In this document: one piece after another, positions 1 to 64,000 of the stretch
How positions within the stretch are numbered: position 1 is the first letter of the stretch
Layout of the letters: each line of letters starts with the position of its first letter
Virus record (IMG/VR): IMGVR_UViG_3300037478_000343
Location: 4,180-68,179 of that record
DNA from: a virus
Length of the DNA: 64,000 nucleotides
Strand: one strand, 5' to 3'
Notes under the pieces: generated by a model
Told to the model about the DNA's origin: nothing
Seen by the model: only the letters and a program-made list of their open reading frames with translations
The model's database searches: none
Position numbers and translations under genes: made by a program

Positions 1-80
1 TGGCAGTCGTCGGTATGTGATAACTGAGCGCGGCGGTCGGGCTGCCCACCATTCCCACCAATCAACCAGAGTCTTTGTCG

Positions 81-239
81 TCATTGCTCTTTGTGCACAA
101 CAAAGATGGCAACACCGGCTATGACGCTCATCGGGATTACTGTTAGCCACCATTGCCAGTCAAGAAACGTCCATCCCCACCTAAGCGCAAGTGCCGTCGA
201 TATGAACATGCCAATTACAAAAATCATAAAATGCGTCAT
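81..239 (-). CDS. small membrane protein, 52 aa, two predicted TM helices (MTHFMIFVIGMFISTALALRWGWTFLDWQWWLTVIPMSVIAGVAIFVVHKEQ)
   Basis: Below the 60-aa ORF-track cutoff; found by hand translation of the minus strand. GGGAGGTG RBS 6 nt upstream; its ATG directly abuts the stop of the upstream gene at 241-243. Confidence 0.35.
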   Translation of the reverse strand: MTHFMIFVIGMFISTALALRWGWTFLDWQWWLTVIPMSVIAGVAIFVVHKEQ

Positions 240-240
240 C

Positions 241-483
241 TTAAGCACCTCCCAACAAACCGCTTGTATCTTTTGTCGGCCAGTCGTGCATGTTGTTCAT
301 CCTCGCTTCTTGTCTGGCGTGTCCATGGAAGCGCCAGATGAACGGCAGGCAGTCGCCATACTCGGTGGTGACGTAGCGCCTCACCCAGCACAGGTTGCCG
401 TCCACGCGCTCCACAATGCCCTGCGGCTCGCCCTGATAGACGATCTCCTGTCCATTGACTGGCTTTCGATCTTCGAATGTCAT
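241..483 (-). CDS. hypothetical protein (about 80 aa)
   Basis: ORF track 241..525 (-). Internal ATG at 483 is preceded by an AGGAAG RBS. Same strand and GC3 bias as the surrounding leftward operon. Confidence 0.45.
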   Translation of the reverse strand: MTFEDRKPVNGQEIVYQGEPQGIVERVDGNLCWVRRYVTTEYGDCLPFIWRFHGHARQEARMNNMHDWPTKDTSGLLGGA

Positions 484-680
484 CTCGCTTCCTCTGATAC
501 CCATTTTGGGGATGTTCGTACCCAATTTGGGTATGTGCTTAGTTTGTATGGGGCAGTTACCCTTCGTAATCCGCTTCAGCCAGCGTGTCCGGCTTGTCGT
601 TGTGTATTGGGCACGTCTCGCTCACAAGAGCGGCACCGCTTTCTGGCTCCGGGTTTTCGCAATCGCAAATCATTTCGTTG

Positions 681-1680
681 TCAATAATGTCCATGCTGCT
701 CGCACCACAGCCGGAACTTGGCCGTTTCCAATGGCTCTAAGTCGGTCCACCCGAGAGGCCACCCCATGAGCCACTCGACCCACGTCGGGTTCAGCGAGCC
801 ACCAACTTGTGTTTGCAAGTTCTCGCCGCCTTCGCGGCCCTGTGAGCCCGGACCCGTGCTGCAATTCGCGTGAGGTGTCGCCCAATTCACTGCCCGGCCG
901 AGTTCGTTTCCGCTCGGCCCGTTGCTCTTGCCGTCCGGACTGAACCCGTGTGGCGTCGGCCACAACCTCACCGCGGATTCCAGACCGAGCTGAACCTTCT
1001 TTCCCTTGTGATAGAACGTCCCGCCGATCTGCTCCGCGTGCGCCACGGACCGACCGCCGTTCGGCACGTTCGGAGTCGGCCATAGGTTGAATCTCGCCAT
1101 CGCTCCGAGTGTTGGTCGTAGAGCCGCGCCCTCGCTCGCGCTCCGGTTGAACATGCTCCCGGTATCCACTGTCGCTGGCGTAGGCAATACACCACCATCG
1201 ATCGCGGCGATGCGGAGCTCCTGTTTCGGCAGCGGATAGCCGACGCCATCGACAGTCATACCCGCTATCGGCCAGGTCCCCGAATATTCGTCTTGCGTAT
1301 TCGTGAGCAAGCAAACCTGGGACGTTCTCCAGGAGCGCGAATCGCGGTCGTACTGCGCGAATGACACCGATGGTTTCTGGCCACATATTGCGCGCGTCAG
1401 ACTCGCCTCCGCCCGCTCCAGCGACGCTGAACGGCTGGCACGGGAAGCCCGCGCTGACGACATCAGCCAGGCCCTTATAGCTGTCGGCGTACCCCTCACT
1501 GATGAATGCCCGGATATCGCCGAAGATTGGAGCTTCTGGCAAACAGCAGTCCCTGATCCGGGCGGCGAGGACTTTTTGACAGTAGTCGTCATATTCGACG
1601 TACCCTATCGGCGTCCAGCCAAGCAAATGACTTCCGAGAAGTCCGCCGCCGGCACCGCTGAAAAGGGAAAGTTCATACAA
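681..1680 (-). pseudogene. DNA (cytosine-5)-methyltransferase, reading frame broken near 1140-1175
   Basis: Frame of ORF 670..1680 carries motifs I (FSGAGGG), IV (GFPCQPFSVAG), VI (ENVPGLL) and VII/VIII (LADSGYDCRWRRL...GAPHRRDRWWCIAYAS) up to about 1165, then degenerates into low-complexity junk. Overlapping frame of ORF 681..1592 then carries a typical phage Dcm-like C-terminal part (repeated WPTP motifs, ...NPTWVEWLMGWPLGWTD). TTG start at 1680 with AGAAGG RBS. Confidence 0.65.
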
Positions 1681-1703
1681 CTGTCATTGCCTTCTGTGTG
1701 GAG

Positions 1704-2180
1704 TTACCGAAGCCGCTCGCGCAACAGTTCGGTCTCGCGATCCTTCTTGTTGACCAACTCCGTCAGCCCCTTGACGTGGCTTTCAAGGTCCAGGATGCGT
1801 TCGTTTTTTAGCAGATCGGCAAAGGCGTCAACCAGCTCGTGACGCTTCTGTATGCCTCCTGTTTCAAACAGGCGACCGTGGATCACATCCGACCCTCTGT
1901 CCCGCCCGGTGTAGCCGTACTTTTCGCATCCGAGGTAGCGTCGAAACATTTCCTCGTTCCCCGATAGCATCGACTCTATGGCTCGGTCGGTCATTTCCTG
2001 TACGTAGTACATAAGCTGGTCTGCCAGATCGTCCTTGAGCCACCACTCGACTTTGTCTGCGGCATCGCGGAACAGGCCCTCAATCTGCTCTGCAAGGGGT
2101 TTTACAACGTCCTCTGGCAGTCCTGCATTGAACGTCTCGCGCAGCTTGTCTCGGAATTCGATGTCTCGACTTTCGTTCAT
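1704..2180 (-). CDS. hypothetical protein (158 aa)
   Basis: ORF track. GGGAG RBS upstream of the ATG at 2180. Protein-like composition. Confidence 0.55.
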   Translation of the reverse strand: MNESRDIEFRDKLRETFNAGLPEDVVKPLAEQIEGLFRDAADKVEWWLKDDLADQLMYYVQEMTDRAIESMLSGNEEMFRRYLGCEKYGYTGRDRGSDVIHGRLFETGGIQKRHELVDAFADLLKNERILDLESHVKGLTELVNKKDRETELLRERLR

Positions 2181-2212
2181 TTCGTTAACTCCCTAAACAG
2201 GTCATAGTTCGT

Positions 2213-2533
2213 TCATTCGACCCCAACCACTTCTTCGTCTTCACCCTCGCCGAATATCTCGAACCTAGTTCGCGGAAACAGACAACGTCCATCTTGGCGC
2301 ATGAGGTTCCGAAAGAGACTGGTGCAGTCCCGACAATAATTCGGCTCTCCCGGCCATTGGCGTCGAGCTGGCGGCGGGTGGCCGGTCTCTTTAGACGCAG
2401 CCGCCAGCCAAGCCTCGTATTCGTCCACAGAACCAAAACACGGAGGGTGTTCACCAGCATCTGGGCGGGTGATGGGCTCGTGTTCTTGTCTCTGCACGAT
2501 CATCTCGAGCTTCCTAATTATTGGATCGTCCAT
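2213..2533 (-). CDS. hypothetical Cys-containing protein (about 106 aa)
   Basis: ORF track 2213..2542. ATG at 2533 preceded by a GTGAGA RBS. Overlaps the 3' end of the upstream gene by about 20 nt. Confidence 0.45.
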   Translation of the reverse strand: MDDPIIRKLEMIVQRQEHEPITRPDAGEHPPCFGSVDEYEAWLAAASKETGHPPPARRQWPGEPNYCRDCTSLFRNLMRQDGRCLFPRTRFEIFGEGEDEEVVGVE

Positions 2534-2888
2534 TGATCTCACTGAAGTCCTCGATAGGGATCATGACTTGGGGTATGCCGTCGATGTTTCTCACCGCGTA
2601 CTTCAACCCCGTATGTGGCATGAATGCCTTCCCGAGCATCTTCTTTCCCTTTGCTACGATGCGGAACGGCGTGACCGTGTCTGCCGACAGGGCCTTGACC
2701 ATCAGCCAGCGGGCAATCGGCACGCACACGCATTTGACCTCGTTGAATTCTGCGACTGTCGGTTTTTCGTGAAAACTCAGCCAGCCAGTCAGGGCTTCGT
2801 CGGCGTACACCGCGTGTACGGAAGACGAGTCGCTAGCCTCCGTGTAGAGAACGATCTGCCGCTTCCACGCAGATGACAGTTCCCCCAT
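2514..2888 (-). CDS. hypothetical protein (about 124 aa)
   Basis: ORF track 2514..2918. Internal ATG (MGELSS...) at 2888 has an AGAGGAG RBS 5 nt upstream. Confidence 0.45.
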   Translation of the reverse strand: MGELSSAWKRQIVLYTEASDSSSVHAVYADEALTGWLSFHEKPTVAEFNEVKCVCVPIARWLMVKALSADTVTPFRIVAKGKKMLGKAFMPHTGLKYAVRNIDGIPQVMIPIEDFSEINGRSNN

Positions 2889-2914
2889 GGACTCTCCTCT
2901 ATCTGCGCCCATGA

Positions 2915-3355
2915 TCAAAACGGAATATCGTCGTCGTCAAAGTCCTTTTTTATGTCTCTGGTTTCCTCAGGCTCCTGATCGGATTCCTGGCTGGCCGAAC
3001 GACCACCCCCGCCCGACTTGCCGCCCAACATGATCAGCCCGCCGAAGTTGTCGAGCAGAATCTCGGTGCTGTAGCGCGTGACGCCTTCTTTGTCGTCCCA
3101 CTTGCGGGTTTGCAGCTTGCCCTCGATGTAGACCTGAGAACCCTTGCGGACGTACTCAGCGATGATCTCGGCGGTCTTGCCGAACGCGACACATTTATGC
3201 CACTCGCATTGCTCCTTCACTTCACCGGTGGATTTGTCGGTCCACTTCTCGCCGGTGGCGACGGAAAAGTTTGCAACCGCCTTGCCGTCAGGAAGGAATC
3301 GCGTCTCCGGGTCTTGGCCTAGTCGGCCGATCAGCATGGCTTTGTTCAGGTCCAT
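2915..3355 (-). CDS. ssb: single-stranded DNA-binding protein
   Basis: OB-fold SSB pattern ([11 protein letters not shown]...[11 protein letters not shown]...[14 protein letters not shown]), Gly-rich linker and the canonical acidic C-terminal tail DDDIPF. AAGGAG RBS. Confidence 0.95.
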
Positions 3356-3383
3356 CTACTTGCTCCTTAAATGAATACTTGCA

Positions 3384-4136
3384 TCAGAAGATACGCAGGC
3401 TCTCTGATTCGATGAATTCGGCCCCGCTAATTTCCTTGACGCCCTTCTTCAGCATCAGTTGGGCGAGGGTGTTCAGGCCGGACCTTTTCAGGTCCACGAC
3501 TTGCTCCAGCACGAGACCGTCCAGGTCGTCCAGCGCAGAGGGTAGGGCCGCCAGGAATTGGCGCAGGTTCTTAACCTCAGTGTTGTACTTCTTCGCACTC
3601 GAGGTGGACGAACCGTAGTTGCCTCTCGTCACGCCTACTCTGGCTTTCTCGATCAGCTTTTCGGTGACCTTCGTCGCCTCCTCAAGAACCTCGTTCTGGT
3701 CCTCCTCAGTGGTTTCTGCCTCGGCTTGCGCTAGAGCTTCCTCCTCAAGGCGTCGTGCTTCCTTGGCGGCCTCCTCGCGTAGGCGGGCATCTTCGGCGCG
3801 TTTCCACGTCACCATCTTCCGCTCGACGATGGTGCGTACCTTGTCGAACTCGCCAGTAACCGGCTTGAACGCCTTGTTGATGAGCGTGTACAGGTTGTAG
3901 AACGGGGAGGTTATTTCCTTGCGCAGGTCCTCCGCTTTGCTCCCTTGCGTGCGCGCGATCTTAATCAAATCGCCGCCCTTGGCGTATGACTCCGAGTCCG
4001 TGACCTCGGCCCTGTCGGCCTGCGCGATCAGGTTGTTCGCGGTCTCCTGAAATTCCGCAAGCGCTACCTGTAGCCGTCCGACTTTCTCGGCGGTCGGAAG
4101 CCCGGTGGTGGAAATTGTTACTGCTTTGCTCGTCAT
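3384..4136 (-). CDS. coiled-coil protein of the recombination module (possibly Gp157-like)
   Basis: ORF track 3384..4202. ATG at 4136 (MTSKAV...) has a GAGAGG RBS and overlaps the stop of the YqaJ-like gene. Long Glu/Ala/Lys/Arg coiled-coil segment. Sits between ssb and the exonuclease/recT pair. Confidence 0.55.
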   Translation of the reverse strand: MTSKAVTISTTGLPTAEKVGRLQVALAEFQETANNLIAQADRAEVTDSESYAKGGDLIKIARTQGSKAEDLRKEITSPFYNLYTLINKAFKPVTGEFDKVRTIVERKMVTWKRAEDARLREEAAKEARRLEEEALAQAEAETTEEDQNEVLEEATKVTEKLIEKARVGVTRGNYGSSTSSAKKYNTEVKNLRQFLAALPSALDDLDGLVLEQVVDLKRSGLNTLAQLMLKKGVKEISGAEFIESESLRIF

Positions 4137-4146
4137 GTCTGGCCTC

Positions 4147-4836
4147 TCAAAACAGGGACGGGATGCCGTCCAGTTCGTTTGCGTACTCTGGTCGTTCATC
4201 ATTGACCAGCATATGATTTATCTGCACCAGTCGTTCGTAGAACCGCGCCTGCATGCCCTCGTCAAGTGGAACGTCCTCCTGGTGTAGCTGCTCCAGCGGC
4301 TTTGCCTCCGGATGGAAGCTGACGAACCTTATCTTTGGCCGGCCAGTGACAAATGCCTCGAACTGAACCTGTACGAAGTACTCCCACATGCACTGCTTCA
4401 CGCCAAATCTAAGCAGGTCTTTGTGCCTATCCAGAATCAGCGGGCACTTCACCTGCCCGGTCGTGTCGTCACCCTCAAAAAAGTCTGGGGTTGCGCTCGC
4501 GATGTCGAATGTGGGGTGAATAAACATGCCGGGGTTGATCTGCACCTTGCCGGTGGTAAACCGCAGCATGTCGTACTCACGGATGGCGCGCTCCTCGTAG
4601 GCGTGGCCATGCTCGAAGGCGGCGCACGTCGCTCCATCGACTGCCGGCTTCGTCAGTTCCTCCGCCATCTCGTCCAACATCCGACCGATCGTGGCGGGGC
4701 GACCGTACATTATCTTGTACGCACGGTCAGAGGCCGTGATGCGACCGCGCCGAGCGTCCATCCAAATCGGCGTGTTCTGCGGAATCCCCTTGGCCGGGTC
4801 CTTCGGCTTGTACAGTAGGCTGAAGTCGTACTTCAT
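4147..4836 (-). CDS. YqaJ-like viral recombinase-type exonuclease
   Basis: PIWMDARRGRITASDRA...AFEHGHAYEERAIREY matches the YqaJ/lambda-exonuclease family signature. Immediately downstream of recT, as in Sak/RecT-YqaJ modules. Start taken at Met-59 of track ORF 4147..5010. Confidence 0.8.
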   Translation of the reverse strand: MKYDFSLLYKPKDPAKGIPQNTPIWMDARRGRITASDRAYKIMYGRPATIGRMLDEMAEELTKPAVDGATCAAFEHGHAYEERAIREYDMLRFTTGKVQINPGMFIHPTFDIASATPDFFEGDDTTGQVKCPLILDRHKDLLRFGVKQCMWEYFVQVQFEAFVTGRPKIRFVSFHPEAKPLEQLHQEDVPLDEGMQARFYERLVQINHMLVNDERPEYANELDGIPSLF

Positions 4837-4867
4837 GACCGGCGCCCAATAAGAACGACCGAAACAA

Positions 4868-5986
4868 TCATCCCTTTTTGCCTTTGCTGGTCGCCTTACC
4901 CCGCGGCTCCTTGGCCGCGGGCTTAGCGCTTTCCTTCGCGCCCTCCGGGGGGTCGCCCCCCTCCTCAGCATTCTGTTTCGCGGCCTCGTTGACCTTTTTT
5001 TGCCGGTCAAGCAGCTTGGCTTCGATTTCTTCGAAGTAGCGAACCGGAATTTTCTTCAGGCTGTTGGTCTTGTACGTCTCGGCTACCTTCGCCGGTGCGA
5101 GCCCCTGCGTATTACACAGGTCACGTATTCTCTTGGCCTGCTCGTCCGATATTTTCTCGCCCATATCGGCACGTAGAGATTCCTCGTCAATCGCCGACGC
5201 CTGCTCGTTGGCCTCGGCCTCGTTGTCGATATGGACTGCCGTCTGCAGACGCTTATAGGCTTCGCCATCCGACACCGGCCACTGTTTGTAGCCGCGCTTG
5301 ATGCCGCTCTTTTTGGACATCTCTCCGGGCCACGTGACCCACGGTCCGCTCGGTTTCCGTTTGGGGTCGCGTGGATTGAATGCGTCACTGGCGCGGGCAA
5401 CAGTCAGTATCTCGCCGATGTCCATCACGGTGATATGCGGGTTCGGTGCGTCCCGTAGCTGCGCGATGCAGTAGACGCCGATCATGCGGTTGCGCTCTCC
5501 GTTTACGAGGTCGATAACGCGCTCCTCACGCGGCGCAAACAGCTTCGGCTTGTGTTTCAGGTACGGAGTGCTACCGAGGTCCACGTCGAACGTGTCCTCC
5601 TCGCAGAGAAACACCACGTCGGCCCTGATGTTCGAAATTACGCCGGTGTCGGTCGCCAGCTTCATCAGTCCTCGGTACTGGGGGGAGGCGGTGCATTCGA
5701 CTCGGTTACGCTTCGAGTTCCACCGCGGCAGAAGCGCCGCCTGCTGGCCGGCCGGATTCAGGCTCAGGCCCATCGCGGCCAGGTTGACGAACGCATCCTT
5801 GATGGTCTCCGGGTCGCACTCCAGTAGCTTCTCGTTGTTCGAGATGGCCTGCAGCGCGAACCGCGCCTCGTTGTTGTAGTCGAGGAGCTTGTGCGTGTTC
5901 TGCGCGTTGAACTTGCGCTTCGCATCCCGGATGGCAAGAGCCGCCTTCTCTCGGGCCTGCGGTTTGGCGACGACCTTGTTTGCCAT
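4868..5986 (-). CDS. recT: RecT-family single-strand annealing recombinase
   Basis: Central RecT core (GLSLNPAGQQAALLPRW...YRGLMKLATDTGVISNIRADVVFLCEEDTFDVD...) with a Lys/Glu-rich C-terminal tail. GGGGAG RBS. Confidence 0.9.
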   Translation of the reverse strand: MANKVVAKPQAREKAALAIRDAKRKFNAQNTHKLLDYNNEARFALQAISNNEKLLECDPETIKDAFVNLAAMGLSLNPAGQQAALLPRWNSKRNRVECTASPQYRGLMKLATDTGVISNIRADVVFLCEEDTFDVDLGSTPYLKHKPKLFAPREERVIDLVNGERNRMIGVYCIAQLRDAPNPHITVMDIGEILTVARASDAFNPRDPKRKPSGPWVTWPGEMSKKSGIKRGYKQWPVSDGEAYKRLQTAVHIDNEAEANEQASAIDEESLRADMGEKISDEQAKRIRDLCNTQGLAPAKVAETYKTNSLKKIPVRYFEEIEAKLLDRQKKVNEAAKQNAEEGGDPPEGAKESAKPAAKEPRGKATSKGKKG

Positions 5987-6624
5987 GTCTCTCCCCTGCG
6001 AAAATTAGAGCGGTTGGCCAAGTTTGATATAAAGGGCGACCGCGACTACCCTTACATGTTTCCCCGGTGACCTCCGGAGCCAGCTGATTCAGTGTCTCTA
6101 CGGTCCCCACCGATCTACTGGTGAGCTTTGTTCCGTCTCGGAGACAAGGCGTCTGAAATGTACGCCCAGCTGGAGCATGGTTTGGACGATACCCGCTAGA
6201 ATCAGGTGCGTCTACAACTTGCCGATTTTATTTTCCGGTCGCGGAGTGTACCAGAGTTTGCCCGGTCAACTTCGTTGCCGAAACGGTGGCGGAGCGGTGG
6301 CCGTATGTTTGGGAAATGTGGTTTCATGCTCGCCGCGAACGAGAGGGCGAACTCGATAAAAAGCGCAGGTAGGGGTCGGGAGCGCCTTAGCTTTCGGTCT
6401 GGGGACGCCGAATAGAACCCCAGAGCCGCCGTGCGGCCAGCTTCCTAGAAACCACTTTAACAAAGTGCGTCTAGGGGGTAAGGGGGCCGCTGTGCCGCCA
6501 GGGAGGCGATAACTACTGAATAGTAAGACAACAGACTCAGGTATTAAGTTAAATTGCGCCCGAGTTTCGCGAGTTCTGTAAGGTCGGGCATTTCAGGCAT
6601 TTCAGAAATCGGAGTAAGATTCTT

Positions 6625-6942
6625 ATGTCCACATGTTACGTCTACTTCATCCAGGAAGCTCCGCGCGGCTCAATAAAAGTTGGCATGTCAAGCGATCCAG
6701 AGAAACGTCTGAAGACTTTGCAGACCGGCGCCCACAAAAAATTACGGCTGATCGCTCGGTTCCCATTCCAATGTCGGCAGGAGGCACATACGGTGGAGCA
6801 AGAGATTCACCGTAAATTCTCCCACTTACGACTGTCCCAAGGCGAGTGGTTCAAGCGGACGATCCTGAAAGAGATGAAGCAGGGACGGAAACGTGTAATC
6901 GGTGGGTCCTACGAGAATCCGACAGTAACCACCCCGTCTTGA
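6625..6942 (+). CDS. T5orf172 / GIY-YIG-like domain protein
   Basis: YVYFIQEAPRGSIKVGMSSDPEKRLKTLQTG...EQEIHRKFSHLRLSQGEWF is the characteristic T5orf172 (MUG113-like) pattern. First gene of the rightward operon. Confidence 0.65.
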   Translation: MSTCYVYFIQEAPRGSIKVGMSSDPEKRLKTLQTGAHKKLRLIARFPFQCRQEAHTVEQEIHRKFSHLRLSQGEWFKRTILKEMKQGRKRVIGGSYENPTVTTPS

Positions 6943-6995
6943 GAAAAAACAGCCAACCCCTAGAACGGTCCCTCGCTACTTGGTAGGGTTTTCTG

Positions 6996-9509
6996 ATGCA
7001 ACTGTTCGACTACCAGAGCCGTGTTCTCGACGACGTGCGCTACGCCATCCGCGGAGGCGCACGCTCGATCTTAATGGTGCTCCCGACCGGTTCAGGAAAA
7101 ACGGTCTGCGGTGCCCACATGATTCATTCCGCTGAGTCGAAAGGCAACCCGACGCTATTCACCGCGCATCGGCGCGAGCTGGTGAACCAGACCGTCGACA
7201 AGTTGCAACGTTTCGGCGTACAGCATGGGACGATCATGGCCGGCAAGACGCCGTCCCTTTGGCATGGCGTGCAGGTTGCCAGCGTCGATACTTTGCGGGC
7301 TCGCTGCATGAGCCCACGCAAGAAGATGGAATTGCCACGCGCATCTATCCTGATGGTGGACGAAGCGCACCGGTCCTGCAGCCCGACCTACACGAAGCTG
7401 ATCGACCATTACCGTAAGGACTCGCTGGTGATTGGGCTCACGGCTACGCCGATTCGCGGCGACGGCAAGGGCCTTGGCCGCCACTACGACGAGATGGTTG
7501 TCGGACCCACGGTGCAAGAACTGATCGACATGGGGCGCCTGGTACAGCCCAAGTATTTCGTGCCGAGCATTCAGGACCTGACTGGCGTGCCTATCGCGAA
7601 GGGCGACTACGTCGAGAAGCACCTCGGCAACATCATGGGCACGAAAGAGGTGATCGGCGACGTCGTGGAGCATTACGGCAAGCTTGGCGAGGGCCCGGCC
7701 TTGCTGTTTGCGCCAGATGTGAAGTCGTCCATCGGCTACATGGAAGCATTCAATCGTGCTGGCATTTCTGCGGCTCATATTGATGCGTCCACGCCAGCGG
7801 ACGAGCGCGACCGCATCATCGCAGGACTCCTTGGCGGCCGGTTCGATGTTTGCTGCAACGTAATGGTGCTTTGCCTTGACACCGAAACCGAGATTCTCAC
7901 CGACCGAGGATGGACAAACTACCGGGAAATGACCAAGCAGCACAAGGTGGCTAATTGGGAAGGCGGTCGCGTGTGGTTTGAGGGGCCGCAAGATGTGGTC
8001 GTGAGGGACCGAGATCCAAGTGAGCGCATGTTCTCCATAGAGACGCGCAAGAAAAGCATCCGGGTTACCTCAGGGCATAGGATGCTGTACAGAACGAAGC
8101 ACGGAGGACGGTTCCTCAAATGCCCCGTGGACGAACTTGAAGGACGAAGCGTGCAGCTTCCGATTACCGGTCGCATTGATATAGAGCCCGCTGAAGTCAC
8201 ATTGGACGAATGTATGTTCGCGGGGTTCTTTGTTGGCGATGGCTCAAGGTGCCAACTACAGAGAGGAGGTGTCGAGTACGTTGTTTCTCAGAGCTTCGCT
8301 TATCCGAAGATAATTGCATGGTTCGATGCGCTGATTCTCAGGTGCGGTCTGCATTGCGTGCGAAAGGAGAGGGCATACGCAGTCAAATTCGTGCGCTGGA
8401 GCTTCTGCCGCGGAACCGGCGGAAAATCACAGAAACGCAACGGTGGCGTGGCTCGTCTAGAGTGGCTGCTGGACAAATCTTGCTCCTCCATCAGTAGTTT
8501 GAGCGCCTCTCAGTTCGAGGCGTTTATGCATGGTCTCTGGATGGCCGACGGCAACCACGGAGATGGCGCGACTCCAGTCAAGAACAAATATATAACCTCC
8601 TGCAACAAGTACATGCTAGACAACATTCAGGCCGCAGCCACTGTTCGCGGCATGCGGGTGTCGCTGTCTTCTGAGATTCTTCCACGTAAGGCAAACCACC
8701 GGTCGCAATGGACCCTATCGTTCTGCCATAGAGATTACTGCTCCACGAGCTGCTCTGAGTTTAAGGCAGAGAACATCTGGCGCCCAGAGAAGGTCTGGTG
8801 CGTCAAGACCACGTCAAAAAACATCATCACCAGGCGGCAAGGCAAGGTTGTTGTCATGGGCAACACCGAGGGCTTCGACTGTCCACCAGTGCGCACCATC
8901 ATCATGTGCCGACCAACCCGAAACATCGGTTTGTATTTGCAGATCGGCGGTCGGGGCCTGCGCACGTCGGACGGAAAGGACTCCTGCATAGTCATCGACC
9001 ACTCTGGGAGCGTGTACGAGCACGGCCTGCTGGAATGGGACCACGAGTGGAAACTGACCGATGCCGAGGGCTGCGAGTCTCGCGAGGAGCGCCAGAAAAA
9101 GCTGGACGAGAAGAAGCCTATAACCTGCGTCCAGTGCTCCCATGTGTATACCGGCCAGCTTATCTGTCCCAACTGCGGACACATGCCGAAGAAGCACGGA
9201 AAAATTGTCGAGAGTCGCCAGGCCGATCTGGTTGAGTTACGGACCCTGGCGCGCCAGAAAAAGGAGCGCAAAGACAAGCCCCGAGAGTACACGAAGGAGG
9301 AGAAGCAGCTGTTCTTTTCCATGGCGCTCCAGTACGCCGCTGACAGAGGACACAAAGATGGTTCAGTGGCTTGGAAATTCAAAGACCGCTTTGGCCACTT
9401 CCCTCAAGACATGCAGAGGATACCGACAGAGCCTTCACCGGAATTCATGCGGTTCATCCAGCACCTGAATATTAAAGCCGCCTACCGCCGGAAGAAGGAA
9501 GCGGCATGA
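6996..9509 (+). CDS. SF2 DEAH-box DNA helicase with C-terminal zinc ribbon, interrupted by an intein (extein about 506 aa)
   Basis: Walker A LPTGSGKT, motif II MVDEAH, motif III GLTATP, motif V split as VMVL|...|TEGFDCP, C-terminal CVQCS...CPNCGH zinc ribbon. A 331-aa insertion separates the two halves of motif V. Confidence 0.85.
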   Translation: MQLFDYQSRVLDDVRYAIRGGARSILMVLPTGSGKTVCGAHMIHSAESKGNPTLFTAHRRELVNQTVDKLQRFGVQHGTIMAGKTPSLWHGVQVASVDTLRARCMSPRKKMELPRASILMVDEAHRSCSPTYTKLIDHYRKDSLVIGLTATPIRGDGKGLGRHYDEMVVGPTVQELIDMGRLVQPKYFVPSIQDLTGVPIAKGDYVEKHLGNIMGTKEVIGDVVEHYGKLGEGPALLFAPDVKSSIGYMEAFNRAGISAAHIDASTPADERDRIIAGLLGGRFDVCCNVMVLCLDTETEILTDRGWTNYREMTKQHKVANWEGGRVWFEGPQDVVVRDRDPSERMFSIETRKKSIRVTSGHRMLYRTKHGGRFLKCPVDELEGRSVQLPITGRIDIEPAEVTLDECMFAGFFVGDGSRCQLQRGGVEYVVSQSFAYPKIIAWFDALILRCGLHCVRKERAYAVKFVRWSFCRGTGGKSQKRNGGVARLEWLLDKSCSSISSLSASQFEAFMHGLWMADGNHGDGATPVKNKYITSCNKYMLDNIQAAATVRGMRVSLSSEILPRKANHRSQWTLSFCHRDYCSTSCSEFKAENIWRPEKVWCVKTTSKNIITRRQGKVVVMGNTEGFDCPPVRTIIMCRPTRNIGLYLQIGGRGLRTSDGKDSCIVIDHSGSVYEHGLLEWDHEWKLTDAEGCESREERQKKLDEKKPITCVQCSHVYTGQLICPNCGHMPKKHGKIVESRQADLVELRTLARQKKERKDKPREYTKEEKQLFFSMALQYAADRGHKDGSVAWKFKDRFGHFPQDMQRIPTEPSPEFMRFIQHLNIKAAYRRKKEAA
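7872..8864 (+). mobile_element. intein with LAGLIDADG homing-endonuclease domain, inserted in helicase motif V
   Basis: Starts with Cys (CLDTETEILT, block A), TSGH block B, two LAGLIDADG-type motifs (MFAGFFVGDGS and FMHGLWMADGNHGDG), ends ...KVVVMGN followed by Thr+1 (TEGFDCP). Removing it restores a contiguous helicase motif V. Penultimate residue is Gly rather than His. Confidence 0.75.
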
Positions 9510-9913
9510 AGCGTCGCTATCGCATCTCCATCCGGATCAACGGCAAGCGCGTCTACACGAAGCTGTACCGACGCTGGATGGATATGAAGGGCCGCACGAA
9601 AGGCCACTCGACCCGATCACCGCACTTGTACGACGGCCTTGATCTCCACTGGACATCCTTCGCGGAGTTTCGTTCGTGGGCGCTGGTGAACGGGTTCAGC
9701 AAGGGAACGTCGTCTCCTGATAGAAAAGATGCTGATAAGGGCTACGTGCCGGGCAATGTGAAGTTCGTCCCGTGTGTCGAAAACTACTCATCCCGCCGAA
9801 GCTGGCAGCACATGAGCGACTACGCCGTGCGCGGCGATGAGCCGCCCGAGCCCAAGCACGGACCTCATTGTTCGTGCGAATTTTGCGCGGACTATTGGGC
9901 GGCCACGGCATGA
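9506..9913 (+). CDS. HNH-family endonuclease-like protein (phage homing-endonuclease-type)
   Basis: Pattern KLYRRWMDMKGRTKG...YDGLDLHWTSFAEFRSWALVNGF...DRKDADKGYVPGNVKFVPCVENYSSRR resembles the common phage HNH (HNH_3-like) free-standing endonuclease family. ATGA overlap with the helicase stop. Confidence 0.5.
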   Translation: MKRRYRISIRINGKRVYTKLYRRWMDMKGRTKGHSTRSPHLYDGLDLHWTSFAEFRSWALVNGFSKGTSSPDRKDADKGYVPGNVKFVPCVENYSSRRSWQHMSDYAVRGDEPPEPKHGPHCSCEFCADYWAATA

Positions 9914-10851
9914 GCCGGCCCAGCCTCATTTCCGAAGTGCGAGAGACCGCGCGCGGCCGGTGGCCAAACGTCTTGCGTGCGATCGGTGTAGACCCAGCGG
10001 TGCTGAGCGGAAAGCACCAGCCATGCCCGATGTGTGGCGGCGAGGACCGGTTCAGGTTCACCGACCACCAGTCCGAGGGGCGGTATTTTTGCTCCGGGTG
10101 TGGTCCGGGTGACGGGTTCGATCTGGTTGTAGGGGTGTTGGGTGTGTCGATGCGGGATGCGGCGAAAGAGATCAGGAAAATATGCGGTGGTGTGCCGGAG
10201 GCGGACGAGGTTTTTACAGAGCCAGACGTGGACTCGAGAAAGAACGCGCTCAACAGCATGTGGCAGTCCGCTGGTCTGTGGGTGGCTGCGCGCAGGTATC
10301 TGACTACGCGGGGCTGCTTTCGAATGGACGCGGATTTATACCAGGATCTTCGCGGCGGGAATATCTGGCACAAGGAGAAGGGTAGGAGGATGCGTGCCAT
10401 GCTGGCGCTCGTGCGCGACCCCCATGGCCGGCCAGTATCGATCCATCGCACCTTCCTGGACGAGGATGGCAAGCGGTTCGAGCGGAAGATGATGCCGCCC
10501 GTTGGAGACATATCTGGATCGTCGATCAGGCTTGGCATCATCGCTGACAAGGTAATTATTGGCGAGGGTATCGAGACAGTTCTGTCCGGATGCCTCAAGT
10601 TCGAATGGCCCGGCATGGCCGCGATCAGCGCAAACCTGATGCAGATGGTGAAGTTACCCGCTTCCGTGAAGGACGTCATCATCTTGGCGGACAACGACAA
10701 ATCGTTCACCGGTCAGGCCGCGGCATTCACCTTGGCGCGCCGGCTGGACAACGAGAAGCGGCGCGTGTCGGTGTATCTCACGGAGCGGCGCGGAGACTTT
10801 AACGACGACCAGGATCACTACCAGATTTGGAATAACGAAACAGGGGACTAA
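9910..10851 (+). CDS. DNA primase (P4-type Zn-ribbon plus TOPRIM)
   Basis: CPMCGGEDRFRFTDHQSEGRYFCSGCG zinc-binding motif, then a Toprim-like region (IIGEGIETVLS...ILADNDKSFTGQ). ATG at 9910 overlaps the upstream stop (ATGA). Confidence 0.8.
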   Translation: MSRPSLISEVRETARGRWPNVLRAIGVDPAVLSGKHQPCPMCGGEDRFRFTDHQSEGRYFCSGCGPGDGFDLVVGVLGVSMRDAAKEIRKICGGVPEADEVFTEPDVDSRKNALNSMWQSAGLWVAARRYLTTRGCFRMDADLYQDLRGGNIWHKEKGRRMRAMLALVRDPHGRPVSIHRTFLDEDGKRFERKMMPPVGDISGSSIRLGIIADKVIIGEGIETVLSGCLKFEWPGMAAISANLMQMVKLPASVKDVIILADNDKSFTGQAAAFTLARRLDNEKRRVSVYLTERRGDFNDDQDHYQIWNNETGD

Positions 10852-10854
10852 CCA

Positions 10855-11121
10855 ATGCAGCCCGCCACGAACAATCGAAAACAACCACCGCAGCAAGGAA
10901 GCCGCGGCTGGCTTCAGACCTACCTAGACGTGCTTGCAGCAGTCTGCGGTCGAGGCATCAAGCACTACACCAAGACGTTCAGTACACCGCGCGAATGGAT
11001 CGAATTTCAGGTCGGCGGCAGATGCGTGCGGCCTGAACCACGACAGCCTATAGGTGGTCAGAGCTACGCGCAGATCGAACGAGGTCGCTCTATCCGAAAG
11101 AAAGCGCAACTTAGAAAATGA
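10855..11121 (+). CDS. hypothetical protein (88 aa)
   Basis: ORF track, same strand and operon. Confidence 0.4.
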   Translation: MQPATNNRKQPPQQGSRGWLQTYLDVLAAVCGRGIKHYTKTFSTPREWIEFQVGGRCVRPEPRQPIGGQSYAQIERGRSIRKKAQLRK

Positions 11122-11786
11122 ACACACTGGATATAGTTGCCTACAAGGGCGACGTAGAACTCGAGGAGTCCCGATGGTGTAACGCATGGGGCATGACCGT
11201 AAAGGTCAAGCTGGAGCAGCGGCCCCACGAACTGAATGCGGCGAACCCATTTAAGAAGTACAGCAGGATGCGCAAGAACAGGGTTGGCACGAGATTTCAG
11301 GCCGTGTTCGCTGCTGGCGAGGACGACATCTCGTACAACGACGAGGTGATGCTTAAAGGCTGGTCTGACGGCACCACGGGCTGGAAGCTGACGCTCTGGA
11401 TACATGCAAACGATGACGGCCTGCATCCGTTCATGGATAGCCAGAAGGGCACCACGTACGGGCTGGTGATGGTCGAACTCGATGACGATAATGTCGCGAT
11501 AAATCAAAAGAAGAGAGACCGCGTTGAGGCCGCCAAGGACGCGCGGAAGCATGGATACCGGTTGTCGAGCTACGCGGCGATGCTGTGCCGTGAACCGCAG
11601 TTCATGCAGTGGCTGAATACCGGCCCACACGACGAGATCTTCGAGAGCGAGGAGCAGGTCGCCACATGGATGCGCAACCTACTGAGCATCGAGAGCCGCG
11701 CGGATCTGGATCACAGCGAGGCGAAGGCTCAGATGTTTCACGAGGAGGTAAGGAAGCCGTACTCGAAATGGAGCGGGGAACGATGA
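11118..11786 (+). CDS. hypothetical protein (222 aa)
   Basis: ORF track. ATGA overlap with the upstream stop. Globular, protein-like composition. Confidence 0.55.
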   Translation: MNTLDIVAYKGDVELEESRWCNAWGMTVKVKLEQRPHELNAANPFKKYSRMRKNRVGTRFQAVFAAGEDDISYNDEVMLKGWSDGTTGWKLTLWIHANDDGLHPFMDSQKGTTYGLVMVELDDDNVAINQKKRDRVEAAKDARKHGYRLSSYAAMLCREPQFMQWLNTGPHDEIFESEEQVATWMRNLLSIESRADLDHSEAKAQMFHEEVRKPYSKWSGER

Positions 11787-11941
11787 TCAGAATTATCCTA
11801 ATGGCGCTGTTCTACCCGATCCTGGGGGTTTTAATTCTCGCGTTTCTGATCTTGCTGGGTATTGCGATCACCGGGCGCGTGATGTTTGCGTGTGCTGAGG
11901 AAGGGCTGGAGGAGCTATTGTGCGCTTTCCGACGACTGTAA
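11783..11941 (+). CDS. small hydrophobic membrane protein (52 aa)
   Basis: MIRIILMALFYPILGVLILAFLILLGIAITG... ATGA overlap with the stop of the preceding gene. Confidence 0.35.
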   Translation: MIRIILMALFYPILGVLILAFLILLGIAITGRVMFACAEEGLEELLCAFRRL

Positions 11942-12271
11942 AGGCTCACCACGATCGCGTGCGCGCGTGTAGATGTGTCGTGACCGCATCGCCACAAGTC
12001 ACCATTCACCATTGCCACGGCGGTTCGATGAAAGACGCTGGATTTCACTCTGGCGGTGCTCAGAGGGGAGTGGGGGAGGCGCTGGTGCTGCCTTTGAAAG
12101 CGGGGTTCCATTTCGGGGATAACGGTATCGACAACGGTGTCGGTGTCGAGACGTGGGAAATTTGGTACGGGACTCAGGTAGGGTTTTTGAAAGAGATTTC
12201 TGAGCTACTTGAGTATGATGTCTTCGAACTACACCGCCTTTGGGAAAAGGAGCCGCCGCCACGAGGATGAC

Positions 12272-12769
12272 ATGGAAGTCAAGATACGCCCATTAGTAGC
12301 AGGTCCGCGGCTCGAGATCGACGAGCAGAAGGAAGCGTGGAAGTGGCTGGCCAGCGTTCAGGTTGGTGACAAGTGCCTTCAAGACTACAGCTTTATGTGC
12401 CCTAACGGCACCCAGCTAGCCGGCGGCCGCAACCGCCGTGCGCAATACATGTCGAGCCTGAAGGCGCAGGGATTCAAGACCGGCGTCAGCGACCTTGTGA
12501 TTGCTTATCCGGTCGGAGAGTTCCATAGCGGAGATTACCCCGGTGGCGCGTTCCATGGCGCCTATATTGAGCTGAAGCGTGTGCGGGAGGCATTCAAGGG
12601 ACCCGCGGCCTTGGCGGCCAGCGTCAGTGAGGACCAAAAGGGCTGGCTTCGGCTGATGGCCTCGGTCGGCTACTGGGTGTACGTGGCGTACGGCGCGGAA
12701 GACTTTAAGGTTGCCGTCAGATCGTACCTGCAAAGAAAAAATCAGCCACCCCTTGATTTTTCTCTGTGA
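12272..12769 (+). CDS. VRR-NUC domain nuclease
   Basis: GVSDLVIAYPVGEFHSGDYPGGAFHGAYIELKRV...KGWL fits the VRR-NUC (PD-(D/E)xK) pattern. In-frame ATG at 12272 (MEVKIRPL) within track ORF 12209..12769. Confidence 0.65.
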   Translation: MEVKIRPLVAGPRLEIDEQKEAWKWLASVQVGDKCLQDYSFMCPNGTQLAGGRNRRAQYMSSLKAQGFKTGVSDLVIAYPVGEFHSGDYPGGAFHGAYIELKRVREAFKGPAALAASVSEDQKGWLRLMASVGYWVYVAYGAEDFKVAVRSYLQRKNQPPLDFSL

Positions 12770-12824
12770 CCCGCTAACCTCAGTGTGAACGTGAGGTATC
12801 AGCATTCGATGAGGATTTGCATGC

Positions 12825-13139
12825 ATGAGTAGATTAAGATCCGAGTGCCACGACTCAAAAAATCCGGCACTCCCAAACGACACGGCGCTTTTCTTGATAC
12901 GCGATTCGGTGGCGCGTCGTCGATCACTGATTCACGGTAGGTTGCATGACGGAAGCGGCAAGCATTGCGCCATTGGAGCGTTCTGGGATGACAACCCAGG
13001 TACAACCCTGAGTTCGTCGCTCATTGATGAGGTCGCTGCGGTGAATGATTCGCTCCCGTCTACGGCCACGCCGAAAGAGCGCTGGAAAAAAGTCAACGAA
13101 TGGTTGCGGTGGAAGATTAAAGCGCTGTCAGCCAAGTAA
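12825..13139 (+). CDS. hypothetical protein (104 aa)
   Basis: ORF track. GAGGA RBS upstream. Confidence 0.45.
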   Translation: MSRLRSECHDSKNPALPNDTALFLIRDSVARRRSLIHGRLHDGSGKHCAIGAFWDDNPGTTLSSSLIDEVAAVNDSLPSTATPKERWKKVNEWLRWKIKALSAK

Positions 13140-13259
13140 CAGAAACTTTCAAGCCGATGTAGGCAACGAAAAGTGCTCAGGCAGACTGACCTGAGGGGGC
13201 TGGGACACCGGGAACTTTTGGACCAGAGCTGGTGTATCCGCGAGTCCACATACGAGAAA

Positions 13260-13296
13260 GGCCCCGCCAGTTCGGTGCCGGTGGGGCCTTTATTTC
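13260..13296. terminator. rho-independent terminator, probably bidirectional
   Basis: GGCCCCGCC-N-GGTGGGGCC stem-loop followed by TTTATTT on the plus strand and preceded by an A-run. Lies between convergent genes ending at 13139 (+) and 13399 (-). Confidence 0.45.
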
Positions 13297-13398
13297 GTGG
13301 ACGCTGGTCCGGTGGTTGTGCATACTATGGACTCTGCGGCCGGTAGCTCCCCACTCCCGATGCTTCTCCCCCTAAAAAGAAGGGAGCGCCGGCCCTTT

Positions 13399-13647
13399 TC
13401 ACACTCCCCGCAGGAATCCTCGAGCGCCCTTGGTTATGCCGTACTGGCGTCCTATTTTGCGATAGCGTCTGGCGGCCTTCTTGATTGAGCCGTCCAGGGA
13501 CGAGGTATACCGGTCAACCTCTGCGTTCGCCATCTTATGCATCCTGATTGGAAACTCGATCACGACATACGGGGTGAACTTTCGCCCCGGCTTGCCCATG
13601 AGGGCGGTACGGGTGCCTTCGTCATCGCGCAGTCTTACTAATCGCAT
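13399..13647 (-). CDS. hypothetical basic protein (about 82 aa)
   Basis: Track ORF 13399..13683. Internal ATG at 13647 (MRLVRL...) preceded by a strong GAGGAGAAG RBS. Confidence 0.45.
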   Translation of the reverse strand: MRLVRLRDDEGTRTALMGKPGRKFTPYVVIEFPIRMHKMANAEVDRYTSSLDGSIKKAARRYRKIGRQYGITKGARGFLRGV

Positions 13648-14066
13648 GGTCTTCTCCTCGTGAAAATTTTTCGGCCTACTCATAGATTGCTACTTTGGTT
13701 CCGTGCTAATGTCCTGCCACTACAAGGATAAACGTCGCAACCATCTGATAGACTTGTATTTTACAGGACGCCGAGCAAACTGTCAACGGGTAGGTTTTTC
13801 AGGGACTTACGGATGTGATTACGGACCAGGAAGGAAGAATATGCGCCTCGGAACTCATAATTTCGCTGGATGACATGGATGCAATGCAGCGCGCTATCAG
13901 GGTTGGTCCATATTTGTACGCGGGGATCTTGCACGCGGTACGCGACCTGGCCGGCCTTGGGATCGAATTGGAAAAAGGATCGGTGTCTTTCGCAAGAGAT
14001 ATTGAACTGAACATTACAACGGTGACGGTCCGGTCTGATTGGCGACCGCCGTCGAGGAGGTAAGTG

Positions 14067-14315
14067 ATGCTCGCACCACACAGCGTCTATGGCTACGTGT
14101 CCGAGAAAGACATCGAGGAGGCCATCGAAAAGAGGCTGAGGACCACCGGCGCCGACAAGAAGGACGTTCTGGCGTCGCTGCTTGGGGAGGCCATCAACAC
14201 TCTCTTGAAGATTAACTCAGCGATACCCATCAGCTCACGACACCGGCACCTGATCTCGGGTCCGATGGAAGAATTTGCGAATGGCAGCGGCAAAGAAACA
14301 TATCCGACATCCTAG
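14067..14315 (+). CDS. hypothetical protein (82 aa)
   Basis: ATG at 14067 with a GAGGAGG RBS. Track ORF 14064..14315. Confidence 0.45.
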   Translation: MLAPHSVYGYVSEKDIEEAIEKRLRTTGADKKDVLASLLGEAINTLLKINSAIPISSRHRHLISGPMEEFANGSGKETYPTS

Positions 14316-15135
14316 TAGGGGTCGCGAAACGATCTGCGGACGGATGTCGGTAACGTTCGCCGCGAAGGACGGTGATGCGACTTGCGGTGTGTGCCGGTCG
14401 ATGGCGACGAACGGAAACCTTGAGAAGCTACGGCTGAACGACTCCAAGGAGAAGTTTCCCGGCGCCAACCAGAGCGGCAATCCCCGCATGACGGACCTGC
14501 AGAAGGCATTTGCAGCTCATCCTCTGGTGACGACCAACCCACGTCGCGCGGCGATTGAGGTTGGTTACAGCGAGTCCTACGCAGAGGATCACGCGCACGC
14601 GCTCAGGAAGCAGTTGTCGTTCGCCATTATCGCGAACCAGGAGGAGGCCAGGAAGCTATCTGCAATTTCGGCTGCTCGAGTGCAGCAGGAGCTTGCATCG
14701 ATGGGATTTGCAAATATTTTGGATTACTACGATGTTTGCGCTGAGACCGGGGAAGCCACCCCGAAGCAACTGAACGAACTGACGCGCGAGCAAGCGGCGG
14801 CCGTTCAGGAGGTAGAGATGTTGGAAATCGAGGATGCTGATGGCACTAAGAGAAAGGTGCTGGGGCGCATCAAGCTCACGGACAAGCGTGCGGCATTGGT
14901 TGAACTGGGAAAAACCATTGGACTTTTCAACAAATTTACCATTGAGGACCGCCGGCAGAACACGCTAGACCTTGAGCAGGTACCTACCGAGGACCTTGAG
15001 AAGGTCGAACGGTACCTGTTGAACGCCGCCCGCAAGACGCGGGACAAGATCGACAATCATGAGGCCATACCTGGCGAATACGCCGAGGCCGGGACATTAC
15101 TAGAGGGGCCACAGGATGGCGGTCAAGAAAACTGA
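14281..15135 (+). CDS. terS: terminase small subunit (Terminase_2 / P27-like); start uncertain (14281-14488)
   Basis: MTDLQKAFAAHPLVTTNPRRAAIEVGYSESYA...KLTDKRAALVELGKTIGLF matches the Terminase_2 small-subunit pattern, including the conserved C-terminal KLxDKxxALELLGKxLGxF-like segment. Confidence 0.75.
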   Translation: MAAAKKHIRHPSRGRETICGRMSVTFAAKDGDATCGVCRSMATNGNLEKLRLNDSKEKFPGANQSGNPRMTDLQKAFAAHPLVTTNPRRAAIEVGYSESYAEDHAHALRKQLSFAIIANQEEARKLSAISAARVQQELASMGFANILDYYDVCAETGEATPKQLNELTREQAAAVQEVEMLEIEDADGTKRKVLGRIKLTDKRAALVELGKTIGLFNKFTIEDRRQNTLDLEQVPTEDLEKVERYLLNAARKTRDKIDNHEAIPGEYAEAGTLLEGPQDGGQEN

Positions 15136-16300
15136 TTTAGATGGACTGGATCAATTCTGTACAAACGACGGGCAGAAGGCACTGCTTGCTGCAATTCGAG
15201 AATCCCGAACGCACAGGGAGGCCGCCAACAAGCTCGGGACTACCGAGAGAAACGTAGCCTACAAGCTCCAGAGACTGCGAGAGAAGGCTGCAAAGGCCGG
15301 ATACTCCCCGCAGCACGACATGACCAAGACGACTCCCGAGGGATTTAGCGTCAAGGGCACATCGACGCTCTACGATCCAGGCGGCGTGGTCAAGCTGCAG
15401 TGGGTCAAGACGCAGCGCGATCAGGAACTGCGGCAAGAGATCATGCGGCAGTTCGTGGAGGAACTGAGCGACACCGTGACACCCCGTAAACGCATCGCGC
15501 TCGGCAAGAAATCTACGGCCAAGGATCTGATGGTTGGCTACCCCATAGGCGATCATCACTGGGGCATGTACGCATACGCCGCGGAGACCGGCGGCGACTA
15601 CGATTGCAAGATCGCGAAGAAGGTCCTTGCAGACGCGGTAGACAATCTCGTGGACGCGGCCCCTGCGGCCGAGACAGCCCTTCTCGCGAACTTGGGCGAT
15701 TACCTGCACATGGATAACCGATCGAACGTAACTCCGGCCAGCGGGCACATGCTGGACGTTGACACGCGATACAGCCGCGTCATTCGCTTGGCGGCCTTCG
15801 GGTTGGCCCATTCCATAGAGAGGCTTTTGGAGAAGCACAAGCGTGTTCGAATGGTCAATGTTCCCGGTAATCACGATCAAGACTCCGCTTCGTGGCTGTC
15901 TCTTGTGATGCAGGCGTATTTTCGCAACGAGCCACGCGTCGAGATAGATATGTCTCCGGCTGTGTTCCTGTTTTACCGCTTCGGCGCCAACATGATATGC
16001 ATGACGCACGGTCATACCGTGAAGCTGGAAAACCTACCCAGCATCATGGCGAGCCTGCAACCCCAAATGTGGGGAGAGACCACATACCGCGTTGGATGGA
16101 CCGGCCACGTCCATCACAGCCAGACGGTCATTGGCAAGGAGAATCATGGTGCTGTCGCCGAGTCTTTTGGTGTTCTCGGGCCGTGCGACGCCTACAGCGC
16201 ATCCAGGGGCCACGGTGCCCGGCGGGAGATGAATGCGATTACCTTCAAAAGAGACGGCGGCATCAAGTGTCGCGCCACATACAACGCCGACTTGCCATGA
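15116..16300 (+). CDS. HTH domain fused to a calcineurin-like metallophosphoesterase
   Basis: N-terminal sigma70-r4/LuxR-like HTH (THREAANKLGTTERNVAYKLQRLR), then metallophosphoesterase motifs GDHHWG, GDYLHMDN, GNHD, MTHGH, GHVHH in the canonical order. GAGGGG RBS. Overlaps the terS end. Confidence 0.7.
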   Translation: MAVKKTDLDGLDQFCTNDGQKALLAAIRESRTHREAANKLGTTERNVAYKLQRLREKAAKAGYSPQHDMTKTTPEGFSVKGTSTLYDPGGVVKLQWVKTQRDQELRQEIMRQFVEELSDTVTPRKRIALGKKSTAKDLMVGYPIGDHHWGMYAYAAETGGDYDCKIAKKVLADAVDNLVDAAPAAETALLANLGDYLHMDNRSNVTPASGHMLDVDTRYSRVIRLAAFGLAHSIERLLEKHKRVRMVNVPGNHDQDSASWLSLVMQAYFRNEPRVEIDMSPAVFLFYRFGANMICMTHGHTVKLENLPSIMASLQPQMWGETTYRVGWTGHVHHSQTVIGKENHGAVAESFGVLGPCDAYSASRGHGARREMNAITFKRDGGIKCRATYNADLP

Positions 16301-16644
16301 GCGCGCCTTTGGATGCAAAGGTTCGCAAGAACCTGCCATTGTGGCGAGGCTTTCTGCGCTACTTCCCGGATGCGTCGCTCGCGGTGGCGAAGCTGTCCTT
16401 GATCGGGAACGAGCAACACAATCCTGGGGAGGAACTGCACTGGGCGCGTGGCAAGTCCATGGACCAATACGACTGCCTCGCTCGCCATCTGCTGGACGCC
16501 GACCTACTCGACTCCGATCTTGTGCCGCACGCAGTCAAGGTCGCATGGCGCGCCATGGCCGGCCTACAGACTTACCTTGAGCAGAATCCGTGGGACACGT
16601 CCGTTGAGGAGTGCCTTGCGGCAGCGAAGAAGGGGAATGACTGA
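16297..16644 (+). CDS. DUF5664-like protein (resembles the N-terminal domain of phage dATP/dGTP diphosphohydrolases)
   Basis: PLWRGFLRYFPDASLAVAKLSLIGNEQHNPGEELHWARGKSMDQYDCLARHLLDADL... pattern recalled from that family. ATGA overlap with the upstream stop. Assignment by memory of the motif only. Confidence 0.45.
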   Translation: MSAPLDAKVRKNLPLWRGFLRYFPDASLAVAKLSLIGNEQHNPGEELHWARGKSMDQYDCLARHLLDADLLDSDLVPHAVKVAWRAMAGLQTYLEQNPWDTSVEECLAAAKKGND

Positions 16645-16853
16645 TGCCGCCCATCTACGAATATGTGTGCGAAGACTGCGATTCGGTGTTCTCTATCCTG
16701 ACGACCTTCGATCATCGCAGGGACGCACAGATATGTCCGAATTGCGAATCGCGGGACAACCATCCGATCTTGTCTCCGACCAGAACCACCTTCAAATTCG
16801 CTGACAGATGTGCAGAGAAGCGCATACGGGCCCCCAAGGAGAAACGGCGATGA
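16644..16853 (+). CDS. FmdB-family zinc-ribbon protein
   Basis: MPPIYEYVCEDCDSVF...ICPNCES: classic FmdB CxxC...CxxC ribbon. ATGA overlap with the upstream stop. Confidence 0.55.
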   Translation: MPPIYEYVCEDCDSVFSILTTFDHRRDAQICPNCESRDNHPILSPTRTTFKFADRCAEKRIRAPKEKRR

Positions 16854-17500
16854 AAGAACTGGATCGCATAGGCGTCGAGGATGACGCTTGGATGATGACC
16901 GCTCTTGGCGGCGCGGTTTACTTTCTGAGGCCGGCCGACTCCGACATAAACATTGAGGCAGTAGCCCTGCACGCGGGCAAGCTGTGTCGGTGGGGCGGTG
17001 CTGTATCGAGATTCTACTCTGTTGGGCAGCACCAATGCATGGTTGGGACATTGATCCAGCGCCAGCTTGATGCCGATGGCATTTCGGATGCCACAGAGGA
17101 GTACTGGGACCAGATACTGGCCGGCCTTTTGCACGATGGCGGCGAGTCATTCACAAATGACGTCGTCAGCCCGCTCAAGCACATCATGGGGGGCAAGTAC
17201 GATTGGATCGAGACCGGACTGGTTCGTGAGCTATTCCACCGCTACGGGGTGGACTGGGCCTACTACAACCAGACCGTGAACGACGCCGACAGGCTTGCAT
17301 CCGAGATCGAGCGCACGTTTCTTCTGCCCGATCATCCGCGGTTCCCAAAGAAGGACCCGGCAACACTGCCGTACCGGATTGAAAAAGAAGATTGCTGGGG
17401 TCCGGACGTTGCCGGCGACAAGTACCTTCAGGCCGTCAGGTACGTTATGGAAAGGCGCAAGCAGACCAGAATTGAGGGTCGAAATGCAACGTCTGGTTGA
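16850..17500 (+). CDS. HD-domain phosphohydrolase
   Basis: H...(ALHAGK)...QH...LLHDGGESF...D arrangement typical of HD-superfamily hydrolases (YfbR/5'-deoxynucleotidase-like). AAGGAG RBS. ATG overlaps the upstream stop. Confidence 0.6.
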   Translation: MKELDRIGVEDDAWMMTALGGAVYFLRPADSDINIEAVALHAGKLCRWGGAVSRFYSVGQHQCMVGTLIQRQLDADGISDATEEYWDQILAGLLHDGGESFTNDVVSPLKHIMGGKYDWIETGLVRELFHRYGVDWAYYNQTVNDADRLASEIERTFLLPDHPRFPKKDPATLPYRIEKEDCWGPDVAGDKYLQAVRYVMERRKQTRIEGRNATSG

Positions 17501-17678
17501 CTGGAGCACTGCATACGTCACAAGGGCGCGCATGTGGATATTCAGCGGCCACTGGCGCGCTGTGTCACGGTACGCGATTAACGTACGGTTCCTGGAATGC
17601 GTGCGATGCAGGGATGAGGAGAACGCGCGGGCCGTAGCTGAGATTCACAACAGCTCGCGCGGTTTGTGGAGTTTCTAG
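17484..17678 (+). CDS. hypothetical small protein (64 aa)
   Basis: In-frame ATG with GAGGGT RBS. Overlaps the 3' end of the HD gene. Confidence 0.3.
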   Translation: MQRLVDWSTAYVTRARMWIFSGHWRAVSRYAINVRFLECVRCRDEENARAVAEIHNSSRGLWSF

Positions 17679-17938
17679 GCGGCTATGTCGCCCGTGCGCG
17701 GGTCTTTTGCCCACTCGAATTCCTGGCCCTCGTCTTCGTGGTGCGGGACAAATCCCGGGTCGTCGAGGAATTTCTTCAGGTGTGCGTTATTGAGCGCGAG
17801 CCTGTGCAGGCGCTCGTAGAGGCATGGCAGCACTGCATCGTGCGGTATGAAGCCACCTTTCGCCCTTTGGATCTGTAGTTCGTTCTCTGCGGTGATGATG
17901 TGGATCAGTTGCTTGGCGTTGTCCGTGAGTACGGTCAT
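17675..17938 (-). CDS. hypothetical protein (87 aa)
   Basis: ORF track. GGGGA RBS 7 nt upstream of the ATG. Convergent with the plus-strand cassette. Confidence 0.45.
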   Translation of the reverse strand: MTVLTDNAKQLIHIITAENELQIQRAKGGFIPHDAVLPCLYERLHRLALNNAHLKKFLDDPGFVPHHEDEGQEFEWAKDPRTGDIAA

Positions 17939-17975
17939 CGTTTGTCCCCATGCGAAGTTTAATAACTACGGCTCC

Positions 17976-18004
17976 AACGTAGCAAATCGCCGACAGGAGA
18001 TCAA
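17976..18004 (-). promoter_or_regulatory. candidate sigma70-type promoter for the 17938..17675 gene
   Basis: On the minus strand: TTGATC (-35), 17-nt spacer, TACGTT (-10), about 30 nt upstream of the start codon. Confidence 0.25.
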
Positions 18005-18037
18005 GGGTTATGTGAATTTTCTTTGATGGTCGTCACA

Positions 18038-18066
18038 TAAAAAAAGACCCGGACTCGCCGGGCCTT
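18038..18066 (-). terminator. rho-independent terminator of the leftward small-gene operon
   Basis: Minus-strand reading: CCCGG-CGAGT-CCGGG hairpin followed by TCTTTTTTT, directly downstream of the gene ending at 18084. Confidence 0.45.
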
Positions 18067-18083
18067 TGAGAGTGATGGGTTTT

Positions 18084-18269
18084 TCACTGGGCATTTGGTA
18101 ATGGTGGCTGATCGGACGTGAATGCGTACGTTGGGTCCTCCGGGATCAGTTCCGCAATTTTGTCGACCTCTCTTTGCAGATCCTGCAGCTTTTGTCTCAG
18201 CTCGATAATTACGTCTCCCTTGATGTAGTAGTAAGCATCGGCCTGTAGGGTTGTTTTTGTTGGTCCCAT
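18084..18269 (-). CDS. hypothetical protein (61 aa)
   Basis: ORF track, followed by the terminator. Confidence 0.4.
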   Translation of the reverse strand: MGPTKTTLQADAYYYIKGDVIIELRQKLQDLQREVDKIAELIPEDPTYAFTSDQPPLPNAQ

Positions 18270-18280
18270 GGGTGGCTCCT

Positions 18281-18946
18281 TTATGCCGCGATGTCTTGCA
18301 GTACGTCCCGGTCTGCATCGGATTTTATGGCCTTCTGGTCCACGAGGAGGGCGATTCCGTCTGCGGCGGTCTGTAGAATTGCTTCAGCCTCTTTCCGCTT
18401 GGACGGCCTCACATATCCGGCCTCCAGGATTAGCTTCCTCATGACCAGCTGCAGACGAGTATGTACGCCCGTCTCCCCCATCCAGTCATCGATCTGAGTG
18501 ATTTTGGCTCTGTTGCGCTCGGCCTTCAGCCTCTCTTTCTCGGCCCTATCACGGATCGCGGTCGACAGGGCGTCACGCAGGGACCGCTCCGAGCCGAACT
18601 CGCGCGGATCGAGGCCGAATTTCATGGAGCGCACGATGCGGCTCTTGAACTGAGCCCATGCCGGCATGCGGGTCTTCACGTTGGATATTTCGTGCTTTTC
18701 CTTGTAGCGATCCTCCGCGTAAGCGCATGCCCCGCGAAATACTACAAGCGCCTCTTTCAGGTTAGCACTGTCGTCGCAGGCTTTGGTTGCGAGCTTGTAG
18801 ATGTGGGACGCTACGCCCTCTCTCTTGGTGTCAAGCTCTGTTTGGACTTCCGCGTAGCCGCCATCGGCGAAGTAAGCTTCATCGAATCCATTGATGGCCG
18901 CGACCGCCGCTCGGCGCAGTTTTGCCGATATGGTGACTTCCTTCAT
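18281..18946 (-). CDS. hypothetical protein (221 aa)
   Basis: ORF track. AAGGAGG RBS upstream of the ATG at 18946. Confidence 0.55.
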   Translation of the reverse strand: MKEVTISAKLRRAAVAAINGFDEAYFADGGYAEVQTELDTKREGVASHIYKLATKACDDSANLKEALVVFRGACAYAEDRYKEKHEISNVKTRMPAWAQFKSRIVRSMKFGLDPREFGSERSLRDALSTAIRDRAEKERLKAERNRAKITQIDDWMGETGVHTRLQLVMRKLILEAGYVRPSKRKEAEAILQTAADGIALLVDQKAIKSDADRDVLQDIAA

Positions 18947-18961
18947 TTGTGGCCTCCTTGT

Positions 18962-18986
18962 ATGTTGTTAAACGCATCAACAACAT
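18962..18986. promoter_or_regulatory. perfect inverted repeat ATGTTGTT-N9-AACAACAT (operator-like) just upstream of the RBS of the 18946 gene
   Basis: Read directly from the sequence. 8-bp arms, 9-bp spacer, AT-rich. Not followed by a T-run on either strand. Confidence 0.3.
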
Positions 18987-19121
18987 AAGGAAAGAGGGGC
19001 CGCAAGTCAATATATTTTATGCGGATATCTTGGAGGGCGCGAGATTTGGTAGTCGGGGGTCTGGGACGGGGTTGACCGGTCAAACATAATGCGGCCAACC
19101 CCGCCAGCACTGCATGGGGCG

Positions 19122-19397
19122 CTAGAGCCCGAAGCGCACCCCACAGCTTACCTGGTTGAGCGAGTCCTCCTCATGGCTGGCGCCGAATGGCGGCCCCACA
19201 AGCAGGTGGGAAACGTGCTCATATTCGCATACGACGCGCTCAGAGACGGCCTTTTCAAGCCTCAGGGTAGCGGTAGGCCCCTGTCCGTAGAACCCCCCGT
19301 CGCGGACTTTTGTGCCTACCAGGGCGGTGGCGTTCATGTTTGCGCAGCCGGTGGTCAGCACTGCATAGAGCGCTATTGTTGTGTTGATCTTTTTCAT
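19122..19397 (-). CDS. lipoprotein (about 91 aa)
   Basis: MKKINTTIALYAVLTTGC... signal peptide with lipobox LTTGC. AAGGAG RBS. Start overlaps the stop of the upstream small ORF (TAATG). Confidence 0.55.
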   Translation of the reverse strand: MKKINTTIALYAVLTTGCANMNATALVGTKVRDGGFYGQGPTATLRLEKAVSERVVCEYEHVSHLLVGPPFGASHEEDSLNQVSCGVRFGL

Positions 19398-19561
19398 TAT
19401 GTATTTTCTCCTTCGGCTTCGTTCAACAATGCGGCGATTCGCACCGCGTCCGATTCGTGGCTGCACACTGCGATTGTGCGGTCCGTGTTTGAGTAGTCGT
19501 TATTGGCTCCCAGGACGTACCATCTGCTGCGTCCGAAGTAGTGTACTGTGTAGCGTTCCAT
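19397..19561 (-). CDS. small protein, 54 aa (MERYTVHYFGRSRWYVLGANNDYSNTDRTIAVCSHESDAVRIAALLNEAEGENT)
   Basis: Below the track cutoff; hand-translated. AGGAG RBS about 9 nt upstream. Protein-like composition. The track ORF in the other frame (19423..19674) looks like junk. Confidence 0.3.
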   Translation of the reverse strand: MERYTVHYFGRSRWYVLGANNDYSNTDRTIAVCSHESDAVRIAALLNEAEGENT

Positions 19562-19564
19562 AGT

Positions 19565-19741
19565 TCATTGCTCCTGTGTTTGGCGCGCCTCTTGGGGTGC
19601 TGGCCATAGGCGATTGAATGTTTCGCACGCCCTGTTATAGCAATCAGCGTCCCATTGCGAGAGGCTGCGTTCACGCATCAGGCGTTCTGCGGCGTCCCAT
19701 GCGGCGGCCATTGCGAGTTTGTGGGTTATGGTCATCATCAT
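19565..19741 (-). CDS. small protein, 58 aa (MMMTITHKLAMAAAWDAAERLMRERSLSQWDADCYNRACETFNRLWPAPQEARQTQEQ)
   Basis: Hand-translated. ATG overlaps the stop of the Cro-like gene (ATGA). Confidence 0.3.
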   Translation of the reverse strand: MMMTITHKLAMAAAWDAAERLMRERSLSQWDADCYNRACETFNRLWPAPQEARQTQEQ

Positions 19742-19938
19742 TGGTTTTTCCTCGGCAGTGATTCAAGCGCGAACTGCACGGTATACGGGAATGACCGTTG
19801 CCCCGACAGGTAGTAGCGCATGGCCCGCTCGGATATCCCGATCGCTCGAGCCGCGGCCCGTTGAGAGAGACCTGCGCCCTCAATGAGAGAGCGCAGGTAC
19901 TCGGGGGAGGGCTCATATTGACTAGGGTCAGGGCGCAT
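19738..19938 (-). CDS. XRE/Cro-like helix-turn-helix DNA-binding protein
   Basis: LSQRAAARAIGISERAMRYYLSGQRS is a typical XRE-family HTH. 66 aa. Confidence 0.7.
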   Translation of the reverse strand: MRPDPSQYEPSPEYLRSLIEGAGLSQRAAARAIGISERAMRYYLSGQRSFPYTVQFALESLPRKNQ

Positions 19939-20327
19939 TACAGCGGCACCGCCCAGCCTGACTCCTCGCCGCCCCAGGTGTTTGACTTGCCGTCAGCGCG
20001 GAATAGCTTTACGACTGTGCCGCGCGGATCGCCGCCGAGATTAACGCCGGTGACGCCTGGCAGAGTCTTTACCAGTTCCCTTACTCGGGCCTGACGCTGA
20101 TCTGTCTGGCGCTCTACGCGCTCCTGCCATCGGTCGTATATGTGGCCGGCCTCGGGATACGGGACGTTGTTCACCCAGTCTCCGGGCCCGTTGCATTCCT
20201 CCTCGGCGAGCCTCTGCAGGCTGGCAGCATGTCGCATTATCAGTGAGCATGTTTCAGCGTCGGCGCCAAAGCCTGAGAGGCCCAGTTCATGGGCCAATTC
20301 GCGGCCCTTGCGTGTAATCGTTGCCAT
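19938..20327 (-). CDS. hypothetical protein (129 aa)
   Basis: ORF track. GAGGAG RBS. Stop overlaps the start of the Cro-like gene. Confidence 0.5.
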   Translation of the reverse strand: MATITRKGRELAHELGLSGFGADAETCSLIMRHAASLQRLAEEECNGPGDWVNNVPYPEAGHIYDRWQERVERQTDQRQARVRELVKTLPGVTGVNLGGDPRGTVVKLFRADGKSNTWGGEESGWAVPL

Positions 20328-20409
20328 GTCGTTCTACTCCTCGTTGAGCCATAGCGTTATTGCTTGGCGTGATCTTCAAAATGGCCCATTGTGTGAGCCA
20401 TTCTGCAGG

Positions 20410-20625
20410 TCACTTGCGGCAATCCCAGCAGAGCGCATGCACCAGGGAGTGAGCCTCGCCGCACTTGGTACAATGTCCGACTGAGAACATGTTCCAGCGA
20501 ATGCCTATGCAGTCGGCCGGGTTGTCGGATTCAAGATCCTGTACGTTTCTCTGTATCTCGGCCGGGCTGGCGCCACGCCCCGCGGCTCGAGTGCGGGCTA
20601 GCATAATGGCTGCATCGTTGTTCAT
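20410..20625 (-). CDS. small Cys-rich (zinc-ribbon-like) protein (71 aa)
   Basis: C-terminal CTKCGEAHSLVHALCWDC. GAGGAA RBS. Confidence 0.45.
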   Translation of the reverse strand: MNNDAAIMLARTRAAGRGASPAEIQRNVQDLESDNPADCIGIRWNMFSVGHCTKCGEAHSLVHALCWDCRK

Positions 20626-20642
20626 GTCTGTATATTCCTCGC

Positions 20643-20975
20643 TTAGAACTGCTGATAAACAAAGCTACCTTCTGACGTGATGCCCACAAGGCTGGTATGG
20701 TCCTGCAGGTATTCGGCGACGGCATCTTTGATTTCGTCATCATCTTCGCAGTCGGAAATGTCGATGCTGTAGCTATCGGCAACGTCTTTTGGTGAGTCTT
20801 CCGAGAACTCGCAACATACGGCGATAACATCGAGCATTGGCCCGCCCTCTTCGGGGCAGCCAGTCTCTTCCAGATAGTCATATATCAGGCCAAGCGCCTC
20901 ATAGCTGAACTGATCCTCGCGGCCCATATCACGGAAGGCGTCGCGGAAGTCGGAAACGGTTACATTGGTTTTCAT
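20643..20975 (-). CDS. highly acidic protein (110 aa), weak ArdA-like resemblance
   Basis: About 30 % Asp/Glu. Segments DYLEETG and SDCEDDDEIKDAVAEYL recall the ArdA antirestriction motifs YYIEETG and DCDDMYDVARYY; weak, from memory. GAGGTGA RBS. Start overlaps the upstream stop. Confidence 0.5.
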   Translation of the reverse strand: MKTNVTVSDFRDAFRDMGREDQFSYEALGLIYDYLEETGCPEEGGPMLDVIAVCCEFSEDSPKDVADSYSIDISDCEDDDEIKDAVAEYLQDHTSLVGITSEGSFVYQQF

Positions 20976-21127
20976 TTCGTCACCTCAAAATGAGCAAAAT
21001 ATGCCCGGTAAGATTCTGGCGCGTCATCAATGCTTGCGAATTCTGCTACAAGGATGTCGCTCGGTTCGATCATTTCCGGCTCGCCCTGCTTGGCGGCCCT
21101 CTGGTGTAAGTATTCGTAATAGTCCAT
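20972..21127 (-). CDS. small acidic protein (about 51 aa; MDYYEYLHQRAAKQGEPEMIEPSDILVAEFASIDDAPESYRAYFAHFEVTK)
   Basis: Met-31 of track ORF 20972..21217 with a GTGAGG RBS. First gene of the leftward operon. Confidence 0.35.
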   Translation of the reverse strand: MDYYEYLHQRAAKQGEPEMIEPSDILVAEFASIDDAPESYRAYFAHFEVTK

Positions 21128-21331
21128 TGGTCGGTACCTCACTCTTGCGGTTGGTGTTGCGCCATAGCGGTATCGCTTGGCATATGTTGAGTATAGGCAC
21201 GTTGTGCCCAATGTCAAGCACTTTCTGCAAAAACCTTCAATTCACGCCGAAAACCGCGCCAACCAAGGGACAGCAGGGCGCCGATATGTTAGGATTTTGC
21301 GCTTACCTGATGGGATTTTCGAGGGCTCGGG

Positions 21332-21676
21332 ATGGGCGTAACGCAAGCAGTAAAGACCGCCCTTAGCACAGACATGCAGGCACTGCATGACGAGCTGCTA
21401 TCGGGCGCGCCGGACTTCCTCGACCTACCCGACAGACGCCGCAAGGAGCTTGAAAAGAACGTCATGCGGCGCGAGCGGGTGTTCTGGCTGCAGACGCGCA
21501 GGGTGATGAAGAATTTTGTATCCGAGGCCCTGGTGCGCCGGGCCATCTACGCCGAGGAGCGAGCCCACGATGCTGAAATGAGGCTCGGCGAGCTGGCCCT
21601 GATCTGCAACGGCATGAAGGACGAAGTAGACAGGCTGCAGGGTGAATTGACGAAACTTGCGAAGGGGATCAAGTGA
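21332..21676 (+). CDS. hypothetical coiled-coil protein (114 aa)
   Basis: ORF track. GAGGG RBS. Divergent from the leftward operon. Confidence 0.5.
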   Translation: MGVTQAVKTALSTDMQALHDELLSGAPDFLDLPDRRRKELEKNVMRRERVFWLQTRRVMKNFVSEALVRRAIYAEERAHDAEMRLGELALICNGMKDEVDRLQGELTKLAKGIK

Positions 21677-22245
21677 ACTTCCAGGACGGCACATTGAGCC
21701 GCCCCAGCCGTCGACGCTGGTTCGATTGGTACGGCCGCGAAGGTCGCCGCGTTCCCGTGTTCGGGCGCAAACTAATCGGCGATGGCGGATGCTCGTATCA
21801 TGTTGGCGGGCTGCGCGTACGCATCCGAGGTCGCAGCAATTTAGCCAACCCAAGCGGGCGGGTAATTGTGTCATTGGGGCGGTGGCAGTGGTTGCTGCTC
21901 CCTACGAAACGCTGATTTTGATGGTGCGGCCCGAAATGGATGCGACGTGCGCCGGCAGGCGGAAAGCATGCCCTCGGGCCTCTGCAACCCATAGCATCGG
22001 GGACTCACGGACCCCGGCCACCATCGAATGCAATTGAATGGCGCCTGACCCTCCTGGCGGCCCCAACCAAGCCTAGCGCAGCGACAGCCCGACCCCCACC
22101 ATAGAGGGATAACCCCCATACCCAACCCCTCCCGTATTATCCTCGCGTCTATCAGCGCTTCTCACTGCCCCGTGACTAACACCAGACCGAACACTAACAC
22201 CAGCCCCGTTAGTATCCATCCCGCTGTTACTGTCAGGGACAATAC

Positions 22246-22286
22246 GCAACCCAGCGGTTGCATATAAAGCGCAACCCCTAGGTTGC
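22246..22286. repeat. two adjacent 16-bp palindromes GCAACC-N4-GGTTGC (centres about 25 bp apart)
   Basis: Read directly: gcaacc-cagc-ggttgc and gcaacc-ccta-ggttgc, inside a 1.4-kb gene-free region. Confidence 0.6.
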
Positions 22287-22625
22287 ATGTCTATGCGCAA
22301 CTAAACAGAGCCCAACGCGCCATATTATCGGCCTATGCGCAATGATCCCGAGCGGGAGGAATCAGGCCTTATGCACCGTAGGGAGCTGATATGCTACCGA
22401 GCGGGAACGAAACCTCGGACAATAACGAAACCAGCTGAGGAAACGTAACACAGCCAGCCATACGCGCAACGAAACCTCGCGTATGACTGTGTTTTGATGC
22501 GCCACGCCAGGCCCAGCCACACACCCACACACCGGGACAAATACCTGTTTCTGACGCTTGTCCTCTCCGCCGGCTCCGCATGGCCGCACCCTCGAGCGCC
22601 TGCAGCTCAATGTCTATGCGGGTTA
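22287..22625. repeat. iteron-like short direct repeats (atgtctatgcg x2; tatgcgcaa x3; aacgaaacctcg x2)
   Basis: Read directly. Copies at about 22287/22609, 22292/22334/22460 and 22407/22468. Flanked downstream by AT-rich tracts at about 22800-22830 and 23020-23080. Confidence 0.45.
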
Positions 22626-23076
22626 CGCAACACCCCGACCCCATGGATGGCCGATCCCGTGGCCGGTAGTTGGTAGGTCAAGTGGGAAACGCGGGTCAGG
22701 GGGCAGGGCTGGGCGCTACCAGCTATCAACGGGTTGGCGCTGATACCTCGACATATGGCGAGTGGGCAATAGCATGCAGCGCTGTAGGCCGCATGGTTGT
22801 GCGGTTTATTACATAATAGTTATTATACGCACATGAGGGGAAACGTAGCGTATGTGGGGAATTGGGGCGATTGCTCATCCTGGCCGGCCCTGTCCGTAAG
22901 GGGCCCACGGCAGAGATGGGACCCGTCACCGCCACACAGGAAAGGCCATGCCGCTGAGAGATTCGGGTCCCATTGTCATGGTACCAAGTCTCTCTCGCAT
23001 ACGATTACGGAACTTTTGGAAAAGTGCCCTAAATTTTTTTGAAAAATATTAGGAAATTCAGTTACTAATTTGATGC

Positions 23077-23604
23077 TTACGCAAGGTCAATATAGGCTAG
23101 TGCGCGCTCCAAGCCCTCTCTAGAGTCTCCTAGGGCGGCGATGCCCAAGTTACACTTGTGGCAAAGCCACCCTCGGAATTGACCCGTTTCGTGACAGTGG
23201 TCTAGGCAAAGGTTTCTTTTTTTCGGTGGTCGGCCGCAGAGTTCGCAAAACCCAGGGTCCGCCCTTGTAGGCTTTGGAAGTCCCTGCCAACGTCGTGCCT
23301 GCTCTAACAGCGTTGTTCTGTTCTCGGTGGCGTACTTTCTCTTATGCGCTTTGTTAATTTTGTTCCAGCCGCGCCTTCTTGAAAGGATTCTTTCGTGGTT
23401 CGCATAGTAGTACACCTTTTCGCAGGCTCTGCACTTCGCTTGCAGGCCATCTTGCTTGGCGTTGTTCTTATTGAACTCTGACAGCGGCTTATCGCGCCTG
23501 CATGTCCGGCATTTCTTAGATTGATCGTTCACTAAAGTCCTTTTTGGTGAGGTGAAGCCACTCCTCTGAAGTTCACTGCCGATTATACCGAAAACCAGAT
23601 GCAT
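23077..23604 (-). CDS. endonuclease VII (T4 gp49-like) family nuclease
   Basis: CRTCRRDK...CRACEK...FCELCGRPPKKRNLCLDHCHETGQFRGWLCHKCNLGIAAL matches the Endo VII zinc-binding/HNH-like core. Visibly lower GC than its surroundings. Confidence 0.8.
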   Translation of the reverse strand: MHLVFGIIGSELQRSGFTSPKRTLVNDQSKKCRTCRRDKPLSEFNKNNAKQDGLQAKCRACEKVYYYANHERILSRRRGWNKINKAHKRKYATENRTTLLEQARRWQGLPKPTRADPGFCELCGRPPKKRNLCLDHCHETGQFRGWLCHKCNLGIAALGDSREGLERALAYIDLA

Positions 23605-23615
23605 GATTATACGCT

Positions 23616-23831
23616 TTGGCCTATATTTGTTTTGTGAAAAAAAATAGCCATCTCATTGCGCTCCTGTTGCTGTCCTTGGTAGTGTCGGGTTGTGCCTCAA
23701 AACTGAGCGCACCGCACCCACACGAGTTGGAGTACGAGAAATGCAAGATGCGCGGCGGCATTCTCATCACGACCGGGACCGCCGGCAGGCTCAGGACGGA
23801 GCCATGGACGGTACAGTGCGTTCGACGTTGA
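23616..23831 (+). CDS. possible small lipoprotein (start uncertain: TTG 23616 or GTG 23634)
   Basis: ...KKNSHLIALLLLSLVVSGCAS: signal peptide with lipobox VSGC. Overlaps an alternative-frame ORF. Confidence 0.3.
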   Translation: MAYICFVKKNSHLIALLLLSLVVSGCASKLSAPHPHELEYEKCKMRGGILITTGTAGRLRTEPWTVQCVRR

Positions 23832-24193
23832 AAGTCAGCGACGTTGAGCGCTGGGACTCCATGGTTGAGGACGAGGCGATTGATTTTTGCCGCTCGCTGT
23901 TCGTGGAGCGAGATGGACTTGCTAAGGCCCTGGCCGGCCGTCAGGGGACCAACATCAAAGCTTTCGGACACGTCAGGCCCTACGCGAACGAGGCTTCGCC
24001 AGCGCTGGCCCTGTCAGATTTCAAAGTGTCGTTCCTGACGTACGCTCGCTCACTGAACGCGACAGCAAAGAGCCACTATCTGTACTGGCGCAAGAAGCCG
24101 ACCATAGAGTTTATGAAGGACCGATTCATGCTGTCGGCGGTTGGGGTTCTGCTGACGAAAAAGAAACCACTGGTGAGTGGTAACATTGGTTAA
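23804..24193 (+). CDS. hypothetical protein (about 129 aa)
   Basis: Met-39 of track ORF 23690..24193. The downstream part is protein-like. Confidence 0.35.
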   Translation: MDGTVRSTLKVSDVERWDSMVEDEAIDFCRSLFVERDGLAKALAGRQGTNIKAFGHVRPYANEASPALALSDFKVSFLTYARSLNATAKSHYLYWRKKPTIEFMKDRFMLSAVGVLLTKKKPLVSGNIG

Positions 24194-24220
24194 CGCAAAA
24201 CCACAACTGAGGACATTCTA

Positions 24221-24361
24221 GTGGAAATTGTACTGTTTTTCATATTTGCCGGCGCGCTGGCGTGGGGAGTCTCCAGGCTCACCGAGTCGTCGTACGATGA
24301 TGACTACGATGATGATGACGGGGAATACGGGGACTATCCTCCAGACGACTGGAAGGAATAA
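24221..24361 (+). CDS. small protein with N-terminal TM segment and acidic tail (46 aa)
   Basis: Hand-translated (VEIVLFFIFAGALAWGVSRLTESSYDDDYDDDDGEYGDYPPDDWKE). GAGGA RBS. GTG start. Confidence 0.25.
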   Translation: MEIVLFFIFAGALAWGVSRLTESSYDDDYDDDDGEYGDYPPDDWKE

Positions 24362-24363
24362 GG

Positions 24364-24519
24364 GTGACCGGTCAACCTCCATTCTGTGACATCCCAGACG
24401 ACGAAGATGAGTGGGACGAGACATTGGAGGATGACATGCCGGACGACGGTATGGGGTTCGGGATCATTGATGACGACGAGGACCTCACCGCATACCTGCC
24501 GAAGCTAGATCTGGAATAG
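24364..24519 (+). CDS. small highly acidic protein (51 aa)
   Basis: Hand-translated (VTGQPPFCDIPDDEDEWDETLEDDMPDDGMGFGIIDDDEDLTAYLPKLDLE). GGAAGGA RBS. GTG start. Confidence 0.25.
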   Translation: MTGQPPFCDIPDDEDEWDETLEDDMPDDGMGFGIIDDDEDLTAYLPKLDLE

Positions 24520-24608
24520 CTCGCTGCCGAACCGAAGTCCGACCGGATGCAGGCGCGCCGCCTCCGGTGCTAAACTGCGGGGATATAAGAAAACCCCAAG
24601 GTTTCCCC

Positions 24609-24836
24609 GTGATTCAAGCCGTGACAGAAGCCGCTTCCCGGTTTCGTAAAAAGTACACCCTTGTCATTCTCATGTTCGTGAGCGGCACCACGCTTGCGTT
24701 CCTTCAGACATGGACGGCCGAGGATTACCGCTGGTTCTGCATCGTGCTGCTGGCGATCTTCGGGCCCATGGACCTGGCAGACAACGGCACCCTGCCGTGG
24801 GGCAACTCGAAGAGCAAGGAAGCACCAAAAGCATGA
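24609..24836 (+). CDS. small membrane protein (about 75 aa, two hydrophobic segments)
   Basis: Within track ORF 24567..24836. GTG start chosen so the first TM is included. Stop overlaps the next ATG (ATGA). Confidence 0.3.
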   Translation: MIQAVTEAASRFRKKYTLVILMFVSGTTLAFLQTWTAEDYRWFCIVLLAIFGPMDLADNGTLPWGNSKSKEAPKA

Positions 24837-26788
24837 ATCGACTGATCCGACATCTTGCCGGCGGCTTGCTGCTGTCTGTTGCTCTGGCGTTCGTGTCTAT
24901 TCAGACCAACGTAGAGTTTCTGGGCGGAGGTATCGACGTAAGCATCAGCAGCGACGCCCATGCGCTGCTGGTCAAAAAGCAGCTCGCGGAAAACCCGGAC
25001 GGCACTCGGGATACGGCGTTCCCGACCGGCAACAAACCGATCGGTGGGAGTGTCTGTTCGACGTGGACCTGCGATGATTTCGGCGCGGCCGTGGCCGACA
25101 TCGACGAGGATTCGGCGACGCAAGTTACCCTCGCTGTGGATTCTCCAACGGATGAAGGAGAGATCGGACTAGCTTATAAGTCGTTTGCCAGCGGCGACAT
25201 CAATGCGCGCGCCCTGCTGCCAGCAATTGCATCGTGGGACGGATACACGGGGCATAATTTTACAGGCGTCGGTGTCGGCATTCGGGAGACGACAGAAGTC
25301 AATCCGGAGGATGACTATTTTGCTCAGTGCTGGCTACCGAAGACTGGCGGACTGAGATGCAAATACGGAACGCCAGGCAATACTTCAAACTTCACAGGCG
25401 AGCTATCGGAAGTCGGTCCGATACATACTGTGGCGCAGTATGACGAGAGCGCAACCGATCTAAAGTTCGGCTATTCATCTGACGGGAACACATTCACGCA
25501 ACTCGGCGAGACGGTCGACAAGACGCTCACTTGCACTGTCTCCGACCCCTGTCTGGGTTATGCGTTTGTCACTTCGCACGCCACTGGTCAGACGACCATT
25601 CTCAGCGTTACGGAGTTTACGGCCAACTCCACGCTGACAAATATTGGCGCGCCTCCAACTGATCCGGGACCGCGTCAGGTTTTTGCCTCGATCAATTTCG
25701 AGAGCGGCCAGCTACAGGCAAACGGTACTGACCCGGACGGCGTGTTCCTGGCAACCCTGCCGGAGCCTCAGACCGATACCAATGCTTGCCCGCACATCGG
25801 TACTTTTTCGAGTGGCGGGGATACGCTGGTCAAGCAATGCAGTATAGGCAGCGGTGGCGCGGGGCCATTGACGAGCATAGATGCTCGCGTGGCTGCCTCC
25901 GACACCGTGCCGGCAAGCGGCAATGGCGGCGGTGCAGAGGTAGTAAACCCGAGAGCGGGCGACTTTTTCTTTCGGAATGCAATTTACTTCGGCAAGGATT
26001 ATTCGCAATTCACCGGTAACAGTCTGAAAAACAAGCCCCGCGTCACCATGGTGCAGAACAACACGTATCGCACTACTTTCGACAAGGAGGGCTATACCTC
26101 GATCTCTGTCTACTTGCCGGAGAATTTCGAGCACGAGACTGGCAAGAAGGGAGATGTCGGCAGAAATAACATCCTGAACATGTCCAATGCTCAGGCGTTT
26201 TTTGCCATTCAGTATTTTGTTCCGACAGCCGGCACGGTCGCACACTGGCATCTACAGAGGAACGACAGCGACAGCACAACTGATTGGAACGACACGCCCA
26301 ACATCTATACCGACATAGGATCTGTCGTTCCCGATCTTGGCAAATGGACAGATTTTATCATCCGCTGGCTATGGAATCCCGCCAGAAGCGGGCAGGGCTA
26401 TGCGTGTCCTCGCAACTTTACGTCTGCCCCTGCTGTTTCTGGCGCGATCAATGCGTCCTACGATTGTGACGTGGGCATTTTGCAAGTGTGGAAATCGACC
26501 GGAGATCCCGATGTAAACGGTGACCGGCAGATGGAGCTTGTCCATAGTCAGTTGAATACCATGGTCGGGCTTGTGCCACTAGCGAGCCAGCCGTTAATTG
26601 CACACAGCATCCGTCAGTACAAGTTCGGATGGCATTCGCAGCCGACAGATGTCGCTGGCCCGATCTGGCACGGCTATGATGAGATTTATTGGGGCGAGGT
26701 CGTGCGAGACGGCACCACCTGGCAGGACGTGCATCCGACGCAGAAGGCGTGCGCGGATATCGCGGTTGAGCCTCTGGATTGTCCATGA
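24833..26788 (+). CDS. secreted protein (651 aa) with Sec signal peptide; C-terminal region resembles a jelly-roll lectin or polysaccharide-lyase-like domain
   Basis: MNRLIRHLAGGLLLSVALAFVS signal peptide. Thr/Ser/Gly/Asp/Asn-rich, beta-rich. C-terminal W/Y/H-rich segment (...AIQYFVPTAG...HWHLQ...YKFGWHSQ...IWHGYDEIYWGE). ATGA coupling to the upstream gene. Confidence 0.7.
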   Translation: MNRLIRHLAGGLLLSVALAFVSIQTNVEFLGGGIDVSISSDAHALLVKKQLAENPDGTRDTAFPTGNKPIGGSVCSTWTCDDFGAAVADIDEDSATQVTLAVDSPTDEGEIGLAYKSFASGDINARALLPAIASWDGYTGHNFTGVGVGIRETTEVNPEDDYFAQCWLPKTGGLRCKYGTPGNTSNFTGELSEVGPIHTVAQYDESATDLKFGYSSDGNTFTQLGETVDKTLTCTVSDPCLGYAFVTSHATGQTTILSVTEFTANSTLTNIGAPPTDPGPRQVFASINFESGQLQANGTDPDGVFLATLPEPQTDTNACPHIGTFSSGGDTLVKQCSIGSGGAGPLTSIDARVAASDTVPASGNGGGAEVVNPRAGDFFFRNAIYFGKDYSQFTGNSLKNKPRVTMVQNNTYRTTFDKEGYTSISVYLPENFEHETGKKGDVGRNNILNMSNAQAFFAIQYFVPTAGTVAHWHLQRNDSDSTTDWNDTPNIYTDIGSVVPDLGKWTDFIIRWLWNPARSGQGYACPRNFTSAPAVSGAINASYDCDVGILQVWKSTGDPDVNGDRQMELVHSQLNTMVGLVPLASQPLIAHSIRQYKFGWHSQPTDVAGPIWHGYDEIYWGEVVRDGTTWQDVHPTQKACADIAVEPLDCP

Positions 26789-28602
26789 ATCGTTTCGGTC
26801 TCTTATCTTTGTTGCTTATTAGCACATCCGCGTTGGCTGATGTTGCTGTCGTTGGAACGCCGAATGCCAGTGTGGCGGATGGGGGTTCGTATACTTGTGA
26901 AACTGGATCTGATCGCGCTTGCATCTGGGTGCCGGCTTATCGTCTAACAGGAACTTTCCTCGACTTGCAGTCCGCAACCTATGGCGCTGCGTCGATGGCG
27001 ATACAGGCCGAAGCGACAAACTCGACCGTTGGCAGTAACGGACAAGGTATCGCTCTGGCGCATTTGCTGGAAGCAGCTATTCCAGGCGGCTCTAATATTT
27101 TCACAGGAACCTGGGATACTCCGCCGGGCTTTACCATTGGAGCAGCTTTTACTCTTTCTGGCATAGATCAATTTACGCCGATTGTCGATTTTGATGTACA
27201 AACCGGTACCGGTGCGAGCGATGCTGTTATTTCCAATCTCTCGGTGGTTGAGGGTGGAATCGCGATTTTTGGTGTCGTGACCAATGCCGGGATTACCAGC
27301 GTTCCATCGGGGCATACGGCTATATGGGACAACGTGCTGATCGACGGTGGATCGGTTGAAACGTCCCTTTCCTATATATTGAATTCTGCAGATGGAACGG
27401 AAACCTCGACTTGGACTAAAGGTACCGGCGTCTGGTGGGCGTTTGGAGTTTCTTACGCTCCGGCAGGAGCAGTGGCCACACCGGATTTTGATTCCGGCCC
27501 GACGCTGGATTCCGTTACTGCAAGCAGCATCACGCTGGATTACGACGCCAATGCCGATGCTGAGAACGTTCAGTGCATGGCGACGGACACGGCTGCAGCG
27601 GCACCAACAGCCGCAGCGATCGAGGCACAGACTGGCTCGCATGGCTATGCGACGGAAGTAACGACCGGCAGCGCTGACACCATCACGGTCGATATCACCG
27701 ATGCGCAGGTGTTTCCTCTCTACGACGTGCATTGCATGGTCGAGGAAGGAACGAGTAATTACAGTGCTGTCGTAACGGTCAGCGATATTGCAATGACCGC
27801 GCCCACGGGCAAGCAATTTGCCGAAATAACCTCGATCGGCACCGGCAGTCCTTGCGAGGATTTCAATACCGCGACCAATCCGGATATCGCAGCCGGGGAT
27901 TACCTGCGAGCCGACAACACGACTACTCCGGGCTCTTATGCCCTGACGATCAGCGCGGCCTGTCAGTTCATCTATACCGGTGACGATAGCCAGCAAACGG
28001 CACTGGATACGCTGGTGTACGACCTGTCGGCCGGCGATTATCACGCGGATGACATTGATTTCGTCTCGAACAACCACGCGCCGGTCTGCGAGGAAGAAAC
28101 GCTCGTCTATGTTTTTGACGAAGATGTGGCAATTGATGAGATTGATTTCAATGCGGTCTGTGAAGACGAAGATCCATCTGACACACTGACGTTTGCGGTT
28201 ACGGCTGGAATCCTGCCGAATGGTCTGACGCTAAGTAGCGCCGGAGTGCTCAGCGGTACGCCAGATACTGAAGACGAAGCGGGTGTTGCGATCACAGCCG
28301 AAGCCTGCGATCAGTGGGACGATTGCGATACCTTCTCCCCCTTTTTGTACGTAGTGAACACTGTGACTCTGCCGAACTACGTTGGGGGAAGTCTGGCAAG
28401 TGCCACAAGCGCCCACGCGGCGGCATTCCCTTGGCAGAATGAGGAGCTTTCGTTGATCGCAACGTTCAGTTGCTCAGATGAGGCTGCCAACGAGGTCATC
28501 AGTCAGGACCCTGTTGCCACTACTGAGGTTACGGCATTCGATGGAGTGTCGATAAAGGTTTCGAGCGGCCGCACATGTTCCGCCATCAGGAGACGACGTT
28601 GA
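26785..28602 (+). CDS. secreted protein (605 aa) with Sec signal peptide, FN3-like and cadherin-like (He_PIG) domains
   Basis: MNRFGLLSLLLISTSALA|DV signal peptide. PTLDSVTASSITLDYDA (FN3-like). LPNGLTLSSAGVLSGTPDTEDEAGV (He_PIG/dystroglycan-type cadherin-like motif). ATGA overlap with the upstream stop; same ATGAATCG start context as the previous gene. Confidence 0.7.
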   Translation: MNRFGLLSLLLISTSALADVAVVGTPNASVADGGSYTCETGSDRACIWVPAYRLTGTFLDLQSATYGAASMAIQAEATNSTVGSNGQGIALAHLLEAAIPGGSNIFTGTWDTPPGFTIGAAFTLSGIDQFTPIVDFDVQTGTGASDAVISNLSVVEGGIAIFGVVTNAGITSVPSGHTAIWDNVLIDGGSVETSLSYILNSADGTETSTWTKGTGVWWAFGVSYAPAGAVATPDFDSGPTLDSVTASSITLDYDANADAENVQCMATDTAAAAPTAAAIEAQTGSHGYATEVTTGSADTITVDITDAQVFPLYDVHCMVEEGTSNYSAVVTVSDIAMTAPTGKQFAEITSIGTGSPCEDFNTATNPDIAAGDYLRADNTTTPGSYALTISAACQFIYTGDDSQQTALDTLVYDLSAGDYHADDIDFVSNNHAPVCEEETLVYVFDEDVAIDEIDFNAVCEDEDPSDTLTFAVTAGILPNGLTLSSAGVLSGTPDTEDEAGVAITAEACDQWDDCDTFSPFLYVVNTVTLPNYVGGSLASATSAHAAAFPWQNEELSLIATFSCSDEAANEVISQDPVATTEVTAFDGVSIKVSSGRTCSAIRRRR

Positions 28603-29267
28603 AAAGACTATGGCTATTGCTGCTTCCCGCCATCGCAGGAGCGGATCAGAACATCACTCGTGACTACGGCGTATCGACCACGATTAACACATGCCTGGCG
28701 GTCTATGCTGACCCGGTGGATTTCGAGGCTTCTGCGACATTCGAGGCCGGCGATGTCGTGGTCATGAAGGATGAGGGTACGCCTGCAAACATCGGAACTT
28801 TGCCGACAGACGAGGGAACCTGCTATTCGATACCGTTGACCGCCACGGAAATGCAGGCCGAGCGAGTCACGGTCACTCTGGTTGACCAGACTGGTACCAA
28901 GGTGTGGATGGATCATGCCATCTATATCGAGACTTACGGCGATGCGTCGAGCCAGCATCCGGATATTGATCCGGCCACTGCCCAGCAAAGACTGGAAATA
29001 TTGCAGCGTGGCCTGTCCCAGAACGATACCACCATCGCCACGCTGGCCAGCCAGGTCAGCTTTACCCTCACCGCCGGCAGCTCCGACGACGATGCTTACA
29101 ACCCCTGCACGGCCATGATTACGGATCAGTCCACCGCTGAGCAGATCGCGATGGGTGACATCATGGACTACACCGGCAGCACCAAGACGGTATTGCTGCG
29201 GTTTGATCCGGGCATTTTCACTATGGCCACAGGCGATCTGGTTACGATCACCTGTCTGGGGCGGTAA
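28575..29267 (+). CDS. secreted beta-rich protein (230 aa) with signal peptide
   Basis: ...KRLWLLLLPAIAGA|DQ signal peptide. Thr/Asp-rich. Confidence 0.55.
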   Translation: MFRHQETTLKRLWLLLLPAIAGADQNITRDYGVSTTINTCLAVYADPVDFEASATFEAGDVVVMKDEGTPANIGTLPTDEGTCYSIPLTATEMQAERVTVTLVDQTGTKVWMDHAIYIETYGDASSQHPDIDPATAQQRLEILQRGLSQNDTTIATLASQVSFTLTAGSSDDDAYNPCTAMITDQSTAEQIAMGDIMDYTGSTKTVLLRFDPGIFTMATGDLVTITCLGR

Positions 29268-29269
29268 CC

Positions 29270-29830
29270 ATGTGGTGGGTTAAATCAGGGTCGGTCGACC
29301 GAAAGATTCCCTTCAACATGGGAGATATTGGACTGTCCAGCTTCACCGTGTACCGCTCACGCAACGGCGGCACACCGGCGGCCATGACCAGCCCGACCAT
29401 CGACGAGTTGGACGACACCAATATGCCGGGTGAATACGCCGTGACATTTGACGAGGACACCACCATGGACGCCGGTAGCATTACGGAACCGATGGTGCTG
29501 ATGGTCTCGCATGCCGGTGTCGCTCCGGTACGGATCGAGGTGACCTTGTTCAACAACCTGCCATCGGACATCGTTCTGGTCAACGGCGCGGCAACCGGGG
29601 TCATCCTCGGAGAGGCCGAGACTGGCACCCTGTCGACAACCCAGATCACATCTGACCTGACCGGCTTTACCGCTGACCAGCTCGAAGGCCGAAGACTGGT
29701 GGTGATCGGAGGGCCGGCAGAGGGCGAGTCGCGCGCCATTGATGCCTACGTCGAGTCCGGTGGCCTGATCACTTTCGCCGAGGCCATGACCGTCGCGATG
29801 GAAGACGGGGACCCGTTCAAGATCGTCTAA
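29270..29830 (+). CDS. beta-rich protein (186 aa), paralogous to the C-terminal region of the preceding protein, no signal peptide
   Basis: Shared pattern ...GTPA...PTxDE...VTL... between the two proteins. Confidence 0.5.
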   Translation: MWWVKSGSVDRKIPFNMGDIGLSSFTVYRSRNGGTPAAMTSPTIDELDDTNMPGEYAVTFDEDTTMDAGSITEPMVLMVSHAGVAPVRIEVTLFNNLPSDIVLVNGAATGVILGEAETGTLSTTQITSDLTGFTADQLEGRRLVVIGGPAEGESRAIDAYVESGGLITFAEAMTVAMEDGDPFKIV

Positions 29831-30076
29831 AAATAAATCGGCCAAGTTCTTTCGCGACCCTGTTTCATGGTCTACGATAAAAACCTCAATCGAATGGGAG
29901 AGTACCGTGCAATGGTATTTGATCGTATTGCTGATGCCCCTCAACGAAGACCCAAGGGTGTTCGAGTTCACAGTCAAGAGTGAGCAGGCGTGCGCGGAAG
30001 CTGCCCTTGAGGTCGAGATTGGACTGGACTCCGAGAAGGACCTCTACGAGGGATACACCATCCTGTGTGAGGCTCG

Positions 30077-30433
30077 GTGAGCGTTTTGGGCGACGGCTGG
30101 AAGGACGATGGTCGCTGGGACAAGAGCGACCGCCCGCGTCCATGGGTTGTTACTTCGTACGTGCTCAGCTTCGTCCTTGTGTTTGTCATGGGGGCCTTCT
30201 GGAGCGCCACGGACGGACCTAAGCGGTCACCGGAAGCATCATGCTTTTTCCACATGATGGAATTCACCGCCCTGAAGGCATGCTACGAAAAGGTCGGTTG
30301 CCATCTCACCAAAGACGAGGTGGCGACACTCGACGAACACCACAAGCAGAGCGTCCTGCAGTGTGAGCGTTACATCTTCATCAATTCCTTGTCAGTGGGA
30401 TTGGTACCAGATGCTCCCAGCGAGGGGACTTGA
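30077..30433 (+). CDS. membrane protein (118 aa, one TM)
   Basis: ORF track. TM segment WVVTSYVLSFVLVFVMGAFW. GTG start. Confidence 0.4.
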   Translation: MSVLGDGWKDDGRWDKSDRPRPWVVTSYVLSFVLVFVMGAFWSATDGPKRSPEASCFFHMMEFTALKACYEKVGCHLTKDEVATLDEHHKQSVLQCERYIFINSLSVGLVPDAPSEGT

Positions 30434-30659
30434 AGTGAGCAATCCAAAACTAACCGGTGTTGGCTGGGCGTGGGAATTTCAGGACCTCGACGGCAAATGG
30501 GTCATCTGCAATTGGGCTGTGCCTTTCAAGGAATGGCTCAAAGACGATTACTCGAAACCCAGCGACGAAGCACGACCGATCCGCGTAGAAATAATCCCAA
30601 CGTCGAAGCGAAACCGCAAAAGGTACGGGATCAAAGTACCGGAGACGTCAAATGTCTGA
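30411..30659 (+). CDS. hypothetical protein (start uncertain: ATG 30411 or GTG 30435 with GAGGGG RBS)
   Basis: Track ORF 30363..30659. Confidence 0.35.
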   Translation: MLPARGLEVSNPKLTGVGWAWEFQDLDGKWVICNWAVPFKEWLKDDYSKPSDEARPIRVEIIPTSKRNRKRYGIKVPETSNV

Positions 30660-30870
30660 CGGCGTATCACAACCGCACGAAAAGCGCCCGATCAAGTGGT
30701 GGTTTGGCGATCGTCAAGATCGCTCTGGGTGGGTCACAGAATCGGTGGCGATCCTCAGACAGGACGAAAGTGTGATCTACGTTCACCATGGATACCGACC
30801 GCTCCTGGACGGCGACAAGACGGCACGGAAGGAGTTCTTCTTCAGGGGAGCGCGCGTGTGTCGAGCTTAG
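30652..30870 (+). CDS. hypothetical protein (72 aa)
   Basis: ORF track. GGAGACG RBS. Confidence 0.4.
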   Translation: MSDGVSQPHEKRPIKWWFGDRQDRSGWVTESVAILRQDESVIYVHHGYRPLLDGDKTARKEFFFRGARVCRA

Positions 30871-30911
30871 GGCCATTCGCAACCCAGAGGAAATCCCGGT
30901 GGGTTAGCAAG

Positions 30912-31241
30912 ATGCTGACCGGCATAGACAGCGGGTTCGGTCATGAAGATCTGTCTTGGGCCAACAGGGCCATGCTGGCGATTGATGGCCTCGACTTGGC
31001 CGGCCAAGAGGTAACCGCAAACTATCTCCGCGATCACTTGGCTCCGGTCGTGGGATTCCCCCCGCATAAGTCACACTTGGGCACTCTGATCCGACGAGGG
31101 ACAGAAACCGGACTGTTGCGCCGTACCGGGAGAAAGGTACGGATAGATGGGAACGTCGCCTGTAGTGGTTACGTTATCGCAGGCCGGGCTGAGGTTGACC
31201 GGTCAAATCGTTTGGTGGTGCTTCCAAGGGAGGAGAAATGA
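30912..31241 (+). CDS. hypothetical protein (about 109 aa; start uncertain)
   Basis: Track ORF 30696..31241. First ATG (MLTGIDSG...) taken as the start. Confidence 0.35.
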   Translation: MLTGIDSGFGHEDLSWANRAMLAIDGLDLAGQEVTANYLRDHLAPVVGFPPHKSHLGTLIRRGTETGLLRRTGRKVRIDGNVACSGYVIAGRAEVDRSNRLVVLPREEK

Positions 31242-31495
31242 TGGACAGATCAGCAATAGAAAGCACATCCGACGAGGTTCGGCGCAAGCTCTACTGCCGA
31301 ATCGAGAAGGCCCCTCCAGGCGCAACCGAGGTTGAGGTGTCTCTGCTGAAGGATGTGACTGCTTTGCTGCTGGACTACTCTTTTGAACTGGCACAGGCAG
31401 ACCGGCATGCGGATGACCTATGGTCGCAGCTTCTGAAGGAGAAGCGTGCCGTATTGTATCGAGATCGTGTTATTTCCAAGTACCGGGCGGGGTAG
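31238..31495 (+). CDS. hypothetical protein (85 aa)
   Basis: Strong GGGAGGAG RBS. ATGA overlap. Confidence 0.5.
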   Translation: MMDRSAIESTSDEVRRKLYCRIEKAPPGATEVEVSLLKDVTALLLDYSFELAQADRHADDLWSQLLKEKRAVLYRDRVISKYRAG

Positions 31496-31496
31496 A

Positions 31497-31712
31497 ATGG
31501 AAACCTCCGCGGCACCGGTTGGGACTCCATTCAGGGTGTGGATAAGCTGCCGCAGGAAAAAGCGCTACGGGCACAAGAAGGATGCGCGGATGGCCTTGCT
31601 GCAGTGCTGGAGGCGTGGCAGGAGCGAACGATCATTCTACCAGTGCGAGCATTGCAATGGCGGATTTCACCCGACCAAAAAGGAGCCCGGAGAGGGCGGT
31701 AGGGAAACGTAA
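31497..31712 (+). CDS. small zinc-finger protein (about 71 aa), possible late-gene regulator
   Basis: Within track ORF 31446..31712. Cys spacing C...C...CEHC with basic patches. Lies immediately upstream of the packaging/structural genes. Confidence 0.4.
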   Translation: METSAAPVGTPFRVWISCRRKKRYGHKKDARMALLQCWRRGRSERSFYQCEHCNGGFHPTKKEPGEGGRET

Positions 31713-32291
31713 ATGCAGGCTTTCGACTTCCTAAATGACCTCATGCAGTGGCTGGGCGAACTGGCGCCGCGGTGGGATTTGTTGGAGCCTACTCACGGCG
31801 GGGTCAAATTCAAGTGGCGGGGCAAGGTTTCGCAACTGACTCCGGGACGCATTTACTGGTGGTGGCCTGTTACTACTAAGGTCAGAACAATACCGATCAA
31901 GCGCCAGACAATGGTGATCGGACAGCGCCTGACCACCAAGGATGAAATATCCGTGGCGGCCAACATCGTGGTGGCATACGTGATTGACGACGTGACTCTG
32001 GCCCTTGTAGAGACCATAGACCATAGCGACACCATTGGTGAGATTGCCCAGAAGCTAACGATCAAGCCCCTGATGGGCCGCACCTTCGACGAAATTATCA
32101 CGGACATGGCAGACAACAACAACATGCGAAACGAATGCACGCGGGAGGCCAAGAAGCTTCTGCGGGAATACGGTGTGGGGGTGCTTGATGCGTACGTGAG
32201 TGACTTTACCGAGACAACGGTGTTTTCTCACGATGGGGACGGGATGGTGATCAACCGAGGATACGAGCATGGCGAGGAAGACTATTCGTAG
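31713..32291 (+). CDS. SPFH/band-7 (stomatin/prohibitin-like) domain protein
   Basis: VIGQRLTTKDEISVAANIVVAYVIDDVTLALVETIDHSDTIGEIAQKLTIKPLMGRTFDEIITDM...AKKLLREYGVGVLDAYVSDFTE follows the SPFH domain pattern. Confidence 0.6.
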   Translation: MQAFDFLNDLMQWLGELAPRWDLLEPTHGGVKFKWRGKVSQLTPGRIYWWWPVTTKVRTIPIKRQTMVIGQRLTTKDEISVAANIVVAYVIDDVTLALVETIDHSDTIGEIAQKLTIKPLMGRTFDEIITDMADNNNMRNECTREAKKLLREYGVGVLDAYVSDFTETTVFSHDGDGMVINRGYEHGEEDYS

Positions 32292-32547
32292 CAGGATTCG
32301 CAAATGGGTTTGGCTGGTCAGTGGCGCGCAGGCCGAACTGGACAAGCAAGACCGCCACATGCTTCTCGTACGTCGAACGCTCGGGGATGCACTCGAAAAT
32401 CTTCGTAAAGCACGGGGCAGGAAGATAGGCGCCCTCATGGGCGGCAGCAAAAAAGCCAGCTCGGAAGATTATCCATATTCTTCCGCTCACATAACCGAGG
32501 AAGGAATGGAGTATCGGGTTCAGGAGCCCTATCGCCCAAAAGAATAA
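32269..32547 (+). CDS. hypothetical basic protein (92 aa)
   Basis: ORF track. Overlaps the end of the SPFH gene. Lies directly upstream of the large terminase. Confidence 0.3.
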   Translation: MARKTIRSRIRKWVWLVSGAQAELDKQDRHMLLVRRTLGDALENLRKARGRKIGALMGGSKKASSEDYPYSSAHITEEGMEYRVQEPYRPKE

Positions 32548-34194
32548 TTGAGTGCCGCTGCCCCCGTCCAAAACCTAACCCAGATTCAGGCCGAGCTTGC
32601 ACGGCGTGATCAGTATCGTTTTTTCAAGGACGCGTGGACAATCATGGACCCCGCGCCGTTCCACGATACGTGGCATCTTGAGGTTATCTCCGAGTTCCTG
32701 ACCTACGTGACGCTGGGAGACATCACTCGCCTAGTCGTCAGCATGCCGCCTCGCATGACAAAAAGTTTAATGTGTTCAGTCAGTTGGTGCGTATGGTCCT
32801 GGGTGCAGAACCCCAAACTGCAGTTCCTCACCGCCTCCTACGACCTCGATCTGTCCAAGCGAGATACCCTGAAGTCTCGCCGCCTTATTGAATCTGCATG
32901 GTTCCAAGAGCGATGGGGTAGAGAATTCAAGCTATCCGCCGACGAGAACATGAAGGGCCGCTACTCGAACACCAAGGGTGGTCACCGGATCGCCATCACG
33001 TCTGGCGGTAAGACTACCGGGGAGGGGGGCGATGTCATCCTGATCGACGACGCGCACAACGCGAGAGAAGTTTACTCCGATGTAAAGCGTGAGGGCGTGC
33101 TGGAGTGGTACGACAACGCTATGCGATCCCGCCTGAACAACCAGAATACCGGCGCCATCGTGCATGTCGGCCAGAGAACACACGAGGGCGACGTGATCGG
33201 GCATGTGCTCAGGAAGGAGGGCAAGGTCCAGCTCAACGACGACGGTAAGTGGGTGCATCTGGTTCTGCCGAACGAGTACCGCCCGAGTAAGCGCTGCGTG
33301 GTGTACCTACCGAAGGATGTGAAGCGCTCCAAAGAGGACCCTGACTTTGAGCCAGTTCCGATCTTCGAAGATCCGCGCCAAAAAGAGGGCGAGCTTCTGT
33401 GCCCAGGCAGGCTGGGTAAGGAGGCGACAAACGCGCTGAAGCCGCCTCACGGCATGAGTGAGCGAGACTACAACTCTCAGTACCAGCAGGACCCCGCGGC
33501 CGACCAGGGTCTCATCCTCAAAAAGCACTGGTGGCAGCCGTGGGTATATCCGGAATGGCATCCGCACCACCACCGGCGACGAGAGATGCCGAAGTGCGAG
33601 ATGTTGATCCAGATTTACGACACCGCGTTCGAGACCGAGGAGGAGAACGACTACTCGGCTCGGACCACATGGGGCGTGTTCACGTATTCGCCGGAGTCCA
33701 TGCATCACCAGACTCGCGCCATACTCAAGGGAAAGCCAAAGAGATGCGCCATTCTGGTCGAGGCATGGCGGGACAAGATCGCGTTTCCGCAGCTCAGGCG
33801 GGAGGCGATCCGCGCCTACAACAAGATGGACCCAGATATGGTTCTGATCGAGAAGAAGGCGTCGGGGCACTCCCTGATTCAAGAATTGAGGCAGTCCGGG
33901 GTGAGGGTCAAGGCCGTCGACCCCAAGGGCAAGGACAAGGTGCTGCGCGCCCACGTGAGTTCGGCGCCACTGGAACAGGGATGCATATTCTACGTGCCCG
34001 GCCACAACGAGGCGAACGACGTAATTGAGGAAGCGTCGAAATTTCCGATGGGCATCAACGACGACTATGTCGACACCGTGGTCATGATGCTGGCGTACCT
34101 GAGGCGGATGGGCTCGATTGAGTACTTCGACGAGGAGGACGACAACGAGCTTAATTTGTTCAAGCCCCGCAGGGAAAGGGGCATCTATGGCTAG
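32548..34194 (+). CDS. terL: terminase large subunit (start uncertain)
   Basis: N-terminal ATPase region (FKDAWTIMDPAPFHDTWHLEVISEFL...LVVSMPPRMTKS Walker-A-like ...VILIDDAHN Walker B) and a C-terminal RNaseH-like nuclease region, typical of Terminase_6-type TerL. 548 aa. Confidence 0.85.
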   Translation: MSAAAPVQNLTQIQAELARRDQYRFFKDAWTIMDPAPFHDTWHLEVISEFLTYVTLGDITRLVVSMPPRMTKSLMCSVSWCVWSWVQNPKLQFLTASYDLDLSKRDTLKSRRLIESAWFQERWGREFKLSADENMKGRYSNTKGGHRIAITSGGKTTGEGGDVILIDDAHNAREVYSDVKREGVLEWYDNAMRSRLNNQNTGAIVHVGQRTHEGDVIGHVLRKEGKVQLNDDGKWVHLVLPNEYRPSKRCVVYLPKDVKRSKEDPDFEPVPIFEDPRQKEGELLCPGRLGKEATNALKPPHGMSERDYNSQYQQDPAADQGLILKKHWWQPWVYPEWHPHHHRRREMPKCEMLIQIYDTAFETEEENDYSARTTWGVFTYSPESMHHQTRAILKGKPKRCAILVEAWRDKIAFPQLRREAIRAYNKMDPDMVLIEKKASGHSLIQELRQSGVRVKAVDPKGKDKVLRAHVSSAPLEQGCIFYVPGHNEANDVIEEASKFPMGINDDYVDTVVMMLAYLRRMGSIEYFDEEDDNELNLFKPRRERGIYG

Positions 34195-34253
34195 CGTGCC
34201 AATACGGTCCTCATCCAAGGATTTGCAAATACCTTCGGTGTTATATTGTCGAG

Positions 34254-34535
34254 GTGAAGGACAAGCCCAAATACAAGCCTACCCGAACCGACCGAGCGAT
34301 GGCCGAAGGGGTGGACGATCTCCTGACGGCCCTTATGCACGGCGATCTGGTGGGTCTTGGGGTGTGCGCAACCACCAAAGAGGGCAGGCCGGTGTATTTC
34401 TATCTAGATAAGCTGGAGAGCCACGACTCTCTCTCTGGTCCTATGTCGAAGCTAATGGGACTGTACACGATGAACCGTAATTTCAACAAGCAAATCACGG
34501 CCCCCAAGCAAAACCGAAGCTTTATGGTTCACTGA
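34254..34535 (+). CDS. hypothetical protein (93 aa)
   Basis: ORF track, between terL and the portal gene. Confidence 0.35.
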   Translation: MKDKPKYKPTRTDRAMAEGVDDLLTALMHGDLVGLGVCATTKEGRPVYFYLDKLESHDSLSGPMSKLMGLYTMNRNFNKQITAPKQNRSFMVH

Positions 34536-36916
34536 TGGCGGGCAAGTACAACTACGAAGACGAAGACGTGATGCTCGACGGGGATGACCCGTTCGCGGAC
34601 GTGAAGCGCACCGATGACGGCACCGCAGTCTATTCTGACGGGGACGACATTGTCGTAGACCTGACTGGCCGGGGTCCGTATGACGATGACGGGGAAGAAT
34701 CTGATCACGACGAAAACCTTGCGGAAAAGCTGGATGCTGACGAGCGACGCAAGGTAGGAGAGGATTTGGTTCTGGCCGTCAAGGCCGACGACGAGTCCCG
34801 CGAGAAATGGAAGCGCCGGCTGCGTGAAGGTCTGGAGCTGATCGGAGTAGAGGACATCCCGACCGACTCCTCGGCGTTCGACGGATCAAGCACCGTCAAC
34901 CATCCCGCCATCGCCGAGGCCATGGTTCGGTTTCAGGCCAACGCTATCGAGGAGGTATTTCCCGCGGAGGGTCCGGTCAAGTGCGTCGTGATCGGCGAAT
35001 CGAATCCTGAACTTCAGGACCAGGCGGTTCGCGTTCAGGACTTTATGAACTACCAGCTGACCGAGGCCGACGACGAGTATTTCGAGCAATCCGACCAGCT
35101 GACCATGTACCTTCCGTACGCCGGCAGCGCATTCCGAAAGGTCTACTACGACCACACGGAGGAGGTTTCCGTGTCCCGCTTCGTGGATGCGCAACACTTC
35201 ATCGTGCCGTACGATGCAACATCCCTGAAGACCTCCAAGCGCTACACCCACTGGTACACCCTGAGTGACGTAGAGGTCGATGCCCGCAAGCGCTCCGGTG
35301 AGTTTCTGAAAGACGCGAAGCTGGACCCGGACGGGAAGCTTGGCGGACGCGGGGAAGACAGCCTGTCGGACGTTTCTGACGACCGCGAGGAATCACGGGC
35401 CGAGGACGATGTTACCTACGACTTCTACGAAGTACACGTTGAGATGTGCTTCGAGCAGTTCGACCAGGAGGAAGGCGAGGATATCGCCTACCCATACGTG
35501 GTCACGGTCGAACTCGAGTCCGGCGAGATCATGGCAATCCGCCGGCTATGGAAAGATGGCGATCGGCGCCGCCGCAAGCGTGTCCACTTCATCCACTACA
35601 AGTTCCTGCCGGGACTTGGTTTCTACGGATGGGGATACCTGCACATCATCGGTTCCCTCGGGAAGGCCGCGTCTGGCGCGCTGCGTGCGCTTCTGGACGG
35701 CTCCGCGACCGCTTCCCTGCAGGGTGGCTTCAAGTCCAAGGAATCGAAGGTAGCCGGGGAGTTCGTCTTCAAGCCGGGGGTATGGCAGGACGTGGACATG
35801 ACCGCGGAGGACCTTGCGAAGTCGTTCTATACGCCGCCGTTCAAGGAGCCGTCTCCGGCCCTGTTTCACACCCTGGATTTGCTGGTCAACGGCATCAAGA
35901 CATTCGCCTCTACTACCGAGGCCATGACCGGCGCCGCCGACAACAAAGGACCCGTGGGGACCACTCTGGCCCTGATCGAGCAGGGGTCCAAGATCTACTC
36001 CGGCATCCACAAGCGCATGCACAATTCGGCCCGGCGCGAGTTCAAGCTCCTGGCGGCCCTCAACTACGAGTGCATGGAAGAGGAAGCATACCCCTACGAC
36101 GTGTCTGGCGGGGACCGGTCTGTGTTCAAGTCCGACTTCGACGGCAGGGTCGACATCCTTCCCGTGTCGGACCCGAACATATATTCCAGCGTGCAGCGCA
36201 TCGCTCAGGCTCAGGCCGTCCTTGAGTTGATAACTCAAGACGCGTCCATGTACGACGAGGAGGCCAAGCGTATTGCCCACCTAGAAATGTACAAGGCCCT
36301 GCGCATTCCCAAGCCGGAACGGTTCCTGCCGAAGAAGCGCACCAAGCGCATGGACCCGGTTACGGAGAACCAGATCATCCTAACCGGAGGTGGCACCGAG
36401 TCATATCCGGAGCAGGACCACGAGGCCCACATCCACGTCCACCAGATGTTCTTGATGGAGGTTCAGGGTATGGGGCTGGACCCCAAGGCGGTTGAGGCCG
36501 TCACGTTCAGCATGCAGGCTCACTTGGTTTCGCACCACGCTCACGCGTATAGGCTGCGCATCGAGCAGCAGATCGGGGTACCTCTGCCAGACACCGACTT
36601 CACCGCGATCCGGGACGAGGAAGATGTGCCGGTCGAGATCGACAACGCCGTAGCGCGCGCCGTGGCGGCCAATGTCGCTCCACCGCCGCCCCCTCAGGGT
36701 CCCGAGCCAGATCCGCTCGAGATGAAGCAGCAGGAGCACGAACAGCGCCTGGCTCACAAGGACGAGGAGCACAAGCAGAAGCTGTCTCACAAGCAGTCTG
36801 AGCATGATCTGGATATTTCGTCCGATGAGGAATCGCACGATCAGGCCCTTCGTAAGAAGGCAGCAGACAACATCATAGACTCAGCCGCACGGGTCGACAA
36901 GATGTCGAGTGAGTAA
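34535..36916 (+). CDS. portal (head-to-tail connector) protein
   Basis: 793 aa immediately after terL. Acidic N-terminus, long central conserved-looking region, charged C-terminal tail. ATGG overlap with the upstream stop. Assignment by size and position. Confidence 0.75.
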   Translation: MAGKYNYEDEDVMLDGDDPFADVKRTDDGTAVYSDGDDIVVDLTGRGPYDDDGEESDHDENLAEKLDADERRKVGEDLVLAVKADDESREKWKRRLREGLELIGVEDIPTDSSAFDGSSTVNHPAIAEAMVRFQANAIEEVFPAEGPVKCVVIGESNPELQDQAVRVQDFMNYQLTEADDEYFEQSDQLTMYLPYAGSAFRKVYYDHTEEVSVSRFVDAQHFIVPYDATSLKTSKRYTHWYTLSDVEVDARKRSGEFLKDAKLDPDGKLGGRGEDSLSDVSDDREESRAEDDVTYDFYEVHVEMCFEQFDQEEGEDIAYPYVVTVELESGEIMAIRRLWKDGDRRRRKRVHFIHYKFLPGLGFYGWGYLHIIGSLGKAASGALRALLDGSATASLQGGFKSKESKVAGEFVFKPGVWQDVDMTAEDLAKSFYTPPFKEPSPALFHTLDLLVNGIKTFASTTEAMTGAADNKGPVGTTLALIEQGSKIYSGIHKRMHNSARREFKLLAALNYECMEEEAYPYDVSGGDRSVFKSDFDGRVDILPVSDPNIYSSVQRIAQAQAVLELITQDASMYDEEAKRIAHLEMYKALRIPKPERFLPKKRTKRMDPVTENQIILTGGGTESYPEQDHEAHIHVHQMFLMEVQGMGLDPKAVEAVTFSMQAHLVSHHAHAYRLRIEQQIGVPLPDTDFTAIRDEEDVPVEIDNAVARAVAANVAPPPPPQGPEPDPLEMKQQEHEQRLAHKDEEHKQKLSHKQSEHDLDISSDEESHDQALRKKAADNIIDSAARVDKMSSE

Positions 36917-37140
36917 TGGCGTCAGCGCTCCCAAAGGAAACGCGTAAAGCTCGCGCCTTCCTGAGAAGCAAGGGCATCTCGACTCAGGAGATTCCCCCGC
37001 GGAAGCTAGCGAACGCCGCCAAGGAACTGAATAAGGGCTTCAGGGAAGTTTTGCGGCTCCTGATGCGGCTCCGCTCTGGCGGCCAGAATCAGGCCCAGGA
37101 AAGACGGGAAAACATACGGAAAGCGGCTGCGGCCGAGTAA
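36916..37140 (+). CDS. hypothetical small basic protein (74 aa)
   Basis: ATG overlaps the portal stop. Confidence 0.4.
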   Translation: MASALPKETRKARAFLRSKGISTQEIPPRKLANAAKELNKGFREVLRLLMRLRSGGQNQAQERRENIRKAAAAE

Positions 37141-37167
37141 ATCGGGTGTTAACGGAGGTACAAACGG

Positions 37168-37410
37168 ATGGATCGGGAAATTCAGGTTTTTAGCGGCGTG
37201 TCGTGGTTGCACGACCGTCTTGTGAAAGACATCAACGAGCGCATAAGGTGGCTTGAGGAAAACCTCGGTAAGGGCGTGCCCCTACACGAGTACGGAAATT
37301 TCGTGGGTCGCATCAAGGAACTGAGGCGCACGCGGGACGATCTTGTGCCAGAGGCGTTCAAGGACCTTTCCGGGTCCGATGATGACGACGATAACGAGGA
37401 GGAGGCGTAA
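37168..37410 (+). CDS. hypothetical protein (80 aa) with acidic C-terminus
   Basis: GGAGGT RBS. Confidence 0.5.
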   Translation: MDREIQVFSGVSWLHDRLVKDINERIRWLEENLGKGVPLHEYGNFVGRIKELRRTRDDLVPEAFKDLSGSDDDDDNEEEA

Positions 37411-37772
37411 TGTCGGAGGCAATACCTGTAGCGATTGGCTGGAAAGTGATCGTGCGTCCTCTTGACGGAAAGACCACCTCCAAGGGCGGAATAGACGTGA
37501 GCGCCACCGTGGACGCTCAGGAGCACCTGAACTACATCGGCGAGGTGGTGGCCATAGGGGAGGCCGCGTTCAAGTCTAGAACGCAGGGCGGGCTGGATAT
37601 GAGCACATGGCAGGCCGTTCCCCAGGTCGGGGACTACGTGCTTTACCCGCCGTACGCTGGCATGAAGATATCGCGAGCCGGTGAGCGGAAGCCTCTGCGA
37701 CTTATGAACGACACCGACCTCGTCGCGATCATAGGCGATCCGGACGATTTTTACTCTTGGGTGGACGTTTAG
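37410..37772 (+). CDS. GroES-like co-chaperonin (Cpn10)
   Basis: IGWKVIVRPLDGKTTSKGGI...IGEVVAIGEAAFK...VGDYVLYPPYAGMKI...DLVAII aligns with GroES, including the mobile-loop region and the final hairpin. Confidence 0.8.
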   Translation: MSEAIPVAIGWKVIVRPLDGKTTSKGGIDVSATVDAQEHLNYIGEVVAIGEAAFKSRTQGGLDMSTWQAVPQVGDYVLYPPYAGMKISRAGERKPLRLMNDTDLVAIIGDPDDFYSWVDV

Positions 37773-37775
37773 AGC

Positions 37776-38147
37776 GTGATCAAGCGCTGCCCAAAATGTG
37801 CTCAAGGCAAGCCTTACGGCGAGTTTGATAAGAATAGTGCCAAATCCGATGGGCTACAGACTCAGTGTCGTGACTGTCGCAGAGGGAATTCACGATGGAG
37901 CAGGATTAAGTCTGAATACGGCATTCATCGTGCTACGTTCCTCGAGATGGAGCGCTCGCAAAACGGGAAGTGCGCTATATGCCTTCAGCCTCCAACAGAT
38001 CGCTATGGCGTGCTTGTGGTCGATCACTGTCACGATACGGGTAAGGTTAGAGGGCTCCTATGCAGGGATTGCAATTGCGGTATAGGCAGACTGAAAGACG
38101 ACCCTGAGATTCTGCAGAAAGCGCTAACTTATCTTTCGGACGCCTAA
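37776..38147 (+). CDS. endonuclease VII-family nuclease (second copy)
   Basis: CPKCAQGK...CRDCRRG...CAICLQPPTDRYGVLVVDHCHDTGKVRGLLCRDCNCGIGRL has the same Endo VII core as the 23077..23604 gene. Lower GC than its neighbours. Inserted between the GroES-like and scaffold genes. Confidence 0.75.
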   Translation: MIKRCPKCAQGKPYGEFDKNSAKSDGLQTQCRDCRRGNSRWSRIKSEYGIHRATFLEMERSQNGKCAICLQPPTDRYGVLVVDHCHDTGKVRGLLCRDCNCGIGRLKDDPEILQKALTYLSDA

Positions 38148-38260
38148 ACAGTTCATTGCCAGAACCGCATCCGGAAGGTGGACACGAAACCTAAACGTGG
38201 TAGACAATAAGCACTGCTCGTATCTGGGCAAGCACGGCTCCTAAAGAAGCCGGAGGAAAA

Positions 38261-39286
38261 ATGGGAAAGTACCAAGTCGATTCAGATTTCGATGATCTGC
38301 ACGACGACGGCGAAGACGAGGAGTTGGATCAGTCCAACCCTATCATCAAGGCGGCCTTCCAGGACGATGAGGACTGGGAATCCCGCGAAAAAGATGATAC
38401 GGACGAAGACGACTCTGAGGACGACGCCGACGACGATGAAACCGAGGACGAGGAGGAGGACCAAGAATCCGATTCCGATGAATCCAAGGACGACGACCAG
38501 GACACTGAGGACGATGATGATTCCTCCTACAGTAAAAAGGTCCAGCAGAGAATCGATCGCGAACGCAACCTCCGTCTGAAGACAGAGAGGGACGCGAACC
38601 GGAGAATCCTTAAACTGGAGAACCGGGAAAAGCTCAGAGACGCCAAGGACGACTTCCGCACCAAGCAGTCGGAAGCCGAACAAGCACTCAAGGGTCTACG
38701 CAAGAAAAAGCGCGACGCGAAAGAAGCTGGTGACTCGGACGAAGAAATCGAGGTTGATGAAAAGATCCTCGACATCAAGTCCGAACTCAGGGTGTCAGAG
38801 TCCGAATTCAAGAAATTGGAAAAGGACCTCACAGCCGAACCAGCCGACGAAGACGACACCAGCGGATTGCCGGAACCGGCCCGTAAGTGGCTTGACAAGT
38901 ATCCCCAGTTTTACACCAACAACAAGTTTGGCCGGGCCGTTCGCCTCGCCGACCAGATGGTGAATCTCCGGGGCCTGGACAAGAACACAGACGGGTATTA
39001 CGCAGAGATCGAAAAGATCCTCGCGCCACAGTTCCCGGAAATCGTAAAGCCGGCCAAGCAGTCCACGAAGGGCGACAAACGAAAGGAGTCAGCCCGGAAG
39101 GAACTCAAGAGACGGCGAGGCGCGGTGGGGGGTACCACGAAGGCAGGAACCCGGAGGCCAGAGGGCAAGACCCGAAAAGGCCAGAAGCGGATTACCGCCG
39201 GAGACAAAGCAATGATGCTCAACTTCGGACTGGACCCCGCGAACCCGGAACACTGCAAAGAGTGGGCCCTGAACAGGACAGACTGA
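38261..39286 (+). CDS. probable scaffolding protein (341 aa)
   Basis: Extremely acidic N-terminal third (poly D/E), coiled-coil centre, Lys/Arg-rich C-terminus. Located between portal and capsid genes. GGAGGA RBS. Confidence 0.55.
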   Translation: MGKYQVDSDFDDLHDDGEDEELDQSNPIIKAAFQDDEDWESREKDDTDEDDSEDDADDDETEDEEEDQESDSDESKDDDQDTEDDDDSSYSKKVQQRIDRERNLRLKTERDANRRILKLENREKLRDAKDDFRTKQSEAEQALKGLRKKKRDAKEAGDSDEEIEVDEKILDIKSELRVSESEFKKLEKDLTAEPADEDDTSGLPEPARKWLDKYPQFYTNNKFGRAVRLADQMVNLRGLDKNTDGYYAEIEKILAPQFPEIVKPAKQSTKGDKRKESARKELKRRRGAVGGTTKAGTRRPEGKTRKGQKRITAGDKAMMLNFGLDPANPEHCKEWALNRTD

Positions 39287-39296
39287 GGCTTATCCC

Positions 39297-39899
39297 ATGG
39301 CAACCACGAAAGCACAAAGAAGGCTGCACGGAAAGGCAGCCGCAGCCCGCCGAGAAAGCAACGCTCTGGCGGACGGACAGAGGCAGGAAGACCCACACCA
39401 GGTCGACCACCTACAAGACAGCCGAGAGACGGAACAGGATGTTCTGGCCTCTTACGGGGTCAACCGCGAGGCCGACAGTGAGCCTTGGGTCAGGCCCAAT
39501 CAGCTATACGCTCCTGATCCACGACCGGGTTATACCCAGCGGTGGGTCAGGATCAGGCTCGGTAACACGGAAGACGTGAACAACTCGAGCAGGAAATTCC
39601 GAGAGGGCTGGTTGCCCCGGAGACCGGACACGGTCCCCAAGGGCGATTTACCACCGACCTCCTCTCACCCCCGGTTGGGGGACATTATCGGTGTCGAGGA
39701 CCTGATTCTTTGCGAAATGCCAGTGAACAAGGCCAAGCAGCGAAACGCGTTCTACCGCGCACGTATTGACCGGATGGTCGAGGGTATCGAGAACGATATC
39801 AACACCGTCTCGAAACACGGGCCGCGGATAGACAAGGTCCAGAGCACGAAAGTATCGAAACGTCGACGCCGGATACCGGACGACCCAACCGAAGACTAA
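39297..39899 (+). CDS. hypothetical head-module protein (200 aa)
   Basis: ORF track; position. Confidence 0.45.
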   Translation: MATTKAQRRLHGKAAAARRESNALADGQRQEDPHQVDHLQDSRETEQDVLASYGVNREADSEPWVRPNQLYAPDPRPGYTQRWVRIRLGNTEDVNNSSRKFREGWLPRRPDTVPKGDLPPTSSHPRLGDIIGVEDLILCEMPVNKAKQRNAFYRARIDRMVEGIENDINTVSKHGPRIDKVQSTKVSKRRRRIPDDPTED

Positions 39900-39977
39900 C
39901 CCCTCCATGGGGCCGTGTCTTTCGGCCCCGTCTTCCACCTCCTGCGTTGGCACTTAACCAACATATGAGGTGGAAGC

Positions 39978-40559
39978 ATGGCTTTCAGTCAGAACCCAAA
40001 CGGTCCGCGAGGACTCGATGTATTCCGCGCAAATCGCGGTACGCCCGGCCGCCTGGCTGAGTACAGGATTGACGGCACGTACGCTACCAAGATCTACAGC
40101 GGCAACCCGGTGGAGCTACACACTGATGGGACGCTTATCGTTCCCGCCAGCGTTGACTCCAAGATCCTTGGCGTCTTCCAGGGATGTCAGTACATCGACG
40201 TAGCTGGCGAAACCCAGTTCAAGCCCTTCTGGCCGGCACCCGGCGCGGTCAAGGCGAACACCGTTGTAAGGGCGTTCGTTACCGAAGCGGCTGGAGAGCT
40301 GTTCCTGATCAAGTCCGACGAGGATCTGGTTCAGGCAGATGTCGGTGAGTACTTCACCATGACGTCTATGGTCACCGGCAGTGACGCCACGGGGCGAGCA
40401 AACACGTCTCTGGACGGCTCTACCAACGGCACGGCCGTTGCCGACAAAGTCCTGAAGCTGCGCGAGATCGCACAGTTCGACGGCACCTCACAGCTTGCGG
40501 TAGTTCAGTTCATCCGAACCGAGAACAACGAAGCACAGATGTTCCCGGCAACGAGCTAA
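39978..40559 (+). CDS. head protein (193 aa), possibly decoration or capsid-associated
   Basis: GAGGTGGAAG RBS. Lies immediately upstream of the capsid gene. Confidence 0.5.
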   Translation: MAFSQNPNGPRGLDVFRANRGTPGRLAEYRIDGTYATKIYSGNPVELHTDGTLIVPASVDSKILGVFQGCQYIDVAGETQFKPFWPAPGAVKANTVVRAFVTEAAGELFLIKSDEDLVQADVGEYFTMTSMVTGSDATGRANTSLDGSTNGTAVADKVLKLREIAQFDGTSQLAVVQFIRTENNEAQMFPATS

Positions 40560-40592
40560 CGGCTGACACTGGATTCTAGGAGTTAAAACAAC

Positions 40593-41507
40593 ATGGCAAT
40601 GAACCGAGCACAATTCCGCAAGCAGCTTCAGGATGGCCTTAACACGGTCTTCGGGCTGACCTACAAGCGGCACAAGGAACAGTGGAAGTCGATCTTCAAG
40701 GTCGAGACCTCCACCAAGGCGTTCGAGGAAGACGTACTGATCGTCGGACTTGGCGCGGCCCCCGTGAAGAACGAGGGCGGTACCGTCGCGTACGACGAGG
40801 GCGCGGAGTCGTGGGTTGCTCGATACAACCACGAAACCATCGCTCTGGCTTTCGCGATCACTGAGGAAGCTGAGGAAGACGGCCTATACGGGTCCCTAGG
40901 CGCCAAGTACGCGAAGTGCCTTGCGCGGTCCCTGCAGCACACCAAGGAAGTGAAGGGTTCGAATGTCCTGAACAATGGCTTTGACTCTGCATTCCCCGGC
41001 GGGGACGACGTTCCCTTGTTCTCTACTGCCCACCCCCTGTGGGGCGGTGGTACCCAGAGCAACAAGCTGGCAACCCCGGCTGACCTGTCCGAGGCATCCC
41101 TTGAGGAAGCCTTCATCCAGATCGGCGACTGGGTCGACAACCGAGGTATTCCGGTCGACATCTCAGCCAAGAAGCTGATCATCCCGACCGACCTGCAGTT
41201 CACCGCAGAGCGCCTGCTGGCCAGCGCTGCACGACCTGGAACGGCTGACAACGACGTAAACGCCATCAAGAGCACGGGTGCCCTTCCTGGCGGATACGAG
41301 ACCAACCGTCGCCTGACCGACCCTGACGCGTGGTTCATCATCACGGACTGCGAAGACGGCCTGAAGCACATGGTGCGAAAGAAGGTTACTCGCAAGATTG
41401 AGGGTGACTTTGAGACAGGCAATGCTCGCTATCGTGCGAGGGAAAGGTACTCATTTGGGTTTTCTGACCCACTGGGAGCTTTCGGCAGCGAAGGCGCAGC
41501 GGCGTAA
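40593..41507 (+). CDS. major capsid protein (304 aa)
   Basis: AGGAG RBS. Position after the scaffold gene. Followed by a GC-rich hairpin. Composition and length are consistent with an HK97-fold capsid protein. Assignment by context, not homology search. Confidence 0.6.
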   Translation: MAMNRAQFRKQLQDGLNTVFGLTYKRHKEQWKSIFKVETSTKAFEEDVLIVGLGAAPVKNEGGTVAYDEGAESWVARYNHETIALAFAITEEAEEDGLYGSLGAKYAKCLARSLQHTKEVKGSNVLNNGFDSAFPGGDDVPLFSTAHPLWGGGTQSNKLATPADLSEASLEEAFIQIGDWVDNRGIPVDISAKKLIIPTDLQFTAERLLASAARPGTADNDVNAIKSTGALPGGYETNRRLTDPDAWFIITDCEDGLKHMVRKKVTRKIEGDFETGNARYRARERYSFGFSDPLGAFGSEGAAA

Positions 41508-41520
41508 TAACCGAAGAGGT

Positions 41521-41564
41521 GGCGGGTTTCCGGTGAGAGCCGGCGCCCGCCGCCCGATGTTTTA
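41521..41564 (+). terminator. possible terminator/attenuator after the capsid gene
   Basis: GGCGGG...CCCGCC inverted repeat (with nested CCGG-TGAGAG-CCGG), then GTTTTA a few nt later. Confidence 0.25.
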
Positions 41565-41608
41565 GTCTGGTCAGGTAAAAGCTGACTGTCCAATAGAGGA
41601 TTGACGAA

Positions 41609-42310
41609 ATGCCAACAGGCAAAGGCCAACGCCACACCATCTCCCACGCGGAGTTCCTTTTCTCTGGAACCGCGCAGTACAACGCGGCCAACAACTCGAA
41701 GCGCGGCGTTCCATTCAGCCCGCTGCTGAAGGTCTCTCTCGGCACGCCAGATGTAGCCGACGTAGACCTCGTGCTGGACGGTGCTAGCCTGACGGCCGCA
41801 ACAGACGGCCTGACGACGGATGTGGTTCTTGATGTTCCGCGCAACCTGCAGATCGTAAGCACTGACGCCGGGGATGACGATGTAGTTACCATCTCCGGCC
41901 TTGACCAGTATGGCGAGGCCGTTTCCGAAGAATTCACCGTGAACGGCACAACTCCGGTTGTCGGGTTGAAAGCCTTCAAGACCGTACAGAGTGTCATATC
42001 GGCAACCACTCCTACTGGAGACTTTGACGTTGGAACCGGAAGCGCTCTGGGTCTGCCGTACCGCGTAGACGCTGGTGGCCTTCTGATGGCTTACGAGGAC
42101 AGCGCTCTGGACCTTACGACCAGCGCGGTTCTTGGAACGTTCCTGCCGGCAGACACGACCGATCCGGCAACGGCAACAGACGGCGACGTGCGCGGGACCT
42201 ACGATCCGAACGGCACACTGGACGGTTCCGCTGAGTTCACCGTCCTGATTCAGATCGCTGACGTAACCTCAAAGACCGGAGCCTACGGCGTCGCGCAGTT
42301 CTCGGCATAA
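41609..42310 (+). CDS. virion structural protein (233 aa), paralog of the next gene
   Basis: AGAGGA RBS. Thr/Asp/Gly/Val-rich beta-type composition. Shares a ...ISEE(F/V)T(V/G)...K(A/Q)FKTV(Q/T)S(V/I) segment with the next protein. Confidence 0.55.
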   Translation: MPTGKGQRHTISHAEFLFSGTAQYNAANNSKRGVPFSPLLKVSLGTPDVADVDLVLDGASLTAATDGLTTDVVLDVPRNLQIVSTDAGDDDVVTISGLDQYGEAVSEEFTVNGTTPVVGLKAFKTVQSVISATTPTGDFDVGTGSALGLPYRVDAGGLLMAYEDSALDLTTSAVLGTFLPADTTDPATATDGDVRGTYDPNGTLDGSAEFTVLIQIADVTSKTGAYGVAQFSA

Positions 42311-42313
42311 GCC

Positions 42314-42961
42314 ATGACTGTGAACACCATCATTTTGCCGGGGGTTACCGCCGACGACGACGGTATCGTGACCGCGGTGACTCCGGCCGCAGGCGGGGAG
42401 CAGTCCCTGACTATTGCCGGCCAGCCTCCGCAGCCGATTATCATCGACATCACAAGCGATGGCGCCGATTCCGGGCGGACGTTCACCGTGGTCGGAACCG
42501 ACCGTTTCGACAACGTCATCTCAGAGGAAGTGACCGGTCCTGCCACCGGGACCGTACAGACCACCAAGCAGTTCAAGACTGTCACCAGCATCACTGTGGA
42601 TGACGACACTGCCGGCGAAATCACTGTCGGCTTTGCGGCCGTCGTGTATAGCGCGTGGTTCCCGCTGAACACCTACCCGGAATCAATGGAAGTTTCGATT
42701 GCCATTACGGTTGAGGGAACGGTGGACTTCGATTTGGAGTACACCTTCGAGAATCTGCAGCAGCAGCGCGACGATAAGTTCACCGACAAGCCATATGGCG
42801 ACTTCGAGATGACGGTCGACACCTTCACCGACGAGGACCTCGACGGAGATACCGGAAGCATTGCGAAGGTCCTGACGTTCCGCGCGACCGCCATACGGCT
42901 CTTGTTGAACTCGGGTACTGGAACACTCACGGCGAGGGTTATTCAGGCCTGGAATCGGTAA
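42314..42961 (+). CDS. virion structural protein (215 aa), paralog of the previous gene
   Basis: See the previous entry. Confidence 0.55.
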   Translation: MTVNTIILPGVTADDDGIVTAVTPAAGGEQSLTIAGQPPQPIIIDITSDGADSGRTFTVVGTDRFDNVISEEVTGPATGTVQTTKQFKTVTSITVDDDTAGEITVGFAAVVYSAWFPLNTYPESMEVSIAITVEGTVDFDLEYTFENLQQQRDDKFTDKPYGDFEMTVDTFTDEDLDGDTGSIAKVLTFRATAIRLLLNSGTGTLTARVIQAWNR

Positions 42962-42972
42962 GGGGGTCGTAA

Positions 42973-43683
42973 ATGGCTGCCTCTGGTGTCCACACTGTTT
43001 ACCAAATCACCAATCTGATACATGGCAAGCGCTACATCGGGGTTACCGTACGCCCATTCTCTGCGCGCCTGTCTAATCATTTCTCTGCCGCGAATTCCGG
43101 AAAGCAATCGCATCTGCACCGATCCATACGGAAGCACGGAAGGGACTTGTTTAGAGCCTCTATATTGAAGGTATGCAACTCGCGAGAGGAGATGTTGGCC
43201 GAAGAGATCCGTTTGATATCAGCCCTTCAGCCCGAGTACAACATGACAGACGGAGGTGAGGGGTGCATAGGCTATAAACACACCCCCTCTTTTATCCGGA
43301 ATAAGAAACTTCAGATGCTTGGCAACCAGAACAGGAGGGGCACCAAGACCAACCCTGAAGGCAGGCGTCGCATGTCTGAGGCCAAAAGGTTGGCGCCCGT
43401 CCGGTATTGGCTAGGCAAGGAGAGAGACGAGGAAACAAAAAGAAAGATGTCTGAATGCAGGATTGGCGTACCACGAACTCCGAGCGATCAGTATCACAAA
43501 TTCACTCCGGAAGAAATAGCCAACCGAGCAAAGAATACTGTATGTCTGAACGATGGACTGGCGTACCAGTCAGCCGCGGCTGCCGCGAGGCACTATGGAC
43601 TAAACAAGGAATCGGTAACATCTGTCTGCAATGGCAGGCGTAATGCTGTTTATGGCTTTAGGTTCGCATATGTCGAGCAGTAA
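42973..43683 (+). CDS. GIY-YIG homing endonuclease (I-TevI/Seg-like)
   Basis: VYQITNLIHGKRYIGVT (GIY...YIG), downstream R...H...E catalytic residues, several NUMOD/IENR-like basic helices. Lower GC than its neighbours. GGGGG RBS. Confidence 0.8.
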   Translation: MAASGVHTVYQITNLIHGKRYIGVTVRPFSARLSNHFSAANSGKQSHLHRSIRKHGRDLFRASILKVCNSREEMLAEEIRLISALQPEYNMTDGGEGCIGYKHTPSFIRNKKLQMLGNQNRRGTKTNPEGRRRMSEAKRLAPVRYWLGKERDEETKRKMSECRIGVPRTPSDQYHKFTPEEIANRAKNTVCLNDGLAYQSAAAAARHYGLNKESVTSVCNGRRNAVYGFRFAYVEQ

Positions 43684-44401
43684 CGCCCACAATTTCAACC
43701 CAGAACTTGCCGAGCACATTGATGAGGGGTTCGAGCGCTGCGGCATTGATCCGGCCGACCTCACCGCGCGCCACCTCCGGTCAGCAATACGTTCCTCAAA
43801 CCTCGTGCTGTCCGACTGGCAGAACTTCGGATACAAGCAGTTCACGCTCGCATTCCTGTCCCATACCCTGATAGCGAACGATGCCACCTTCCTCCTGCCG
43901 GTTGGAGGGGTGGACATCTTCCACGCGACCCTGAAACGCGACAGCCGCGAGACAGAGATGTATTCAATATCCCGGTCCGATTACAACGCGCTCCATGACA
44001 AGACAGCCACTGGCCGGCCAGACAGATACTTTGTTGACCGGTCAACCTTCATCGGAGACGCCCCGGCTTCGACTGTGAATCTGTGGCACGTTCCAGACGC
44101 CGGCTCCGACACCATGGAAATATGGTACATCCTGGCCCATCAGAATGCCGGCAACATGCAAAACACGCTCGGAATATCCCCAGGGTATCAGGAGGCATTC
44201 GCATGTGGTCTGGCGTTCCACCTGTCGAGGAAGTACGCACCCGACAGACGATCGGCGTTGCGAGACGACTACTTGGGCGCCAACTACAACGAGTTCTCTC
44301 ACAGCGTCCCTGGCGGCGCCATGGGGCGAGCCCTGACCGAAGACCGTGATCGGTCCCCTGCGGTCTTCAAGGTGGAGTTCGGACGCCGAGGAAGGCGCTA
44401 A
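43670..44401 (+). CDS. virion/tail-module protein (about 243 aa)
   Basis: Met-14 of track ORF 43631..44401. Overlaps the last 14 nt of the GIY-YIG gene. Confidence 0.5.
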   Translation: MSSSNAHNFNPELAEHIDEGFERCGIDPADLTARHLRSAIRSSNLVLSDWQNFGYKQFTLAFLSHTLIANDATFLLPVGGVDIFHATLKRDSRETEMYSISRSDYNALHDKTATGRPDRYFVDRSTFIGDAPASTVNLWHVPDAGSDTMEIWYILAHQNAGNMQNTLGISPGYQEAFACGLAFHLSRKYAPDRRSALRDDYLGANYNEFSHSVPGGAMGRALTEDRDRSPAVFKVEFGRRGRR

Positions 44402-44793
44402 TGTCCGCCCGGTACGCGATCGGCAAGCGCGCTTGGGGTCACTGTCAGCGGTGCGGATTTCGGTACTATCTGAGGGAGCTGCGGTACGACGGTCAGCAGC
44501 CTCACCTTCAGGTATGCGAGGATTGTTGGGACCCGAAACACCCCCAGGAGTACCTGCCTGATGTCTTCGACCCTGTTACACTTCTAGCTCCTACAGGTGA
44601 CACCGAAAAGTCTGTAGCGAACCTGCAGGTTATAGATTACCCGCCGTTCCTTGGGTCCGAGACGGTACTGATGCCGATCCAGATCGGGATTGGCCTCAGG
44701 TCGTCGGTTGCCCAGTTGGTGGCGGTGGATCTTGATCCGGAAGTGGGTCTGATCACTACCATGAGCCTGCTTGGCTTGCCCGGTGTCCCTTAA
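44401..44793 (+). CDS. Cys-cluster (zinc-binding) structural-module protein (130 aa)
   Basis: CQRCGF...CEDCW. TAATG overlap. Confidence 0.5.
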   Translation: MSARYAIGKRAWGHCQRCGFRYYLRELRYDGQQPHLQVCEDCWDPKHPQEYLPDVFDPVTLLAPTGDTEKSVANLQVIDYPPFLGSETVLMPIQIGIGLRSSVAQLVAVDLDPEVGLITTMSLLGLPGVP

Positions 44794-44812
44794 CATAACG
44801 GGTTTTGCGTAG

Positions 44813-45295
44813 ATGATTACGACAGGCGTGGGTAAAAAGTTCAGAGAGGAACTGCCGCTCGGCATCCATACCCTGTCCGAGGGTACGCCAGACGTGGTCA
44901 AGGCCGCTCTGTATGGCCCCCTGGCGGAGATCGGGCCAGACACCGACGCGTACACCTCCGTAGGCGAGATCGCCGCTGTGGGGGCCTATACGGCCGGTGG
45001 AGTGGCGGTTCCCCTGACGGTGGTGGGCGCAATCGGTTCGGACCGGAACGGAGGTACGCAGTTTGACGCGTTCCCGTACGTACAGCCAACCAATGACTTC
45101 ACGGTGACGCTGTCGTCGGCTGTCGGTGTTCGAGGAATCATGCTGTACAACTCGTCCCAGAGCAACAGGAACATATTCACGCTGGACTTCGGGGGGGTCA
45201 TAACCCCCGTATCTGGTGTGGCCATTCCGTGGGCCGTGGCTGACGTAGTCGCTATTACGGACGTACTGGTACCGCTGCTGGATAGGGCTCTGTAA
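44813..45295 (+). CDS. structural protein (160 aa)
   Basis: ORF track; operon context. Confidence 0.5.
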   Translation: MITTGVGKKFREELPLGIHTLSEGTPDVVKAALYGPLAEIGPDTDAYTSVGEIAAVGAYTAGGVAVPLTVVGAIGSDRNGGTQFDAFPYVQPTNDFTVTLSSAVGVRGIMLYNSSQSNRNIFTLDFGGVITPVSGVAIPWAVADVVAITDVLVPLLDRAL

Positions 45296-45951
45296 TGGAA
45301 TATACCTACACCACATTGAGGTCAGCAATTCTTGCTTTCGCAGACGATCCAGGGTCGGAGTTCTCGGGACGGGTTGACGATTTTATAAGCAAGGGCGAAA
45401 CCAGATGCGTTCGAGACCTCGACCTCGAGAATAGCGAGCAGTGGGTAAATCTAACGATTAGCGAAAGCAGCCGCTCCGTGCCGAAGCCTACCGACGCCAT
45501 TCACGTTAACTCGGTGTTCATCAGGGACCCGGTCGATCTGGTGTGGGCCGAACTGCCGCGGCGCTCGTTCGAGTACCTGATTGTGTACGCGCCCACGGAG
45601 GCCACTGAGTCTGCGCCCGTGTACTTCGCCGAGGAAGACGAGGAGAACCTCTACCTCGCGCCGACCCCTGACCAGGACTACGTAAGCGGCAACGCCAAAT
45701 GTCGCGCGACCATCAGGCCCGAGGGTCTGTCCTCATCGAACGAGGAATCGTTCCTTGGTAATCACTACGGTGACCTTCTGTTCAACGCGGCCATGATAGA
45801 GGCCAAGGAGTTCCAGAAGTCAGAAGCTGGAGCCCGCTGGTACGCGGCCAAGTACGAGAGCCTTCTACCGAGCACGTCTAAGGAAATCGAGGATGCTCGA
45901 CGCAAGCGATATAAGAACCTAAACACCGGAAAACAAGGGGCAGATGACTGA
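45295..45951 (+). CDS. structural protein (218 aa)
   Basis: ORF track. Stop/start overlap. Confidence 0.5.
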   Translation: MEYTYTTLRSAILAFADDPGSEFSGRVDDFISKGETRCVRDLDLENSEQWVNLTISESSRSVPKPTDAIHVNSVFIRDPVDLVWAELPRRSFEYLIVYAPTEATESAPVYFAEEDEENLYLAPTPDQDYVSGNAKCRATIRPEGLSSSNEESFLGNHYGDLLFNAAMIEAKEFQKSEAGARWYAAKYESLLPSTSKEIEDARRKRYKNLNTGKQGADD

Positions 45952-46865
45952 TGCCAAGTACCTTCACAGATATCCTACGGCTTGAACTGCAGGCCGATGG
46001 CGAGAACGAAAACACGTGGGGCCAGAAGCTCAACGAAGTCGTCGATAAGCTCGAAACCGGCATTGCTGGACGCAAGGCAATCACGCTGGGAGCCAGCGAC
46101 GTAACCCTTACCACCAACAACGGTGGTGACGGTGACGACGAGCAGGCCGCGGCAATGATTCTGGACCTGACGGGCGCACTTTCTGCGAACGTCAACATCG
46201 TCGCGCCCAACAAATCCAAGATATATCTCATCAGGAACGGCTGCACACAAACCGCATCTGAGACCGTAAGCATCAAGACCGCCGATGGAGATGCACTTGA
46301 AATCCCAAACGGTTCTGCTTTCTTCGCGTGGTGCAATGGATCGGATGTGTTTCGAGGTGCGGCAAACGATGCATCAGGTCTTACGTCCGGAACCCTCTCC
46401 GACGACCGCCTGTCCGCGAACGTGCTAACGCCAAGTGTAATCGCCGCCCTGACCGCTCTAGACATTTCCGGCCTTGACGCAACTGACGGTATTTACATCG
46501 ACGACGCCGGTACCGCCAAGCGAATGGCGATACAGGACATGGGGGTGCGGGTCGTTGATCTTTCTACGACTCAGACCTTCGCGCTGGTCGATGCCAACAG
46601 CCTGCAAGTTCTTACCGGCAGCACGAACAGGGTATGGACCATTCCGGCAAACGCGACTGTCCCATTCAAGATCGGCGCAATTCTCTATGTGGCCGCACGT
46701 GATACCGCAAAGATCACGGTCACCGCAGCTTCTGGCGTAACGCTAACCAGCGCTTTTGCCAGTGGCGTCGCAGGCTCAATTGATGTCGTTCCCGGTGGCA
46801 CGGCTGCTTTTGTCAAGGTTGCTACGAACGAATGGATGGCCAACGGGGACATCGTTCCGGCATGA
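45951..46865 (+). CDS. structural/tail protein (304 aa)
   Basis: ORF track. TGATG overlap. Confidence 0.55.
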   Translation: MPSTFTDILRLELQADGENENTWGQKLNEVVDKLETGIAGRKAITLGASDVTLTTNNGGDGDDEQAAAMILDLTGALSANVNIVAPNKSKIYLIRNGCTQTASETVSIKTADGDALEIPNGSAFFAWCNGSDVFRGAANDASGLTSGTLSDDRLSANVLTPSVIAALTALDISGLDATDGIYIDDAGTAKRMAIQDMGVRVVDLSTTQTFALVDANSLQVLTGSTNRVWTIPANATVPFKIGAILYVAARDTAKITVTAASGVTLTSAFASGVAGSIDVVPGGTAAFVKVATNEWMANGDIVPA

Positions 46866-47278
46866 GCGCGCTACTGATGATGTTCGTCTCCGGAGGGAGC
46901 AAGGGGTCGCGAGGCATCATAACCGTGGGCGATGGCTCCACTTCGTTTGGTTTCGATTCGGGTGTCTTCGGGTCGTTGTCGAGTGACAGTTTTCTGTTTA
47001 ACGGCACGAAGGCGACGATATTCAGGCTTCTCTCTACGTCAACGATTGATCTGCGACTGGAACTTATTCAGACAGGAGGTGATCCGGGGCAGGATGTTTT
47101 CTCGAAAATTGTCATTGAGCGAGGCAACGGATCAGTTCAAGAGTACGATTCCAGCGCGGCATCGTACTTCTTCTTTGCTGGCCCTGGCGCAGCACAGTGG
47201 CAATGGGGAGCGGGCTCGAGTCCGGTTTATCAGTCTGGTCATGTAGCACAGACGCATCCTTTTGCGATCGTGCTTTAG
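46862..47278 (+). CDS. structural protein (about 138 aa)
   Basis: ATGA overlap. Met-11 of track ORF 46832..47278. Confidence 0.5.
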   Translation: MSALLMMFVSGGSKGSRGIITVGDGSTSFGFDSGVFGSLSSDSFLFNGTKATIFRLLSTSTIDLRLELIQTGGDPGQDVFSKIVIERGNGSVQEYDSSAASYFFFAGPGAAQWQWGAGSSPVYQSGHVAQTHPFAIVL

Positions 47279-47710
47279 TTATTCGGTACAGTGCCAAACA
47301 TCGCGATCAGACCGCCATTCAAATGAATGGCAGGGCTTCTCTGTCGGTTGACCGCATAAACCTGAGTCACAGTTTTGATAAACCATATATCCGTGGTAAA
47401 CGGTTCCGCCGACTTGCCACCATCGACGCCATTTAGATGGCAGGGCAAGGCTTATTAGATAGTGAGATAGACCCAGCGTGGCGAAGTATTGCCATGTATC
47501 TGAAGTAGACGGATGCGCACCCAGCATTGACCGTGTGACTGGCTCGTGTTCTTCGATGCCGTCATGGTACTGAATGCGGGTGGTCGTGTATGCATCGGAG
47601 GCTATGGCCGAGACGTATGCTATTTCGTATAGCGTATCGGTTTTCGTCCAGTTTCCTGATGCGCATCCCGATACAAGAGCGAGTGAAAGTACGATGATTA
47701 TCCTGACCAT
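47279..47710 (-). CDS. lipoprotein encoded antisense within the tail module (moron; about 143 aa)
   Basis: MVRIIIVLSLALVSGCAS...: signal peptide with lipobox LVSGC. Strong AGGAGGT RBS. Only minus-strand gene in a 30-kb plus-strand block. Confidence 0.55.
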   Translation of the reverse strand: MVRIIIVLSLALVSGCASGNWTKTDTLYEIAYVSAIASDAYTTTRIQYHDGIEEHEPVTRSMLGAHPSTSDTWQYFATLGLSHYLISLALPSKWRRWWQVGGTVYHGYMVYQNCDSGLCGQPTEKPCHSFEWRSDRDVWHCTE

Positions 47711-47847
47711 TTCTACCTCCTGAGCGGGACAGTTGCCACCCGAAACGACCCGCAGTCTACCGCCTGAAATCTCCGGTCCTGTTACACTTTTCGACCCGGT
47801 GGCAGGTAAAAGTCTGTCACAAACACATATAGAGCGCAATAGTTTAG

Positions 47848-49662
47848 ATGGGCATTTTTTCAGGCCAACCAATTCCGCTGGAAATACCCCCTGGCATTCT
47901 CTCTGAGGAAACTCAGGTCGGAGTCGGGGCCAGGTGGTTTGATGCGGATCGCATACGTTTCAAGAACGGCCTGCCAGAGAGTATCGGGGGCTGGGTCAAG
48001 CAGACGCTATCGGATGTGTTGCTCGGCATCCCGCGCTCGATCCACGACTGGATTGCTCTGGACGGCACCAAGTTCATCGTGGTTGGTACCGAGAAGCGCC
48101 TCTATCTGATTGATGAATCATTGGGTGTTTTCAACATCACTCCGATTCGGGATAGTGGCACAGATACGGATATATTCTCGACCGACACCGACGGGGCTTA
48201 TGACCCCAACTCCACGGGCGACGCCTCCTACTTCAGCGTGGGGATAGATGGACACGGGGTTTCTGTTGGGGACATCGTGACCTTCTCAGACTTTGACGCC
48301 GTTGGGGGTTTGGATGTTAACGGAGACTTCGAGGTTCAGGACGTCACGGACACCGATAACTTTGTGCTCAAACATAGCTCTGACGCAACCTCGACAGTAT
48401 CTGGCGGTGGTGGAGAAGGGGACTACATTTTTGAAATACCCGTAGGAGGCGCGCTGGCGGCCATCCAAAATGGGTTTGGCACCGGGACGTATGGTACCGA
48501 AACATATGGCACCCCGAGATCTGCATCTACCTTCTTGGAGCAATTGCGTACGTGGTCTTTGGACAACTGGGGGGAGGACCTGATCGCGTCCCCAAGGGGC
48601 GGAAGCATCTTTGTGTGGGACAAGTCGGTAGGAACTGGCACCAGAGCCCAGATAATCGCAAACGCTCCGATAACCAACCAGATTGTGCTTGTGTCGCAGG
48701 AGACCAGGCAGCTTATTGCCCTTGGCGCGCACGACGGGTCCGCGAGCGATCCACTGTTCATCGCATGGAGCGACACCGAGGACTACGACACGTGGATCGC
48801 AGACGTTACGAACAATGCCGGAGACTCCCGAATCAACAAGGGATCTGAGATCGTGGGTGCGGTCTCAACGCGTGTCGGCATCCTGATCTGGACAGACGTT
48901 GGCCTACACGTGATGCAGCCGGTAGCGAGCAACGATGTGTTCTCTGTTCGTCCCCTCGGGTCAGGTATTGCGGTTGCAGGTCCGTCTGCGGCAGTGGACG
49001 TGAACGGGGTTGGGTATGCCATGGGGAAGAACAACTTCTACTCCTACGACGGGGTCATCAGCGTCATGCCATGTACCGTGTGGGGGCATGTTTTCAGGGA
49101 CATAAACATCACTCAATCGTTTAGCGTGATGTGTTCTCACAGCAAGGACTTCAACGAAATATGGTGGTTTTACCCTAGCGCCAATCAAAACTCCAACGAC
49201 CGGTACGTGATCTTCAATTACGTCGAGAACATCTGGTACTACGGCGTTCTCAGCCGCGCCAGCTTCCACGACTTCTCGCCGTTCTTTAACAAGCCGTACG
49301 GGTTTGACAACCAAGGCAACCTGTATGTCCACGAGGAGGGCGTAGACGACGACGTGGCAGCCATGGGCTCGTACATTGAATCAGGATTCATGACGGTCTC
49401 AAAAATGGTTGTTCAGATCAACAAGATGATCCCAGACTTCAAAACCCTGGTCGGCTCTATCTCACTCACCTTGAAGGGCAAGAAGCGTCCGCAGGGCGAG
49501 ACCATTACAAAGGGTCCGTACGCAGTCAGCTCCGTTGATGACGAGGTCGGGGCTCGAATACGGGCGCGTCACGTTGCATTGCGAGTCGAGCAGGACGGTA
49601 TCGGCGAGCGGTTTCGCATGGGTACATGGGGCGCTGAGGCCGAGCCGGACGGGGACCGGTAA
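47848..49662 (+). CDS. tail protein (604 aa)
   Basis: Large Gly/Asp/Thr-rich protein directly upstream of the tailspike-like gene. Confidence 0.55.
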   Translation: MGIFSGQPIPLEIPPGILSEETQVGVGARWFDADRIRFKNGLPESIGGWVKQTLSDVLLGIPRSIHDWIALDGTKFIVVGTEKRLYLIDESLGVFNITPIRDSGTDTDIFSTDTDGAYDPNSTGDASYFSVGIDGHGVSVGDIVTFSDFDAVGGLDVNGDFEVQDVTDTDNFVLKHSSDATSTVSGGGGEGDYIFEIPVGGALAAIQNGFGTGTYGTETYGTPRSASTFLEQLRTWSLDNWGEDLIASPRGGSIFVWDKSVGTGTRAQIIANAPITNQIVLVSQETRQLIALGAHDGSASDPLFIAWSDTEDYDTWIADVTNNAGDSRINKGSEIVGAVSTRVGILIWTDVGLHVMQPVASNDVFSVRPLGSGIAVAGPSAAVDVNGVGYAMGKNNFYSYDGVISVMPCTVWGHVFRDINITQSFSVMCSHSKDFNEIWWFYPSANQNSNDRYVIFNYVENIWYYGVLSRASFHDFSPFFNKPYGFDNQGNLYVHEEGVDDDVAAMGSYIESGFMTVSKMVVQINKMIPDFKTLVGSISLTLKGKKRPQGETITKGPYAVSSVDDEVGARIRARHVALRVEQDGIGERFRMGTWGAEAEPDGDR

Positions 49663-51920
49663 TGAAGATCAACCCCATTCTCTTGCCGCAGTTCGGGGAT
49701 GCGTACGATCCACATAAGGTAAAAACCTTAGTGGAAGAATTGGAGCGTCTGTATTCCTCGCTCCGGTCCCTCAATGTACCGCTGCTAGATGAAGGCAATG
49801 TCTTTACCGGCAACATGGAAATCGGAGGAACATTGCAATGGGGCGGTGGCACCGCAATACCTTCTAGCGACGACGTGCAAAGGATTTTCGACACCACCCC
49901 AGCAGAAACAGCCGCTGGAGTAACCCCGGTCAACAAGCAGTATCCGCCCGGATATGTACTGAGGTTTATCGAAACATTCGTATCCGGCACTACGGACATG
50001 ACGGCCGCGATTCAGTCAGCCCTCGATTCCGCTCCGATAGTCGTGTTTCCAGATGGCGTTCTGATGGTCAGCGACACCGTAAGGGCGCCATCGAATAGGA
50101 TGCTGTTCGGCTCTGGCAAGCCACTTGTAACGCCTAATACCTACCCGACCGCCCCGACCTTTTCCGGCGGTACCTTGATTCGCATGTTGTCGTCAGTTGG
50201 CAGGGCCACCAATGTCCTGCAGATTGGCACGCGCGACACACCGTCTAATAACGTCACGCTTTCCGATCTGGGCGTTGATTTCAACAGAGCCCGATGGTCC
50301 GAAAGCGGTGGCGACAATGACGGCGAGGAAATGCACTCAACCGCTATCGGAATCTATGGCTCAGAGAATGTGCGTCTCAATCGAGTAGCAGCCGCAGATG
50401 GGTATAAGCATTCTGTGGACGTTACGGCGCCGGATTACGGACGCGGACAAAGTGCGGCGACAGTTTATGACGACCAGCCCGCACGCTACGTGTGGCTTAA
50501 CGAGGTGTATGCGTGTGGTGCTGGTGACGACAATATCACGACCCACCAATGCGAATACGTCTACATCAATGATTGCGTATCCGAGCATCCAACCGGAGAA
50601 GCTGTTCCCGGAAACTCAAACCCGTTTGAAATAGATGACGGTTCTCGCAGTGTTTTTATTACGAACTGCGTGGGTATTGGTGGCGACAACGGGCTACAGA
50701 TCAAGGGACACAACGACGCGCCAGCACCTTATGACATCGTTGTCAATGGCTTCCAAGCAATCAATAACAGGCTTGGTGTAGAGGTACGGCATACGGGCTG
50801 GTATTCCGCGACCGATACCGACCTTGCCGACGAGACGGTTGACGAGGACGGGAATCCCTTCGAGTTTACCGGGGCATCGCCGAACGCTCGTAACTTGATC
50901 CTGAACAATATCACTATCGTTGCACCGACCAATGTAACGCCTAACGGTACGGCTGGACTGGGATTTGGCGGGTTCCGTCTTCGTTCCTATGAAAACGTCA
51001 TTATCAACAACCTGATTATCACAGACGGAGTGTTAGGCGCCGATGGGGATTTCGAGCCGTTCGATGATATATCGAACAACCTGATCCGAATCTACAGCGG
51101 TGCACGTCATGTGCAGATGCGCAATACCGCTATCTACGGGTTTCCAGATATAACCCCGTCAGGAACGGCCGCATTTTGGGTGACTTCGAGCTTTGCCGGA
51201 CCTATGCTGGTTGATGGTTTGACGGCTATTGATGGTCCTTCGGAGATATTCCGTGCCTCGGGTGCGGCTGGTCCGATTCAACTCGACAACTACTTTATTC
51301 TCGGCGACCACCCCACGGTCACCCCCATTATCCTTGTCGGCAGCAACAAGAGAACCGAGGGCGGTATTATTTCCGGGTACCTCCGACAATCTCCAGCGGC
51401 CACGGGACCCCTGCAAGAGCTTCGCAAGGCGGCCGTTACTACTGGAGGCAGCGCCGGCACTCCAGCGCCATTCTTGTCAATGGTTTGGGAGGAAGGCGTT
51501 CAAGACCTTGGAGCGGGCGAGGGCATATCGTTGAACTTCGCTTGTAATCTGGTGGATAACGGCGCTGGCGTAGATTTTGATGGAGTTGATTACCCATTCG
51601 GAAATATACAGTTCCGCAAGACCATCGGAGACGATAGCAGCGCCGCCCATGATTTCGCCATTCAGCTTATCGAAGCTACAGACGAGAGTGCTCCAAGAGA
51701 CGTATTCTCAATACAGTCCACAGGGGCCGTCAGTCACGGCCTTGCATCAGCAACGGCTACCGAAATAGCCGACATAGGAGATGTCATAAATACCGCCAAT
51801 AAGTTTACTGGCAAGCAAGTTATAGACACCACCAATGATCGCCTGCTTTACGCATCTGGTGTTGACGCTGGCGACCCGTGGCATGTTGTTGATGGCAGCG
51901 CCACGGTAACCCCGTCATAA
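49662..51920 (+). CDS. tail fiber/tailspike protein, beta-helix-like, possible depolymerase (752 aa)
   Basis: Very Gly/Asn/Thr/Asp/Val-rich with repetitive short beta-strand periodicity typical of right-handed parallel beta-helix tailspikes. ATGA overlap. Confidence 0.6.
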   Translation: MKINPILLPQFGDAYDPHKVKTLVEELERLYSSLRSLNVPLLDEGNVFTGNMEIGGTLQWGGGTAIPSSDDVQRIFDTTPAETAAGVTPVNKQYPPGYVLRFIETFVSGTTDMTAAIQSALDSAPIVVFPDGVLMVSDTVRAPSNRMLFGSGKPLVTPNTYPTAPTFSGGTLIRMLSSVGRATNVLQIGTRDTPSNNVTLSDLGVDFNRARWSESGGDNDGEEMHSTAIGIYGSENVRLNRVAAADGYKHSVDVTAPDYGRGQSAATVYDDQPARYVWLNEVYACGAGDDNITTHQCEYVYINDCVSEHPTGEAVPGNSNPFEIDDGSRSVFITNCVGIGGDNGLQIKGHNDAPAPYDIVVNGFQAINNRLGVEVRHTGWYSATDTDLADETVDEDGNPFEFTGASPNARNLILNNITIVAPTNVTPNGTAGLGFGGFRLRSYENVIINNLIITDGVLGADGDFEPFDDISNNLIRIYSGARHVQMRNTAIYGFPDITPSGTAAFWVTSSFAGPMLVDGLTAIDGPSEIFRASGAAGPIQLDNYFILGDHPTVTPIILVGSNKRTEGGIISGYLRQSPAATGPLQELRKAAVTTGGSAGTPAPFLSMVWEEGVQDLGAGEGISLNFACNLVDNGAGVDFDGVDYPFGNIQFRKTIGDDSSAAHDFAIQLIEATDESAPRDVFSIQSTGAVSHGLASATATEIADIGDVINTANKFTGKQVIDTTNDRLLYASGVDAGDPWHVVDGSATVTPS

Positions 51921-52030
51921 TTCGATCCGCGCCACCGCGCTTCCTCCCCGAAACCGGCCGCGGTGGGCGGCATGCCTCGTGGTTCTTGGGTATACTCCGA
52001 GTTTCGTCATAACCGCGCCAGAGGTCCGGC

Positions 52031-52537
52031 ATGGCAGATAAAAAAATCAGGGTACGGAGAGCTGAGCCCAAGGATGTTGTAAACATCTGCAAGCTGCTGC
52101 AGTCAGGATGGAAGACTCAAACCGTCGAGTACGCGCCAATCAATGATCTGCGGGGGTACCGGTGGATTATAGACATCCTGGAAGCCGGCGTGGTGGCGGT
52201 GGCGGACTTGAACGGAAGGATAGTTGGGGCCGTTTGCGCAAGTCCATACCAGCCGGGGTTTTCTCTGGGCTGGCTACTGGAGGTCGAGTTCCTGTACGTG
52301 ATGGAGTCCTTCAGGAAAGAGGGCGTTGCACATAGCCTCTTGGAGGCCGTAGAGCGTTTCTCAGACCGGCACGGGGTGTCGCTGACATTCACGATGCAGA
52401 CCGGCGAGCGCCCTGAAGTGAAAGACAGAATGATGACCATGGCCGGCTGGACGTATGCCGGTGGAAACTTCTTAAGGCCGGCGAAGAAAAAAAATGTCGA
52501 AGGGCAAGACCACACAGACGACCAACCAGACAAGTAG
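52031..52537 (+). CDS. GNAT-family N-acetyltransferase
   Basis: VRRAEPKDVVNICKLL...GRIVGAV...FLYVMESFRKEGVAHSLLEAVERFSDRHGV fits GNAT motifs A/B. Confidence 0.7.
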   Translation: MADKKIRVRRAEPKDVVNICKLLQSGWKTQTVEYAPINDLRGYRWIIDILEAGVVAVADLNGRIVGAVCASPYQPGFSLGWLLEVEFLYVMESFRKEGVAHSLLEAVERFSDRHGVSLTFTMQTGERPEVKDRMMTMAGWTYAGGNFLRPAKKKNVEGQDHTDDQPDK

Positions 52538-53414
52538 GCAGGACTACCAACTGCCCGCGTACATGCGTCAGGGCTCGGAGACCGCAGTAGCCGGAGCTAC
52601 GGAGCGCCTAAACACCCCCTACAAGAAATTCGAAGGTCAGCGAATCTCTGACCTCTCCCAGAACGAACAGATGGGTATGGCGGCAGCCCGTAGCAACTAC
52701 GGCGCGTTCGATGCGGACTACGACAGGGCCAGAGAATACGCCGGTGGCGTAGGGTCGGTTGCGGACGAGGGCGCTCTGGAAGGGTACATGAACCCGTACC
52801 TTGACGCGGTTCTCGACCCTCAGGTTCGACGTCGCAACGAAGCGTACGGAGCAGAGACCGCCGAGATGCAGCGCACCTCTGGCATGCGTGGAGCGTTCGG
52901 TGGGCGTCAGGGCGTCGCCGAAGATCAGGCGGCACGGCGCCACCAAGAGGGGCTATCTGACCTCTACGGTGAAACCTACTCAGGCGCGTTTGACCGGGCA
53001 ACCTCCCTGCACCAAGCCGAGCAGGACCGTAAGCTCCGGCAGTCCGGCGCTTTCACTGACATTGCCACCTCGCAATCCGCAACCAACCGCGCTGCACTTC
53101 GAGACCTGATGGCGACCGGTCATACAGAGCGCACCAGGGATCAGGCCGATCTGGACTTCAAGTACCTCGAACACCTTGAGAGCAGGGACTGGGACATCAA
53201 CAATGTCGCCACCCTTGTGGATGTTCTGGCGTCCGTTCCGCACGAGTACTCACAGACCGGGGAGTCTTCCGGGACAACCACCGAGACGAAGTCCAGCAGC
53301 CCCCTGAAAACCATTGCTGGTATAGGCGCCATCGCTGCCGGCGCCATCATGACGGGAGGTGCCTCGCTGGCGCTGACCGCCGCTGGTAGCGCGATGCTGG
53401 GCGGTGAGGAATAA
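52494..53414 (+). CDS. internal virion protein (306 aa)
   Basis: Gln/Ala/Gly/Arg-rich with a hydrophobic Gly/Ala C-terminus (AGIGAIAAGAIMTGGASLALTAAGSAMLGG). Position before the giant protein. Confidence 0.55.
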   Translation: MSKGKTTQTTNQTSRQDYQLPAYMRQGSETAVAGATERLNTPYKKFEGQRISDLSQNEQMGMAAARSNYGAFDADYDRAREYAGGVGSVADEGALEGYMNPYLDAVLDPQVRRRNEAYGAETAEMQRTSGMRGAFGGRQGVAEDQAARRHQEGLSDLYGETYSGAFDRATSLHQAEQDRKLRQSGAFTDIATSQSATNRAALRDLMATGHTERTRDQADLDFKYLEHLESRDWDINNVATLVDVLASVPHEYSQTGESSGTTTETKSSSPLKTIAGIGAIAAGAIMTGGASLALTAAGSAMLGGEE

Positions 53415-54602
53415 ATGCCAGTCTTCAATCCCAAGCCAGCCAACAGCAAGTGGAGCCGGTACGACGTCTCGCCTCTCCTTGCTCTCGATCCAAGAAATGC
53501 GCCCCCTGCGCCAATCCCGAGTGCAGCAACCTCCGAGGGCGCGTTTGGGTCCCCGGCTCCGGCCGGGGGTAACCCAGCGTTCGGGCCGGTACCGCACTCG
53601 CCTCCGGGAGCGTTTGAGGCAACCACGAGCCTCATCGACAACCAGATGCAGGGCATCAAGAAACGGGACTCGGAGGGTAAGCCGTTCTTTAAACTGTGGC
53701 AGGAGAGTAGCGACGAGGACAAGGATGCCGTTGCCGATAATGTGGAGCAGGGATTCAAGGGCAAGAACATCGACATGCGTGAGCAGGCCGAGAAGATTGC
53801 CGGCGCCGACCCAGCCTCGGCCGAGCTGGCGGCACAGTTCGGATATGGTGGAAACAAGGCCGGAGCGTTCTCTGGTCCTGAGGGTAAGAAGCCCAGGTGG
53901 GATCGAAAAGCGTGGGGCGGATTCCTTATGGAGGCTGGCCTCAGGATTCTAGCATCCAACCGTGACGATGCCGGCGGCGCTATAGGCGAAGGTGTGCTTG
54001 GGACCATGGAGGCTCAAAGGGGTCGCGGAATCGAGGATGCCAACCGCACGGTCGCAATGGAGGAACTGGAGCGCGACAGGATGCGTGATGCCGCCTCAGA
54101 CAGGCGAGCGGAGAGCGCGGACCAGCGGGCCGGCAGAGCCGAATCGCGAGCTGACCGTCAGGAAGATCGTCTGGCCGAATCAAGCACGTGGAACAACCGA
54201 CGTATCCAGGCTGGGCTCAAGGACAAGACCCTTGAGAAGATCGTTGCCGAAGACGGCACCACCTACTACGTCGAGAAGAAGGAAGGGATGGTGCGTGACG
54301 AGGACGGTAAGCCGATCAAGGCCATGAACCCGTACACCCTGTCGGCCGCTCAGCTTGAGACCAACAAGCGAGCGCAGGCCCAGATGAGGGCAACGGAGTA
54401 TCGCAAGATCGAAACCGCCCTCGCTGACTTCGTGATGAATGATCCGGAACTGGAGGCCATTCAGGAGGCCACAGGCGACGATCGTCGGAAAATGATCGAC
54501 GCCTTGGTCGATCGGCGGGTAGCGAAGTACATGTCTGGCGGTGCGATGGCAACCGGCAGCGAACCCAGCGGAGAAGTCCTCGACTACAACGACTGGCAGT
54601 AA
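53415..54602 (+). CDS. internal virion protein (395 aa)
   Basis: ORF track. Coiled-coil/charged composition. Confidence 0.55.
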   Translation: MPVFNPKPANSKWSRYDVSPLLALDPRNAPPAPIPSAATSEGAFGSPAPAGGNPAFGPVPHSPPGAFEATTSLIDNQMQGIKKRDSEGKPFFKLWQESSDEDKDAVADNVEQGFKGKNIDMREQAEKIAGADPASAELAAQFGYGGNKAGAFSGPEGKKPRWDRKAWGGFLMEAGLRILASNRDDAGGAIGEGVLGTMEAQRGRGIEDANRTVAMEELERDRMRDAASDRRAESADQRAGRAESRADRQEDRLAESSTWNNRRIQAGLKDKTLEKIVAEDGTTYYVEKKEGMVRDEDGKPIKAMNPYTLSAAQLETNKRAQAQMRATEYRKIETALADFVMNDPELEAIQEATGDDRRKMIDALVDRRVAKYMSGGAMATGSEPSGEVLDYNDWQ

Positions 54603-54623
54603 AACAACAACAAGGCTGGGCCC

Positions 54624-57600
54624 ATGCCCCGTAACATCCGCATGCCGAACGGCGTCGTCATTTCGAACGTACCGGACGGTGTTAGCAAGCAGGAATTTCA
54701 AGACAAGTATATCGCCAATTTCGGGCAGGAGAAATGGCAGGAACTTGTTGCTGCGCCCGTTGCCGAGCAGATGCCGGCCGGCATCGCCGAGCCCGCTCCT
54801 GAGGTAGCACCGCCCCAGCCAACCGGCATGACCGCAGATGAGCAGATGGTCGCCCGTGACACGCTCGCGGTGCAGCCGGCCACCGACCCATCCCTGTCCC
54901 AGTTCGAGGACGATCCCGCCGGAGCCCAGCAAGAGCAGGGCAAACTCCAGCGCCGCCTGATCGATCTTGGTATCCGCAAGCCCGAGGACTACCACCTACC
55001 CGAGGAAGAATACGACAGGATCACGCAGGACCGCCTGCAGGCATCCATGGCGGCCCGGCAGGCCCCTGCTATGGAAGGCGCCCCACCAGTCGAGAGCGGC
55101 GGCGGCTGGGGCGACGAAGTCGAGGACGACCGCCAGAGAGGCTGGTGGAAACTTTTCAAGGAAACATGGAAACAGCTTCCGGCTCAGATCGGTTCCGGTG
55201 CCCGCATGAAGTCTGCCGCCACGGATCGCATGGCGGCCGAGAACACCACCATCGGCGGGCTCTATCTCGAAAGCCTGCAGGAGCAGTACGTCTCAGGAGA
55301 GGTGAGCGAGGGCGCCTCCCGAATGGCTGAGGATGCCGCGTCGAAGCATGGCATGGAGCCAGAGCAATACGCGGAGTACGTGGCCGGCCAGATAGATGCC
55401 GCCACCGCAGAAGAATTCGCGTCCATGGAGGACTACCAAGCGGCCCGCGAGCAGATCGAGGCGGTCAAGCCTCAGTCTGCGACCGAGGGCGGGTGGATTC
55501 CTCACATATCCTCGATGATCATCGAGAACACCCCGCAACTCAGCTACATCATCGCCGGTGTCGCGACCGGCAACCCGGCTCTGACCATGTCCTTGTTTGG
55601 TACCGACGTGTACGCACGCACGTTCGCGCAGGCCCGCTCAGAGGGTCGGGATGTAGGCGGGGCCGCGCAGGATGCGTTTGCGTCGACCGTGATCGAGGCC
55701 GCTACCGAAGGCGTACCAGTTTACAAGATTGCAAAGCTGATGCGTGCTGGCAACAAGGGCAAGGCAATGAAGCTGTTGTCCGGTGTGGGAACCGAGGCAA
55801 CACAGGAGCTTCTCGCAGAAGGCGGTCAGATTTTGTACGACTACGGCGTCCTCGAAAAGGAAATGACGTGGGGCGAGGCGTTCTCACGTATGCGAGACGC
55901 TGGTGTGGTAGGCGGTGTGCTCGGTAGCGTCGTGTCTGCGCCGGCCGCCGTGTTCGGTGACGACAAGATGGCGGACGCCAACACCGCCGTCAACGATGCC
56001 AAGAAGAAGCTCCAGTCCGTAATCGCTCGTGTACAGAACCCGAACGAGGCCATCAGCGCAGCCGAGGTTAACGAAGCGAAGGACGCCTACAAGAGCGCCC
56101 TCACCGGCAAGCGCAAGCTGGTCGAGGAAAGGCTCGAAGCCAAGAAAGAAAAGAAGGCTGCCAAGGAGAAAAAGAGCGAGGTCAAGGCCGTCAAGAAAAT
56201 GGCCCCGGTCGAGCGTACCCGTCACGACAAGCAGAAGAAGCAAGCAGAATCTGACCAGTCCGTAACCGGTGAGGTTACACCCGAAGACGTGCAGTCCGTC
56301 GAGACGCTGGAGAAAATCGGCGGGGGCACGATTACCGCCAAAGACAGCGATGCCCTGAAAGAGGTCATGGATCAAGGGTACGTGAAGGTCGCCAAGAGCG
56401 GAGCGCTTCTTGTTCTGCCGGCCGGGAAGCGTCGCATAAAGGCCGTACGCGACACCATAGAGAGTAATGCGACAGCAAAACCAGAGGTTGTCGAGCCGGT
56501 TGTCGAACCAGTCAAGACAAAGCAGCCAGCCGAGACGCCCAAGGTCGAGGCTACAGTCGACGCTACGCCGAAGGAACAGCCTAAGGTCGAAACGGATACC
56601 CAAATTGGGGACGTAGATACCCAAATTGGGAATGCTTTGCGCGGGAAGCGTATAGACGACGAGTGGACTGCGTTTTCTCCTGAAGCTGGCAGCCTCAATA
56701 TCCCGCGGGACCAGATGCCGCAGATCAAGGCAAAGCACCGCGGCGCGCTCACCAATTTCCTGAAGGCCCGAGGCATCGAAGGTACCGAGGCGGAAGTGCC
56801 GGCGTCGTCTCTGAAGACAACCCAAGTGGAGTTCTCCGAAGCCAAGGTCGACAAAGCGAAATCATTTACCGATAGCAACCGGGCCATCCTGGTGTCCTCC
56901 GATGGCTACGTGCTGGACGGCCATCACCAGTGGCTGGCGCAGGCCGACAAGGGAGAGGGCATTCGGGTCATCAAGCTGGATGCGCCGATGAGCCGCCTGA
57001 TCGAGGAGGCGAAAGCGTTCCCTAGCTCGGAAGCGTCTGTAGTTCCGACCTCTTCTGAGCCCGCTTCCGAGCGACAGGATAAGACCAACGATCGTTTGCG
57101 CGACCTACTGGACAGTGGGATGAGACGCTTCGCGATGGAAACCCAAGGTCAGGCCATTCTCGATGACATGCAGGAGTCCGGCACCTCGCCGGCAAGTGTG
57201 TCAGATACGTTCTGGCGCAAGACCTACTTCTCTCTGAACGCGCAGGCCCAAGCACGGTTTCAGCGGATGATGCGCGGGCTGGGATTTAAGCCAGGCGATG
57301 TCGGTAGCGTTGCAGCGGATGGCACACAACATACCCTCGACGATTGGGTTCAAGTGGGCCAATTTATCGGCGAGGACTTGGGGGAATCCGCCGAGCACCT
57401 AGAAGGCACCGAGCGCGGTTATGTTTCGCTAATGAAATGGGCGAACGATCAGAGCGCTGCTGCAGAGGCGGAGGCTGCTAAGAGGCCACGATTGACCGAG
57501 GGAGATAAAAAGCAGAAGACCAAGGCCACGCTGCCCGAGAAGACACCGACCAAAAAGAAGTCTAAGAAAAAGAAGAAGAAGACCACGAAGAAGAAGGGCG

Positions 57601-60600
57601 CCACTCCGGATGTTCCTCGATCACAGTTCAGCGTACCCCGTGCGAAACAGACGGCCCCAGATAGGCAGGTCGCGGTCGATGAATTCATGGGAGAGTTCCG
57701 CGACGGTACAGAATCCACCCCGCTGAACCCGGACGCCCGAGTACTCGACAAGAAGGCATTTATCGAAGCCCGCCCAACCCAAGGCGTGGTCTACATAGAC
57801 TTCTTGGCGTCTATCGAGCATGGCAAGGGACACGGCAACAAGGCTCTCAAGTACACCATCGACCTAGCAGATAAGCATGGCGTCGAACTGATGCTGACCG
57901 CGACGTCTATCGACACCAAGAATTTCTCTCAGGAGGATCTGGTGGACTGGTACCAGCGCAACGGTTTCCGTGGCACCAAGGTCATGATTCGCAAGCCTCG
58001 GGCCGGTAGCGCTACGTCGAACTTCCGTGAGATTGACTCGGCCAAGGATGGTCTGGGAAGTGTATCTAAGGCGACCATCGACGAGATGATCCAGAAGCAC
58101 TTCGCCCCTTGGTTCGGTCTGACGAACTTCCAGGTGGTGGAATCCGTCAGTGAGCTGCCCGCCATGGCCAGCCAAGAGATCAAACGCTTCGGCCTGAAGG
58201 TTATGGGTTTGTTCGCGGAAAGCGACGTCGACGGCAGCCCAACCATCTACATAGTGTCTGAGAATCAGTGGAGCACGCAATCCGCTATCCAGACCATCCT
58301 GCACGAGACCGTGGGTCACTACGGCCTGCAAGCTCTGCTTGGGCCGAAGGGCTACAAGAAGATGATGCGCACGATCCTGCGAGACTTCCCGTCCGAGGTA
58401 GCCGCGAACTCTGGAGTCAAAACGGACTCACTCGTGTTTGCCGGCGAGGTTGATAGGATGCAGCAAGCCGAGGAATTGGTGGCACGCGTCGCCGAGTCTG
58501 TCGTCAATGGCCACGAGCTGAACAAGAACCGTATGCGGCTGTGGGAGAGGGTGGTCGCAGCGATCAACATGGCTCTGGTGAAGCTGGGTATCAAGAAGAT
58601 GTCCCAAGCCGACCTTGGTTATCTGGTGCAGAAGGCGGCTCACTACGTTCGGACTCACCAGCAGTCCGACATCTCGATGCGCTCGCAGCAGGTCAGGCGC
58701 ATGAAGGACGCCATGCGTGCCATGGAGTTCGCAACCAGCGAGGCGGTTGGCAGTGACTTCAGCGTGCTAGACAAGTCCCGCGACAGTGACCCGGAACTTG
58801 ACCGGTTCCTGTCCAAGATTGGCCACGACCGCGGCTCGAAGCTGAAGCCGTTTCGCGACTGGTGGTCTACCAAGAAGGGTCGCATCAAGCAGATATTTGA
58901 GATCGAGATATTCGACCAGTTCGCCGGCATCAAGCACCTCGAACAAGAACTGGACATCATCGACTCTCAGGAGAGCGCGTACGTGAGCGTGCGCCTCACC
59001 GCCGGTACCGACACCATGATTCGAGCCGCGCTCGAGGACGGTGTGCCGCTCTGGGACAAGGACGGTGTGCCAGCCATCAAGAAGGGCACGCGAGGTCTGA
59101 TTGATATCCTGGCGCCGGTCGGTCAGAACGCCGAGATGCTGAAAATGTTCGAAGCGTTCATCGTTGCCAGACGAGCGAAGCACCTACTGGAGGAAAACCG
59201 AGAGAAGCTTCTGAGCATGGAAGAAATCGCCGCCGTCCGTAACTACGTCCGCAAGAACAAGCTAGAGGCACTGTTCAACCAGACCGCGCAGGAGATGGCT
59301 GAGTACAAGAAGGGCGTGCTGGACTTCGCGCAGGACGCTGGCCTTATCGACAAGGACTCCCGCGCTCTTTGGGAGCGGGCTGACCACGTGCCGTTCTACC
59401 GCGTGCTGGCCGACAAGAACACCGCAGGTCCGTTCGCGCACGCCAAGATGGGGCAGCTCGGGAAGGTCATCCACAGGCTTAAGGGTGGCACTGACGTTCT
59501 GAAGAACCCGCTTGAGTCGATCGTTCAAAACATCGCCATGCTCATAGAAGCGTCCGTCAAGAACAAGGCCATGGCCGATGTAGTGCGGAACTTCGAAGGC
59601 ACCGGCGCCATCACCAAAGCACCGCAGGCTGTCATCTCGTCTGCGCTGATTCCGCTCGGACAGGTGAGAACCATGCTGGATGAGGCCGGCGTGTCGCTGG
59701 ACGCCGTGGGGCAGGACCTCCTGACCGGCATGGCCAAGCTGATGTCGATGCAGCCACCGCAGGGGGACAACGTGTTCTCAGTCCAGGAGAACGGCAAGAA
59801 GCGCTACTACTACGCGCATGACGCCGGCCTGATGCGCGGAATGAGCAACATCAACCCGAACCAGTGGACCTTCCTGATGAAGGCGCTCAGGTTCCCAAAG
59901 AGGGTAATCACGCGCGCCATTACCCTTACCCCGGACTTCATCCTCAAGAACTGGTTCCGGGACATGCTGCACTCGTACGTGCTGGGCAGACACGGGACCG
60001 TGGTGCCGATCTACGACTCGCTCAAGGGTTGGGGCAAGGCCATCGCTCAGGACGAGACCTTCAAGGACATCATGTCCGGTGGGGGTATGTTCGACAGTGG
60101 CTACGTGAACGCGTCCGATCCGCACGCACAGCACATCGCCATTCGTCGCAAGGTGCTGTCTGAGGGCAGGGGAAATATCCTCGACACCCCAGAGAAGCTG
60201 ATGAACTTCTACATGCGTCTCGCGAACGGCGCGGAAAACGCCCACCGAATCATCGTGTACCAGAAGGCCCTGGAAAAGACCGGCAGCCGTAAGGCGGCTC
60301 TGTTCGAGGCCAGAGACATTATGGACTTCGCGGTCCGTGGCGCAAACCCTGCCATTCGCTTCCTGACCGAGACAGTGCCGTTCTGGGGCGCGCGCGTACA
60401 GGGCTTGCAGCGCACCGGGAAAGGATTCACTGAGCACCCGATCCAGACAACCCTGAAGGCCATTCCGATTGTATTTGCAAGCGTTGCGCTGTACGCCATC
60501 AATCGCGATGACGACCGCTACAAGGCATTGTCTGGCTATGAAAAGAGGCTTTACTACCACTTCTTCGACGTGTTTGAGCAAGGCGACACATGGCGCCTGC

Positions 60601-61607
60601 CGAAGCCGTTTGAAATTGGCGCCATGTTTAGCTCCGTGCCGGAAGTGCTCTCTGAGTACATTCTGAGCAAGGAACCAGACCGCGGCAAGCAGATGGGTGA
60701 GAGCATAGGCTGGATCGTGCGCGAGATGCTTAGCCTATCGCCAGACGTGCAGCTTATCCATCCCATGTACGAACTGGACAAGAACTGGAACGACTTCACC
60801 GATTCTCCGATTGTCTCCTACTGGGAGCAGCAGTTGCCGCCAGAGGATAGGTGGTCTCACACCACTTCTCCGTCCGTGAAATGGCTTGCGCAGAAAATGC
60901 CAGAGGGCGCGCCAGAGTGGTTTCGTTCCCCGAAGCAGCTTGAGTATCTACTCAAGGGATACTTCGCGTCCATGATGGACTACGCGCTGGTGGCGAGCGA
61001 CATGCTCTACCACAAGGCAAACCCGGATGAGCCTCAGCCACCCGTGCGCAGGCTGGACGAGACACCGTTCGTCAAAGCTTTCCGCCGCGAGGAAACCAGA
61101 AAATACGACAAGTACATCGGAGAGCTGTACGAGGTTCTTTCGGAGGCCGAGAAGATTCACAACGGCATCCAGCGCAACAGGAAGATGGGCACCGACGAGG
61201 GGCAGGCGAGGGCCAAGAAGCTGCAGGAGGAGAACCTGCCGCTGCTATACGCGCGCGCGGCGATGAAGCCGGCAAGCAAGGCACTCAGCAAAATCAACGA
61301 CGGCATCCAGCGCATCTATCGCCACCCAACCATGACGCCGGAGGAGAAGAAGGAGCGCATCGACGAGCTGTTGGAGAAGCGATCCGAGATTGCGCAGAAG
61401 GTGTATGGCTTCCGTCCTGGCGGCACTGAGAACAAATTCGAGGGAGGCGAGGAGGTAGAATCCATCATGGAACTAATCCAGCGTATCAGCGGAAAACCCA
61501 AGCAAGAGCAGGTTGATGACCTTATAAGCTCCAACCTTCCACACACGGCCATACTGATCCACGACATAAACATCAAACCGGAGAAGCTGCGTCAAGCGGC
61601 CACATAA
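54624..61607 (+). CDS. giant multidomain (polyvalent) internal virion protein, 2327 aa
   Basis: Contains a ParB/sulfiredoxin-like segment (NIPRDQMPQIK...VSSDGYVLDGHHQWLAQ), a GNAT-like segment (VVYIDFLASIEHGKGHGNKALKYTIDLADKHGV...WYQRNGF), an HEXXH zincin motif (QTILHETVGHYGL), plus Lys-rich linkers and long regions without recognisable motifs. Confidence 0.8.
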   Translation: MPRNIRMPNGVVISNVPDGVSKQEFQDKYIANFGQEKWQELVAAPVAEQMPAGIAEPAPEVAPPQPTGMTADEQMVARDTLAVQPATDPSLSQFEDDPAGAQQEQGKLQRRLIDLGIRKPEDYHLPEEEYDRITQDRLQASMAARQAPAMEGAPPVESGGGWGDEVEDDRQRGWWKLFKETWKQLPAQIGSGARMKSAATDRMAAENTTIGGLYLESLQEQYVSGEVSEGASRMAEDAASKHGMEPEQYAEYVAGQIDAATAEEFASMEDYQAAREQIEAVKPQSATEGGWIPHISSMIIENTPQLSYIIAGVATGNPALTMSLFGTDVYARTFAQARSEGRDVGGAAQDAFASTVIEAATEGVPVYKIAKLMRAGNKGKAMKLLSGVGTEATQELLAEGGQILYDYGVLEKEMTWGEAFSRMRDAGVVGGVLGSVVSAPAAVFGDDKMADANTAVNDAKKKLQSVIARVQNPNEAISAAEVNEAKDAYKSALTGKRKLVEERLEAKKEKKAAKEKKSEVKAVKKMAPVERTRHDKQKKQAESDQSVTGEVTPEDVQSVETLEKIGGGTITAKDSDALKEVMDQGYVKVAKSGALLVLPAGKRRIKAVRDTIESNATAKPEVVEPVVEPVKTKQPAETPKVEATVDATPKEQPKVETDTQIGDVDTQIGNALRGKRIDDEWTAFSPEAGSLNIPRDQMPQIKAKHRGALTNFLKARGIEGTEAEVPASSLKTTQVEFSEAKVDKAKSFTDSNRAILVSSDGYVLDGHHQWLAQADKGEGIRVIKLDAPMSRLIEEAKAFPSSEASVVPTSSEPASERQDKTNDRLRDLLDSGMRRFAMETQGQAILDDMQESGTSPASVSDTFWRKTYFSLNAQAQARFQRMMRGLGFKPGDVGSVAADGTQHTLDDWVQVGQFIGEDLGESAEHLEGTERGYVSLMKWANDQSAAAEAEAAKRPRLTEGDKKQKTKATLPEKTPTKKKSKKKKKKTTKKKGATPDVPRSQFSVPRAKQTAPDRQVAVDEFMGEFRDGTESTPLNPDARVLDKKAFIEARPTQGVVYIDFLASIEHGKGHGNKALKYTIDLADKHGVELMLTATSIDTKNFSQEDLVDWYQRNGFRGTKVMIRKPRAGSATSNFREIDSAKDGLGSVSKATIDEMIQKHFAPWFGLTNFQVVESVSELPAMASQEIKRFGLKVMGLFAESDVDGSPTIYIVSENQWSTQSAIQTILHETVGHYGLQALLGPKGYKKMMRTILRDFPSEVAANSGVKTDSLVFAGEVDRMQQAEELVARVAESVVNGHELNKNRMRLWERVVAAINMALVKLGIKKMSQADLGYLVQKAAHYVRTHQQSDISMRSQQVRRMKDAMRAMEFATSEAVGSDFSVLDKSRDSDPELDRFLSKIGHDRGSKLKPFRDWWSTKKGRIKQIFEIEIFDQFAGIKHLEQELDIIDSQESAYVSVRLTAGTDTMIRAALEDGVPLWDKDGVPAIKKGTRGLIDILAPVGQNAEMLKMFEAFIVARRAKHLLEENREKLLSMEEIAAVRNYVRKNKLEALFNQTAQEMAEYKKGVLDFAQDAGLIDKDSRALWERADHVPFYRVLADKNTAGPFAHAKMGQLGKVIHRLKGGTDVLKNPLESIVQNIAMLIEASVKNKAMADVVRNFEGTGAITKAPQAVISSALIPLGQVRTMLDEAGVSLDAVGQDLLTGMAKLMSMQPPQGDNVFSVQENGKKRYYYAHDAGLMRGMSNINPNQWTFLMKALRFPKRVITRAITLTPDFILKNWFRDMLHSYVLGRHGTVVPIYDSLKGWGKAIAQDETFKDIMSGGGMFDSGYVNASDPHAQHIAIRRKVLSEGRGNILDTPEKLMNFYMRLANGAENAHRIIVYQKALEKTGSRKAALFEARDIMDFAVRGANPAIRFLTETVPFWGARVQGLQRTGKGFTEHPIQTTLKAIPIVFASVALYAINRDDDRYKALSGYEKRLYYHFFDVFEQGDTWRLPKPFEIGAMFSSVPEVLSEYILSKEPDRGKQMGESIGWIVREMLSLSPDVQLIHPMYELDKNWNDFTDSPIVSYWEQQLPPEDRWSHTTSPSVKWLAQKMPEGAPEWFRSPKQLEYLLKGYFASMMDYALVASDMLYHKANPDEPQPPVRRLDETPFVKAFRREETRKYDKYIGELYEVLSEAEKIHNGIQRNRKMGTDEGQARAKKLQEENLPLLYARAAMKPASKALSKINDGIQRIYRHPTMTPEEKKERIDELLEKRSEIAQKVYGFRPGGTENKFEGGEEVESIMELIQRISGKPKQEQVDDLISSNLPHTAILIHDINIKPEKLRQAAT

Positions 61608-61609
61608 AA

Positions 61610-61975
61610 ATGAAATTCCTAGAAAAGATCGTACCGCCCGGTGACCCATTTGCAACGTGGAGATTCTGGATCGCCATGTTCGTAGTGATGTTGTCTTTAA
61701 ACGGCCTGTCGGGCCGGGGATCAATATGGGGTCTGGGTCAGTATGCCTATGCATCTGACGTACAAGAGCAAGGCCGAAAGATAGATCAGCAGGGTAAGAA
61801 AATAGACCGGATTCTGACCCTGCAAATCGCATCCACATTGCGCTCGTTGAGGCAGGACGAATGTCGGTCAAATGGCAACAGATCGGTCATTCAGTCAACG
61901 ATAGAGGATTACCAGCAGCAAATGCTATCCATCACCGGTAACCGTTACCCATTGCCATCATGTGAAAAGACGTAA
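61610..61975 (+). CDS. candidate holin/lysis membrane protein (121 aa, one TM)
   Basis: TM segment WRFWIAMFVVMLSLNGL. Immediately precedes, and is translationally coupled to, the lysozyme gene. Confidence 0.4.
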   Translation: MKFLEKIVPPGDPFATWRFWIAMFVVMLSLNGLSGRGSIWGLGQYAYASDVQEQGRKIDQQGKKIDRILTLQIASTLRSLRQDECRSNGNRSVIQSTIEDYQQQMLSITGNRYPLPSCEKT

Positions 61976-62397
61976 TGGACCAGCACCTACTCAACAGTAT
62001 CAAGCTGCATGAGGGGCTTCGTCTTGAGGCTTATCTTGATAGTGAGGGGGTATGGACGATTGGTTATGGCCGGAATCTTCAGGTACTGAAGATCACAGCA
62101 GGACAAGCAGAAAAGTGGCTTCGAGAAGACATCGAGACGGCACACCTTGAGGCCGAGAGATTCCCTGAATGGGAATACCTTAATACTGTGGCGCGCCGGA
62201 ATGTTTTCGTTGAAATGGTGTTTAATTTGGGAGCCTCTCGCCTGAGAGGATTCGGGAAGATGCTGGAGGCGATTCGCTCTAGCGATTGGGCAGAAGCCGC
62301 CGTGCAAATGCTGGACTCTAAATGGGCTCGGCAAGTTGGGTATCGAGCTAAGTCTCTCTCGGGGGTAATGGAATCCGGGTCTTATGGTAACAACTGA
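61975..62397 (+). CDS. endolysin, T4-type lysozyme (GH24)
   Basis: LHEGLRLEAYLDSEGVWTIGYGRN... aligns with the T4 lysozyme catalytic Glu/Asp/Thr region. ATGG overlap. Confidence 0.85.
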   Translation: MDQHLLNSIKLHEGLRLEAYLDSEGVWTIGYGRNLQVLKITAGQAEKWLREDIETAHLEAERFPEWEYLNTVARRNVFVEMVFNLGASRLRGFGKMLEAIRSSDWAEAAVQMLDSKWARQVGYRAKSLSGVMESGSYGNN

Positions 62398-62426
62398 CCC
62401 CAAACCTTGAAAAAACCGGGGTTAGT

Positions 62427-62723
62427 TCAAGGTTGCGCGGGCTGGGCTTGCCTGATCTCGTCTATCTGTCCATTGCAGCGGTCAATTGCCGAGTAAAGCT
62501 CGGCGGTTAGGTTCCACACGTCCTCGACCAGCGCTCGATCCGGGAACGGGGGCTTCTTGCAGGGTCGGGTGAGGCCCTCAGGCAGCGGCACGAACGCCGG
62601 CACAATGACCGGGACCGTATCCGTCCTAACGACCTGCCGAGTGCTTCCGCAACCGCTCAAGTACAGCGGGGCATGCAGCACCAATATCAACAGCAGCCAG
62701 TTCCTCGCAGCTCTGGTTTTCAT
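62427..62723 (-). CDS. o-spanin (Rz1-like outer-membrane lipoprotein)
   Basis: MKTRAARNWLLLILVLHAPLYLSGC... lipobox LSGC. Pro-rich, short (98 aa). Start embedded in the 3' part of the i-spanin gene in another frame. Confidence 0.55.
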   Translation of the reverse strand: MKTRAARNWLLLILVLHAPLYLSGCGSTRQVVRTDTVPVIVPAFVPLPEGLTRPCKKPPFPDRALVEDVWNLTAELYSAIDRCNGQIDEIRQAQPAQP

Positions 62724-63102
62724 GCTTCAGGTCCTCAAGCTCTCTCAGGGCTCCTGAGAGGCGATTTGCGGTATCCGCCTCCCGGCGGGACAGGTTTTCG
62801 GCGATCTCACGTACACGCTCATCTGAGGCAGTCAGTGCGCCGGCCAGGGCAATATTTGCCGAGCGTAGCTGCCCGATAGTGCCTTGGTTGGATTCGTTCG
62901 CGTCCTGACAGGCCAGCAGGTCACTCTCGGCAACGGACAGGTCGTCCTTCAGGTTGTCGATCCTATGCCCCTGCCACCATATCCAGAGCGTCAGGCCGGC
63001 CGCCACCGCTGCCACGATCAGCGACTTTGTTCCGCCCATGAACTTGGCCGCCGGGGCAAGCCGGAGCAGGAATGGGAGACGTGTCAGTATCCACGCGATC
63101 AT
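62626..63102 (-). CDS. i-spanin (Rz-like); start uncertain (63102 or 63039)
   Basis: N-terminal TM segment (LIVAAVAAGLTLWIWW), then a periplasmic coiled-coil with Cys residues. Overlapped arrangement with the Rz1-like gene. Confidence 0.55.
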   Translation of the reverse strand: MIAWILTRLPFLLRLAPAAKFMGGTKSLIVAAVAAGLTLWIWWQGHRIDNLKDDLSVAESDLLACQDANESNQGTIGQLRSANIALAGALTASDERVREIAENLSRREADTANRLSGALRELEDLKHENQSCEELAAVDIGAACPAVLERLRKHSAGR

Positions 63103-63160
63103 CCAGATATTCTATCATGGGTCATGTTAATATCTCTTGGTTTACACGAGAACCGTACCC

Positions 63161-63511
63161 ATGACCACCATAACTCCAGTACAAAATTCCTTGAGCAGCG
63201 CGGTGTACTTCGGTGACGCTGGCACCGGGGACAACGACGTTCTGATAGATGCTGGAGGCATCGCGGAGTTCGATACGTTTATGTTGTCTGTCGGGGCCGG
63301 AGTGGTGGATGTGATTGTACATGATGGAAAAAACTGGCTCACGGACCCTCTTTCTCTTGGCGACCTCGGGGCCGACGCCGCGGTTTCGGTCTTGGAAGCA
63401 ACGGCTCTTAGGCAGTTCTGCTTCAGGGGCAATTTCAATCGGATCAGGGTGCTGCAAAAGGGAGCAACGTCCGCCACGGACTCGGTGCTGCGCTGCTTCA
63501 GACTGAGTTAA
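63161..63511 (+). CDS. hypothetical protein (about 116 aa)
   Basis: Met-9 of track ORF 63137..63511. Convergent with the next gene; the two stop codons overlap. Confidence 0.4.
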   Translation: MTTITPVQNSLSSAVYFGDAGTGDNDVLIDAGGIAEFDTFMLSVGAGVVDVIVHDGKNWLTDPLSLGDLGADAAVSVLEATALRQFCFRGNFNRIRVLQKGATSATDSVLRCFRLS

Positions 63512-64000
63512 AGGCCCAGTCTCTGGATGGAGCCATGCAATGACAATCCGGTGTACGGGTAGCTCAACTCTGCAGGCGGAGGCGATTGCCCACCCTGCGC
63601 TGTTGCTGTCTCCGCCTGAACTGCGCCACTACCAAAATTGACTGTGATCACGTTGCCCGATACCGAAACAACGGACGCCTGAACATTTCCAGATCCGCGA
63701 TTGACCGTTCGCGCGGTCCCGTCAGCGGTCGCGCTTTGGGCTTGCGGCGATCCACTGCCAAAGATCGGCCCTACAACCTGTCCCGAGCCTTCAGCGGTAG
63801 CAGTCTGGGCTTGTGGTGAGCCGGTGCCGCTGTTTTCGGTGACGGCCGCGCCTGTCGCTGTTGCCGTTTGAGCTTGAGGACTACCGGAACCAACATTCTC
63901 GTTGATACCGGTGCCGCTTGCGGTCGCGGTATCTGCCTGTGGCGTACCGGCGCCGGTAATGGCTTCCGTCTCGACAGTGCCAGAGCCGTCAGCCGTTGCG
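63508..64000 (-). CDS. repeat-containing protein, 3' part only (gene continues beyond the window end)
   Basis: Hand translation of the minus strand gives about 21-aa tandem units built on G(S/T)GSPQAQTATAxG..., ending ...QSPPPAELSYPYTGLSLHGSIQRLGL. The DNA shows matching 60-63-nt periodicity. Confidence 0.5.
   Translation of the reverse strand, partial: ATADGSGTVETEAITGAGTPQADTATASGTGINENVGSGSPQAQTATATGAAVTENSGTGSPQAQTATAEGSGQVVGPIFGSGSPQAQSATADGTARTVNRGSGNVQASVVSVSGNVITVNFGSGAVQAETATAQGGQSPPPAELSYPYTGLSLHGSIQRLGL

Follow-up and report, generated by a model that had tools for sequence, protein, structure and literature searches.

What is the 331-residue segment that interrupts the helicase gene of this virus, and does it leave the protein once it has been translated? 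The window (the whole stretch of 64,000 nucleotides of viral DNA analysed here) contains at 6996..9509, on the + strand, one open frame of 837 amino acids plus stop, encoding an SF2 helicase and an insert that had been read, from the sequence alone, as a self-splicing intein. Inteins in phage DNA-metabolism genes, SF2 helicases included, are well known. We consider it very probable that residues 293–623 are a bifunctional class-1-type intein, composed of a HINT splicing domain and a nested LAGLIDADG endonuclease and lying between Leu292 and Thr624, which splices and homes by the mechanism proposed below. The element is genuine but of an ordinary selfish kind. Its features are the following.

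6996..9509, + strand: precursor open reading frame (ResIII, DEAD and Helicase_C matched in Pfam)
6996..7871, + strand: N-extein, residues 1–292 (Pfam ResIII at 1–154; Helicase_C at 231–289, profile positions 14–72 of 110)
7872..8864, + strand: intein, precursor residues 293–623, 331 residues, 37.7 kDa (CLDTETEILT...KVVVMGN), missing from the 90%-identical allele and from other homologues
7872..7913, + strand: block A, C1-L-D-T-E-T-E-I-L-T-D-R-G-W, with Cys1 as the predicted first nucleophile (TIGR01445; conservation)
8061..8084, + strand: block B, R64-V-T66-S-G-H69-R70-M71, i.e. TxxH followed by Arg at B:11 and Met at B:12 (conservation; alignment with AceL NrdHF)
8193..8741, + strand: nested LAGLIDADG homing-endonuclease domain, intein residues ~108–290 (Foldseek and profile matches)
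8217..8243, + strand: LAGLIDADG motif 1, FAGFFVGD123G, at the end of model helix 111–123
8526..8552, + strand: LAGLIDADG motif 2, MHGLWMAD226G, at the end of model helix 212–225
8790..8837, + strand: block F, K-V-W309-C310-V-K-T-T-S-K-N-I-I-T-R321-R322, with Cys at F:4 and without His (conservation)
8844..8867, + strand: block G and the +1 residue, K-V-V-V-M329-G330-N331/T+1 (G330 100% and N331 99% conserved)
8865..9509, + strand: C-extein, residues 624–837 plus stop (TEGFDCP invariant in a six-sequence alignment)

An insertion that splits helicase motif V

The N-extein contains motif I (PTGSGKT), motif II (DEAH, in VDEAH) and the first half of Helicase_C, and ends with ...NVMVL within motif V. 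The C-extein supplies the remainder of motif V (TEGFDCP), motif VI (QIGGRGLR), a CxxC...CxxC zinc ribbon, for which the Pfam matches are weak (residues 709–729), and a C-terminal tail. The precursor matches the phrog_16 DNA helicase family of PHROGs in two stretches (E 2.6e-89), and Helicase_C is likewise matched in two pieces (27.8 bits, with the best stretch at 231–289 corresponding to profile positions 14–72). When the insert is removed in silico, ...CCNVMVL abuts TEGFDCP... and Helicase_C becomes one contiguous match over residues 231–326 (profile positions 14–109 of 110, 46.3 bits), so that motif V is restored as the sequence-only reading had anticipated. The joined exteins comprise 506 residues with a computed mass of 56.7 kDa, which together with the 37.7 kDa of the insert agrees with the sizes of about 56 and 37 kDa predicted in that reading, and ResIII scores 86.6 bits. 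The spliced protein has what is expected of an SF2 helicase: Walker A as motif I, DEAH as motif II, and motifs V and VI within an unbroken Helicase_C. Judged by sequence it appears to be RadD-like SF2 rather than RadD itself, the score against the RadD equivalog NF053632 being 107 bits, under the cut-off of 720. The gene adjoins a Zn-ribbon/Toprim primase and stands opposite a RecT/YqaJ/SSB module; the scanned ORFs of the window yielded no other recognisable helicase and no polymerase. The replicative and essential role assigned to the protein in the sequence-only reading is putative.

Intein-less alleles of the same gene fix the limits of the insert. A phage homologue (P0008) is exactly 506 residues long, the predicted spliced length, and matches the extein spliced in silico at 90% identity with 100% coverage. 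Its contigs are syntenic with the window (RecT–YqaJ–SSB/helicase/136-aa ORF/primase) and derive from samples whose accession numbers are neighbours. At 470–606 residues, none of the other 118 listed homologues can accommodate a 331-residue insert. In a protein alignment with five intein-less homologues, which are 55–90% identical to the N-extein and gapless across the junction, the gap is exactly residues 293–623, flanked by invariant MVL and TEGFDCP. At the DNA level, alignment with the L002 and L003 sequences gives a single clean indel of 993 nt, with no raised identity beside the insertion site that would hint at a co-conversion tract. The boundaries drawn from the letters of the sequence alone, residues 293–623 and nucleotides 7872–8864, are therefore exact to the base. 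A normal insertion domain of the helicase family, which that reading had held against itself as the possible refutation, is contradicted by the nearest homologues, in which the segment is missing.

We may wonder whether the base composition also marks the insert as foreign, its GC content having been described as slightly below that of the host gene. The difference is real (54.2% for the insert compared with 59.9% for the N-extein and 56.7% for the C-extein; GC3 of 0.644 compared with 0.75 and 0.73) but statistically weak: among windows of 993 nt, whose mean is 57.0% (SD 2.4), the insert ranks at the 11th percentile, and its GC3 is the seventh lowest among 33 in-frame chunks from other long ORFs. 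A recently acquired island of foreign composition was rejected, as neither GC nor GC3 is an outlier.

Fold, conserved residues and distribution

The AlphaFold model of the insert (pLDDT 85.6, pTM 0.85) shows a HINT splicing domain with blocks A and B at its N-terminal and blocks F and G at its C-terminal side, and the two-motif LAGLIDADG endonuclease nested within. The best Foldseek matches are the TliVMA intein (6e-14), PI-SceI (1e-11), PI-PfuI (4e-11) and PhoVMA, followed by I-DmoI; the HINT domain of AceL NrdHF fits the model with an rmsd of 2.0 over 101 columns. By sequence profile, no solved structure is closer than AceL NrdHF (E 1.7e-8 when the splicing-domain profile is used, 3.9e-7 with A1). 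In sequence searches the solved inteins were reached by profiles only; when PDB sequences were searched by phmmer, neither the intein nor a hand-made mini-intein gave a meaningful match. The endonuclease domain resembles I-DmoI (Foldseek E ~7e-7, target-normalised TM 0.55–0.61; profile match at E 0.004) and the endonuclease domains of PI-SceI, PI-PfuI and TliVMA (Foldseek), whereas the Pfam endonuclease models stay under threshold (Hom_end 18.2 versus 21.1 bits, LAGLIDADG_3 15.8 versus 22.5 bits). The proposed check against intein HMMs gave a divided answer: TIGR01445 (intein_Nterm) matches intein residues 1–72 with an E-value of 1.5e-4, but its 22.7 bits fall below the cut-off of 24.5. Pfam reports no intein or Hint model for the insert, and PHROGs has no family for it. 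Chance resemblance is excluded because the homology is clear from relatives of the insert (E 2e-42), from Foldseek (6e-14) and from the profile search (1.7e-8).

How large is the family to which the insert belongs? Our HMM profile took in about 150 positions of the helicase N-extein, so the 1703 matches at E ≤ 1e-30 mix helicase-only and intein matches; the count was therefore restricted to proteins in which the full-length intein domain was re-detected, giving at least 151 proteins as representatives after clustering at 50%. A word-indexed protein search returned only six relatives, a figure that reflects limited sensitivity and not rarity, since the exhaustive HMM search finds many more. The relatives occupy motifs II, V and VI of helicases, tail-tube proteins of the T4 gp19-like type and one phosphoesterase-like protein (P0006), where the site is, by our own reading of the sequence and without a Pfam match, an apparent His-rich motif (...HGH/.../SHG...). 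The nearest inteins are 48–51% identical to that of the window, yet their helicases are just 31–38% identical, and the nearest helicases are empty: the distribution across hosts is sporadic. Neither a search of IMG/VR by intein pattern nor one of GTDB genomes with the intein-less helicase gave confirmed relatives or a host assignment, and no second intein of the family was found elsewhere in the window (hmmsearch, all ORFs of at least 80 residues). The lineage is widespread and poorly annotated, a large group that current curated HMMs miss and whose hosts public records label simply as ‘superfamily II helicase’. The intein-less allele, the structural match and the occurrence of the same element in unrelated hosts together substantiate the earlier claim of a LAGLIDADG intein lying in frame within motif V.

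The Cys1, the TxxH block, the two LAGLIDADG motifs and the C-terminal Asn followed by Thr that had been named from the sequence are all present, and the family gives them weight. Cys1 (precursor Cys293) is invariant (158/158 copies). Block B, which aligns with SPNHRM of the AceL NrdHF intein, has T66 conserved at 96% and H69 at 100%; B:11 is Arg in 95 of 157 copies, and B:12 is Met in 122 and Trp in none. For block F the values are 100% for C310, 98% for W309, 99% for R321 and 97% for R322, and the last His of the intein is residue 286. The catalytic aspartates are nearly as constant, with Asp in 154 and Glu in 3 of 157 copies at D123 (G124 being 99% conserved), and Asp in 146 and Asn in 11 at D226 (G227, 100%). 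The window copy keeps every catalytic and near-invariant position (C1, T66, H69, D123, D226, W309, C310, R321, R322, G330 and N331); five well-conserved positions, V86, V109, A117, F120 and L199, are changed conservatively. It is short, at 331 residues compared with a median of 387, for want of a segment of about 55 residues that most relatives carry between the HINT N-lobe and LAGLIDADG motif 1 and that could matter for DNA recognition. The family junctions are GN/T (95), GN/C (50), GN/S (11) and GQ/C (2).

Proposed splicing chemistry and homing

The splicing chemistry, endonuclease activity and homing that we infer for the element would proceed as follows. The 94-kDa precursor would be translated with its second RecA-like domain disrupted. 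Cys293 (intein Cys1) would undergo an N–S acyl shift, helped by Thr66 and His69 of block B, and attack by Thr624 (+1) would yield a branched oxoester. Cyclisation of Asn623 would then free the 37.7-kDa intein, and an O–N shift would produce the 56.7-kDa helicase, in which motif V is whole again (...NVMVL-TEGFDCP...). Once released, the intein would be a site-specific endonuclease that cuts intein-less helicase alleles during co-infection, for example at AACGTAATGGTCCTG/ACCGAGGGCTTCGACTGCCC in the related phage, a target site nearly identical to the flanks of the intein in the window, and repair of the cut allele would copy the intein in. The intein-plus and intein-minus alleles of this 90%-identical helicase, from neighbouring sequencing runs, form a natural pair for studies of homing in phages.

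The penultimate residue is Gly (Gly622, intein G330) and not the usual His, as had been pointed out. It is no oddity of the window copy: Gly occupies this position in 158 of 158 copies, which makes it a trait of the lineage and not a sign of decay. Penultimate Gly is known in phage inteins (PMC5050341, PMC7891396), and a mycobacteriophage intein that has it splices completely, the G-to-H mutant being slower (PMC5050341). In AceL NrdHF, which has S-x-x-H-R-M, Cys at F:4 and T-G-N and in which both histidines are missing, the G145H substitution kills activity by a clash with Arg69, itself hydrogen-bonded to the carbonyl of the C-terminal scissile bond (PMC7891396). By analogy, the penultimate Gly of the present intein probably makes room for Arg70 (B:11) to polarise the C-terminal scissile bond, while Cys310 (F:4) probably takes the coordinating role held by Asp in most class 1 inteins. 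With Arg at B:11 in only 61% of the family, such compensation of His by Arg is not universal. Gly-Asn without the catalytic histidines is a stable, selected solution in this lineage.

Could the segment instead remain in the mature helicase, as an insertion domain that does not splice or as a dead intein, the helicase being inactive or tolerant of it? The scores of the curated intein HMMs, under their cut-offs, could be read in this way. The insert nevertheless splits motif V inside the second RecA-like domain, is wholly missing from the nearest homologues and keeps every splicing residue; moreover, the same module occurs at catalytic motifs of unrelated proteins, which would make no sense for an accessory domain of a helicase. 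We give this explanation almost no credence. A more serious contender, which we still hold to be rather unlikely, is an intein that splices while its endonuclease is inactive or its target lost, the element being fixed, immobile and retained solely because helicase function needs precise excision. Decay of the endonuclease is part of the normal homing cycle. The absence of the ~55-residue segment before motif 1, the lack of any compositional sign of recent arrival and the Asn that replaces the second catalytic Asp in some relatives (P0004, P0005) all fit such an element. Against it, both catalytic aspartates and both motifs are intact here, the endonuclease domain is modelled at high confidence, and a 90%-identical phage offers a nearly identical target without the intein, the very situation in which homing operates.

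The remaining question is which cysteine starts the reaction. Some class 3 inteins may keep an N-terminal nucleophile, a point that carries no weight in what follows. Splicing might go through, or be aided by, Cys310 of block F, with a class-3-type branched thioester that replaces Cys1 or is relayed from it, and the lineage would then be intermediate between class 1 and the unusual ‘MCT’ type of class 3 intein to which AceL NrdHF belongs. Cys at F:4 is invariant (158/158), the +1 residue is mainly Thr or Ser as in class 3 (PMC5222942), Thr is found at G:5 in 35% of the family (55 copies, with Met in 73), and AceL NrdHF, a proven class 3 intein, shares Met B:12, Arg B:11, the Gly-Asn end and the loss of both histidines (PMC7891396). 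However, Cys1 is just as invariant (158/158), which argues for it as the working nucleophile, and a missing N-terminal nucleophile is the recognition mark of class 3 (PMC5222942; PMC7891396). In addition, Trp never occurs at B:12, the window copy has Met and not Thr at G:5, and Cys is the second commonest F:4 residue overall in a figure undivided by class (PMC4031507). We therefore judge a leading role for Cys310 to be improbable. With similarly low confidence, the lineage, in which Cys1, the Trp-Cys of block F and the Gly-Asn end are invariant and the block F and penultimate His are missing, may be seen as an endonuclease-bearing, mobile sister or ancestor of the ‘MCT’ class 3 inteins; a hybrid route that hands the N-extein on from Cys1 to Cys F:4 would then be possible, or either cysteine could start. 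If this were true, the class 1 and class 3 mechanisms would have a living intermediate in this lineage. On the same reading, the Cys1–Cys310 pair might also serve as a redox switch on helicase maturation. Assignment to class 3 proper was rejected, given the invariant Cys1 and the missing Trp B:12, and a class-1-type reaction initiated by Cys1 is the reading that we retain.

Comparison with known inteins

The PI-SceI, PI-PfuI, TliVMA and PhoVMA inteins have the canonical penultimate His. Like the intein of the window, they combine HINT with a nested two-motif LAGLIDADG endonuclease (PDB entries 1vde for PI-SceI, 1dq3 for PI-PfuI, and 7qsu, 7qss and 7qst for TliVMA/PhoVMA), and these structures match it with Foldseek E-values of 6e-14 to 1e-10 and query-normalised TM scores of 0.55–0.66. 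They are only 10–14% identical to it in sequence, and the matched chains, of 361–454 residues, are larger. A counterpart for the splicing end is the intein of mycobacteriophage Bethlehem gp51 (RDF, metallophosphoesterase), also a phage class 1 intein with Cys1 and penultimate Gly, located in a conserved motif of a DNA-metabolism protein (Kelley et al., 2016, PMC5050341), as are further phage class 1 inteins in which the penultimate His is missing. P0006, with its apparent phosphoesterase-type site, recalls the host protein of the Bethlehem intein. The Bethlehem intein splices completely, and more slowly once its Gly is changed to His; its host gene and host phylum are different, and the two are likened by features and not by sequence relatedness.

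The AceL NrdHF intein (PDB entry 6zgq; Hoffmann et al., 2020, PMC7891396) shares with ours the block B pattern (S/T)-x-x-H-R-M, Cys at F:4, the Gly-Asn end, the lack of His at F:13 and G:6, and a phage-derived, metagenomic origin. It begins with Ala1 and follows the class 3 route, whereas Cys1 is invariant in our lineage, and it has Thr at G:5 where the window intein has Met. AceL NrdHF is naturally split, lies in a ribonucleotide reductase and has a free-standing GIY-YIG gene between its halves instead of a nested endonuclease; the intein of the window is in one piece, includes a LAGLIDADG domain and has a helicase as its host. The lineage thereby ties endonuclease-bearing Cys1 inteins to a characterised class 3 intein, which bears on the origin of class 3 splicing. 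Classical class 3 inteins (MP-Be DnaB, Dra Snf2 and Msm DnaBi1) likewise have Cys at F:4, mostly Thr or Ser at +1 and an association with phage and helicase genes (PMC4031507, PMC5222942), but where the window intein has Cys1, Met B:12 and Met G:5, they are without an N-terminal nucleophile and have Trp B:12 and Thr G:5.

The closest cultured counterpart belongs to the lineage itself. Salinibacter phages M8CC-19 and M31CC-1, the only cultured phages with a full-length relative among 50,697 records, carry an intein at the same motif V site (NYGVL/CLDADTEILT...TVTVTGN/TEGYNDP; AUO78955.1) that is 34% identical to that of the window over the full intein (E 2e-60). The record names the product only as ‘superfamily II helicase’ and leaves the intein unannotated. 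In a blastn search of the gene against the same 50,697 records, the only match was one of 97 nt to these phages, at intein block A. Their intein is longer, at 390 residues including the extra segment of about 55, and the helicase that hosts it is divergent.

Helicase gene and its genomic setting

The source of the stretch is a metagenomic contig of 66.5 kb (Logan SRR12683089), and the identical helicase protein is also encoded on a JGI contig of 74.7 kb. The genome is that of a tailed phage, in which genes for a large terminase, a small terminase, a portal, a virion structural protein and a Mu gpT-like head protein are found; an ORF of 2327 aa (54624-61607, + strand) is located in the structural region. 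The helicase belongs to the early module, whose features are the following.

Features of the early module and of the helicase gene, the + strand genes being given in order
minus strand: RecT, YqaJ and SSB
6625-6942, + strand: T5orf172/MUG113 (GIY-YIG-like) gene, 105 aa, GC 52%, directly upstream of the helicase
6996-9509, + strand: helicase precursor ORF, a single uninterrupted frame of 837 aa
7872-8864, + strand: insert CLDTETEILT...KVVVMGN, precursor residues 293-623 (331 aa, 37.7 kDa)
9506-9913, + strand: 135-aa HNH-like ORF, overlapping the helicase stop codon
+ strand: Zn-ribbon/Toprim primase

The helicase is a RadD-like SF2 enzyme (NF053632, 107 bits, far under the equivalog cut-off of 720) and matches phrog_16 'DNA helicase' with an E-value of 2.6e-89. 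The scan of the window ORFs turned up neither a second recognisable helicase nor a DNA polymerase, which makes a replication role plausible for this sole recognisable helicase; the terms 'replicative' and 'essential' used in the sequence-only reading go beyond the interpretation that we can support.

Presence and absence of the insert

The Pfam Helicase_C domain is split into two pieces in the precursor, the better of which (residues 231-289) covers profile positions 14-72 of 110 with 27.8 bits. When the insert is removed in silico, the joined exteins (506 aa, 56.7 kDa) give a contiguous match (residues 231-326, profile positions 14-109 of 110, 46.3 bits). As the domain is contiguous only after this removal, the insert lies within motif V (...NVMVL/TEGFDCP..., the slash marking the junction), where the sequence-only reading had placed it. 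The features listed in that reading were all found: a Cys at position 1, a TxxH block (RVT66SGH69), two LAGLIDADG-type motifs (FAGFFVGD123G and MHGLWMAD226G) and a C-terminal Gly330-Asn331 followed by Thr. The lower GC content that it had noted is true relative to the flanks (54.2% versus 59.9% and 56.7%), but the signal is weak, corresponding to the 11th percentile among 993-nt windows, with a GC3 of 0.644 that is the seventh lowest among 33 chunks from other long ORFs.

The decisive test was the presence or absence of the insert in homologues, using the in silico spliced extein as the query. The closest homologue (P0008) has 506 aa, exactly the predicted spliced length, and is 90% identical over 100% of the query; the other 118 listed homologues, with 470-606 aa, are too short to contain the insert. 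When six sequences are aligned, five homologues (55-90% identical) have a gap that corresponds exactly to residues 293-623, between the invariant flanks N-x-M-V-L and T-E-G-F-D-C-P. P0008 is encoded on two contigs, L002 and L003, in synteny with the window over RecT/YqaJ/SSB, the helicase, a 136-aa ORF and the primase. The DNA alignment shows one clean 993-nt indel at 7871/2-8863/4, near-identical on both sides, and the empty site of the intein-less allele reads AACGTAATGGTCCTG/ACCGAGGGCTTCGACTGCCC. Its absence from the homologues, the exact gap and the clean indel contradict the refuting condition named in the sequence-only reading, under which the segment would be an ordinary domain of this helicase family.

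The sequencing runs behind the intein-minus contigs L002 (JGI 3300037755) and L003 (SRR12681864) and the intein-plus window (SRR12683089) have neighbouring accession numbers, and the two alleles may therefore belong to a single study or population. A phage integrase is encoded on L002 as well, suggesting that this phage is temperate. The T5orf172/MUG113 gene is missing from both L002 and L003 (indel 6594-6941). There is thus a second indel next to the gene that holds the intein, this one of a homing-endonuclease-like gene. For the HNH-like ORF, which matches PHROG HNH endonuclease families (E-value 1.6e-10), the intein-less relatives have in contrast an ORF of corresponding size and position (136 aa).

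Fold, lineage and distribution of the insert

By sequence, the insert is divergent. TIGR01445 (intein N-terminal splicing region) matches insert residues 1-72 with an E-value of 1.5e-4, at 22.7 bits, just under the cut-off of 24.5. The Pfam matches to Hom_end and LAGLIDADG_3 are both sub-threshold, and searches of PHROGs and, with the single sequence, of the PDB returned nothing for the insert. The structural evidence is clear. An AlphaFold model built from seven sequences (mean pLDDT 85.6, pTM 0.85) shows β-rich N- and C-terminal parts (residues 1 to about 104 and about 295 to 331) flanking an α/β core, in which helices 111-123 and 212-225 each end in a LAGLIDADG aspartate. The best Foldseek matches in the PDB are intein/homing-endonuclease chimeras (TliVMA, 6e-14; PI-SceI, 1e-11; PI-PfuI, 4e-11; PhoVMA, 7e-11), followed by the free-standing LAGLIDADG enzyme I-DmoI (about 7e-7); a HINT-only intein also matches the model, with an r.m.s.d. 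of 2.0 Å over 101 columns. A profile of the splicing domain only (A3) reaches the solved inteins AceL NrdHF (1.7e-8), Spl DnaX (8e-5) and PI-MtuI (9e-4). The empty homologues, the predicted fold and these profile matches uphold the original proposal, apart from 'replicative' and 'essential', and the insert is very probably a true intein that has a LAGLIDADG endonuclease nested within it.

A word-indexed search yielded six relatives of the insert. Three are in truncated helicases at the same site, two in T4 gp19-like tail-tube proteins (...LLWD/CLDEDTEILT...IIGN/CIPTRYK) and one in a 491-aa protein without a Pfam match (...QCHGH/CLDSETEILT...VVGN/SHGRR), whose interrupted motif resembles a His motif of the metallophosphoesterase type. 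The contigs that encode the tail-tube hosts and the phosphoesterase-like host are phage-like. The phage with the latter host also encodes a 1057-aa DNA polymerase A (L005 137-3310, L006 152-3325), which has a faint LAGLIDADG_3 match and probably holds another intein. An exhaustive profile search gave far more relatives; redetection with an intein-only HMM in its top matches delimited 158 full-length copies in 151 representative proteins. Cys1 is present in 158 of 158, and the C-terminal junctions are GN/T (95), GN/C (50), GN/S (11) and GQ/C (2), so that the penultimate Gly is invariant. The insertion sites are mostly in helicase motif V (xVL/TEGFD), others being in motif VI (LYxQM/CGRGxRP), motif II (YILDE/CHK) or other proteins; several SF2 helicases of 1300-1960 aa (P0127, P0128, P0129, P0130 and P0135) each contain two family inteins, in motifs II, V and VI. 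One copy only was found in the window.

The nearest inteins are 48-51% identical, whereas their helicases are only 31-38% identical to the window helicase, and the closest relatives of the latter (90, 70 and 57% identity) lack the intein. A homing element would be expected to show such a sporadic, host-independent distribution. In a set of 50,697 deposited phage genomes, a full-length relative was found only in Salinibacter phages M8CC-19 and M31CC-1, at the same site (NYGVL/CLDADTEILT...TVTVTGN/TEGYNDP, 390 aa). The M8CC-19 helicase (AUO78955.1; L007 1613-4615; 1000 aa, intein at aa 297-686) is labelled only 'superfamily II helicase' in GenBank, with the intein unmentioned.

Of the 67 family positions that are at least 80% conserved, the window copy keeps all of the catalytic ones (C1, T66, H69, D123, G124, D226, G227, W309, C310, R321, R322, G330 and N331) and departs conservatively at five (V86, V109, A117, F120 and L199). 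It is short (331 aa versus a family median of 387): compared with P0001-P0003 and most of P0127-P0273, it lacks a segment of about 55 residues (e.g. ...RRISANSYNLRKxG...) between the HINT N-lobe and the first LAGLIDADG motif, which may be a DNA-recognition module in the relatives. The window intein would be competent for splicing and probably also for DNA cleavage.

Proposed splicing chemistry and intein class

The window intein has no His beyond residue 286, so both the penultimate His of block G and the His of block F are missing. Block B is T66-x-x-H69-R70-M71, block F contains Trp309-Cys310, with the Cys at F:4, and G:5 is Met. In class 1 phage inteins the penultimate His is often replaced by Gly, Lys or Ser, and the Bethlehem gp51 intein, which has Gly, splices completely and is slowed by a Gly-to-His change (PMC5050341). 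The phage-derived AceL NrdHF intein (S65-x-x-H68-R69-M70, Cys124 at F:4, T144-G145-N146) also has neither histidine; its Arg69 hydrogen-bonds the C-scissile carbonyl, mutation of Arg69 slows splicing, and G145H clashes with Arg69 and abolishes activity (PMC7891396). By homology, Arg70 of the window intein may assist Asn331 cyclization, and Gly330 may have been retained to leave room for Arg70. This Arg-for-His proposal cannot apply family-wide, since no more than 61% of the copies have Arg at B:11.

Inteins are well documented in phage and bacterial DNA-metabolism proteins, including SF2 helicases (HepA/SNF2, Ski2, RecG, UvrD; PMC4760082; PMC5050341). The interest of the present lineage is modest: it is large yet unannotated, its signature (Gly-Asn with Cys F:4) is fixed, it is linked by sequence to the atypical class 3 intein AceL NrdHF, and an intein-plus/intein-minus allele pair is available from runs with neighbouring accession numbers.

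Cys1 and Cys F:4 are both invariant in the lineage, Trp is never found at B:12, and no more than 35% of the copies have Thr at G:5. Judged by published signatures (PMC5222942; PMC7891396), these residues make it class 1 with a Cys at F:4, where Cys is the second most common residue (PMC4031507). A hybrid splicing route using Cys310 seems improbable. AceL NrdHF, the closest solved relative, belongs to class 3: it has Ala1, and Cys F:4 is its first nucleophile (PMC7891396). The window lineage has this Cys in common with it, but differs by an invariant Cys1 in place of Ala1.

Follow-up and report, generated by a model that had tools for sequence, protein, structure and literature searches.

Does the run of overlapping genes that begins with a terS-like gene in this virus encode the steps of a single pathway, and on what would its enzymes act? 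Within the 64,000-nucleotide stretch of DNA that was analysed (hereafter, the window), six co-directional genes overlap one another (Table 1). A preliminary description, made from the DNA letters and their open reading frames, had proposed either nucleotide-pool remodelling or counter-defence as their role.

Table 1. Genes of the block, with positions in the window and the basis of each assignment
Feature	Position	Strand	Basis
terS-like gene (Terminase_2)	14344..15135	+	Pfam PF03592, phrog_51
HTH-metallophosphoesterase, 394 aa	15116..16300	+	phrog_704, motifs, structure model
DUF5664 / dGTP_diPhyd_N protein, 115 aa	16297..16644	+	PF18909, phrog_27780
FmdB-type zinc-ribbon protein, 69 aa	16644..16853	+	PF09723 Zn_ribbon_8
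HD-domain phosphohydrolase, 216 aa	16850..17500	+	phrog_318, PDB profiles, motif
64-aa protein, last operon gene	17484..17678	+	ORF, pN/pS

Gene structure and coding evidence

Gene boundaries were identical in an independent gene call on a public contig carrying the same sequence (L013, offset 6849), which starts the terS-like gene at 14344 within an ORF that opens at a TTG (14275). The conserved block opens with this gene, whose final 20 nt (stop codon 15133–15135) overlap the metallophosphoesterase (MPE) gene, which begins with the ATG at 15116. ATGA overlaps join the MPE and DUF5664 genes (16297/16300) and the zinc-ribbon and HD genes (16850/16853), while the DUF5664/zinc-ribbon junction at 16644 is a TGATG with a one-base overlap and the HD and 64-aa genes share 17 nt (17484/17500). 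Four of the five starts have a Shine-Dalgarno-like purine run ahead of them. The chain of five ORFs beside terS was therefore found as first described, with every junction in place. Its tight operon structure had also been called unusual, but start/stop overlaps by themselves are nothing special here: most neighbouring genes of the genome overlap by 1–4 nt. Instead, the block rises above chance because it is conserved and replaced slot by slot in relatives. Its genes are all genuinely coding, the 64-aa ORF included, given pN/pS values of 0.12–0.30 in the annotated frames against an 85%-identical relative (L002).

Predicted functions of the block proteins

The family assignments of the preliminary description were borne out, by Pfam for the terS-like, DUF5664 and zinc-ribbon proteins and by PHROGs, conserved motifs, a structure model and PDB profile matches for the MPE and HD proteins. 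The terS-like protein matched Terminase_2 (PF03592; 2.4e-16, 61 bits, cut-off 26, profile positions 1–136 of 141) and phrog_51 (8e-16), and its gene had a pN/pS of 0.16 against L002. No second terS was recognisable in the window, and terL lies 17 kb away (32548–34194).

The MPE has an N-terminal helical HTH region (approximately residues 1–60), a beta-rich linker and a catalytic domain (approximately residues 135–394). It matched phrog_704 (6e-111) and was not called by Pfam itself (the Metallophos score of 16 bits falls short of the 21.5 cut-off). All catalytic motifs are retained, and the nearest structural neighbours of the model are nucleases (Mre11, SbcD and the PolD-DP1 exonuclease). Motifs and model together suggest that the protein is probably a Mn/Mg-dependent DNA exonuclease or phosphodiesterase.

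Membership of the third gene product in the DUF5664 family is secure on sequence grounds (PF18909, 1.9e-7, 31.4 bits, cut-off 27; phrog_27780, 1.3e-27). Among 798 homologues at 55–68% identity, every subfamily-invariant residue is kept in the window protein, including N38, H41, H48-W49, D56, R63-H64, D72, D74 and H78. The AF2 model is all-alpha (pLDDT 91.5), and no solved structural neighbour was found for it. DUF5664 on its own has been shown to act as a dNTP pyrophosphohydrolase: the standalone protein of Arthrobacter phage Wayne converts dATP, dUTP and dGTP to dNMPs in a Mn2+ assay (PMC12884076). The window protein, which is only ~22% identical to the Wayne enzyme, is predicted to convert dNTPs to dNMP and PPi.

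The HD protein matched phrog_318 (7.7e-31) and, as a single sequence, the PDB entry for Atu1052 (2gz4, 4e-9). The profile of its family matched Atu1052 (3e-36), OxsA (2.5e-5) and YfbR (8.6e-4), and did not match DatZ (E 0.69); the Pfam YfbR-like and HD models were not matched by the window protein itself. Its invariant residues (H61, H95-D96, E99, D104 and D147) form an H...HDxxE...D pattern. By these profiles and residues, it is a member of the YfbR/OxsA/Atu1052 deoxynucleotide phosphohydrolases, and is predicted to be either a 5'-deoxynucleotidase (dNMP to deoxynucleoside and Pi) or a stepwise dNTP phosphohydrolase. A homologue fused to a dNMP kinase domain in another locus (L062) points to dNMPs as the ligand.

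The zinc-ribbon protein combines a CxxC...CxxC motif with a basic C-terminal tail (PF09723, 1.8e-10, 41.1 bits, cut-off 34.4; gene pN/pS 0.23 against L002). The 64-aa protein had no Pfam or PHROG match; it is 80% identical in L002, with a pN/pS of 0.30 in its own frame versus 1.3–1.9 in the other frames, and the stop of its gene overlaps that of a convergent gene (17675–17938, minus strand).

Conserved order and replaced slots in related phages

The order terS, MPE slot, DUF5664, (small genes), zinc ribbon and HD is kept in the window and in eight related loci (L002, L007, L008, L010, L011, L012, L024 and L025), and reaches down to ~45% (43–47%) identity between HD proteins. Homologues of the terS-like protein are encoded ahead of the MPE or A1 slot in L002 (92% identity), L007 (66%) and L008 (54%). 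Part of this synteny simply reflects common descent in a single phage lineage. Co-occurrence of all five downstream genes, which the preliminary description had suggested surveying, extends to the ordered core and not to the last gene: the 64-aa gene is absent from L007, and in L008 and L010–L012 small genes of other, unrelated kinds come after the HD gene. The 64-aa protein is probably peripheral rather than part of the core module. The zinc ribbon is conserved in all eight loci, and in this lineage its gene is always immediately upstream of the HD or DUF4406 slot. It is a conserved companion of the proposed HD step, possibly regulatory or nucleic-acid binding.

Individual slots are occupied by unrelated proteins. 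In L008 and L025, a true homologue of phage T5 A1 replaces the phrog_704 MPE (phrog_1745, 1.6e-131; 29% identity to T5 A1 over 473 aa, E 1e-53). In L002, an NDT-like DUF4406 protein (PF14359, 6e-14; phrog_355) stands exactly at the position of the HD gene, and the DUF5664 slot holds a different DUF5664. Breakpoints in DNA similarity between the window and L002 fall at gene boundaries, and between the two swapped slots only the zinc-ribbon segment keeps similarity (16641–16854, 81%).

The combination also recurs more widely. A DUF5664 gene lies within 1.2 kb of the HD gene, on the same strand, in 9 of 79 metagenomic HD loci, and DUF5664 matches in these 79 loci numbered 9 in 130 kb near the HD gene versus 1 in 302 kb elsewhere. 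An MPE gene adjoins the HD gene in at least eight loci (including L066, L039, L065, L068, L082, L085 and L062, and weakly L098, where the order is DUF5664, HD and an HTH-MPE-like gene). The MPE-DUF5664-HD arrangement is repeated in unrelated phage contigs with a third MPE family (e.g., phrog_221 MPE, DUF5664 and HD in L066, with an NDT-like gene nearby). L016, L017, Vibrio phage 91E28.1a and LIMEzero likewise have MPE and DUF5664 genes near each other, and in Flavobacterium phage elemoA an A1-like gene is directly followed by one for a MazG-like NTP pyrophosphohydrolase. Nevertheless, the linkage is facultative: many phages have the phrog_704 MPE without DUF5664 or HD nearby (Avpx2, MPK9, L015), and the HD family is found in ordinary replication modules lacking an MPE (phiKT, R4C, Tunturi_4) and in PSTCR4, where no MPE is annotated within 2.5 kb.

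Proposed pathway and alternative explanations

That the combination stays the same while unrelated versions take individual places speaks for a single common pathway of DNA/deoxynucleotide breakdown, not for the destruction of immune signals. We consider it about an even chance that the block is a catabolic module working in series, from DNA and dNTPs to dNMPs and on to deoxynucleosides. The MPE would bind DNA by its N-terminal HTH and, as a two-metal phosphodiesterase or exonuclease, release dNMPs; DUF5664 would convert dNTPs to dNMP and PPi, as its homologue does; and the YfbR/OxsA-like HD enzyme would strip the remaining phosphate(s) to leave deoxynucleosides. The block lies in the early/middle DNA-metabolism region of its phage, which is podovirus-like and has no polymerase. 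Its purpose is less certain than its chemistry, because the phage lacks polymerase and nucleotide-synthesis genes: no DNA polymerase, RNR, thymidylate synthase or dNMP kinase was found in searches covering the window and 3.2 kb beyond it (~7 kb of the longest known contig lies outside them). A phage without these genes that destroyed the whole dNTP pool as T5 does would leave its own replication short of precursors, and this speaks for an activity that is selective or timed. The module could serve to demolish the host chromosome and shut the host off, to remove certain dNTPs or dNMPs selectively, or to get rid of dNMPs sensed by defence systems.

It is possible, if rather doubtful, that the genes are unlinked neighbours brought together by the usual clustering of DNA-metabolism genes. 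The MPE would then serve the phage's own DNA end processing, recombination or repair/proofreading in the manner of Mre11, SbcD or DP1, while DUF5664 and HD independently sanitise or bias the dNTP pool (dUTP, dITP, excess dATP/dGTP) for the host polymerase. In phages of very different kinds, the phrog_704 MPE has replication and recombination genes as neighbours (after a 5'-3' exonuclease and endonuclease VII in LIMEzero, in a nin-like region in MPK9), HD homologues adjoin genes for helicase, primase, DNA polymerase or dUTPase in the three phages with MPE-free replication modules, and in Xp10, SnaR1 and P12053L DUF5664 comes after a gene for a DnaQ-like or Cas4 exonuclease. Gentle pool editing is also more plausible than pool destruction in a phage without nucleotide-synthesis genes. 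However, the A1 homologues share the MPE slot, and the adjacency of MPE to DUF5664-HD or HD recurs with at least three unrelated MPE families on independent contigs, enriched near HD relative to the rest of the loci. Moreover, genes for recombination are already present in the window, namely those for a RecT/exonuclease pair, SSB, a VRR-NUC nuclease and endonuclease VII.

We regard it as improbable that DUF5664 and HD, like MazZ and DatZ, destroy one of the canonical dNTPs and thereby let a non-canonical dNTP into the DNA. Z-genome phages do pair the YfbR-like HD enzyme DatZ with DUF550 ± DUF5664 (MazZ), or DUF5664 with the NDT-like DmtZ and DutZ (PMC12884076), and L002 encodes DUF5664 and an NDT-like protein. 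Yet the latter is not similar to Wayne DmtZ-DutZ, the HD profile does not reach DatZ, and neither PurZ, whose absence from the window the preliminary description had already stated, nor a DNA polymerase or recognised modified-base synthesis gene was found in the window and the 3.2 kb beyond it. Of the two roles first proposed, nucleotide-pool enzymes are favoured by the HD and DUF5664 families and by the swaps, whereas hydrolysis by MPE and/or HD of the signalling nucleotides of CBASS, Pycsar, Thoeris or type III CRISPR gained no supporting evidence for cyclic-nucleotide degradation and appears very improbable. DNA, dNTPs or dNMPs are the substrates of all the nearest families; the swapped-in A1 homologue, NDT-like DUF4406 and other DUF5664 variants, together with the dNMP-kinase fusion, indicate deoxynucleotide chemistry; the HD protein lacks HD-GYP or PDE-type architecture; and no known anti-signal protein appeared in the Pfam or PHROG results for the block. 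Known anti-signal proteins have other folds (Acb1, 2H; Apyc1, MBL; Tad1/2 and Acb2, sponges). It is more improbable still that the HD protein is mainly a non-enzymatic modulator of host replication. The prophage-encoded YfdR, a structural YfbR homologue, has poor nucleotide affinity and binds DnaA, and overexpression of the yfdQRST cluster inhibits initiation at oriC (PMC4776307). In the HD family, by contrast, metal-binding and catalytic residues are all invariant, and a catalytic role is further favoured by its repeated pairing with dNTP pyrophosphohydrolases and by the NDT-like enzyme that can take its place.

Comparison with known systems

All parts of the block belong to already known families; the catalytic residues are intact, the order is conserved, and the combination recurs with unrelated versions in individual slots. 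The MPE resembles Mre11/SbcD and the PolD DP1 exonuclease at the level of the fold only (12–20% identity), with an N-terminal HTH in place of any detected Mre11 capping or DNA-binding domain and with no Rad50/SbcC partner gene in the window. The HD protein has its catalytic pattern in common with E. coli YfbR, Bacillus OxsA and Agrobacterium Atu1052, albeit at low identity. With the Z-genome and PurZ0 phages (PMC12884076), the locus shares a DUF5664-family dNTP pyrophosphohydrolase and a small YfbR-like HD protein, or an NDT-like enzyme in L002. Unlike them, the window lacks PurZ, PurZ0 and DpoZ, its DUF5664 is standalone and of a different subfamily, and the block includes an MPE and a zinc ribbon.

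For the degradation of host DNA by T5, the A1 protein is both required and sufficient, and Dmp turns dNMPs into nucleosides (bioRxiv 10.64898/2026.04.02.716235). The window MPE has no detectable sequence or profile similarity to A1, and the HD protein is unrelated to Dmp (phrog_415), so that the parallel is an analogy by position and superfamily only. The block adds a predicted dNTP pyrophosphohydrolase and a zinc ribbon, and the phage has neither an A2 homologue nor two-step DNA injection, nor the genes for polymerase and nucleotide synthesis that T5 depends on. As in the pre-early A1 and Dmp pair, however, one operon combines an MPE-superfamily protein with a predicted dNMP-dephosphorylating enzyme, the predicted flow runs from DNA through dNMPs to deoxynucleosides, and a true A1 homologue is present in two relatives. 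The module may thus be a non-orthologous analogue of A1/Dmp that resembles dNTP-pool editing of the DatZ/MazZ type without PurZ.

Coordinates of features in the window and in comparison sequences
Sequence	Feature	Position	Strand	Remark
Window	RecT/exonuclease/SSB recombination module		-	
Window	Helicase, HNH, primase, VRR-NUC		+	Before cassette
Window	T5orf172/MUG113 gene	6625-6942		Just 5' of helicase gene
Window	HNH endonuclease gene	9506-9913		Between helicase and primase genes
Window	terS-like gene	14275/14344-15135	+	Terminase_2
Window	MPE	15116-16300	+	394 aa
Window	DUF5664	16297-16644	+	115 aa
Window	Zinc ribbon	16644-16853	+	69 aa
Window	HD hydrolase	16850-17500	+	216 aa
Window	64-aa ORF	17484-17678	+	No family
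Window	87-aa gene	17675-17938	-	Convergent with 64-aa gene
Window	Terminator-like hairpin	18043-18067	-	
Window	Neighboring gene	18084-18269	-	
Window	Convergent small-gene block, then terL, portal, virion genes	32548-34194 (terL)		After cassette
Window	ORFs directly 5' of terL	31713-32291, 32269-32547		
Window	Giant virion-associated protein	54624-61607		2327 aa, LPD38
L008	T5 A1 homologue	2696-4135		Uncultured window relative
L025	T5 A1 homologue	2-427		Uncultured window relative
L016	DUF7220/phrog_4276-DUF5664 pair	3698-4487		Metagenomic phage
L017	DUF7220/phrog_4276-DUF5664 pair	5965-6607		Metagenomic phage
L020 (elemoA_15-9B)	A1-like gene and MazG-like gene	4776-6739		Overlapping
L021 (Xp10)	DUF7220/phrog_4276-DUF5664 pair	3477-4759		33aL-33L
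L062	HD-dNMP kinase fusion	26-1222		398 aa
L062	phrog_221-type MPE	1290-2090		After fusion
L066	Exonuclease-HNH-MPE-DUF5664-HD	1566-6170		Overlapping genes

Genomic context and organization of the cassette

The window represents a phage genome (~57% GC) whose DNA genes include an endonuclease VII besides helicase, primase, SSB, RecT/exonuclease and VRR-NUC. The HNH and T5orf172/MUG113 genes probably represent mobile nucleases that inserted into the replication module. DNA polymerase, PurZ, RNR, thymidylate synthase and dNMP kinase were not matched among the larger window ORFs profiled, nor did they appear in precomputed Pfam tables for the contig plus 3.2 kb past the window end (~67 kb of the 74.7-kb longest contig), and the phage presumably relies on host polymerase and host dNTP supply. 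A viral contig collection searched with the HD protein returned nothing, a genome contig collection searched with terL yielded no prophage relative, and at the DNA level the phage collection gave only a 100-nt match, to LIMEzero.

The cassette is, as proposed in the preliminary description, a chain of overlapping co-directional ORFs. The junctions read, in order, as overlaps of 20 nt, ATGA, TGATG, ATGA and 17 nt, and the same genes were called independently on a public contig carrying the window sequence (L013). The tight operon structure had also been considered unusual; such start/stop overlaps are the rule throughout the genome, making tightness by itself uninformative. All cassette genes are under purifying selection (pN/pS against the close relative L002), and the 64-aa ORF has an in-frame pN/pS of 0.30 against L002, compared with 1.3-1.9 in the alternative frames. 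This ORF and the convergent 87-aa gene share 4 nt at their stops (17675-17678), leaving no intergenic spacer between the converging units. Between two minus-strand genes there is a strong hairpin resembling an intrinsic terminator (10-bp stem, 6 GC pairs, T-run), such that the 87-aa gene is downstream of the terminator. Scanning 11-25 kb for promoters and terminators yielded no more sites than shuffled sequence.

The terS-like gene matches the small-terminase profile strongly (Terminase_2, PF03592, 61 bits) and is the only recognisable terS, but instead of adjoining terL, as would be expected of a packaging gene, it sits in the early/middle operon, 17 kb upstream. The ORFs directly 5' of terL gave no terS signal, and no significant match in the window was found to the terS of the isolate closest by terL, Roseobacter phage CRP-902.

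Predicted functions of the cassette proteins

The HTH-metallophosphoesterase (MPE) matches phrog_704 ("DNA repair exonuclease") over its full length (6e-111). Homologues occur in 2055 phage records (among them T1-like, Jersey-like, Kagunavirus, Dhillonvirus, Webervirus, Vibrio and Campylobacter phages), where their annotations disagree with one another. The Pfam Metallophos score is 16.1 bits, under the 21.5 cut-off. The calcineurin-like superfamily (PF00149) is defined by DxH / GD / GNH[DE] / H / GH / GxH motifs on a beta-sandwich fold, and the protein belongs there by its two-metal motifs, invariant in 35 homologues (D146-x-H148, G194-D195, G251-N252-H253, H298-G299, G330-H331-x-H333), and by a model that matches MPE structures. 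This AlphaFold model (pLDDT 83.5) comprises a helical N-terminal HTH region and an MPE domain. The protein falls outside the Mre11/SbcD nucleases, which pair an MPE nuclease domain with a capping domain and act with an adjacently encoded Rad50/SbcC ATPase: no capping domain was detected, and the window has no Rad50/SbcC gene. PDB sequence searches with the MPE and with DUF5664 gave nothing useful. We also compared the MPE with T5 A1, whose family is defined by sequence homology to T5 A1 over a ~450-aa core. Only the GNHD motif was aligned, non-significantly (BLASTP E 0.23 against T5 A1 and 0.64 against the A1-like protein of L008; hhalign probability 0.2%), and the homology claim was therefore dropped. 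The window also encodes a giant LPD38 protein. In two related metagenomic contigs (L016 1-2496 and L017 1-4804), a phrog_704 MPE is the next gene after one of comparable size (831 aa in one, 2756 aa and LPD39-bearing in the other), a position that differs from that in the window.

The DUF5664 protein passes the PF18909 (dGTP_diPhyd_N) gathering score (31.4 versus 27 bits) and belongs to a highly conserved subfamily (798 homologues, 55-68% identity), retaining 27/27 invariant columns of a 37-sequence alignment. Its confident model is all-alpha and had no match in the PDB by Foldseek, which gave no evidence of a MazG-like fold. In work from 2026 (PMC12884076), gp51 of Arthrobacter phage Wayne, a standalone DUF5664 protein, converts dATP, dUTP and dGTP to dNMPs, so the domain is catalytic by itself; conversion of dNTP to dNMP + PPi has been demonstrated only for gp51 and for a fusion protein of SH-Ab 15497 (PMC12884076). 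On the basis of its sequence, the window protein is predicted to be a dNTP pyrophosphohydrolase, the activity shown for Wayne gp51. A second recurrent partner of DUF5664 is a small DUF7220/phrog_4276 protein, encoded immediately 5' of it in Xp10 and two metagenomic phages.

The HD protein itself has no Pfam match at E ≤0.1, whereas PF12917 (YfbR-like) is recorded on its distant homologues P0008 and P0010. It matches phrog_318 and the PDB protein Atu1052, and its family profile retrieves Atu1052 (3e-36), OxsA (2.5e-5) and YfbR (8.6e-4). The H...HD...D site and the HDxxE glutamate (H61, H95-D96, E99, D147) are invariant in the family. Against the dATP triphosphohydrolase DatZ (6zpa) the profile gave a non-significant E of 0.69, and no PurZ was found in ~67 kb, which sets the protein apart from DatZ. 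No similarity to T5 Dmp was detected; Dmp falls in phrog_415, and the label "dNMP phosphatase" of phrog_318 does not derive from T5. The zinc ribbon is FmdB-type (PF09723, 41.1 versus 34.4 bits; CxxC...CxxC cysteines C9, C12, C31, C34) and is a conserved companion of the proposed catabolic module.

Conserved gene order and slot replacement among relatives

Five loci of the same lineage (L007, L008, L010, L011, L012) carry HD homologues (44-68% identity) in the gene order of the window, and the same cassette order was found in L024 and L025 by the metagenome scan. The common order is terS, MPE slot, DUF5664, variable small genes, zinc ribbon, HD and a small gene. A survey of gene co-occurrence, suggested earlier, shows the order kept in eight related loci, L002 included, with the MPE, DUF5664 or HD slot swapped in L002, L008 and L025. 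The close relative L002 is a mosaic. Its MPE is 91% identical to that of the window, and DNA similarity extends to the MPE end (16303), is lost over DUF5664, returns exactly over the zinc ribbon (16641-16854), is lost again over HD and resumes at the 64-aa gene (17490). In L002, the DUF5664 slot holds a different DUF5664 (PF18909, 1.9e-23) and the HD slot a DUF4406/NDT-like protein (PF14359, 6e-14; phrog_355, "nucleoside 2-deoxyribosyltransferase"). The MPE slot of L008 and L025 is occupied by a phrog_1745 protein (1.6e-131), the family that T5 A1 itself matches at 8.5e-244. This protein is a genuine T5 A1 homologue (29% identity over 473 aa, E 1e-53) and belongs to the A1 family. The slots each accept a different protein of the same predicted substrate class.

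Clear A1 homologues were also seen far outside Demerecviridae, in the jumbo Xanthomonas phage XacN1, Caulobacter phage phiCbK, Flavobacterium podoviruses (elemoA), the Rhizobium T7-like phage RHph_Y1_20 and the uncultured window relatives L008 and L025. A1 has been described as predominantly Demerecviridae-associated (2026 preprint).

Recurrence outside the lineage

We scanned 79 metagenomic loci encoding more distant HD homologues (~30% identity). DUF5664 was located within 1.2 kb of HD on the same strand in 9/79 loci, and DUF5664 matches numbered 9 in 130 kb near HD compared with 1 in 302 kb elsewhere. MPE genes of other families adjoin HD in at least eight loci, among them L039, L065, L068, L082 and L085, where the gene beside HD is a Pfam-positive Metallophos gene. 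The unrelated phage contig L066 encodes an exonuclease, HNH, MPE (phrog_221), DUF5664 and HD in overlapping genes, followed at a distance of 1 kb by an NDT-like gene. In L062, a YfbR-like HD is fused to a dNMP kinase domain (Pfam DNMK, 2e-11), a fusion that links the HD family to dNMPs, and an MPE follows. Locus L098 has the order DUF5664, HD and an HTH-MPE-like gene, the last a weak match (hhalign E 0.002) in which the catalytic motifs align. MPE and DUF5664 lie close together in L016, L017, Vibrio phage 91E28.1a and LIMEzero. In elemoA, an A1-like gene runs into the start of the gene for a MazG-like NTP pyrophosphohydrolase (phrog_671, 1.6e-27), so that an A1-type MPE is independently paired with a dNTP pyrophosphatase. 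DUF6378 (L065) and DUF3310 (L068), encoded between MPE and HD genes, were considered as hidden DUF5664 relatives without significant matches.

Candidate roles of the module

Protein families, slot swaps and recurring adjacency point to DNA and deoxynucleotide chemistry. The preliminary description had left the choice between nucleotide-pool remodelling and counter-defence by degradation of signalling nucleotides; these same lines of evidence favor deoxynucleotide chemistry, and nothing in the analysis supports a breakdown of cyclic-nucleotide immune signals. The anti-signalling proteins Acb1, Apyc1, Tad1/2, Acb2 and ring nucleases, which cleave or sequester cyclic (oligo)nucleotides, have 2H-phosphoesterase, MBL, sponge or CARF-type folds, and none of these families was found by Pfam, PHROG and structure searches, which place all cassette proteins elsewhere. 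Because neither PurZ nor a recognised modified-base synthesis gene was found in ~67 kb, base exclusion for a modified genome is also unlikely.

In terms of chemistry, we favor a serial catabolic module, at roughly even odds, since the slots tolerate replacements of the same predicted substrate class. The MPE would degrade DNA to dNMPs, DUF5664 would convert dNTPs to dNMPs (as shown for its homologue), and HD would turn dNMPs, or dNTPs stepwise, into deoxynucleosides. The main rival, to which we give distinctly less credence, is that the cassette genes are mere neighbors in a DNA-metabolism region, the MPE serving phage DNA transactions while DUF5664 and HD sanitise the dNTP pool. Counter-examples to the association include phrog_704 MPE alone (Avpx2, MPK9, L015), A1 alone (a Rhizobium T7-like phage), DUF5664 after other nucleases (Xp10, SnaR1, P12053L) and the HD family in replication modules without MPE (phiKT, R4C and, beside a dUTPase, Tunturi_4); in PSTCR4, too, no MPE is annotated within 2.5 kb of the HD family gene. 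The recurring adjacency near HD and the swaps within a predicted substrate class weigh on the side of the serial module.

The purpose of such a serial module is less certain than its chemistry. T5-style wholesale destruction of the pool would hurt a phage that carries neither polymerase nor nucleotide-synthesis genes, and the module must therefore be selective or timed in its action. Speculatively, dNMP disposal could erase an alarm signal, since a preprint (PMC12871103) shows that the PUA-Cal-HAD defence is triggered by m6-dAMP set free when phage infection breaks down the chromosome; T5, despite Dmp, is still restricted by this system (PMC12871103).

A broader proposal, which we regard as fairly unlikely, is that many unrelated phages carry a modular DNA-to-nucleoside disposal pathway of interchangeable, non-orthologous parts. 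These may comprise an MPE nuclease (phrog_704, T5-A1-type or phrog_221), a dNTP pyrophosphohydrolase (DUF5664 or MazG-like) and an enzyme that destroys dNMPs (YfbR-like HD or NDT-like). If so, T5 A1 would have a functional counterpart in the HTH-MPE of >2000 phage genomes (T1-like, Jersey-like, Webervirus, Kagunavirus and others), and the downstream enzymes would exceed pool editing by erasing the dNMPs that chromosome demolition leaves, such as m6-dAMP, the alarm signal for at least one defence system (PUA-Cal-HAD). 

That a real A1 homologue is exchangeable with the widespread, unstudied phrog_704 HTH-MPE gives a concrete, testable function to a protein in thousands of genomes, among them those of therapeutic T1-like, Jersey-like and Klebsiella phages. 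A further suggestion is that dNTP/dNMP catabolism is a common modular phage trait, which could interact with defences depleting or sensing deoxynucleotides.

Comparison with known systems

T5 A1 is a predicted metallophosphatase, necessary and sufficient for host-chromosome degradation, after which Dmp turns dNMPs into nucleosides (bioRxiv 10.64898/2026.04.02.716235). As the window MPE is not detectably related to A1 and its HD is unrelated to Dmp, the parallel with T5 is non-orthologous. Z-genome clusters combine PurZ/PurZ0 with DatZ/MazZ, and usually DpoZ, a combination not seen in the window phage; the earlier statement that this is not a Z-genome cluster agrees with the lack of an adenylosuccinate synthetase match among profiled proteins or Pfam tables (~67 kb). 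Two proteins of phage Wayne were also compared. Gp52, encoded between DUF5664 and DmtZ-DutZ, has no cysteines and is not a zinc ribbon, and DmtZ-DutZ has no similarity to the L002 DUF4406 protein.

Until now, host-DNA degradation coupled with nucleotide disposal has been regarded as peculiar to T5, and pool editing by DUF5664/HD as a speciality of Z-genome phages; the locus described here and its relatives present the same logic from different families, in a small phage without polymerase or PurZ. In the literature searched, three features appear undescribed: the combination of MPE, DUF5664, (zinc ribbon) and HD, the modular non-orthologous replacement of cassette slots, and the positional equivalence of the phrog_704 HTH-MPE with T5 A1. 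The components nonetheless all come from described families, and T5 A1/Dmp and DatZ/MazZ with DUF5664 are precedents for the logic.

Follow-up and report, generated by a model that had tools for sequence, protein, structure and literature searches.

The window, the 64,000-nucleotide stretch of viral DNA that was analysed (IMG/VR record IMGVR_UViG_3300037478_000343, positions 4,180 to 68,179), carries on its + strand, at 15116–16300, a gene that joins an N-terminal helix-turn-helix (HTH) to a C-terminal metallophosphoesterase (MPE) domain. Its reading frame runs from an ATG at 15116 to a TGA at 16298–16300, encodes 394 residues plus the stop and contains no internal stop codon, as the initial annotation had reported. 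The start lies 20 nt within the 3′ end of a TerS-like ORF (stop at 15133–15135), an overlap that had also been claimed and is seen directly in the sequence. A Shine–Dalgarno-like AGAGGGG (15102–15108, + strand) is found 7 nt 5′ of the ATG and, since the gene begins inside the upstream ORF, no separate promoter region precedes it. An identical protein (P0001) is present on a 74.7-kb JGI/Logan contig, and public data hold 477 homologs at E ≤ 1e-3; these observations rule out a chance ORF and show that the gene is real.

The TerS-like upstream gene (14488–15135, + strand) matches Pfam Terminase_2 (E 2.4e-16) and phrog_51 (E 8e-16). The ORF as listed begins at a TTG at 14275, and the Terminase_2 match starts from its residue 72 (Met72, codon 14488–14490). 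A second terS beside terL was undetectable, including by comparison with the TerS of Roseobacter phage CRP-902. On the 3′ side, the MPE stop and the start of the next gene overlap as ATGA. This neighbour (16297–16644, + strand, 115 aa) contains a dATP/dGTP diphosphohydrolase N-terminal (MazZ-type) domain (PF18909, E 1.9e-7; phrog_27780, E 1.3e-27) and is followed by an HD-type phosphohydrolase (16808–17500, + strand; phrog_318, E 6e-31; PDB 2gz4, E 5e-9), for which the PHROG name is ‘deoxyribonucleoside 5′ monophosphate phosphatase’. A Z-genome (PurZ/DatZ/MazZ) reading of these genes was considered and rejected: the PurA/PurZ P-loop motif is absent from all frames of the window, about 10 kb of the contig lying outside it, and both downstream genes are dissimilar to the solved DatZ and MazZ structures. 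Helicase, primase and VRR-NUC genes lie 5′ of the MPE gene on the same strand. A scan of 37 window ORFs (among them all non-overlapping ORFs of at least 300 aa and both neighbours) gave no PHROG or Pfam match to SbcC/Rad50, and no DNA polymerase gene was present among the scanned ORFs.

The AlphaFold model of the protein (pLDDT 89.1, pTM 0.73) places three helices, one hairpin and one further helix ahead of an MPE β-sandwich fold. The N-terminal helical domain (15146–15295, + strand; residues ∼11–60, pLDDT 91–96) consists of helices 18–29, 33–40 and 44–60, and most homologs match Pfam HTH families in this region. Helix 44–60, the presumed recognition helix in the model, is where conservation is lowest in an 81-sequence alignment (mean column entropy 2.43). 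It is followed by a family-specific conserved element (15296–15418, + strand; residues 61–101), modelled as a β-hairpin with strands 77–86 and 92–101 and described by the pattern G-x-SP-x-HDMT..P-x-GF-x-VKGTSTLYD..G....QWVK. Its entropy (1.55–1.63, compared with 1.62 for the catalytic core) makes it as conserved as the core itself; W96 is invariant, and G81, S83, T84 and Q95 are kept in at least 90% of homologs. A poorly conserved segment (15419–15517, + strand; residues 102–134) comprising helix 103–120 and a lower-confidence linker (pLDDT 60–75 for the block of residues 101–130) then leads into the MPE catalytic core (15518–16297, + strand; residues 135–394), which carries neither a capping domain nor any further C-terminal domain.

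All five motifs expected of an MPE are present, and they are conserved in an alignment of the window ORF with 80 homologs of 375–401 aa that span 93–100% of it. All lie on the + strand. Motif I (DxH) is D146-H147-H148 at 15551–15559, with D146 and H148 in 81/81 sequences; motif III (GNHD) is G251-N252-H253-D254 at 15866–15877, its codons verified, with G, N and H in every sequence and D in 75; motif IV is H298-G299 at 16007–16012 (81/81); and motif V (GHxH) is G330-H331-V-H333 at 16103–16114, with G330 and H333 in all 81 and H331 in 80. The initial annotation had listed all five but read motif II as GDxxD; it is instead G194-D195-Y-L-H198 at 15695–15709, the GDxxH form of Mre11 type, in which G194 and D195 are retained in all 81 sequences and H198 in 80. 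The metal-ligand motifs are kept across the alignment, and this family-wide retention of catalytic residues argues for an active enzyme.

The window protein scores 16.1 bits (E 0.016) with PF00149, the Pfam model of calcineurin-like metallophosphoesterases, whose gathering threshold is 21.5 bits, and 36 of the 81 aligned proteins match it at E ≤ 0.01. NCBIfam returned nothing beyond a sub-threshold PdeM match of 31 residues, and PADLOC no meaningful or anti-defence-type match. No match better than E 0.096 came from searching PDB sequences, whether the query was the protein alone or the profile of 81 sequences. Foldseek against the PDB returned generic MPE structures, at poor TM-scores and without indicating a subfamily. 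DNA nucleases, namely DP1, Mre11 and SbcD, rank highest among the structural neighbours, and relatives in BFVD include phage proteins auto-named ‘DNA polymerase II small subunit’ (DP1-like). The N-terminal HTH proposed in the initial annotation is borne out by the modelled helices and by the Pfam matches of homologs, but its assignment to a sigma70-r4/LuxR subtype is not: Sigma70_r4_2 matches residues 21–57 with 18.1 bits (E 2e-3), short of its 25.7-bit cut-off, GerE matches only 2 of the 81 sequences, and HTH_1, HTH_50 and HTH_8 match 43, 23 and 13, respectively. In the majority of relatives the top-scoring HTH models are LysR-type or Fis-type. These matches support a generic three-helix HTH.

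By its sequence, the gene belongs, as a divergent member, to the large catalogued phage family PHROG 704, ‘DNA repair exonuclease’ (E 6e-111, 372 bits; residues 16–391 against profile positions 5–386 of 390). With tblastn, 2,055 of 50,697 phage records match (∼4%), and in 1,865 the match extends over 80% or more of the query. Gp16 of coliphage T1 (ST16, YP_003929), sequenced in 2004, is 35% identical over residues 32–382 (E 3e-68); proteins of isolated phages reach 43–44% identity at best, and the nearest metagenomic protein is 78% identical. This distribution gives no support to the initial impression of an HTH–MPE architecture not yet described. Relatives occur in Drexlerviridae, Jersey-like and K1G-like phages, and include gp104 of Vibrio phage VAP7 and gp66 of phage TLS, and the carriers include many Klebsiella, E. 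coli and Salmonella phages that are therapeutic candidates. Record names range over ‘DNA repair exonuclease’, ‘metallophosphoesterase’, ‘winged helix-turn-helix domain-containing protein’ and ‘putative nuclease’, and TLS gp66 is annotated as a ‘proof-reading exonuclease’ (PMC11447400). A literature search located no biochemical or genetic work on any PHROG 704 member, and the family name is a prediction.

The HTH and the MPE domain with its intact motifs belong to one polypeptide, both here and across the family. The order HTH, hairpin, MPE core is common to PHROG 704 members of isolated phages; T1, VAP7, PAE2, PBR31, Bas74 and tonn each encode the fusion as a single CDS, and the proteins of VAP7, PBR31, Bas74 and T1 each show weak Pfam matches to both an HTH and Metallophos. 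A split gene in Pseudomonas phage PAE2, recorded as two hypothetical proteins, proved to be one 377-aa CDS. All occurrences of the N-terminal module were at the start of family proteins of ∼350–417 aa; it was seen neither as a complete stand-alone protein nor fused to another domain. Some database relatives are fragmentary. That an adjacent HTH gene and MPE gene were fused through an error of sequencing or assembly, an explanation for which no supporting point was found, is effectively refuted: the 80 aligned homologs come from independent assemblies and none consists of two separate genes, and the fragmentary relatives are interrupted within the MPE domain or by a contig end, not at the HTH/MPE junction.

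The genomic setting differs between relatives, and in VAP7, T1, tonn and PAE2 it is one of DNA metabolism, which, like the helicase, primase and VRR-NUC genes 5′ of it in the window, favours a DNA nuclease. In VAP7 the MPE homolog adjoins the primase gene, and in T1 and tonn it lies within a block of helicase, VRR-NUC and Dam genes. In the lambdoid phages PBR31, PAE2 and Avpx2 it is found in the nin region or after Q, in PAE2 together with NinB, and in Bas74 it sits in a moron-like islet of the tail module, adjoining a superinfection-immunity gene. A TerS-like gene adjoins the MPE gene in none of eight relatives inspected, and we regard the TerS-like neighbour as context only. No conserved small partner gene was found beside the MPE gene across seven relatives. 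When the helicase, primase, VRR-NUC, terS, MazZ-like and HD genes of the window were compared with the relatives, a weak primase match, in phage tonn, was all that appeared, and megablast of window positions 14000–18000 against phages returned zero matches. Since these neighbourhoods are not conserved, the functional information that can be drawn from context is weak.

Mre11-type nucleases are normally held on DNA by a capping domain and a Rad50/SbcC partner. We infer, with a probability of roughly 0.6, that the protein is a stand-alone Mn2+-dependent DNA exo/endonuclease of PHROG 704, tethered by its HTH and serving replication/recombination or host-DNA breakdown. The C-terminal 260 residues form a binuclear (Mn2+/Fe-type) metallophosphoesterase within the DNA-nuclease branch of the superfamily, together with Mre11/SbcD and the PolD proofreading exonuclease DP1, and the N-terminal ∼100 residues, HTH and hairpin, may stand in for both means of attachment. 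The fusion, the fold, the intact active site, the family membership and the wide distribution among phages are established by the analysis; a DNA substrate, tethering by the HTH and the biological role belong to the interpretation. Acting alone or as a homo-oligomer, the enzyme would trim DNA ends, flaps or hairpins; its role would most likely be the processing of phage replication/recombination intermediates, or a breakdown of host DNA that feeds and protects phage replication. The initial annotation had suggested a DNA-targeted nuclease resembling Mre11/SbcD and working in the absence of SbcC, which fits the structural neighbours, the GDxxH motif and the lack of an SbcC/Rad50-like ORF among those scanned.

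Several considerations run counter to a nuclease reading. Sequence similarity is not significant for Mre11/SbcD (E ∼0.1), weak for Bxb1 gp47 and absent for T5 A1, an HTH can also serve protein contacts or regulation, and the two nucleotide hydrolases downstream could point to a nucleotide substrate. In one alternative the protein would be a nucleotide or oligonucleotide phosphodiesterase and not a DNase, either destroying cyclic-nucleotide immune signals as a counter-defence or acting on nucleotide pools with the MazZ-like and HD enzymes. For calcineurin-like enzymes of phages, a function as counter-nucleotide phosphodiesterases has been predicted (PMC7824862), the PF18909 and HD genes follow on the same strand, overlapping or close, and in the metagenomic relative L005 a PF18909 gene is again found two genes 3′ of the MPE homolog; the islet position in Bas74, beside superinfection immunity, also fits this reading. 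Of the eight other loci examined, however, seven lack the nucleotide-hydrolase neighbours, no PADLOC or anti-defence-type match was obtained, a small-molecule enzyme would hardly be expected to keep an N-terminal HTH, and both the closest structural neighbours and the GDxxH motif point to DNA nucleases, so that we consider this explanation unlikely. More unlikely still is a DP1-like 3′–5′ exonuclease that proofreads or trims primers with a host or phage polymerase at the fork, docked there by the N-terminal module; this would be one form of the nuclease explanation, not a true alternative to it. It would agree with the names given to TLS gp66 and to the DP1-like phage relatives, with the primase or helicase genes adjoining in several phages, and with the replication requirement for the mycobacteriophage MPE Bxb1 gp47 (PMC11795197). 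Against it, the OB fold and DP2-binding region are absent from the AlphaFold model, where HTH and hairpin take the N-terminus, the scanned window ORFs include no DNA polymerase, and some copies of the gene lie remote from replication genes, in the nin regions of temperate lambdoid phages and in a tail-module islet.

Two further explanations have a very small probability, of about equal size. One is a protein Ser/Thr/Tyr phosphatase. Lambda carries NinI (lambda phosphatase) in its nin region, and the similar position of the homologs in the lambdoid relatives and the annotation of the Xanthomonas phage PBR31 protein as ‘protein phosphatase (phage lambda like)’ would suit such an enzyme, but the PPP signature (GDxHG, GDxVDRG, GNHE) is absent, the motifs here being GDHHWG, GDYLH and GNHD, and the protein is ∼170 residues longer than the PPP core and has an HTH in addition. 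The other is a protein that is primarily a transcription factor, its HTH binding operators and its MPE domain serving as a sensor or accessory, as in the autoregulating enzyme envisaged by the initial annotation. A genuine HTH with a variable recognition helix, as found in sequence-specific regulators, and the Q-antiterminator or regulatory genes that adjoin it in some temperate phages are compatible with this. The family-wide retention of the catalytic residues and the overlap of the gene start with the upstream ORF speak against it, as does the lack of a + strand sigma-70-type promoter and of operator-like direct or inverted repeats near the gene; counts of operators, promoters and terminators around it were at or below shuffled expectation, and autoregulation thus found no support.

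A broader proposal can be put forward tentatively, although we regard it as doubtful. PHROG 704 as a whole may comprise self-sufficient, Rad50-independent Mre11/DP1-like nucleases, targeted by a variable HTH and a conserved hairpin, that lie behind host-chromosome breakdown or the processing of replication ends in many phages, T1-like ones among them; in this phage, the gene and the two that follow might then form a T5-like takeover cassette of a DNase followed by dNTP/dNMP hydrolases. For the window itself the finding carries low weight, since the family to which this divergent gene belongs is already catalogued. That family, found in ∼4% of sequenced phage records including the classical T1, carries a predicted name only. 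Were it an HTH-guided, Rad50-independent nuclease of Mre11/DP1 type, it would offer a compact model for the DNA targeting of MPE nucleases and might account for host-DNA degradation or replication requirements of T1-like phages.

The likeness to T5 is a functional analogy only. The T5 pre-early trio comprises A1, a calcineurin-like protein needed for host-DNA degradation, its DNA-binding partner A2, and the 5′-dNMP phosphatase Dmp (PMC13250531, PMC7824862), and so combines an MPE-type enzyme, a DNA-binding function and a deoxynucleotide phosphatase. Here the HTH is fused to the MPE, and an HD gene of the PHROG-318 ‘dNMP phosphatase’ type lies two genes 3′. Homology to A1, A2 and Dmp, tested on the strength of the analogy, was undetectable, and the HD-type phosphohydrolase has no similarity to Dmp. 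The MPEs of cluster A mycobacteriophages (Bxb1 gp47, a recombination directionality factor, and A10ZJ24 gp48, which acts in host-DNA degradation and counter-defence) are of ∼255 aa and without the HTH module, and belong to another family of the same superfamily; profile similarity to Bxb1 gp47 is weak and covers motifs III–V (hhalign E 2e-3, probability 14%). Lambda NinI shares with it the superfamily and, in lambdoid relatives, a similar nin-region position.

Among cellular enzymes, the GDxxH motif II is shared with Mre11/SbcD (T. maritima Mre11, 3qg5; S. aureus SbcD, 7dog; E. coli SbcD, 6s6v), and the alignment with T. maritima Mre11 shows GDLLH at this position, although overall sequence similarity to that protein is not significant (E 0.096–0.17, profile against PDB). 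The window protein differs from these enzymes in lacking the C-terminal capping domain and the Rad50/SbcC-binding helices, and has an N-terminal HTH instead. The archaeal PolD small subunit DP1 (5ihe), a 3′–5′ proofreading exonuclease, is 14% identical to it; DP1 has an OB fold and functions bound to DP2 (PMC11795197), whereas the window protein has HTH and hairpin at its N-terminus and no evident polymerase partner. The closest parallel is PHROG 704 itself, whose members, T1 gp16 included, share the full-length architecture of HTH, conserved hairpin and MPE core. From members of this family the window protein differs only by sequence divergence (at most 44% identity to isolated phages) and by its genomic setting, 3′ of a TerS-like gene and 5′ of two nucleotide hydrolases.

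The 394-aa ORF at window positions 15116–16300 (plus strand) is a real gene and not a chance reading frame. It runs without a break from ATG 15116 to TGA 16298–16300, as initially described, with AGAGGGG 7 nt upstream of the start codon. The preceding TerS-like ORF (stop 15133–15135) overlaps the beginning of the gene by 20 nt, and the gene's own stop overlaps the start of the next gene (ATGA at 16297–16300). Public metagenome and genome data hold one identical protein and 477 homologs at E ≤ 1e-3. The initial annotation regarded the fusion of a helix-turn-helix (HTH) to a metallophosphoesterase (MPE) as undescribed; it is in fact the architecture of PHROG 704, a phage family with the predicted name 'DNA repair exonuclease', which is matched nearly end to end with the N-terminal module included (residues 16–391 against positions 5–386 of the 390-position profile, E 6e-111). 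Matches were found by tblastn in 2,055 of 50,697 phage records, 1,865 of them with at least 80% query coverage, including Drexlerviridae (T1-like), Jersey-like and K1G-like siphoviruses and phages of Vibrio, Aeromonas, Pseudomonas, Xanthomonas, Rhodobacter and Campylobacter. Coliphage T1 gp16 (ST16) is a member (377 aa, 35% identity over residues 32–382, E 3e-68). The window gene is thus a new, divergent member of a phage family that is large and already catalogued but whose function is only predicted, and the literature searched yielded no experimental study of any PHROG 704 member.

For the window protein alone, the Pfam matches to Sigma70_r4_2 (residues 21–57, E 2e-3) and Metallophos (residues 144–324, E 0.016) are both sub-threshold, so the domain assignment leans on the family. 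In an alignment with 80 homologs (39–78% identity; 81 sequences), D146 and H148 of motif I, G194-D195 of motif II, G251-N252-H253 of motif III, H298-G299 of motif IV and G330 and H333 of motif V are invariant, while H198 and H331 are each retained in 80 of 81 sequences and D254 in 75. The five motifs initially listed therefore hold except for motif II, which is GDxxH (GDYLH) rather than GDxxD. Scanned singly, 36 of the 81 members match Metallophos, 43 HTH_1, 23 HTH_50 and 13 HTH_8, which gives no specific support to the sigma-70 region 4/LuxR subtype first assigned to the HTH.

The AlphaFold2 model built on this alignment is a confident prediction (mean pLDDT 89.1, pTM 0.73). It places the HTH helices at residues 18–29, 33–40 and 44–60, followed by a β-hairpin (77–101), a further helix (103–120), a weaker linker and the MPE core (residues ∼135 to 390), with nothing C-terminal to the core. 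Conservation along the protein is informatively uneven: the presumed recognition helix (residues 44–60) is the most variable segment in the family, and residues 61–101 (G-x-SP-x-HDMT...GF-x-VKGTSTLYD...QWVK) match the catalytic core in conservation.

One rival explanation is that the fusion is an artefact, and in some phages the gene is annotated in pieces. In PHROGs 20703, 20762 and 21891 and in BFVD fragments the break falls within the MPE domain rather than where the two domains meet, and PAE2, which looks split in the hit table, is a single CDS. Sequencing frameshifts, or mobile endonuclease genes that inserted into the gene, are possible causes of such pieces. The BFVD fragments are F4YXL3/F4YXL6 from Roseobacter phage RDJL Phi 1, whose gene is annotated as pieces of 309 aa and 117 aa, A0A0N7CGC6 (Salmonella phage 36) and Q45PV2 (phage Jk06); in T1, an HNH gene directly follows gp16. 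Residues 1–135, searched against 1.84 billion cluster representatives, gave 662 matches. The module is N-terminal in every one, complete matches are 350–417 aa, and the many short ones stop within the linker, the MPE domain or adapter/frameshift sequence, which marks them as contig-end fragments; accordingly, these 662 matches include no stand-alone module and no other fusion partner. The fusion thus stands, the two domains not being found as separate genes in relatives.

Upstream of the gene, on the same strand, lie a helicase (6996–9509; phrog_16 matched in two stretches), an HNH endonuclease gene (9506–9913) wedged between helicase and primase and overlapping both, the primase (9868–10851) and a VRR-NUC gene (12209–12769). 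The TerS-like gene (14275–15135 as listed, plus strand; Terminase_2, E 2.4e-16) directly precedes it; the TTG start at 14275 probably adds 71 spurious codons, the Pfam match beginning at Met72 (14488). This gene sits inside the replication/nucleotide-metabolism block, 17 kb upstream of terL (32548–34194, plus strand; likewise 17 kb from the MPE gene), and is the only TerS-like gene detected in the window, with no second terS detectable near terL. Immediately downstream are a PF18909 gene with a MazZ-type dATP/dGTP diphosphohydrolase-N domain (16297–16644) and an HD phosphohydrolase (16808–17500; phrog_318), both on the plus strand. The pair recalls the genes by which base-modified (Z-genome) phages exclude nucleotides. 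However, the whole window lacks a PurZ/PurA P-loop motif, and comparison with solved DatZ/MazZ structures gave no similarity for either gene.

Among the relatives compared, neither a conserved partner gene nor conserved synteny was found, and the PF18909 linkage recurs only in one metagenomic locus, where that gene follows the MPE homolog. Lambdoid homologs occupy the nin or post-Q region, that of Vibrio phage VAP7 adjoins primase, and those of phages tonn and T1 close a helicase/VRR-NUC/Dam block. In Escherichia phage Bas74 (K1G-like), the homolog and a superinfection-immunity gene interrupt the tail-gene operon midway, as a small islet (4689–6292) on the opposite strand. This moron-like position differs markedly from that in T1-like phages, where the gene belongs to the replication module. 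Overall, the gene behaves like a cassette complete in itself that lies mostly among genes of DNA metabolism.

The cassette is carried by a novel environmental phage (57% G+C). No isolated phage has a TerL more than 41.5% identical to its own (top matches, Roseobacter phages CRP-901 and CRP-902), and no part of window 14000–18000 was matched by megablast in the phage collection. A giant 2,327-aa ORF (54624–61607, plus strand), whose only matches are to PHROGs without an assigned function (phrog_18222, E 7e-63), is preceded by a 'DNA ejection protein'-like gene (52494–53414) and a 395-aa ORF lacking a PHROG match (53415–54602); it probably encodes an internal virion or ejection protein of a podovirus-like phage. 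Across the window, some 6-bp palindromes are strongly avoided (GGATCC, 0 observed, 19 expected; CCCGGG, 1 and 34), CTAG is also scarce (52, 240), and GATC (333, 240) and TCGA (386, 240) are over-represented, a pattern that suggests selection against particular restriction systems.

The analysis establishes the fusion, its fold, an intact active site, membership of PHROG 704 and the spread of the family among phages. The best-supported reading is that the protein would act as a stand-alone DNA exo- or endonuclease with a binuclear metal site, the HTH and hairpin module supplying the DNA tethering for which Mre11 uses its capping domain and Rad50; its targets may be phage replication or recombination intermediates, or host DNA. 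A RecT (4868–5986), phrog_10477 exonuclease (3384–4202) and SSB (2915–3355) module lies on the minus strand, which gives RecT a possible exonuclease partner other than the MPE; together with a separate endonuclease VII gene (23077–23604, minus strand), this module gives the phage other nucleases for recombination. A Foldseek search of the PDB returned nothing informative on the kind of MPE. Among the rival readings, a DP1-like proofreading subunit would fit the automatic name 'DNA polymerase II small subunit' of several phage relatives in BFVD and the 'proof-reading exonuclease' annotation in TLS (PMC11447400), and a lambda-type protein phosphatase would fit one of the depositors' names, which range over DNA repair exonuclease, metallophosphoesterase, winged helix-turn-helix domain-containing protein, putative nuclease, oxidoreductase and protein phosphatase. 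A regulator and a nucleotide or cyclic-oligonucleotide phosphodiesterase are further rivals.

The DNA-targeted nuclease proposed initially is reasonable on this reading, with DNA the presumed substrate. Motif II is GDxxH, as in aligned Mre11, and the protein plausibly works like Mre11/SbcD; it is not a member of that family, since sequence similarity is not significant, the model lacks Mre11's capping domain and Rad50-binding helices, and none of the 37 window ORFs scanned is SbcC/Rad50-like. The order of HTH-MPE followed by nucleotide hydrolases invites analogy with the T5 host-takeover trio A1/A2/Dmp (PMC13250531), to which the window genes show no homology. Phage precedents with the same structural neighbours, distant relatives only (gp47 hhalign E 2e-3), are Bxb1 gp47, a weak Mn/Mg exonuclease required for replication of the phage DNA (PMC11795197), and A10ZJ24 gp48, which breaks down host DNA and silences defences (PMC12287305).
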